A stretch of 24,570 bases of DNA from a virus (Duplodnaviria; Caudoviricetes). Location: positions 1 to 24,570 of the IMG/VR virus record IMGVR_UViG_3300032155_000029; one strand, 5' to 3'. The stretch's first letter is position 1, and every line of letters starts with the position of its first letter. A program made the position numbers and the translations under genes. Below are positions 1 through 24,570 of the stretch, one piece after another. The notes beneath the pieces were generated by a model. It worked only from the letters and a program-made list of their open reading frames with translations, had not been told where the DNA came from and did not search any database.

Positions 1-309
1 GGTGACGGCGCGGGTATCGTCGGTGCCCGCATCCACCTCGGCGTGCGTGGCCAGTTCGAGCACACCCGCCTCCGTCTCCGTAGCGGCTGCGGGGATGGCG
101 GCAGCTATTTTCGCGTCGATGGCGTCATTCAGCTGCCCGTTGTACTCCTTGTTGAGCACAATCCCGGCATCTGCGATAACGCCCACCACCTCTTCCTGCA
201 CCGCATTGGCCCAATCCGCCGTGACCATGGTGGGCGGGATGCCCAGCGTGGGGCTGCCCTCGGTGAAACGGTTGTCTTCGGTGGCGCCGGGGCCGTCGAT
301 ATTATGCAT
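1..309 (-). CDS. Tail fibre protein, N-terminal 103 aa (truncated by window edge)
   Basis: Not in the ORF track; read manually from ATG at 309 with AGGAGG upstream: MHNIDGPGATEDNRFTEGSPTLGIPPTMVTADWANAVQEEVVGVIADAGIVLNK...ATETEAGVLELATHAEVDAGTDDTRAVT, resembling Mu-like fibre N-termini and a fibre repeat; follows the gp48-like gene. Confidence 0.88.
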   Translation of the reverse strand, partial: MHNIDGPGATEDNRFTEGSPTLGIPPTMVTADWANAVQEEVVGVIADAGIVLNKEYNGQLNDAIDAKIAAAIPAAATETEAGVLELATHAEVDAGTDDTRAVT

Positions 310-322
310 GGATCCTCCTGGG

Positions 323-922
323 CTACTCCGCCCCGTAGGTAAACGTGACAATGGTATGCGCGGGCTTCTCCTTGCGGATGCCGCATTCGAGCTGCTCGTT
401 GCCCCAGGTGCGCAGGGTTTCGCCCACGGCGCTGTGCCCTACGCAAAAGTTCCAGATGGGCACCGCAGGGGCCTGCACGGTGAACGTGTGCGGCCAATCG
501 CCGTTGTACAGGCTGTCACCCACGGCAGACATGCCAACGCGAAACGGCCTGTACTCGCGGATGGTGCATGGGGCGTTGGCCAGCAGCGTGGCCAGCTCCG
601 CGAAATAGGCGGGCGTCTGGGCCCCGCGCGCCGTAAGCTTCAGCACCACGGCGTCCCGCCGCTGGGAAATGGTTTCCGCGCCCTGGGTGCACGTGTCCGG
701 CAGGCCGCACATCCGCTCCCACTCCGGTAGCAGGGCCAGCGCCTGCACGGGGTCCAGCTCCGCCAGCAGGCGGTGCGCGCTGGCGTCCAGCCGGGCAGGC
801 TCCTGCGCCATGGCCGAAAGCAGGCTGTCCAGCACGCTGCCAGGCTCTCGCGTCCAGGCCGCTCCCTGGGGCAGCAGCTGCGCGGCCTGCGCCGCGTAGT
901 CGTTTGCGCTGTACGGTTCCAT
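323..922 (-). CDS. Baseplate wedge protein, Mu gp48/YmfQ (DUF2313)-like
   Basis: 199 aa; LLPQGAAW, LLPEWERMCGLPD, LECGIRKEKPAHT motifs; position after baseplate J. Confidence 0.92.
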   Translation of the reverse strand: MEPYSANDYAAQAAQLLPQGAAWTREPGSVLDSLLSAMAQEPARLDASAHRLLAELDPVQALALLPEWERMCGLPDTCTQGAETISQRRDAVVLKLTARGAQTPAYFAELATLLANAPCTIREYRPFRVGMSAVGDSLYNGDWPHTFTVQAPAVPIWNFCVGHSAVGETLRTWGNEQLECGIRKEKPAHTIVTFTYGAE

Positions 923-931
923 GTGCGCCCC

Positions 932-1987
932 CTAGTCGAAGGTGATGGCGCCAAGAATCGGCATTTCGTGCGCGGCGGGCGCCACGTCCGCCACCGGGGA
1001 AAGCACCACGTGGTCCTGCTCCCCGGGTGCCAGTGAGATGGCCTCGGTGATGTGCGACAGCAGCAGCACCGCGCCCGGCTCGCTCTCGCGCGCGAACAGG
1101 TCGCGCAGCTCCGCCGTGGCCGCCGCGCGTACGGCCTCCGTGTTGGGCGTCACGCGTAGATCCACGTTGACCACCAGCGGGGTGGGCGCAAAGGCGAACA
1201 CCTCTGCCGTCACCGGGCGCATGGTATCCAGGTAGGCCTGCACGTCGGCCACCAGCTCCGCCCCCGGTATGGGGCCGTCAACCGCGTCGTCGTTGACCAC
1301 GGCCACGCCCACGGTCCCGCCGCCCATGTGCAGCGGGTACACCCATGCGCGCGTCACGCCGGGCACCTCCAACGCCCAGGTGATGTAGTCCGCCGCCTTG
1401 CCACCCTGCGGCGGCTCCTGGATGCGGCGCAGCACGCGGGCGCGCAGGCTGTCGTCGTCTTCCGCGTCCAGCCCGCCGATGATGCCGCCAGCCTCCACCG
1501 TGCCGGCGGACTGCACGCCGGATACCGGCGAGGTAAGCGTAAGGCTGATGCCGGTCGCCGCGTTGCCGCCCGCCCCTGCCGCCTGCGCGGCCACGGGCAC
1601 GGCAGCCGCGCCGCCCGTAACGGTGGCGTCCGCCGTGCTGGTGTACAGCGCATCGTCCGCCCGGCGCAGTTCCGTGCCTGCGGGCACCACGGACCCGTTG
1701 GTGCCGGGCAGGCTGACGGCGCCAGCTGCCGCCACGGCACCCTTGCGCGTCACCCCCCAGATGCGTGCGTGTCGCTCCAGGTATTCGGCCTCTGCCGTGT
1801 CCACAAAGGGCTGCGCGGCCAGCCAGTCGTGATACCCGTACAGCATGTGGGCCTGACCGGCGGTGACGCGGGCCAGCACACCCACCACCGACCGGCGCAG
1901 GGGCGCATCGCCATCCAGCAGACGGGCGGAAAGGTCCGTCTCCGCGCGGGAGACAAGCTGGCCAAGGGACGGACGGGGATAGGGCAT
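932..1987 (-). CDS. Baseplate J-like protein (Mu gp47-like)
   Basis: 351 aa; DTAEAEYLERHA, GGLDAEDDDSLRARVL, PPQGGKAADYITWALEVPGVTRAWV motifs. Confidence 0.95.
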   Translation of the reverse strand: MPYPRPSLGQLVSRAETDLSARLLDGDAPLRRSVVGVLARVTAGQAHMLYGYHDWLAAQPFVDTAEAEYLERHARIWGVTRKGAVAAAGAVSLPGTNGSVVPAGTELRRADDALYTSTADATVTGGAAAVPVAAQAAGAGGNAATGISLTLTSPVSGVQSAGTVEAGGIIGGLDAEDDDSLRARVLRRIQEPPQGGKAADYITWALEVPGVTRAWVYPLHMGGGTVGVAVVNDDAVDGPIPGAELVADVQAYLDTMRPVTAEVFAFAPTPLVVNVDLRVTPNTEAVRAAATAELRDLFARESEPGAVLLLSHITEAISLAPGEQDHVVLSPVADVAPAAHEMPILGAITFD

Positions 1988-2002
1988 GGGGCCTCCGTGC
2001 TC

Positions 2003-2470
2003 TTAGACCGACAGGCGGTATGCGCCGGTCAGGTAGCTGTAATCAAAAGCGGAAAGTTGCGTTGTGCCGTCCACTTCAAGCGCCACCTGAAGTTGCAGCA
2101 TGCCGCGCTCCGGCACCGTTGCCGTCACGGTCAGGCCATCCACGCGGTGCTCGGTCAGCAGCCATTGCAGCGCCTCTGTGGCATATTCGCGGGCGCGGGC
2201 CACCACTTCCGGCAGCTGCTTTTCGCGCCGCAGCAGCCACAGGCGCGATCCGATCTTGTCCGGCGCGCCGGTCAACCTGGGCAGGGTGGCGTCTGCCCAC
2301 CAGCCCTTGCGGTCCGTCTCCCCGGCGGGCAGTTCGTCCGTGGCTTCCGCCTGCCGGTCGGTAAACAGGCTGACCACCACGGCGGTCAACAGGCCGTCGT
2401 CCGTCAACAGGTCGCCGGATGCCACGGCCAGGTCAGCGCCGGGCGTGCCGAATGCGAGCAGGATGTCCAT
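2003..2470 (-). CDS. Baseplate protein, Mu gp46-like
   Basis: 155 aa; SLFTDR, GWWAD, IGSRLWLLRREK, AREYATEALQWL motifs; TAATG overlap with the upstream gene. Confidence 0.93.
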   Translation of the reverse strand: MDILLAFGTPGADLAVASGDLLTDDGLLTAVVVSLFTDRQAEATDELPAGETDRKGWWADATLPRLTGAPDKIGSRLWLLRREKQLPEVVARAREYATEALQWLLTEHRVDGLTVTATVPERGMLQLQVALEVDGTTQLSAFDYSYLTGAYRLSV

Positions 2471-3111
2471 TAGCCCCCCAGGGGCTGGTCCGTCTGGACG
2501 CCCGTGCCGTTGGACTTGTGGGTGTGGTGGCGCAGGCTGACGGCCCCGGCCTGCACGTCTGCATCGCTGGTGACGTCGCCCGTGGTGTGCAGGCTGCCCT
2601 CGATGCGGGCGGACGAAGCGCCCTCGCCCACCCCGCGAGAGGTGAACGACGGCGTATTGATGGTTGCCGACTCCGTGGCCGTGACCGCGTACCGCTTTGT
2701 CGTCATGGTCACATCCTCTTCCGCGTCCACCTCAAGGTGCAGGGTGGTGACCTTTATGCGCCGGTCGCGCATGAGGTGGATGGTATCGCCCTCGTCGGTG
2801 TAGATGGCCACCTCGCCCGGCTCCAGACTAGTGAGCCGAAAGCGCCGGTCGTCCACGGCAATGACCACGCCGTGGGCGCGGTCAGCCCCCACGAACACGG
2901 CAATGCCCTCCGCCCCCGGCAACGGGTGCGCGGTAAAGCCGTAGTTCTGGAAGCGTTCCACCCCGTCGGCCAGTTCGTCGGCCAGCAGGCCCACTTGCAG
3001 CTCCTGCATCTTGGGGCCATCGTCCACCCGGCGCACCGTGGCGCGGGCCACCATGCCGTGCAGGGCGCGGGTTATCCGCGAGGTCATGCGGGCAAAGGTC
3101 GATTGGTCCAC
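2470..3111 (-). CDS. Baseplate spike, Mu gp45/gpV-like
   Basis: 213 aa, GTG start overlapping upstream TAG; ERFQNYGFTAHP, DDRRFR, GEVAIY motifs and C-terminal SLRHHTH (HxH metal-binding tip). Confidence 0.93.
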   Translation of the reverse strand: MDQSTFARMTSRITRALHGMVARATVRRVDDGPKMQELQVGLLADELADGVERFQNYGFTAHPLPGAEGIAVFVGADRAHGVVIAVDDRRFRLTSLEPGEVAIYTDEGDTIHLMRDRRIKVTTLHLEVDAEEDVTMTTKRYAVTATESATINTPSFTSRGVGEGASSARIEGSLHTTGDVTSDADVQAGAVSLRHHTHKSNGTGVQTDQPLGG

Positions 3112-4232
3112 TACCCGTTCTCCCCGTTAAGGATCCTCTGTTGCTCTTCCTTGGACAGCTGTTTTGCGTCGCCCAGCAAGTCGCCGTCGCCCTTCTTTTC
3201 CTTCTTCAGCTTCTTCTCGAATTCCTGGGCAAAGGCGCTGGGGCTGCGCAGGGTAAGCTGGGTGGTGGTGCCACCGCTGGAAATCTTGTGGACCACGCGC
3301 CCGATCATCAGGTCCTTGTCCACGCGCAGCCAGGGCAGCTGCACCCGGCACATGGCGTTCAGCGGCCAGAGCGTGCCGTCTCCCTGGCGCCAGCCCTGCA
3401 CGGTGACGTCAACAGAGGCACTGCGACCGGCGCGCACGCTGGCTTCCCACTCCGCCCGGCGCTGGGCCGTGGCCGCATCCTTGGGGGCCTCGCCACTGAT
3501 GATGTGCGGGCGGTACCGGCCAAGTACAGGGTCCTTGGCGGTGGCCACCACGGCGGCCACCTTGTCGCCGCTCTCGGTATCGCTGCCCTTGTTCTGGGCG
3601 AGCACGCGGTACTCCGAAAATCTGTCCTTGGCGTCGTAGGTGGCCGATGCCTCCAGGATGTTCTGCCCCTGCACCAGCGCGCCGAACGCCCTGCTGCATC
3701 CGATGGACACCAGCACGATGCCACCGGCCGCATCCGGCATGGCCATCAGCTCGCGCTGGCGCAGGGCACGTTCCAGGCATTCCCACGCGGTTTCGCCCGG
3801 CTCCACCTTGTGCGTGGGGATGGGCGCGCCCTCGTTGCCTTCGCACCGCACCTTCACCCCAAAGGGCGCGGCAAGGATGCTGGCAAGGCGGCTGACGGTG
3901 ATGGACTTCCATTCGCCCGGCTTGTGGATGGCGGCGCAGTCCACCAGGTCCGCGCTGGCATCGCGCCCGGCCACGGTGATGGCGTGCGCGCCAGCCCCGA
4001 AGGACGGGTTGGCCGAATCAATCCACCCCTTGATCAGGGTGTCCGATCCTGCCTTGATGACGCAGGCCATGCCCGGCGCGATGGGCAATGCCGTGGCCCC
4101 ATGCGCCCAGCGGTCGGAAAGCCGCAGGGAAAAGGCTCCGGACACGGCGTCTACGGCGCGTGTTACGGACACGTCTTCCCAGCCTTCCCAGCGCACGCCG
4201 TCAATTTCCAGCGTCACGATTTCGCTAGGCAT
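3111..4232 (-). CDS. Baseplate hub protein, Mu gp44 (gpP)-like
   Basis: Start reassigned to ATG 4232 (ATGCCTAG overlap with upstream stop), 373 aa; GWEDVSVTR, GRDASADLVDC, GQNILEA, RFSEY, VQGWRQ motifs. Confidence 0.93.
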   Translation of the reverse strand: MPSEIVTLEIDGVRWEGWEDVSVTRAVDAVSGAFSLRLSDRWAHGATALPIAPGMACVIKAGSDTLIKGWIDSANPSFGAGAHAITVAGRDASADLVDCAAIHKPGEWKSITVSRLASILAAPFGVKVRCEGNEGAPIPTHKVEPGETAWECLERALRQRELMAMPDAAGGIVLVSIGCSRAFGALVQGQNILEASATYDAKDRFSEYRVLAQNKGSDTESGDKVAAVVATAKDPVLGRYRPHIISGEAPKDAATAQRRAEWEASVRAGRSASVDVTVQGWRQGDGTLWPLNAMCRVQLPWLRVDKDLMIGRVVHKISSGGTTTQLTLRSPSAFAQEFEKKLKKEKKGDGDLLGDAKQLSKEEQQRILNGENG

Positions 4233-5442
4233 TGCGCAGCACCTCCAGTTGGCCGGGCGGCACAAAGCCGGGGTGGCGCACGCGGTTGCGCGCAAGGATC
4301 TCCGTTTCCACGTCGGGCGCGTCCCGGTCGGCCACGGTGCGATGGGCAACCACCAGCGACGGGGCGACAGTGGATTGCCGGACGGTCACGACATCCGGCG
4401 CGCTGCCCGCGCTGTCCGTCAGGGCCTTTACCGTGGCGGCCTGAAGGTCGGTAAAGCTGGCATACACTCCATCGTCCGTGGCGCCATCGAGCACGGCATC
4501 CACCGCGTCGGTCACGCCCTCGCGCAGGGTGGCGGCATCCGCCCGCGATGCGGGGGCGGACAGCGCGGCGGAGCGCGCGGCCTCTGCCGTGGCGGCCCGG
4601 CGCTGGTAGTCCGCAATGGCCTGGGCGTTTTCCGCCGCCGTGGTGCGCATGGTGCCCGCGCCTTCCGGCACGGTGACGGTGGGGGTGGACGCGGCAAGGA
4701 ACAGCATGTCGTTGGCGCGGCGGGTGTGGCCAGCCCCGGTAAGATCGTCGCGCACGGCATAGGCGATGAGCGGGCGCAGCAGAGAGGATGGCAGCCACTC
4801 CGCGATCTCTTCCGGCAGCATGCTGGTCACCATGTCCACATGGTCGGCCCATCCTTCCGGGGTTGCGCCAGCGGTGGCCCCCTGTTGGGCAGACACGGCA
4901 ACCTCGCGGGCCACCTTCATGGTAGCGGCAAGCACGGGGTGGGGCTGGCCCTTGAGGCGGACCCGTCTGTTCACGTCCGCGTCCGCCTCGTCCAGGGCGT
5001 TGTCCGCCCGCAACCCTGCCTGCGCGCCGGGCTTGGCGGATCCGGAGGGGCTGGCCGCCTCGCCTGCCTCGCTAAAGGTAAGACTGAAGGTAGCCATGCC
5101 GCCGCCGGACTTGCTTTCGCGCACGCGGCAGCCGGTGCACACCACCAGCACCTCGCCAGCCCACGGCGTGACCAGGCGTCCGGGGCCTTCCTCTTCGCAG
5201 GCCTTCAGCAGGGCATCGCGCGCGGGCATGTAGTCCGGCCCCAGCACGTAGGCTTCCACGCCGTAGCTGCGGGCCTTGCGGCCAAGGTCTTCGGTATAGG
5301 GCACATCGCGCCCAGGAAATTCATGGGTGACTGCGCGGCGCCCGGTTTCCCGGTCGCTGGTGTCCACCTTGAAGCCAACGCCCCGGAACGACGCGGCGCG
5401 CAGGCTGCGCCGCCAGGCGGCATCGGTGCTCTTGCTGGCCAT
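4225..5442 (-). CDS. DNA circularization / tail-tube initiator protein, Mu gp43 (gpN)-like
   Basis: Start reassigned to ATG 5442 (AGGAG upstream), 405 aa; ASFRGVGF, GRRAVTHEFPGRD, EDLGR, C-terminal RNRVRHPGFVP. Confidence 0.92.
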   Translation of the reverse strand: MASKSTDAAWRRSLRAASFRGVGFKVDTSDRETGRRAVTHEFPGRDVPYTEDLGRKARSYGVEAYVLGPDYMPARDALLKACEEEGPGRLVTPWAGEVLVVCTGCRVRESKSGGGMATFSLTFSEAGEAASPSGSAKPGAQAGLRADNALDEADADVNRRVRLKGQPHPVLAATMKVAREVAVSAQQGATAGATPEGWADHVDMVTSMLPEEIAEWLPSSLLRPLIAYAVRDDLTGAGHTRRANDMLFLAASTPTVTVPEGAGTMRTTAAENAQAIADYQRRAATAEAARSAALSAPASRADAATLREGVTDAVDAVLDGATDDGVYASFTDLQAATVKALTDSAGSAPDVVTVRQSTVAPSLVVAHRTVADRDAPDVETEILARNRVRHPGFVPPGQLEVLRNA

Positions 5443-5452
5443 GCGCGTGCTC

Positions 5453-7045
5453 CTAGTGGGCGGGGGCGGCAAGGCCCATGTAGGTTATGTCCGTTTCCAC
5501 CGGCTCACCGGTCTGGCGCACCTCTGTCCCGCGCGGTACGTTCTCCATCTTGATGGTGACGGTGGACTGCTTTTCCTGCCGCTCCAACGACTGGAAGCGT
5601 TGTTCCTGCACCCGGCGCATGGTTTCGCCAGCGCCAAGGCTGGGGCGGGCGGCAAGGGCTGGTGCGCCCTCGCCCTCCTGCGACGGCGACGACGCGCCCG
5701 CAGGGGCGAACACGCCCTTTTGCGCGGCGAAGAAATCGCCCACGGCGGATGCACCGTTCACCATCCACTCTGGCAAGGTGTCCTTGGCCCATTTGATGAT
5801 GGCTTCCCACTTCATCCACAGCGCGGTGATGGCGGCCACCAGCCCGCCAATGACCAGCACCACCCACCCAAAGGGGGTGGCCACCAGCGCCAGCGACAGC
5901 TGCAGAAAGGCCGCTGCCAGCCCAAGGATGGGGCCGACAAGCCCGGACATCAACGCGCCCGCCGCAATGGCCAGGTTGTCCCAGCCGCCCAGCAGGTCAG
6001 CCACCCACGCCAGCTTGTCGCCCAGGGTTTGCAGGCCGTCCCAGATAGCGGGCAGCTTTTCCCAGCCCGCATCGAAAAAGCGCACCATTCCCTGGCCTAT
6101 GCTCTTTGCCCAGCGATCCAGACTGCCGTTTTCGGAAAGCTTGTCAGACTCTTCAAGCAGCCCGCCCAGCTTGACCTTCATCCAGTCGAGTACGCCGCCT
6201 CCGCTCATGACCTTGTTTGAAAAACGGCTCCACAGGTCCAAGGAGTTGGACCACATGCCGTTCCATGTTTTGGACTGGGCTTCCATGCCGCCGCCGTACT
6301 TCTCTGCCCAAATCTTCATCAGGGTGGCCTGGATCTGGGCGCGGTCGCTGGCCTTGGCCATCATCTTGGACTGCTTGCCTGCGGCGTCGGTGTATTCGTA
6401 AATGATCTTACCGCCTTCCTTGGCGGCCTTGATGCCGAATTCCTTCAGCCGTTCGTTTTCTCCGGTCACCGCGTCGGCAATGGCCTCCACGGCGGACTCC
6501 AGAGGCTTGCCCATGGATGATGCCGTATCGCCCAGCACCTTCAGCAGGCCGGGCATGGGGTCCATGCCGTAGGCCCGCAGCTTGACGAACGCGTCGGTCA
6601 CCCCGGCCAGTTCGTAGGGGGTCTTGGCGGCGAATTCGCTTATCCAGGCCAGCTGTTCCTTGGCCGCGCCCTTGTCCCCTCGGTTCAGGGTCGTCAAAAT
6701 CGTCTCGAACGTTTCAGCCTGCGATGCCACATCCAAGAACTGGCTCTTGAACGCGTAGGCCGCCACACCCGCCGCAACGGTGGCCTTGGCGGCAAAGTCC
6801 TGGGCTGCCGCCGTGGCCTCGCCGAAGTGGCCGCGCGCGCCGCTGCCGATGGAGGCAAACCGCGACAGGCCGGACAACCCGGCGAACCGCCCGCCCTCCT
6901 TGTTCAGGGCGCCCCACGAATCGTGCATGCGGCGCAGGTTGGCGGTGGACGCCTCCAACCTGTCATTGAACGCCCGGAACGGGGCACTGAATTTGTCCAG
7001 TGCCCCAAGGACGAAAGTGATTCCGGTTTCGCGCGGCCCAGCCAT
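5453..7045 (-). CDS. Tape measure protein
   Basis: 530 aa, Ala/Gly-rich helical; FAAKTPYEL, GENERLKEFGI tape-measure motifs; hydrophobic segments; follows tail chaperone. Confidence 0.92.
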   Translation of the reverse strand: MAGPRETGITFVLGALDKFSAPFRAFNDRLEASTANLRRMHDSWGALNKEGGRFAGLSGLSRFASIGSGARGHFGEATAAAQDFAAKATVAAGVAAYAFKSQFLDVASQAETFETILTTLNRGDKGAAKEQLAWISEFAAKTPYELAGVTDAFVKLRAYGMDPMPGLLKVLGDTASSMGKPLESAVEAIADAVTGENERLKEFGIKAAKEGGKIIYEYTDAAGKQSKMMAKASDRAQIQATLMKIWAEKYGGGMEAQSKTWNGMWSNSLDLWSRFSNKVMSGGGVLDWMKVKLGGLLEESDKLSENGSLDRWAKSIGQGMVRFFDAGWEKLPAIWDGLQTLGDKLAWVADLLGGWDNLAIAAGALMSGLVGPILGLAAAFLQLSLALVATPFGWVVLVIGGLVAAITALWMKWEAIIKWAKDTLPEWMVNGASAVGDFFAAQKGVFAPAGASSPSQEGEGAPALAARPSLGAGETMRRVQEQRFQSLERQEKQSTVTIKMENVPRGTEVRQTGEPVETDITYMGLAAPAH

Positions 7046-7046
7046 G

Positions 7047-7196
7047 TCAACTCCGTTCGGCGTTCAGCTCGTTTACCCGGTCCAGCCAGAAACGCAGGTC
7101 TTCCGCGTCCATATCCATCAAGTCAACAGGCCCGAAGTGGAAGGCGTCGGCGATTACTCCGACGGCTGTTTCCCAATCGACGGGCCAACCGACAAA
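7047..7196 (-). CDS. -1 frameshift extension of tail chaperone (gpE+E'/gpGT-like); fusion about 130 aa
   Basis: T-TTT-TTG slippery heptamer at 7199-7193 (minus strand); -1 frame reads FVGWPVDWETAVGVIADAFHFGPVDLMDMDAEDLRFWLDRV, matching the GpE' pattern (IA..FH..P..L..M...L..W); ends 2 nt before tape-measure ATG. Confidence 0.85.
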   Translation of the reverse strand, partial: FVGWPVDWETAVGVIADAFHFGPVDLMDMDAEDLRFWLDRVNELNAERS

Positions 7197-7438
7197 AAAC
7201 CATTCGTGATGGCCATGGCCTCGAACAGGTCCTCGCTCTCCAGTTCGCCCATTATCGACGGCGGCTGGTTGCACAGGCGGCCACCCACCATGAGGATGTG
7301 CTCCATGCACATGGCGTTTCCGCCGATGGGCACGCCCTTCATATGCTTGCCCTTCAGCGGCCCCTGGAACACCAGTTCCGTGATGGCCGTCTCGCCGCTG
7401 CCCACGGGGTGCTTCAGTTTGAGGATCTTGGGTTCCAT
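7154..7438 (-). CDS. Tail assembly chaperone (Mu gp41 / P2 gpE-like)
   Basis: 94 aa between tube and tape measure; LKLKHPV...ITEL pattern; contains slippery site near the 3' end. Confidence 0.85.
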   Translation of the reverse strand: MEPKILKLKHPVGSGETAITELVFQGPLKGKHMKGVPIGGNAMCMEHILMVGGRLCNQPPSIMGELESEDLFEAMAITNGFLSVGPSIGKQPSE

Positions 7439-7442
7439 GCGC

Positions 7443-7808
7443 CTACACCTCCTCTGCGGTCTTGCCTTCGAACCGCGCTGCTACTTCGCCTTCCTTGGTC
7501 TTCACGCTGCCTTCGCCCGCGTACCAGGCGTCCCGCAGGGTGATGGTCTTGCCGTTGTTCAGCTCCAGCGTGACGGTCACCCCGTCCAGCGTCTGGAAGG
7601 TCTTCAGCGAAAGGTCGGACCGGTCGGTGATGGCCCCTTCGATGAACGCCACCTGAACCTCTTCCGAGTAGCCGTGCACGCTGTCTGCCCCCACGATGGC
7701 CGTGCGCTTGGGCAGCCCGAGATTGTAGGTGAATTCGCCCTTGGCTTCCTGAAGCGCACCGTCGATCTTGAAGTAGATGATGCCCGCGCGGCGGTTCGGC
7801 GTTGTCAT
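7443..7808 (-). CDS. Tail tube protein, Mu gpM-like
   Basis: 121 aa; RAGIIYFKIDG, GADSVHGYSE, TLELNNGK, FEG motifs; AGGAGG RBS; follows sheath. Confidence 0.93.
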   Translation of the reverse strand: MTTPNRRAGIIYFKIDGALQEAKGEFTYNLGLPKRTAIVGADSVHGYSEEVQVAFIEGAITDRSDLSLKTFQTLDGVTVTLELNNGKTITLRDAWYAGEGSVKTKEGEVAARFEGKTAEEV

Positions 7809-7832
7809 ATGTGGTCCCTCCTATCTGGCGGG

Positions 7833-9296
7833 CTAGAGGATGAACTGGAACTTCGCGGCGCCCACCACGAACTGGTTGACCAGGTCGGGCGGCAGCAGCC
7901 AGTCCAGGCGGTTGCGGTCGCTGGCGTTGCGCTCGCACACCACGTTGGCCGCGAACAGGTCCACGTTTTCGACAAGGCCCAGCTCTTCCCACACGCGGGC
8001 GCGGGCCACGGCCTCCGCCTTGCCGATTTTCGGCGTGATGATGGGCTGCCCCACACCGAAGTTGTTTTTGTCATCTGCCAGCTTGTGGCGCGGGTACTTG
8101 CGCATCATGTAATTGCGGAAATCATAGCGCAGGTAGCCAAGCGTCAGAGGGGTCATAACGTCGAGGTAGCTGGGATCTTCCGCGCCGCTGGGGCTGGTCT
8201 TGTAGGTGGTGATCATGCGCTGCATGCGTACCGTGCCCCCGGAATCCACGTAGACGGTGGATATGCCGTCGTAGAGCAACAGGTTGTTTTCCTGCAGCGT
8301 GAAGCGGTCGGCACGGGTCGGCGCCAGAATTCCGTTCATGGGCAGGGTCTGGAACGGACGTGCAGGGTCGATGTTGCCGTAGTAGGCGGCAACGGCGGCA
8401 GCAGCGGCAGCCACTTCCCAGAGGGGATTGGGAATGCCGTGCACATGCGAAATGCACAGATGCGGGCTGTTGCGGCTGTCGCCCAGGGTGCCCAGCGCAC
8501 CGTGGCTGCCGGTTGCCGCTGCAACTGCCACGCCCTCGATCATGCGCAGCGGCCCCCAACGGTCGGCAAGTTCGGCCTCGATGGCCGCAAGGTTGGCCCC
8601 GTCGGTCCACGGCCACACGATGACGTTGTAGTGATCGTCACCCATGGCGGCGATGATGGGTGCCGCGTCCGGGTTTGCCGTGCCCCCGGCCATGGTCGCG
8701 ATGGTAACGCCCAGCCCGGCGGGGGTGGATTCGCCGTAGTAGTTGATCCGCACGTCCAGCCCGTTGGATGCCAGGCCCTTGTGCCGGGCGGTCAGGGTGA
8801 CCACGGCCCCGGCTGCGGCAGCCGTGCACGGGCAATCGTCCTTGGCGTTGACGGCGGCGGCAAGGGCGGTGGCCACGGCGCTGGCCTGCTGGCCCGCCGT
8901 CACGCCGCAGGAAACGGCGCGCCCGCCCACGTACAGCACCAGGGTACCGCCCTCGGTGGCGGCCCCGGTAAGGGTAACCGTGCCGGTGGCCGCCTGCCCG
9001 GCGGCGTTGTCCTCCACGGGCACGGCCCACAGTTCGGTCATGGCATCGCCCAGCAGATAGGTCGCGCAAATCTGCGCCAGCATGCTGGCCGCGCCGAACA
9101 GGGTGCGGGCCTGTGCCGCGCTGGTGATGCGCACGGGAGTGAGCGGCGTGGCGGTGCCGGTGTCCAACATCTGCCCGCAGGCCAAGGTTGTGTACGGCAT
9201 GAGCGCGGCGCCGCTGACCGCGTTGGAGTTGTCGAATTCCGCGTACAGGAACGGCACGCGCAGGTTGCGCGGCGTCTGGTTGAAACTGATGGTCAT
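7833..9296 (-). CDS. Contractile tail sheath protein, Mu gpL-like
   Basis: 487 aa; LRVPFLYAEFDNS, DPARPFQTL, NNLLLYDGIST, RMITTY, YPRHKLADD, PPDLVNQ motifs. Confidence 0.96.
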   Translation of the reverse strand: MTISFNQTPRNLRVPFLYAEFDNSNAVSGAALMPYTTLACGQMLDTGTATPLTPVRITSAAQARTLFGAASMLAQICATYLLGDAMTELWAVPVEDNAAGQAATGTVTLTGAATEGGTLVLYVGGRAVSCGVTAGQQASAVATALAAAVNAKDDCPCTAAAAGAVVTLTARHKGLASNGLDVRINYYGESTPAGLGVTIATMAGGTANPDAAPIIAAMGDDHYNVIVWPWTDGANLAAIEAELADRWGPLRMIEGVAVAAATGSHGALGTLGDSRNSPHLCISHVHGIPNPLWEVAAAAAAVAAYYGNIDPARPFQTLPMNGILAPTRADRFTLQENNLLLYDGISTVYVDSGGTVRMQRMITTYKTSPSGAEDPSYLDVMTPLTLGYLRYDFRNYMMRKYPRHKLADDKNNFGVGQPIITPKIGKAEAVARARVWEELGLVENVDLFAANVVCERNASDRNRLDWLLPPDLVNQFVVGAAKFQFIL

Positions 9297-9299
9297 GGC

Positions 9300-9500
9300 T
9301 TACTCCTTGGCGGGCTTGGCCTGCTTGGCCGTGGGCTTGCTGGTGGTCACGTCGCCCTCGTTGATGCGCCGCAGCCAGTAGGTGGTGCGGACCACGGCCA
9401 GCCCTTCGTCGGGCACGTGCTGCAAGGTCTGCGGGTCGCGCACCTTGGGGCCGTCGGGCACGGGGTACACCGTGATCATTTCGGGGGCGGGCTTGGCCAT
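9300..9500 (-). CDS. Small tail protein, Mu gp38/DUF2635-like
   Basis: Start reassigned to ATG 9500 (AGGAG upstream), 66 aa; VRDP...VPDEG..V..TTYWLRRINEGDV; directly upstream of sheath. Confidence 0.88.
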   Translation of the reverse strand: MAKPAPEMITVYPVPDGPKVRDPQTLQHVPDEGLAVVRTTYWLRRINEGDVTTSKPTAKQAKPAKE

Positions 9501-9502
9501 GG

Positions 9503-10027
9503 TCACTCCTGTTCGGGATGGATGGTATCTTCGGCGTCGGTCACGCCGTCCGGCGGGGCCAGGTCCCAGCGCACCCCGCCGGTTGCAAAGTCGTCCAGGT
9601 CGGGCTGCTGGCGGGCGCGCTCGTACCACACGCCCGCATCCACGCGGGCGCAGCCGACAAGTTCGTCGCCCTTTTCGGCCAGCGAAATTTCGATGCCGCG
9701 CATCTCCAGATCCTGCACCAGACCGCCAAGGGTGGGGTCTGCCAGCAGGCAGTCTTCCACTGCGTCGGCCAGCTCGTTGAGCGTGGCGTCCATCCCTTCG
9801 CCGCTGGCCACCACTTCCACGGAAAGGGTCAGGTCGCGGGTGTAGCGGGGGGGCGAGGTGCCTTCGTCGTCCAGGGTTTCCTTCAGCCCGTACACGCCGA
9901 TGGCGGGCAGGCGCGCACTCTGGATGTGCCGCACCCGGCTGGGGTACACGCGCCCCTCGACGGCGGGCAGCGCGGCGCGCAGCATGGCGGCCACGGCGGT
10001 GACGATCTGCTGGCGGGTGGCCGTCAT
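9503..10027 (-). CDS. Tail terminator / tail completion protein (lambda gpU / Mu gp37 position)
   Basis: Start reassigned to ATG 10027 (ATGA overlap), 174 aa; RVYPSRV..LPAIGVY, ADPTLGGLV motifs typical of tail terminators. Confidence 0.78.
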   Translation of the reverse strand: MTATRQQIVTAVAAMLRAALPAVEGRVYPSRVRHIQSARLPAIGVYGLKETLDDEGTSPPRYTRDLTLSVEVVASGEGMDATLNELADAVEDCLLADPTLGGLVQDLEMRGIEISLAEKGDELVGCARVDAGVWYERARQQPDLDDFATGGVRWDLAPPDGVTDAEDTIHPEQE

Positions 10028-10350
10028 GCGGGCCTCCGGTGCAGGCGCACCTCCCACATGTTGGGATGCTTGGCCGTCACCTCTGCCACGGTGTATTCCT
10101 TGTCATCGAACAGCACGCGGTCTTCTTCAATTACAGGTTCTTGCCGCAACGAATCACGCAACACGGTCACAGTAATGGAGCTGCTGCTCACCTGCATGTA
10201 CTCGCCCGCGTCCACCAGTTGCTCGCCCTCGCGCCAGATGCCGCGCACGGTGATGGGGTCACCGTCCAGGGGAACGAAGGTCACCGGGTCGGCAAAGCCC
10301 CCGGCGAATATCCGCGCCGCGTCGGCGCGTACACGTGCGCGCAGGCTCAT
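10024..10350 (-). CDS. Head-tail joining / head closure protein (gpFII-like)
   Basis: 108 aa beta-rich (FADPVTF, ITVRGIW, DRVLFDDKEYTV); ATGA overlaps on both sides; neck position. Confidence 0.7.
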   Translation of the reverse strand: MSLRARVRADAARIFAGGFADPVTFVPLDGDPITVRGIWREGEQLVDAGEYMQVSSSSITVTVLRDSLRQEPVIEEDRVLFDDKEYTVAEVTAKHPNMWEVRLHRRPA

Positions 10351-10934
10351 ACGGCAAGCTCCTTGGACAGCAGGTAATTTGCTTCGGCCAGGACGCGGGT
10401 GCGGAACACGTCTTCCGCCCTGGTCTGCTGGGCGGCGATCACTTCCGGCTTACCGAAGTAGGCGAGGAAGGACGGCCCATACAGGCGGCGGATGGGCGTG
10501 CGCTTGGCGGTCTGGCGGGCGTAGACCTCGCCCTTGGCGATGAACACGCCGGGCAGCTTCTGGCCGTCCAGGCTGACCACCCGCTTGCGCCCGCCGCCCT
10601 TGCGGATGAGCACGGTGACGCCCTTCTTGGTCTGGCGCGCCCCCCAGCGGATAAGCGGGATGGACATTTTGCCCCGCGCGTAGAGGATGGCCACCTTGTA
10701 AGCGCGGGTGGCCTTGCGCACGTACATGGTGTCCCGCACGTCGCGAGCGGGCGCGGCGTATTCGGCGCGGATGGCTCTGGACACCTCGTCGCGGGTGGCG
10801 GTGACGGCCCGGTTAAGGGCACGCACCACCACCAGGTCCATCCCGCGAGGGATGGACCCCACCCGACTGGCCAGTTCGCCCAGCACCTGGGCGGCGTGAT
10901 GGCTGTCGAGACGGACGAGGCGCTTGTCTGCCAT
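10347..10934 (-). CDS. Minor tail / neck protein, lambda gpZ-like
   Basis: 195 aa, very basic; RALNRAVTATR, FIA...VYAR..KRTPIRRLYGPS pattern. Confidence 0.82.
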   Translation of the reverse strand: MADKRLVRLDSHHAAQVLGELASRVGSIPRGMDLVVVRALNRAVTATRDEVSRAIRAEYAAPARDVRDTMYVRKATRAYKVAILYARGKMSIPLIRWGARQTKKGVTVLIRKGGGRKRVVSLDGQKLPGVFIAKGEVYARQTAKRTPIRRLYGPSFLAYFGKPEVIAAQQTRAEDVFRTRVLAEANYLLSKELAV

Positions 10935-10938
10935 GGGG

Positions 10939-11130
10939 TTAGTCCTTGCTGTCGCTGGCGGGGGTCAGGTCGGGCATGTCGCGCAGGTCCTGGGTGGCCG
11001 CTTCGTATTCCTCGATGGTGGGCAGGGTGTAGCCGCCCTGCTCCGCGCACAGGCGCTGGGCCATTTCGGCGGCGGTCAGGCCAAGGCGCAGGCCGGATTC
11101 GATGAGGGCGATGAGTTCCACGGGCGTCAT
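10939..11130 (-). CDS. Hypothetical protein (63 aa), last gene of lysis cassette
   Basis: AAGGAG upstream; amphipathic N-terminal helix, acidic C-terminus; fills the gap in the operon. Confidence 0.7.
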   Translation of the reverse strand: MTPVELIALIESGLRLGLTAAEMAQRLCAEQGGYTLPTIEEYEAATQDLRDMPDLTPASDSKD

Positions 11131-11132
11131 GG

Positions 11133-11732
11133 TCAGCGCTCCTTGAAGGCCGCGAGCAACGCCGCGGCGTCACCAAGCAGGCGCATGGCGTTGGTTTTCA
11201 GGGCCAGCCAGTCGCCCGGCTCGGTCTGGGTGCGGGCGTACGCGCCCGCCCCTTCGCGCAGGGCGATGACGGCCAGCTTGGCCTTGTCCAGCAGCGGGGC
11301 CACGTCGGCCTCCAGCATGGGCCGGGCATCGGGCAGGGCCGCGTGCAGCTGCTCATACTCCTGGTGCAGGGCCACGTAGGTGATGCGCAGTTCCTCGCCC
11401 ACGGCCATGGCCTGCTCGTGCGGCTGCATGCCCTTCAGCGCGCAGCCGGAACTGACGGCCAGCACCGGCAGCAGCAGTGCGAGCAGCAACAGGGTCTTGG
11501 CCCCCTTCACGGTCACGGGCTTGATGGTGGTCTTGGCCTTGATGCGGCCCCAGATGGTCAGGCCACCGGCAATGGCCGCGCCGATGCCCAAGGCCGCGTC
11601 CACCAGCTGGGTCTGCATGTCGGCGTCAAGGCTGATGCCGCACAGGGCCAGCACGGCCACCAGCAGGGAGACAATGCCCCCCCACACGGTGCGCGAGGCC
11701 AGCAGCGGCTTTACGGTGTCGGTGTCAAACAT
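11133..11732 (-). CDS. Putative holin-like 2-TM domain fused to a lipoprotein (possible spanin-type function)
   Basis: Start reassigned to ATG 11732 (AAAGGGAG RBS), 199 aa; KPLLASRTVWGG-TM1...TM2-IWGRIKA, then basic linker, hydrophobic LLLLALLLPVLAV and lipobox-like SSG-C97, then a helical domain. Confidence 0.65.
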   Translation of the reverse strand: MFDTDTVKPLLASRTVWGGIVSLLVAVLALCGISLDADMQTQLVDAALGIGAAIAGGLTIWGRIKAKTTIKPVTVKGAKTLLLLALLLPVLAVSSGCALKGMQPHEQAMAVGEELRITYVALHQEYEQLHAALPDARPMLEADVAPLLDKAKLAVIALREGAGAYARTQTEPGDWLALKTNAMRLLGDAAALLAAFKER

Positions 11733-11752
11733 GGGTGCTCCCTTTGGCCCGG

Positions 11753-12247
11753 TTACGCGGGCCACGTGCCGCCAAGGGCCTTCAGCACCTTGGCCGGGTA
11801 TTCGGGGTTGGAGTAGTTATTGTGGCCCTTCACCGCGCCCGCGCCGCCGTTGTACGCGGCGCACACGGCGGACCACCCGAACGCCGCCTTGTACTTGGCG
11901 GCGAAGGCGGCCAGATGCTTGCAGCCGATGTCCAGCCCGGTGGCCGGGTCGCACAGTTCGGTGAGGTAGGCCCCCTTGAAGCCCCGCTCGCGAGCCACCT
12001 GGCCCATCACCTGGAGCAGACCAAAGGAGGTGGCGCGCAGGCGGCGTTCGGTATCCAGCGAGCAGGGGGAAACGGCCTTCACGTCGGGGTTCTTTTCGAC
12101 GTAGCGGGCGTAGAAGCCCGGTTCAAAACGGGTTGCCCAAGGATTGTCGGTACTTTCCACCCGCACCATGGCCGCCACCAGTTCGGGCGGCAGGCCATGG
12201 CGGGTGGCCGCGTCGTTGATCAGTTGGGTGAGCTGTTTGGGGTCCAT
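11753..12247 (-). CDS. Endolysin, SLT-family lytic transglycosylase
   Basis: Start at ATG 12247 (AAGGAG 5 nt upstream), 164 aa; catalytic VES, SFGLLQVM, AYNGG motifs; no signal or SAR segment. Confidence 0.93.
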   Translation of the reverse strand: MDPKQLTQLINDAATRHGLPPELVAAMVRVESTDNPWATRFEPGFYARYVEKNPDVKAVSPCSLDTERRLRATSFGLLQVMGQVARERGFKGAYLTELCDPATGLDIGCKHLAAFAAKYKAAFGWSAVCAAYNGGAGAVKGHNNYSNPEYPAKVLKALGGTWPA

Positions 12248-12249
12248 GG

Positions 12250-12519
12250 TCACTCCTTGTCGTCGGCGCGGGTGTTCAGGATTTGCGCCTGGATGTCCTT
12301 GGGTATGTCGCTGTGGACAACAAGGGCGCGGAGCATGCGGAACAGGATGTTGAGCTTCGAGCTGACGGCGTCGAACGTATCCTCGCTGGCGTCATGCCGC
12401 AGGCGGCATTGTTCGCGTGGCACGAACTTGCTGCCCAGCCAGATGCGCACGGACACGGCGGTGAGCGCGGAGATGAACGCCGTCAGCAGCAGCAGTTCCA
12501 GCGGGGTGAACGTCAGCAT
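12250..12519 (-). CDS. Single-TM membrane protein, probable lysis accessory or holin-like
   Basis: 89 aa; N-terminal TM (LELLLLTAFISALTAVSVRIWL) and soluble helical C-terminus; immediately upstream of endolysin. Confidence 0.6.
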   Translation of the reverse strand: MLTFTPLELLLLTAFISALTAVSVRIWLGSKFVPREQCRLRHDASEDTFDAVSSKLNILFRMLRALVVHSDIPKDIQAQILNTRADDKE

Positions 12520-12534
12520 GCCGCGCCCCCTGCC

Positions 12535-12894
12535 CTAGCCCTGACCGGTGGTCCCGGCATCCCCGGCGGCCTGTTCGGCACCGGCCTTACCGTCGTCCTT
12601 GGCGGATTCCGCCGGGGATGCCGGAGCCGCCGGGGCGGCAGGCTTGGACTTGTCGGCCATGCGGGCGGCAAGGGCGGCCTGCGGGCTGGCATCGCCGCCA
12701 ACCTCGCCCACCTCGGCAACCTTCGTGGCCGCAGGGTCCACGTACAGCTCGGCAGACTTGCCGGTGATCAGACGTTGCGCCTCCTCGGCGAACACGGAGA
12801 CGACGGAGCCGGGCTTGTGCACGGTGCGCACGCCCTTGGCGTCGCGATCCCACAGTTCGCCCAGCAGACGGACGCGTACTTTCTTGGCAGCCAT
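12535..12894 (-). CDS. Hypothetical head accessory protein (lambda gpFI-like position)
   Basis: 119 aa directly after capsid; compact N-terminal domain (PGSVVSVFAEEAQRLI) plus Ala/Pro-rich disordered tail. Confidence 0.65.
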   Translation of the reverse strand: MAAKKVRVRLLGELWDRDAKGVRTVHKPGSVVSVFAEEAQRLITGKSAELYVDPAATKVAEVGEVGGDASPQAALAARMADKSKPAAPAAPASPAESAKDDGKAGAEQAAGDAGTTGQG

Positions 12895-12904
12895 GTCACC
12901 CCCC

Positions 12905-13921
12905 TTACGCGAGGACCACAGCCGTCACGACGGATGCGGGCTGGAAGATGACGGGCAGCGGGTTGGTTTCACCCAGCATCCACAGGCTGGACGGCTCGTC
13001 CTCGATGAACATCTTGACGAAGTACTCCGCTTGCACGCCAGCGATGCCCGCCGCCAGGTCTTCGATCAGCCCGAATTCCAGCACGGCCTTGGCCTTGGTG
13101 GAGTACAGGGCAATCTTGTTGACCGGCCAGATTTCCTGCACCACGTCGTTCTCGTCCAGGAAGGTTCCGCCGTAGCGGTACAGTTGCAGGCCTTTGTAGT
13201 AGCCGACGTAATCAGCCCCGAATTCCGGAGCCAGCAGGCCCACTTCCATCCTCTTGTTGTCCAGTTGCTTCTGGATCTTCGGGTGGCTGGAGAAGCGGGA
13301 AGAAGCGCTGGTGCCCATGATCATGACGTCCGGGCTGAAACCGGTCTGGTCCTTGGCCTTCTTGGTCCAGGATTCGACCTGTTCGTCGATGTCGCTGGCG
13401 TCGTCGGACCACAGGTCGCCGCCGGTCAGCGTCACCTTGTTCCCGGCGGGCATGCCGTAGTCGTAGACAAGCCCCAGGTCGTCGATGGTCATGGACCCCT
13501 GCAGGATGTCCGCGCAGGCCTTTTCGATGGTCAGGTCCAGCCGCGCGCGCATGTCCTGCAGCTCGGTGGCCAGGTTCTTTTCTGCGGCCATTTCGGCGGT
13601 CTGCCCGCCCACCAGGTACGGCATGAACCCTGCGGGTCGGCTGAGCAGCTTCTTGGGGTCCATCTGCTTCTTGGGCCGCAGCTTGGGAAATTCCAGCCAC
13701 GTTGCCGACTTGCGGGTGTTTTCGATGATCGTGCCGCCCCGCACGGCGGTGGTGTAGGGCACAATCTTGTTCTTGTACTTTTCCTTGTCGAACTGGAGGA
13801 TCGTTACAGGGTTGGTGTTGCGGTCCTTGAACAGGGTCTTCTGGAGCAGGCCGGGCATGCCAGGCATTTCGGCAATGGCCTCGGTCAGGTACTGGAAATC
13901 CCAGGGTCCGGGATTGGGCAT
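12905..13921 (-). CDS. Major capsid protein, lambda gpE-like
   Basis: 338 aa after decoration protein; YDYGMP, LTGGDLWSD, EDEPS...ETNPLPV motifs. Confidence 0.93.
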   Translation of the reverse strand: MPNPGPWDFQYLTEAIAEMPGMPGLLQKTLFKDRNTNPVTILQFDKEKYKNKIVPYTTAVRGGTIIENTRKSATWLEFPKLRPKKQMDPKKLLSRPAGFMPYLVGGQTAEMAAEKNLATELQDMRARLDLTIEKACADILQGSMTIDDLGLVYDYGMPAGNKVTLTGGDLWSDDASDIDEQVESWTKKAKDQTGFSPDVMIMGTSASSRFSSHPKIQKQLDNKRMEVGLLAPEFGADYVGYYKGLQLYRYGGTFLDENDVVQEIWPVNKIALYSTKAKAVLEFGLIEDLAAGIAGVQAEYFVKMFIEDEPSSLWMLGETNPLPVIFQPASVVTAVVLA

Positions 13922-13930
13922 GGCGGCCTC

Positions 13931-14320
13931 CTACGCGGGCTGCTTGAGGGTGACGTAAATGCCCGCATCGCGCAGGGCGGCGATGGCGGCGGCCTTCTGG
14001 GGGGCGGTGATACCGCCCGGCCAGGTCAGACCCCGGTCCAGCACGGTGCCGTGCACGTAGCCGCGCGAAACGGCATCGCCAGCGGCGGGCACGGTGGTGT
14101 CTTCGGCCAGGATGTGGGTGGGGGTCTGGCTGCCGTCGGACGCGCCGGGGGCCAGCTTGACCTGCTTGCCGCTGGCGGTGACGGTGGACAGCACCGTACC
14201 GGCGGGCATGTCCGCCAGCGTGCCGGTGGACGCCAGGGTGATCACTTCCAGCACGGGCGGGTGCGCGCCCAGAAAGGGGATGAAGGCGTATTCTTCGGTG
14301 GTGACGGCGGGAATCGCCAT
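13931..14320 (-). CDS. Head decoration protein, lambda gpD-like
   Basis: 129 aa; AGTVL, ASDGSQTPTHILAED, LTWP, LRDAGIY motifs; AGGAGG RBS. Confidence 0.88.
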   Translation of the reverse strand: MAIPAVTTEEYAFIPFLGAHPPVLEVITLASTGTLADMPAGTVLSTVTASGKQVKLAPGASDGSQTPTHILAEDTTVPAAGDAVSRGYVHGTVLDRGLTWPGGITAPQKAAAIAALRDAGIYVTLKQPA

Positions 14321-14332
14321 GGCGACCTCCTG

Positions 14333-14785
14333 TTAGCTGACCAGCGCGGCAAGGCGCTTGCCGAACTGGGCGGGGGTTTCGGCGCCGGGCTTGCCGGGGG
14401 CACCGGCCAAGGGGGCGGCGTGGGCGGTGGTCAGCCCTTCCAGAATCCTGTCCGCCTCGGACTTGGCCACGGTGGCCTTGGGTTCGGCGGGGGGCGTGCC
14501 CTCCTGCTGGCCTTCGGCGGCGGCATCGGCCTTCGGGGGCGCGGGCATCAGCCCGGCCACGGCGGCAATCTGCGCGGCGGTCAGGTTCTGCTCCAGCAGG
14601 GCCTGCACGCGGGTGGCCGCTTCTTCGCCAGCCGTAGCGCGCACGGCGGCAACGCAGGCCTCGGTGCGGTCCTTCAGCTGGGCGGCGTGTTGCGTGGCGG
14701 CCTGGGCCGTGGCCTGTTCGGCGGCCTCGCGGGTGATGGACGCCAGCACTTCCGGGTGCTGGGCGGCAAGGGTCGCCTTGTCCAT
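14333..14785 (-). CDS. Nested in-frame scaffolding protein (lambda Nu3-like), 150 aa
   Basis: Internal ATG at 14785 preceded by AAAGGAGA 5 nt upstream, at the end of the protease domain; product MDKATLAAQHPEVL... is Ala/Glu/Gln-rich helical. Confidence 0.75.
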   Translation of the reverse strand: MDKATLAAQHPEVLASITREAAEQATAQAATQHAAQLKDRTEACVAAVRATAGEEAATRVQALLEQNLTAAQIAAVAGLMPAPPKADAAAEGQQEGTPPAEPKATVAKSEADRILEGLTTAHAAPLAGAPGKPGAETPAQFGKRLAALVS

Positions 14786-15691
14786 GGTTGTCTCCTTTGC
14801 AAGGGTTGCGATGGCCGTTTCCAGGTCGGCCACTATGGCGGTGACGAGGCCCTGCGGGGCTGCGGACGCGATGAAGATTTGCCCATCGGCCCACGTGCCC
14901 AGGGCCGCGACGTCCAGCCCCATGCCGGACGCCACCCCGTCGATGAAATGTTGGTACAGGGTATCCAGTCGCGCCTGGATGTAGGCGCGCTCCTGGTCGG
15001 TGAGCGGGTTGTCTTCGTTGCCCACGGCCTTCCATTTGCCTGCGGTAAGGTAGGCGTAGGAGACGCCCATCTTTTCGTTCCAACCCGCATAGTTGGGCAA
15101 AACGCTGATGATGCCGATGGACCCCACGGACGCGGTGGCCGGCGCGAACACCCGCCCGGTGGCCGCGCCCATGGAATAGGCGGCGCTGGCCATGGTGCCG
15201 TTGGCGTACGCGGCCATGGGCTTGCCCGATGCCTTGCCCGCGCTGGCGATGTAGTCGGACAGCTCTTTCATTCCCGCGACCGTTCCGCCGGGGCTGTTGA
15301 TGTCCAGCAGCACCGCGCCCACGGCGTTGTCCGCCAGGGCGGCGGCAATGGCCGGGCGAATCTGGTTGAGCATGCCGGTGGCGACCAGTTCGCCCCACCA
15401 GGTGCGGACGGCGAACTGCGACAGCACGCCCCGGATGGAGATGACAGCAACGCCGTTGACCACCGCGTACGGCTTGTCCTGCAGCACATCGCCCCCCATG
15501 GCGAAGGCGGCGTGCGGAGTGAACCCTCCGGCGGGCGGCAAGGCGGACTCGCCGGAGGGTTCGTGCCGCGCCAGCTTGTCGGGGGGGCTGGCGGGCCGGG
15601 AAAGGACCATGCCGCGCACGTGCGACAAAAACGGGGCAAGGGCGTCGGGCTGGATAGCCCACAGGCGCTCGGCAAACAGGCTATTGGGCAT
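14333..15691 (-). CDS. Prohead protease, S49 (SppA/ClpP-like; lambda gpC-type) with C-terminal scaffold region
   Basis: Start reassigned to ATG 15691 (AGGAG upstream), 452 aa; LLDINSPGG, MASAAY, VGSIGI, AGKWK, FIDGVASG motifs. Confidence 0.94.
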   Translation of the reverse strand: MPNSLFAERLWAIQPDALAPFLSHVRGMVLSRPASPPDKLARHEPSGESALPPAGGFTPHAAFAMGGDVLQDKPYAVVNGVAVISIRGVLSQFAVRTWWGELVATGMLNQIRPAIAAALADNAVGAVLLDINSPGGTVAGMKELSDYIASAGKASGKPMAAYANGTMASAAYSMGAATGRVFAPATASVGSIGIISVLPNYAGWNEKMGVSYAYLTAGKWKAVGNEDNPLTDQERAYIQARLDTLYQHFIDGVASGMGLDVAALGTWADGQIFIASAAPQGLVTAIVADLETAIATLAKETTMDKATLAAQHPEVLASITREAAEQATAQAATQHAAQLKDRTEACVAAVRATAGEEAATRVQALLEQNLTAAQIAAVAGLMPAPPKADAAAEGQQEGTPPAEPKATVAKSEADRILEGLTTAHAAPLAGAPGKPGAETPAQFGKRLAALVS

Positions 15692-17360
15692 GGCCCTGCT
15701 CCTGCGTTTGGGCGGGGGGATCGGAGGGATACGGCCCGCGCTGGGCGGTTGCCCCGGTGCGCGAGTTGATGCGTTCGGCCAGCTCCGGCGCAAGGCGGTG
15801 CAGCATGCGGTCTTCGTGGCCGCGCAGAGCCCAGACGTCTTCTACGTCCAGCCCGCGTTCGCCCAGGATTTCGCTGTACGTGGCAAGGCCGTTGTCCAGC
15901 ATGGTGATGGCCGCATCGGCTTCCTTCACCGGGTCCACGTAGCCGCGACCAGGGCCGATCCAGTTGGCCGCCGTCCAAAGGGGCAGCGCCTCGTAAAAGC
16001 CGGGGGCGTTGGGGGGCAGCTTGATGTAGCCGCGCAAAAAGGCTTCTTCCTGCACCATGCGCCAGATGGGCTGGCAGTAGCTGCGGGCCTGCCACTGGCG
16101 CCACATCATGTACACGCGCCACGCTTCCAGCAGGGCGGCGCGGGCGGAGCTGTAGTTGGTCTTGGAAAAGTCTTTCAGTACGGCTTCGTAGGGCAGGCCC
16201 GCGCTAGCGCCCATGGCGCGCACGATGAAGGTAACGAAGCTGTTCCAGTTTGCGCCGGGCCTGTCGCTGGAAAGGACTTTGGCGTCTTCGCCCTCGTTGG
16301 TGTAGAGCACCTGGCCGGGGGCGTATGACTGGTGGTAGATCGGCTCCCTGCCGTCACCCGGCCCCCCCTGCGGTCCCTGCACGCCCCCGCCGTTGCGGAA
16401 GAAGGCGTCCATGTCGTCGGTGCTGCCGCCCTTGCGCCCGCTGGAGAACACCAGCGGAAACGACGCGGCGACGATCTGGCCTATCAGCTCGTATTCCAGG
16501 CTGTCGGCAAGGTGGCGGAACAGCTTCAGCGCGGGGGTGATGACGGGTTCGCCCCGGTACTGCTCCTCGCTGGTATGGCGGAAGCAGTGGAACAAGCCGA
16601 CGCGGTGGCCCACGCGGTACGGCAGGCGGCGAAAGCTGCCAGACCCCAGCGCGTCCCACCCGTGCATGCCGGTGAACAGGCTGGGGTTCGGCTCCGCGAT
16701 CCAGCCCGCATAGCGGCGCCCGTGGGCGTCCAGTTCCACGCCGTCGCGGAAGTTGGACTGCCCGCGCTTGTCGGCGGGGGTGCACATGCGTTGCGAGTGC
16801 ACCGGCTGGATGCGCAGGCCAAGGAAGCCGCCGTCGCTGGCCGGGTCCACCATCACCGGCACCTGCACCATTTCACCGTGGACGATGGCGGAGTGCATGC
16901 CCATGTACTGAAGGTCGGCAAACGGCTGGCCGTCGTATCCGGCCCGCTCGGACCACAGCCACCAGACATCTTCCATGGCGTTGCCGATCTCGCGGGCCAG
17001 GTCCTCGTCAATGCCCAACATCTTTGCCGGGATGCACGCGGACGGCATCAGGCCGTTGGCCCCCACCGCGTTGAGCGTGATGTTGCTGACGAGGGACGAG
17101 GCGGCCCAGTCGTTGGCGGTAAGGTCTTCGCTACGGGTGGAGGCAACCTGCCGTTCGCGCCACATGGTGGCGGGCGCCGGGCGGCCTGGCAGCCAGTTGG
17201 CCAGCGCACCCCGGAAGGACCCGGCATCGCGGGAAACGCGCGGCACCACCCCCGGTACAACAGGGCCGCCCGCGCGCATGGCGGGCATTTGGCCTGCCAT
17301 CTGGCGCGCACGGCGCATGTTGGCGTGGGGGATGGGGCGCGCGGCGCGGGGCATGGCCAT
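15681..17360 (-). CDS. Portal protein, lambda family
   Basis: 559 aa; RSEDLTAND, DGVELDAHGR, QYRGEP, DFSKTNYSSARAALLE, WIGPGRGYVDPVKE motifs. Confidence 0.96.
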   Translation of the reverse strand: MAMPRAARPIPHANMRRARQMAGQMPAMRAGGPVVPGVVPRVSRDAGSFRGALANWLPGRPAPATMWRERQVASTRSEDLTANDWAASSLVSNITLNAVGANGLMPSACIPAKMLGIDEDLAREIGNAMEDVWWLWSERAGYDGQPFADLQYMGMHSAIVHGEMVQVPVMVDPASDGGFLGLRIQPVHSQRMCTPADKRGQSNFRDGVELDAHGRRYAGWIAEPNPSLFTGMHGWDALGSGSFRRLPYRVGHRVGLFHCFRHTSEEQYRGEPVITPALKLFRHLADSLEYELIGQIVAASFPLVFSSGRKGGSTDDMDAFFRNGGGVQGPQGGPGDGREPIYHQSYAPGQVLYTNEGEDAKVLSSDRPGANWNSFVTFIVRAMGASAGLPYEAVLKDFSKTNYSSARAALLEAWRVYMMWRQWQARSYCQPIWRMVQEEAFLRGYIKLPPNAPGFYEALPLWTAANWIGPGRGYVDPVKEADAAITMLDNGLATYSEILGERGLDVEDVWALRGHEDRMLHRLAPELAERINSRTGATAQRGPYPSDPPAQTQEQGHAQ

Positions 17361-17363
17361 GGG

Positions 17364-17615
17364 CTACCACCGCCCCCGCAGGATGACGGGGCGAACGGCC
17401 ACGGGGCCAGGGCGGCGCGGCCTGCCGGACTGTTCGGCCAGCAGCTTGTTGCGCTCCGCCTCCAGGTAGGCCAGCTGGTCCTGGATGTCCTGCAGCGAGT
17501 AGTGAGAGACGGACTGGCCGCCCACGGAATAGAAGCGTCCGGTGGCTACTGCATTGAGAGCCTCCTTCCACGACGCGATCAGCGCGTCCAATTCGGTAAG
17601 CGTCCAGATAGACAT
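17364..17615 (-). CDS. Head completion / head-tail adaptor, lambda gpW-like
   Basis: 83 aa directly before portal; helix-hairpin-helix pattern ALNAVATGRFYSVGGQSV...L..LEAE. Confidence 0.8.
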   Translation of the reverse strand: MSIWTLTELDALIASWKEALNAVATGRFYSVGGQSVSHYSLQDIQDQLAYLEAERNKLLAEQSGRPRRPGPVAVRPVILRGRW

Positions 17616-17644
17616 GCCCGCAACCTACGGGGGTTGCGGGCATG
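17613..17644. promoter_or_regulatory. Perfect 13-bp inverted repeat covering the gpW-like start codon; contains candidate -10 hexamer TAGGTT (minus strand 17627-17622)
   Basis: CATGCCCGCAACC (17613-17625), loop TACGGG, GGTTGCGGGCATG (17632-17644); regulatory role inferred. Confidence 0.7.
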
Positions 17645-17646
17645 CT

Positions 17647-17682
17647 GTCGTGGACGTGGTGGACGTAGTGGACGTGGTGGAC
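17647..17682. repeat. Four tandem 9-bp direct repeats GTNGTGGAC
   Basis: gtcgtggac gtggtggac gtagtggac gtggtggac, non-coding, just upstream of the head operon. Confidence 0.93.
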
Positions 17683-17711
17683 GAAATGTTGAGAAAGTGG
17701 GGTGGGGATTC

Positions 17712-18127
17712 TCATTCAGTGGGGGTTGCTTCCTCCACCGGAACCAGCCGAACACCACCGCCTGGGTGCTGCACGCCCACCCACCACCGGCCCGCAGGGT
17801 CACGCAGGGGTGCGTCCGTGACCACGTGGGTCAAGTCGTGCATCATCCGGCCAAAGCGGATGCGCCCGTTGGGCACGCGCACGCGGGTGCCGCGCGGCAG
17901 TTGGGGCGGCGGAGCTGGGGCGTCACCCTGCCCTATCAGCCGGGCCACGCCCTCGCCTATGTCCGCCGCAGAGTGGTAGCCCTCCATCCAGCAGCCGCCC
18001 GCGCGCACGCGGAACAGGTGGGGTTGCCCGTCCGCCACTGGTCTGCGGCAAACAGCTCCCACTTGTGCGACGCGCTTGCCTTGGTTTTAAGGCAAATGGA
18101 CGCGCAGGATTTGCGCTTTTCAGACAT
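17712..18127 (-). pseudogene. Hypothetical gene split by a 1-nt frameshift near 18035 (about 138 aa if repaired)
   Basis: ATG 18127 overlaps the upstream stop (ATGTCTGA) and reads MSEKRKSCASICLKTKASASHKWELFAADQW; protein-like sequence continues in the -1 frame as ADGQPHLFRVRAGGCW...EEATPTE. Confidence 0.6.
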
Positions 18128-18344
18128 GGTTTTGCCTCGGATTTGAGGCAACGGCTTCCGCCCCCTCGGTCCCGCCGCGCGCCATGAAGGCCAGCGCATC
18201 AACCTCGCGCACGCGGATTCCCTTGACCCTGCCGTTACGGTGAGAAGGCAAGTCGCCGGAATTGATAAGGTTGTAGAACTGGCTGCGGCTGCACCCCAGC
18301 AGGGCACAGGTTTGTCTCCAGTTGAGCGTACGTTCCGTGGTCAT
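18120..18344 (-). CDS. Excisionase/MerR-like winged HTH DNA-binding protein (HTH_17-type), 74 aa
   Basis: Start reassigned to ATG 18344 (TAATG overlap with terL stop; GGAGG RBS); LNWRQTCALLGCSRSQFYNLINSGDLPSHR...IRVREVD. Confidence 0.88.
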   Translation of the reverse strand: MTTERTLNWRQTCALLGCSRSQFYNLINSGDLPSHRNGRVKGIRVREVDALAFMARGGTEGAEAVASNPRQNHV

Positions 18345-20410
18345 TAGCGGCCTCCTCCGAACCAGTTGGGGCGAGCAGCGGGGTGATGGGCTGGAGGCGG
18401 CACGGGGCGCGCCTGCTGGGGGGGCGGTTTGGGCTGGGCGGCATCCTCGTCGGGGCGCGCCCACTTGCTGATGTTCAAGGCATGGGCACCGGCCAGGGCC
18501 AGCACCTCGCAATCCCAGAAGTGGTTGGCAACCCCGTCAGGGCACTTCCATGCCTGTTCGTCTTCGTCGTAGTATTCGGCCACCATTTCGCGCGCGTACT
18601 CCACGGGAGTTCCGTGGTGCAGATGGAACGCGCCGGGGTCTTCCGGGGCAATGGCCAGCTTGGCCGACAGGTCGTTTTTGAAGAAGGTGGTATCCACCTT
18701 GGCAAGGCGGATGCCGCCGGGGATGCGCTTTGTGGTGCCGGGGTAGTATTCCTGCGGGGCGTAGATGATGGGCGCGGCCTGGCTGCGCTTGCCCTGCGTG
18801 GGCAGGATGCGCCCCTTGTTTGCCGCGCAGAACGCGTACACCTGTTTGGTCAGCCGCCCCATGGCGTCTTGCATGGCAAGGCGTACGCGGTATTCGTTGC
18901 CCTGGCTGTCGCGGTACACGCTCCGCCACAGCACCTCGCCCAGGGCTTTCAGGGTGGGCACGGTGCCGCACTGCACCAGCCAGCTTTCTTCATCCTCTCC
19001 CCAGCCAAAGGCGCGGATGACATAGCGGTAGTACGCCTTGTCTTCTGTCGCCCCCTGGGTGTCTATGCCCGCCACCAGCGCGGCCACGCGGGGAACACCG
19101 GGCGATTCCGGCAGGGGGCCGGGCACCACGCCGCGCGGTCTGTCGTCGGCCAGGGCGAGGATGCCGTCTTCCTTGCGCTCTGTCCTGTGGTACACCCAGG
19201 GTTCCGCCTTCCACGTGTTGCAGAAATCTTTCAACAATTCCAAAGCATCCGGCGTGCCCTTGACCGCATTCCAGCGCAGGAAGGCGGCGGCCACCTCGGA
19301 CAGCGAAACGAAGTAGGACAGCCATGAGGGCACGTGGAACCCGATCTTGGCGGGCTTGTACGTGCCCAGATGCGCGAACAGTTCCAGCCCGGTGGACCGT
19401 TCGCGCCACTGGCCCATGCGAACGGCGCGGTCACGGTCGCCGTCATGCCATGCCACCCCGCAGTGCTCGCACACGTAGCAGGCCAGCCGCTGGGACTGCA
19501 CTTTCTCTGCGTCCCGCTCGCCCTTGGGCCAGCGGATGCGGTCAAAGACCATAAGCTGCTCGCGCAGGCAGTGCGGACAAATCGGGTAGTAGTCGAACAC
19601 GGCCTGCGCTTCCTTGCGCATGGCCACGCTGATAGCGCCGTTGACATCGGTGGGGGTGGATATTTCCCAGATGCGACGGCGGCGCGGATAGGTGGTGGTA
19701 CGGGCCGCCGCCAGCTTCTGGGGCGTGGTTTCGGTCTTGTGCTTGGGGTACTTGTTGGATTCGTCCAACACCACGTAACAGGCGGGCTTGTTGCCCAACC
19801 GGCTGACGGAACCAGCCCACGCCATGTGGATGGTCATGTGGGCCAGGTCCACCCGGAGCGACGACTTTGTGTCCGTGGAGCCGCGCAGGTACGACCGCAG
19901 CCGGGGGCTGCTGTCCAACATGGGGATGATGCGGTCCTTGGCGTTGTCCCGCGCGGTCAACTCATCCGGGTAAACGTAGATGACCGGCGCGGGCGAACGG
20001 TCGATGGCGTAGCCGATGCAGTTGTGGATAGCCTCGGAAAGCCCCGTCTGCGGCGACTTTTCGATGATGATCTTTTCCACGCCGGGGTAGAACGAGGCAT
20101 CCATGATGCCCTTGCTGTATGGCGTGATCTCGTTGTGCCACCGGCCAGGGATGGACGATTCCGTGAGCACACGGTGCTTCTCCGCCCACTTGCTGACCGG
20201 CATGGGCGCACGGCGCCGCAACACGGCCCGCTCCCCGCGCGAGAACGTCAGCCGCCGCTTGCCGCCCGTCAGGGCCAGCCGCGCGGCCACGCGCGCCCGC
20301 ATGGCCGGGGCCATGCCGGATGGCAACCGGATGGGCACCCGCTGCACGGCGGGGGCTTCAAGCCCCTGCATCGGAAGTGTCGTCGGTATCGTCTTCGGTG
20401 TGGTCTGCAT
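18344..20410 (-). CDS. Terminase large subunit, lambda GpA family
   Basis: 688 aa; VSKWAEKHR, ITPY, Walker A KSPQTGLSE, Walker B VVLDE, ISTPT, CPHC/CEHC, AGIDTQ, NHFWDC; exact start uncertain (20410 or 20371). Confidence 0.96.
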   Translation of the reverse strand: MQTTPKTIPTTLPMQGLEAPAVQRVPIRLPSGMAPAMRARVAARLALTGGKRRLTFSRGERAVLRRRAPMPVSKWAEKHRVLTESSIPGRWHNEITPYSKGIMDASFYPGVEKIIIEKSPQTGLSEAIHNCIGYAIDRSPAPVIYVYPDELTARDNAKDRIIPMLDSSPRLRSYLRGSTDTKSSLRVDLAHMTIHMAWAGSVSRLGNKPACYVVLDESNKYPKHKTETTPQKLAAARTTTYPRRRRIWEISTPTDVNGAISVAMRKEAQAVFDYYPICPHCLREQLMVFDRIRWPKGERDAEKVQSQRLACYVCEHCGVAWHDGDRDRAVRMGQWRERSTGLELFAHLGTYKPAKIGFHVPSWLSYFVSLSEVAAAFLRWNAVKGTPDALELLKDFCNTWKAEPWVYHRTERKEDGILALADDRPRGVVPGPLPESPGVPRVAALVAGIDTQGATEDKAYYRYVIRAFGWGEDEESWLVQCGTVPTLKALGEVLWRSVYRDSQGNEYRVRLAMQDAMGRLTKQVYAFCAANKGRILPTQGKRSQAAPIIYAPQEYYPGTTKRIPGGIRLAKVDTTFFKNDLSAKLAIAPEDPGAFHLHHGTPVEYAREMVAEYYDEDEQAWKCPDGVANHFWDCEVLALAGAHALNISKWARPDEDAAQPKPPPQQARPVPPPAHHPAARPNWFGGGR

Positions 20411-20942
20411 CGTCGATCAGCTCCGCTTCGTATTCCATGGGGCGCGCGTATTCATTTATCGCCGTGTCTAGCCGCTGCTCGAATGCCCCCAGCAGCGTTT
20501 GCGCACTCCGCGGATCCCCGTTGACCAGGTGGATGAAGTCCAGCAACGAGGTTTCGAACATGGTGCGCAGGCCGGTGGCCAGCACCCCGGCCCGGACGGC
20601 AAGCTCCACTTCCACGTCGCTGCGGAGCACGTACTTTCCCGCGCGCACCTGGTTGCGGAAGCGTTCGGCCTCCGCCTGGGCTTCCAGCTTTTCGGCCTCC
20701 GCCTTGGCCTTGCGCTCCGCGAGGCCCTGCAACTCGGTGGCCTCTTTCTCCGGCATGGCCACCAGGGGCAGCCGGGCGGCGTAGGCCTTGACGTCCTTGT
20801 GGGCAAAGGAGCCGTCCTGCTGGCGGCGCAGCAGGCCCCGGCCCACGTCGTTGTACAACTTGGACTGGCCGATCTTCCGGCCCTCGGCGACGAGGTGGGC
20901 CAGGACGGCGGCGAGGTTTTTGAGGGGGGCGGGGTTAGGCAT
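20358..20942 (-). CDS. Terminase small subunit (Nu1-like)
   Basis: Start reassigned to ATG 20942 (ATGCCTAA overlap; GAGGAG RBS), 194 aa; N-terminal wHTH-like segment, coiled coil KAKAEAEKLEAQAEAERF..GKYV; directly before terL. Confidence 0.8.
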   Translation of the reverse strand: MPNPAPLKNLAAVLAHLVAEGRKIGQSKLYNDVGRGLLRRQQDGSFAHKDVKAYAARLPLVAMPEKEATELQGLAERKAKAEAEKLEAQAEAERFRNQVRAGKYVLRSDVEVELAVRAGVLATGLRTMFETSLLDFIHLVNGDPRSAQTLLGAFEQRLDTAINEYARPMEYEAELIDDADHTEDDTDDTSDAGA

Positions 20943-21186
20943 GTTCTTCTCCCCGCCGCACCAGCTCACGCCGCCAGTTGCGCACCGATCTCCACGTCAG
21001 CACAAACAGCACCACGCTTTGCGCCAGCAGCCACCACTGCCCGCGCGCCACGGCGGCGACGATCCACCCTGCCTGGGCGGCCAGCATCAGCTGCTGCCCC
21101 CGGATGTCCAGCCGCCCGATAAGGTGGACGGCGGACAGCACCAGCACGGTGGCGACGGATTCCACAAACGACAGGGTACTAGGCAT
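20935..21186 (-). CDS. Small 3-TM membrane protein, half-PnuC-like pattern
   Basis: 83 aa, three hydrophobic segments, 8-nt overlaps with both neighbours, GGAGG RBS. Confidence 0.7.
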   Translation of the reverse strand: MPSTLSFVESVATVLVLSAVHLIGRLDIRGQQLMLAAQAGWIVAAVARGQWWLLAQSVVLFVLTWRSVRNWRRELVRRGEEHA

Positions 21187-22642
21187 GGGGCCTCCGGAGC
21201 AGGTTGCGCGCGGTAATCACCGCATCGGGGTGGTGGTCAATCATGGCCCACAGTTCGGGGGTGGCGTTGGCCAGGGACAGAAAGGCATGCAAGTCGTCGC
21301 GGTTCTGGGCGGCCCATACCTGCGGGAACTTCCAGGTGGTGCTGCCGTCGCCCGCCACGGCCAGGCTCACCGGCATGGTCCGCCACAGCTCCAGCACCGG
21401 CAGCAGCGCGGGGGGGCACGGTGGCACGTCGTCATTACCCCCCGCCCCGGCAGCCACCTGACCAGACGGCGATGCTCCCAGCGCGGAGAAGACAGGCGGC
21501 AGGCTGGCGCGCTGCACGGGCGGCACGGTCAGCGCGGGCGGTAGCCCGGCAAGGATCCACGCGCGGATGTCCACGCCCAGCTCAAAGGCCTCGCCAGCGT
21601 CCTTGCCCTTGGGCGTGGGCCAGCGCCTGGCGGTCTGGTAGGTCTGCCGCCACCACGCCCAGCCGTTGGCGCCGGGCTTGTCGAAATCGAGCGCGCACAG
21701 GATCACCGCGCACCGCCGCAGGACCTCGTGGGCGCGGACATCCGGCTTGCCGCAGTTGGTCAGCACGGAAACCACGGTGGCGATGTCCCCGGCGATATGG
21801 TGAACCATCTCCGCGTCCAACTCGGTTTCCACCACCACACCCACGCGCGGGTCGCCATCCAGCAGCATGGTGGCGCCGCCGCAGCTGCCTTCCACCAGCA
21901 TGTACTTGTCGCCCCACTGGTCCGCGTCGGCATTGGGGCGACGGATCCGGATGCGGATGGGCGGCTCGGACTGACCGGCGGGCCCGTAACAGGGGATGGC
22001 GATGCCGCGCGGGATGAACAGGGTGTGGCTTTCCCGCTTGGCGGGCTTGCCGTCCTTGGCTGGGCGGGCGGGCTTGGTTGGCAAGTCCCACACCGTGCGC
22101 GGACGGAACGTGCCGCCCCTGCCGTTTTCGCCCCGGAACAGGCCCAGGTGGTAGCGGCGCACGGCCTCTTCCGGCAGGCCACGCTTGGCAAGCCAGGCCA
22201 TGGCGTTGGGCGCTGCCAGCAAGGCGGCGTGGGCGTCGTCCATGACCTTGGCCGCGCGCTCGCGCCACTTGTCCGAGGGGATGGCCCAGTCACGCGGGGT
22301 AAAGACCATGGGCCGGTCGGCCTTGGGCAGCTGGGGCAGGCGGCCAGGGGTTGAGGTGTAGTCTATGCGCAGGGCCTTGCAGGCGTCGGCCCAGCTCAAC
22401 TTGTCGAAGCGCATCAGGAATTCCACAGCATCGCCGCCCACCTGTTCGTGGCGGCAGAACCACGTCCCGTTCACCCCGGCCTTCTCGCAGGCCGGGCCGC
22501 CCTGCTGGTCCGGCCAGACGCGGAAGCGGTCGCGCCCGCCGCAGCTGGGGCACGGGCACGCCCACTCGCCGCCGTGGGTGTTGGCCACGTGCTTCGGCTC
22601 CAGGCCACGAGAGCGGAGCATGTCCAGCAAGGGGGCGCTCAT
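21179..22642 (-). CDS. DNA primase (P4 alpha-type Zn ribbon + TOPRIM)
   Basis: 487 aa; CPCPSCGGRDRF...WFCRH..GGD zinc ribbon, AWLAKRGL, TOPRIM VVETELDA and LDFDKPG, PKGKD; GGAGG RBS. Confidence 0.88.
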   Translation of the reverse strand: MSAPLLDMLRSRGLEPKHVANTHGGEWACPCPSCGGRDRFRVWPDQQGGPACEKAGVNGTWFCRHEQVGGDAVEFLMRFDKLSWADACKALRIDYTSTPGRLPQLPKADRPMVFTPRDWAIPSDKWRERAAKVMDDAHAALLAAPNAMAWLAKRGLPEEAVRRYHLGLFRGENGRGGTFRPRTVWDLPTKPARPAKDGKPAKRESHTLFIPRGIAIPCYGPAGQSEPPIRIRIRRPNADADQWGDKYMLVEGSCGGATMLLDGDPRVGVVVETELDAEMVHHIAGDIATVVSVLTNCGKPDVRAHEVLRRCAVILCALDFDKPGANGWAWWRQTYQTARRWPTPKGKDAGEAFELGVDIRAWILAGLPPALTVPPVQRASLPPVFSALGASPSGQVAAGAGGNDDVPPCPPALLPVLELWRTMPVSLAVAGDGSTTWKFPQVWAAQNRDDLHAFLSLANATPELWAMIDHHPDAVITARNLLRRPHA

Positions 22643-22646
22643 TACC

Positions 22647-22900
22647 GCAATCCTCCCATTGTCCCAAATCCTCCCATTTTCATTTTCTATTTAACCATCC
22701 TTTTTCATTAAGAAATAATAGAGTGTGGGATGATGGGAGCGACGCACGTAGGTAATCTGCACCTCTGCATGACGCGCGCGCCCGTGGCAAAGAACTGCTA
22801 TCAATCCTCCCAACGTCCCACGCACCTGTATTACCCTGTCCTTTCGGATGGTTACAAGTGCTCACCATACTGCAACCGTGGGAGCGTGCGGGATGATTGC
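22647..22900. other. Putative replication origin: AT-rich core with direct and inverted TCCCA-based repeats
   Basis: caatcctcccattgtccca (22648-22666) vs caatcctcccaacgtccca (22802-22820); aatcctcccatt again at 22667-22678; inverted copies at 22726-22740 and 22879-22900; AT-rich tract about 22676-22722. Confidence 0.65.
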
Positions 22901-22908
22901 GTACCGCG

Positions 22909-24570
22909 TCAGCCAAAGAGGCTCCTCCTCTTGGCGTCCTTCTGGGTACCCTGGTTGCCCTTTTGGTTGCCCGTTTCGACGTCTTGCTCATATTCTTCAA
23001 CCACTTCCGGCTGCATGGAGATGCCAAGGTAGTGGTTGCCGCTGGACTTGATCTTTTCGAACCCCTTCTTGACCAGGATCTGGCCAAGCCGTTTAGGGCT
23101 GTAGCTGTAGGTGGCGTCCACGTTCTTGTGCAACCACCAGTTGAAGTAATCCAACAGGTTGGCTGCTGAAATCCGGTTGTGCGGCTTTTCCCCGACGGGG
23201 GAATCCTCGATGATGCAGCACTCGGTGAGGAACCTGCCCACGTCGTCGAACTCGTTCCGCCGGTCGCGGGTGCAGGCAAGGATTTCCTCCGGCGGGTTCA
23301 GCCCCTGCCGCTGGTATTCAAGGCAGCCTCGCACCAACCAAGCCAGGATGCCGGGCAGCTCACGCATGAGCTTGCCTTCCATCTTGGGGTCGCGCGGTCG
23401 TTCGTCGGGTGTGACGGGGTTGTCCACGAAGCGGAGTTTGAAAGGCACGGCGATGGTCCGCGACCAGAAGGCGTCGTCGTCGGCCTTCGCGCGCGGGATT
23501 TCGTTGGTGAGCAGGAAGAGCAGGTGCGTCTGCATCCAGGAGGAGTACAGCTTGTCTTGCAGGCCGCGCGCGGTCAGCTCACTGCCGCCGGTCAGCCACT
23601 TGATCTTGGCCATCGCGAACTTTTGGCCGTCTTCGGCCTCGGTTGCGAAGGCCATGCGCTTGCCGCGCAGGGCCAACAGGTCGGGCTGTGGCCCGCCGCT
23701 GTTGCGCGGCAGGTTGGTGGCCAGCAGCATTGCCGTTTCGATGGTGTTGGCCAGGTCCTTGCCGAGGATGGCCGTCAGGACCTTGAGCAGGGTGTCTTTG
23801 CCGTTCCGCCCCCGCGCCCCGTAGAAGACAAACCAGACGTGATCCTCCCGCGCTCCCATGATGCCGTAGCCCAGGGCGCGCTGCAGGAAGTCCACCACGG
23901 CCTGGTTCTCGTGGCACGAATACATGAACTTTTCGAATTCCGGGCACTTGGCGTCTATGCCCTGCCAGTCTATCGGGCAGGCATTCATCACGTAGTCTTC
24001 CGGGCGCCCGTCGCGGTGCTCCCCGGTGCGGAGGTCGATCACGCAGTTGCGGCAGGCCAGCAGGTACGGCTGCTGGTCCAGCTCGTCGCCCGTGATGGCC
24101 AGCGGATCCGCGATGGTGTGGGTGCACCGCAGTACCTGTTCCCGCCCGTTCGGGGCGCGGAGCTGACTGACGCGCTTTAGCAGTTCCTCGCGCTGGCGCT
24201 CCAACCCCGCCTTGTCGTCTCCCACCAGCTGCTCCGCATCCTTGCCGAGCTTGGCAGCCTGCTTCAGGTAGACCTCGCACACGGCCTCGATGGAGGCCGT
24301 GGCCGTCTCCATGATGTCCTCTTCCCAATGGTGCCCGGCCCAGCGGAGGAAGCGCCCCCACCGCTTGACGTAGACGTACTTGCCCCGGTGCAGCGCGTTG
24401 AAGATCATCGCGTCGCCTACCCGGTTCGCCCGCAGGCACTTCATCACATATTCGGGCGACAGCTTGGGCGGGCCCGCCGGTTTGCCCTGGGCGTCGTCGG
24501 GCATGGCCGCCCGCTCCTCCTCCACGCGGTCGGCCACCTGGGCGCGGATGTCGTCCAGCTCGCTACCCAT
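22909..24570 (-). CDS. P4-family / D5-like SF3 helicase (primase-associated ATPase)
   Basis: 553 aa; D5_N-like LDQQPYLLACRNCVIDLRTG, Walker A GARGRNGKDT, LRGKRMAFATE, IKWLTGG..LTARGL, LLTNEIP, DDAFWSR; ATG is at the last window base. Confidence 0.93.
   Translation of the reverse strand: MGSELDDIRAQVADRVEEERAAMPDDAQGKPAGPPKLSPEYVMKCLRANRVGDAMIFNALHRGKYVYVKRWGRFLRWAGHHWEEDIMETATASIEAVCEVYLKQAAKLGKDAEQLVGDDKAGLERQREELLKRVSQLRAPNGREQVLRCTHTIADPLAITGDELDQQPYLLACRNCVIDLRTGEHRDGRPEDYVMNACPIDWQGIDAKCPEFEKFMYSCHENQAVVDFLQRALGYGIMGAREDHVWFVFYGARGRNGKDTLLKVLTAILGKDLANTIETAMLLATNLPRNSGGPQPDLLALRGKRMAFATEAEDGQKFAMAKIKWLTGGSELTARGLQDKLYSSWMQTHLLFLLTNEIPRAKADDDAFWSRTIAVPFKLRFVDNPVTPDERPRDPKMEGKLMRELPGILAWLVRGCLEYQRQGLNPPEEILACTRDRRNEFDDVGRFLTECCIIEDSPVGEKPHNRISAANLLDYFNWWLHKNVDATYSYSPKRLGQILVKKGFEKIKSSGNHYLGISMQPEVVEEYEQDVETGNQKGNQGTQKDAKRRSLFG

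What the first reader, a model, noticed from the sequence alone, without database searches (positions are those of the whole stretch)
11133..11732. Holin-like domain fused to an internal lipoprotein signal: a possible self-splitting holin/spanin polyprotein
Seen: residues 8-66 form a 2-TM unit (KPLLASRTVWGG...LTIWGRIKA) like small stand-alone phage holin-type proteins. A Lys-rich linker (RIKAKTTIKPVTVKGAK), hydrophobic h-region and lipobox-like VSSG-C97 (Cys codon 11444-11442) follow, then about 100 aa of amphipathic helices. There is no stop between the parts and no clear RBS before the internal GTGs. Established: lipoprotein signals are normally N-terminal; u-spanins have the reverse layout (N-terminal lipobox, C-terminal TM). 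Inference: Lgt/SPase II processing at Cys97 would release a lipoprotein and leave a 3-TM inner-membrane protein, giving two lysis functions from one gene.
Basis: partly seen in the sequence, partly recalled or inferred. Interest (0 to 1): 0.72.

Follow-up and report, generated by a model that had tools for sequence, protein, structure and literature searches.

The report
Holin–lipoprotein fusion in phage lysis cassette
A virus of sulfate-reducing bacteria carries one gene that joins a small holin-family membrane unit to a lipoprotein which related viruses encode as a separate gene; host enzymes would likely cut it in two, and the freed lipoprotein is predicted to pair with a small neighbouring protein that likely helps break the outer membrane, a layout that searches for N-terminal signals would miss.

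Summary
Confirmed. The 199-aa ORF (11732-11133, minus strand) follows an SLT endolysin in a probable Nitratidesulfovibrio phage. It is a 2-TM unit (PHROG holin match), a basic linker, an h-region, the lipobox SSG-C97 and a three-helix domain X.

The fusion is conserved: Cys97 is invariant in 14/14 aligned homologues (29-93% identity), and 37/37 fused 50%-clusters keep a lipobox.

Both halves also occur unfused. The 2-TM unit stands alone, often before ordinary overlapped spanins. X stands alone as a classical lipoprotein, and is also fused to an unrelated small membrane unit. No conserved internal start was found.

New here: a 63-aa downstream gene follows X in 26/31 loci and is predicted to bind it (ipSAE 0.65, best control 0.02). 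The internal lipobox is the only credible one in this contig and in a 44.8-kb relative.

Best reading: Lgt/LspA split the precursor, and X plus partner replace spanins. Lipidation, cleavage, holin and spanin activity are untested. A second holin lies nearby in several relatives, and one distant X sits beside normal spanins. The scan noted a similar architecture on another genome (e1-5873197).

The parts
11133..11732 (-). fusion ORF, 199 aa (P0001)
   Evidence: conserved as one frame in relatives
11738..11744 (-). Shine-Dalgarno-like AAGGGAG, 5 nt before the ATG
   Evidence: sequence
11523..11714 (-). 2-TM holin-family unit ('A-unit', aa7-70; TM1 about 15-33, TM2 about 43-61)
   Evidence: hydropathy; 9 of 11 family members match phrog_34682 (holin), best E 2.4e-8, window E 0.0038; stand-alone ~70-aa forms L017-L024
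11496..11549 (-). basic linker (aa62-79), inferred n-region; variable in length between relatives
   Evidence: 6 K/R, 0 D/E; the stretch Cys-35..-13 is net positive in 37 of 37 fused clusters; alignment
11442..11495 (-). h-region and lipobox SSG-C97 (Cys codon 11444-11442)
   Evidence: Cys invariant in 14 of 14; lipobox in 37 of 37 fused clusters
11136..11444 (-). predicted mature lipoprotein, domain X (aa97-199), three-helix bundle
   Evidence: AF2 helices 104-132, 134-168, 175-198, block pLDDT 79-96; free-standing lipoprotein homologues
10939..11130 (-). 63-aa partner gene: amphipathic N-terminal helix, C-terminal helix ending P-D-L
   Evidence: follows X in 26 of 31 loci; predicted to bind X; no PHROG match in 20 of 20 members
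11753..12253 (-). SLT-family transglycosylase, probable endolysin, no evident signal
   Evidence: PF01464 E 2.3e-13
12250..12519 (-). 89-aa protein with one N-terminal hydrophobic segment, upstream of the endolysin; unassigned
   Evidence: max KD18 2.08; no Pfam or PHROG match at E<0.01

Best explanation
The gene is an in-frame fusion of a two-helix holin-family membrane unit to a complete lipoprotein precursor; host Lgt and LspA would likely lipidate and cut it at Cys97, and the released lipoprotein is predicted to bind the 63-aa product of the next gene and likely stands in for the spanins. SHOWN: one frame; position after the endolysin; both halves exist as separate genes in relatives; the lipobox is kept; the partner gene is linked. 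INFERRED steps: (1) TM1-TM2 insert N-in/C-in; (2) the basic linker and third helix act as an internal Sec signal; (3) Lgt/LspA process Cys97; (4) Lol carries X to the outer membrane (no Asp at +2); (5) the leftover 2- or 3-TM piece acts as a holin or holin accessory; (6) after SLT removes the wall, the partner's C-terminal helix docks on X as a fourth helix, and its N-terminal amphipathic segment engages the inner membrane, giving a two-component spanin in reversed gene order and with reversed sizes. The fusion likely arose by a one-base change at a stop/start overlap and is tolerated because cleavage would separate the parts again.
For: Cys97 is invariant in 14 of 14 full-length homologues at 29-93% identity. 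Of the top 150 of 403 representative hits, 37 are A-unit+X (37/37 with lipobox), 55 A-unit alone and 12 X alone with an N-terminal signal. In genomes, X stands alone with an MR/MK-h-lipobox signal after a separate small membrane gene, in 5 of 6 such loci with a 1-nt stop/start overlap (L047, 48, 49, 51, 55). That small unit (phrog_9685 in L048, L049, L055) is fused to X in L045 and P0133. No conserved internal start: L005 has no in-frame ATG/GTG/TTG from Cys-45 to Cys-12; Met followed by K/R occurs in 3 of 37 fused against 10 of 12 free forms. No Asp at Cys+1 in 37 fused or 12 free forms. Same slot as spanins: 5 of 8 stand-alone A-unit loci are followed by an overlapped lipobox gene, and 3 of 3 tested match phrog_8971 Rz-like spanin. 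Among 26 X+partner loci only 3 had any other filter hit within 1.3 kb, none spanin-like. The internal lipobox is the only credible one in the window and in 44,786-bp G002. Complex: ipSAE 0.65 against best control 0.02; the mark was reached by 116 of 157 solved and 2 of 215 mismatched pairs; runs share at least 48% of contacts; partner pLDDT at least 60; partner contacts lie mainly in residues 34-57, leaving its N-terminal helix largely free. The combined periplasmic length of about 140 aa lies within the 62-300 range of two-component spanins (PMC6139136 section 8).
Against: No experiment: processing of a lipobox at residue 97 behind two TMs is untested, and 9 literature searches gave no precedent. 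X (0 of 26) and partner (0 of 20) match no PHROG family, spanins included. The partner lacks a clear TM in the window (max KD18 1.32; family 0.71-2.02) and is net negative in 20 of 20, so its route to the periplasm is unexplained. L056, a weak X homologue (E 2e-6) without partner, sits directly before a conventional i-/o-spanin pair. Five of 31 X loci lack the partner. A second holin lies nearby in relatives (LydA-like PF16083 in L005, L006, L010; PF05105 in L023). In L005-L011 and L042 no endolysin was seen within about 1.5 kb upstream. The A-unit is also fused to non-lysis-looking exported domains (SNase in P0158, DUF350 in P0067). The window is a fragment and G002 is 83% complete, so spanins elsewhere are not excluded. 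The representative search used a profile containing the h-region and Cys, which favours lipobox-bearing hits.
Confidence: 0.5

Rival explanations
1. The precursor is processed as above, but X and its partner are not spanins: they are an accessory envelope pair (lysis regulator, exclusion or Bor-like factor), and the 2-TM unit is an antiholin or accessory, or just a tolerated long leader.
For: L056 has an X-like lipoprotein beside normal spanins. Second holins lie near the A-unit in L005, L006, L010 and L023. The A-unit is fused to 25 other lipoprotein domains and to non-lipobox exported domains. No spanin-family match.
Against: X+partner occupy the slot held by overlapped spanins in stand-alone A-unit loci. 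No other credible lipobox in the window or G002.
Confidence: 0.27
2. The protein is not cleaved (lipidated or not): it stays a 3-TM inner-membrane protein with a periplasmic three-helix domain, acting as a holin with a regulatory domain or as an i-spanin-like tether, and the Cys is inherited or used for disulphide dimers.
For: Lipoprotein signals are described as always N-terminal (PMC6139136 section 8). Spanin cysteines form intermolecular disulphides (PMC6139136 abstract). The -3 residue is non-canonical Ser in the window.
Against: The whole lipobox is kept, not only the Cys: G/A at -1 in 37 of 37 (the filter allowed G/A/S) and L at -3 in 16 of 37, like free forms. The same domain is an ordinary lipoprotein when free. 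Without cleavage these phages would have no detected outer-membrane anchor.
Confidence: 0.14
3. The lipoprotein is made mainly from an internal start inside the fused frame (nested in-frame genes), so no polyprotein processing is needed.
For: GTG73 is in frame in the window, L001 and L002, and GTG/ATG75 in the window and L001; L045 keeps a Met at Cys-27 followed by Lys.
Against: Only AAG upstream of GTG73 and GTG75; L005 has no candidate start; L006, L007, L009 and L011 have none with both a ribosome site and a basic n-region; Met+K/R in 3 of 37 fused clusters.
Confidence: 0.08
4. The fusion is an assembly error or a one-off read-through of two neighbouring genes.
For: Unfused neighbours overlap by one base in relatives, so one indel joins them.
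Against: Fused in 37 clusters at 50% identity, in an isolate genome (L002) and in an independent contig.
Confidence: 0.01

Closest known systems
Two-component spanins (lambda Rz/Rz1; separated architecture, T4 PseT.3/PseT.2; PMC6139136)
   Same: Lysis-cassette position; a lipobox-bearing subunit plus a second small protein whose C-terminal helix is predicted to bind it; helical; total periplasmic length in range.
   Different: The lipobox is internal, behind a 2-TM unit. The lipoprotein gene comes first and is the larger subunit. The partner has no clear type II TM. No sequence match to spanin PHROGs.
Unimolecular spanin (T1 gp11)
   Same: One gene carries both a lipobox and TM segments.
   Different: Reverse order: the TMs precede the lipobox and would be cut off; X has no C-terminal TM and is helical rather than beta-rich (PMC9636201 passage).
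Class II (2-TM) holins and pinholins such as phage 21 S21 (features recalled); PHROG 34682
   Same: About 70 aa, two TMs, basic C-tail, next to endolysins.
   Different: Family untested experimentally as far as I found; here extended by a signal and a lipoprotein; coexists with other holins in some relatives.
Bacteriocin release protein of pCloDF13
   Same: A lysis lipoprotein whose cleaved signal peptide is stable and functional (reference titles only, seen in PMC5727409).
   Different: There the signal is an ordinary N-terminal peptide; here the leftover is a whole 2-TM protein family that also exists as its own gene.
Disruptin gp28 of phiKT (bioRxiv 10.1101/515445, search listing only)
   Same: Small protein replacing spanins; amphipathic-helix character recalled.
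   Different: gp28 is cationic; the 63-aa partner is net negative in 20 of 20 and linked to a lipoprotein.

Membership tests
Bacterial lipoprotein (Sec/SPII) | Basic n-region, h-region and lipobox Cys, conserved | tested here: met
Bacterial lipoprotein (Sec/SPII) | Signal at the N-terminus | tested here: not met
   Cys at residue 97 with no conserved internal start; met in free homologues
Bacterial lipoprotein (Sec/SPII) | Lipidation and LspA cleavage | not testable with these tools
   needs labelling or globomycin; SignalP/LipoP not available
Holin | Small TM protein in a lysis cassette, related to annotated holins | tested here: met
   phrog_34682 in 9 of 11 members; adjacent SLT; Pfam holin hits only weak and below cut-off
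Holin | Timed permeabilisation of the inner membrane | not testable with these tools
   no assay; second holins in relatives
Two-component spanin | Outer-membrane lipoprotein subunit | tested here: inconclusive
   lipobox kept and no Asp at +2; processing and sorting untested
Two-component spanin | Linked i-spanin with an N-terminal TM (type II) | tested here: inconclusive
   linked partner in 26 of 31 loci but KD18 only 1.32; the i-spanin-like genes of the overlapped pairs in the same family score 0.93-2.14
Two-component spanin | Subunits bind through the partner's C-terminal region | tested here: inconclusive
   prediction only: ipSAE 0.65 vs control 0.02
Two-component spanin | Sequence relation to known spanin families | tested here: inconclusive
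   0 of 26 and 0 of 20 PHROG matches; spanins are extremely diverse (PMC6139136 abstract)
Two-component spanin | Required for outer-membrane disruption | not testable with these tools
   needs complementation or knockout
u-spanin | N-terminal lipobox plus C-terminal TM | tested here: not met
   no KD19 peak above 1.5 after aa81

The most novel reading that the evidence does not exclude
A third spanin architecture made as a host-processed polyprotein. Lgt/LspA cut a holin-lipoprotein precursor at an internal lipobox, fixing the holin to o-spanin ratio at 1:1. The partner is a signal-less cytoplasmic protein that reaches the periplasm only through the holin lesion, then docks on the outer-membrane lipoprotein and drives membrane fusion. 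The same trick (holin as leader of a cleavable exported protein) recurs across dozens of phage lineages and could account for some 'spanin-less' phages.
Probability: 0.22. Interest if true: 0.88.

Novelty: new variant of a known kind. Interest (0 to 1): 0.66.

Why it matters
Spanin surveys and lipoprotein predictors assume an N-terminal signal (PMC6139136 sections 8 and 15), and 91 of 677 surveyed genomes had no spanin. An internal lipobox behind a holin would be invisible to them. If processed, it would show that bacterial Lgt/LspA can act on a polytopic precursor, a bacterial counterpart of viral polyprotein cleavage by signal peptidase. Natural fused and unfused versions of the same domain, plus a predicted two-protein interface, make this directly testable in E. 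coli with lambda lysis mutants.

Tried and rejected
Family scans: Pfam on P0001 gave 0 families. PHROGs on the C-half gave 0; a weak Rz-like hit (phrog_4306, E 0.2) covers only the signal and was not used.

Homologue searches: the word-indexed searches found only 6, 6 and 10 proteins. GenBank phages gave no match for P0001 or L017 and one weak partial match for L045. Domain X was found only in the centre genome G001 among 401 genomes drawn from the phylum: not found in those searched, not absent. ESM Atlas returned unnamed, mostly viral clusters (0.94 and 0.92 whole protein; under 0.9 for aa78-199), leads only.

Fold searches: PDB Foldseek had no hit at E<=0.001; BFVD had one, an uncharacterised 120-aa marine virus protein; VIA-align's best was Z 12.0 to a designed three-helix bundle, a generic fold, and the gp41 row was not taken as evidence.

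Tree: the X tree is a quick tree on 111 columns with 37 of 70 inner branches open; it suggests repeated switching but does not date or order events, and some 'free' metagenome proteins may be mis-started.

Rows dropped as false positives: L025, L027 and L059. In one search the Cys pick for P0104 was wrong. P0022, P0104 and P0105 look like diverged A-units and P0045 like a mis-started free form, so 7 of the 11 'other N-part' rows were taken as the second unit.

Reads: no raw RNA reads were available to test starts.

Literature searches without a precedent: (open-access PMC and bioRxiv only). The SpaninDB supplement was not read and could hold a similar entry.

Full report
Setting. The window is a 24,570-bp virus record. 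On the minus strand it carries a lambda-type head module (portal, S49 peptidase, decoration protein, capsid E) and a Mu-like contractile tail. Between capsid and head-tail genes lies a four-gene block: an 89-aa one-TM protein (12250-12519), an SLT transglycosylase (11753-12253, PF01464), the finding (11133-11732) and a 63-aa ORF (10939-11130). The same block occurs in viral contig L001 and in a Nitratidesulfovibrio oxamicus contig, L002, at 92% and 90% identity, which points to the host. That this genus belongs to Desulfovibrionaceae is recalled.

Observation. It holds in every detail checked: one frame of 199 aa, a ribosome site before the ATG, three hydrophobic segments, an acidic first loop, a linker with 6 K/R and no D/E, and SSG-C97 at 11444-11442. 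My lipobox filter is passed by 112 of 5000 shuffles of residues 76-105 and by 0 of 50 short relatives. A contig of an independent run spans 11150-11800 with a 9-letter, frame-keeping insertion in the linker.

Conservation. A profile of six close relatives matched 24 of 301 genomes in the family of the L002 host. In 14 full-length fusions at 29-93% identity, Cys97 is invariant while the linker varies in length. I left out L010 as a near copy of L009, and L014, L016, L026 and L031 as other architectures. Against 1.84 billion representatives there were 403 hits. The top 150 sort into 55 A-unit alone, 37 A-unit+X (all 37 with a lipobox), 25 A-unit+lipobox+another domain, 12 free X lipoproteins, 11 other N-part+X, 8 A-unit extensions without a filter hit and 2 fragments. 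The query held the h-region and Cys, so lipobox-bearing classes are favoured, most of all the 25.

Both halves live alone. Stand-alone ~70-aa A-units occur in 8 loci (L017-L024), beside various endolysins in the five whose upstream gene was scanned, and 9 of 11 family members match PHROG 34682, annotated holin. Domain X matched 28 of 401 family genomes. In L047-L049, L051, L052 and L055 it is a separate gene behind a different 55-63-aa membrane gene. Five of these six begin with an ordinary basic-hydrophobic-lipobox signal whose ATG overlaps the upstream stop by one base. That second small unit is itself fused to X in L045 and P0133 (both match phrog_9685, as do the free genes of L048, L049 and L055), and similar units lead X in L014, L031 and L046. 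So X has been joined to at least two unrelated leaders. A quick tree of 73 X domains needs at least 4, 5 and 2 changes for the A-fused, free and second-unit states on well-supported branches, though it is poorly resolved.

Internal start. Among 18 ORFs examined, no start codon position with a ribosome site and basic n-region is shared, and L005 has no candidate at all. Met followed by K/R occurs in 3 of 37 fused against 10 of 12 free proteins. GTG73 is shared by the three closest copies, and L045 keeps a Met at Cys-27, so an internal start is not excluded for each copy.

A partner. The 63-aa gene has relatives directly after X in 26 of 31 loci, fused or free (the profile was built from 20 of them, and the loci are not independent). 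AlphaFold2 models X as three helices with block pLDDT 79-96, while the membrane part is low-confidence. The complex prediction gave ipSAE 0.65 against a best control of 0.02. That mark was reached by 116 of 157 solved and 2 of 215 mismatched pairs, and holds only roughly with my own alignments; runs share at least 48% of contacts and partner pLDDT is at least 60. The partner's C-terminal helix (about 34-57) packs on X and its N-terminal amphipathic helix is mostly free. Five examined orphan copies of the partner have no X or A-unit hit in their loci and have lost the terminal P-D-L.

Is it a spanin? For: 5 of 8 stand-alone A-unit loci are followed by an overlapped gene pair with a lipobox, 3 of 3 tested matching an Rz-like PHROG. 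X+partner loci show no such pair within 1.3 kb (3 of 26 had unrelated filter hits). The internal lipobox is the only credible one in the window and in 44,786-bp G002; the other hit is antisense to the peptidase gene. Against: there is no family match for X or partner. The partner is acidic and lacks a clear TM. L056, a weak X homologue, precedes a normal spanin pair. Five X loci lack the partner, and neither genome is complete.

Is the A-unit the holin? Its family label and position say so. But LydA-like or PF05105 holins lie close by in L005, L006, L010 and L023, and the window has an unassigned one-TM gene. The A-unit is also fused to an SNase and a DUF350 domain behind what look like SPI-type signals (signal type judged by eye). 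This suggests that any exported neighbour can fuse to it, because cleavage would free both. It supports splitting but weakens the idea that the fusion exists to couple two lysis steps.

Mechanism. Most likely (0.5): insertion N-in, Lgt/LspA processing at Cys97, Lol transfer of X (no Asp at +2 in 49 of 49; the rule is recalled from E. coli), holin or accessory function of the leftover, and X plus partner acting as a reversed two-component spanin. All steps after the sequence anatomy are inferred. Rivals: processed but non-spanin accessory pair (0.27), uncleaved 3-TM protein (0.14), internal start (0.08), artefact (0.01).

What is known. PMC6139136 (abstract, passages, sections 8 and 15 read; supplements not read) lists embedded, overlapped, separated and unimolecular spanins, states that localisation signals are always N-terminal, and leaves 91 of 677 genomes without spanins. 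PMC9636201 and PMC9239132 (passages) add no fused form. PMC5727409 (passages) cites, by title, a bacteriocin release protein whose cleaved signal peptide functions on its own. Nine searches of open-access text found no holin-lipoprotein fusion and no internal lipobox; subscription literature was not searched. The scan's own notes hold a similar architecture on another genome (e1-5873197), unchecked here.

Verdict. A real, recurrent gene architecture with natural fused and unfused forms and a newly recognised partner. New variant of a known kind, interest 0.66; higher if internal processing and outer-membrane disruption are shown.

Noticed in passing
L016 (hit ORF) and L026/L058: The A-unit is fused through a lipobox to domains that end in a hydrophobic segment, with no 63-aa partner detected: candidate holin plus u-spanin fusions.
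   Followed up: no
P0158, P0067, P0078, P0103: The A-unit is fused to apparently exported non-lipoprotein domains (SNase PF00565 in P0158, DUF350 in P0067) behind SPI-like signals.
   Followed up: partly
L075-L078, L091: Orphan copies of the partner gene, several per genome in G113, G147, G248, G274 and G286; the five examined have no X nearby and lack the C-terminal P-D-L. In L077 and L078 they follow the zinc-ribbon gene that precedes the fusion elsewhere.
   Followed up: partly
L018:1634-2056, L020:1708-2028, L023:1748-2038: The overlapped o-spanin frames have their lipobox Cys 49-78 residues after the first start codon, and their i-spanin-like partners have amphipathic rather than clear TM N-termini and no PHROG match.
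   Followed up: partly
window 12250-12519 (-): 89-aa one-TM protein upstream of the endolysin, with a similar gene in L018; topology like DUF2730 releasins but no Pfam match.
   Followed up: partly
L028, P0015, P0094, L026: The linker between A-unit and signal expands, putting the Cys at residues 120-210 while the lipobox is kept.
   Followed up: no
window 326-17615 (-): Lambda-type head genes combined with a Mu-like contractile tail; the lysis block sits between capsid and head-tail connector genes.
   Followed up: no
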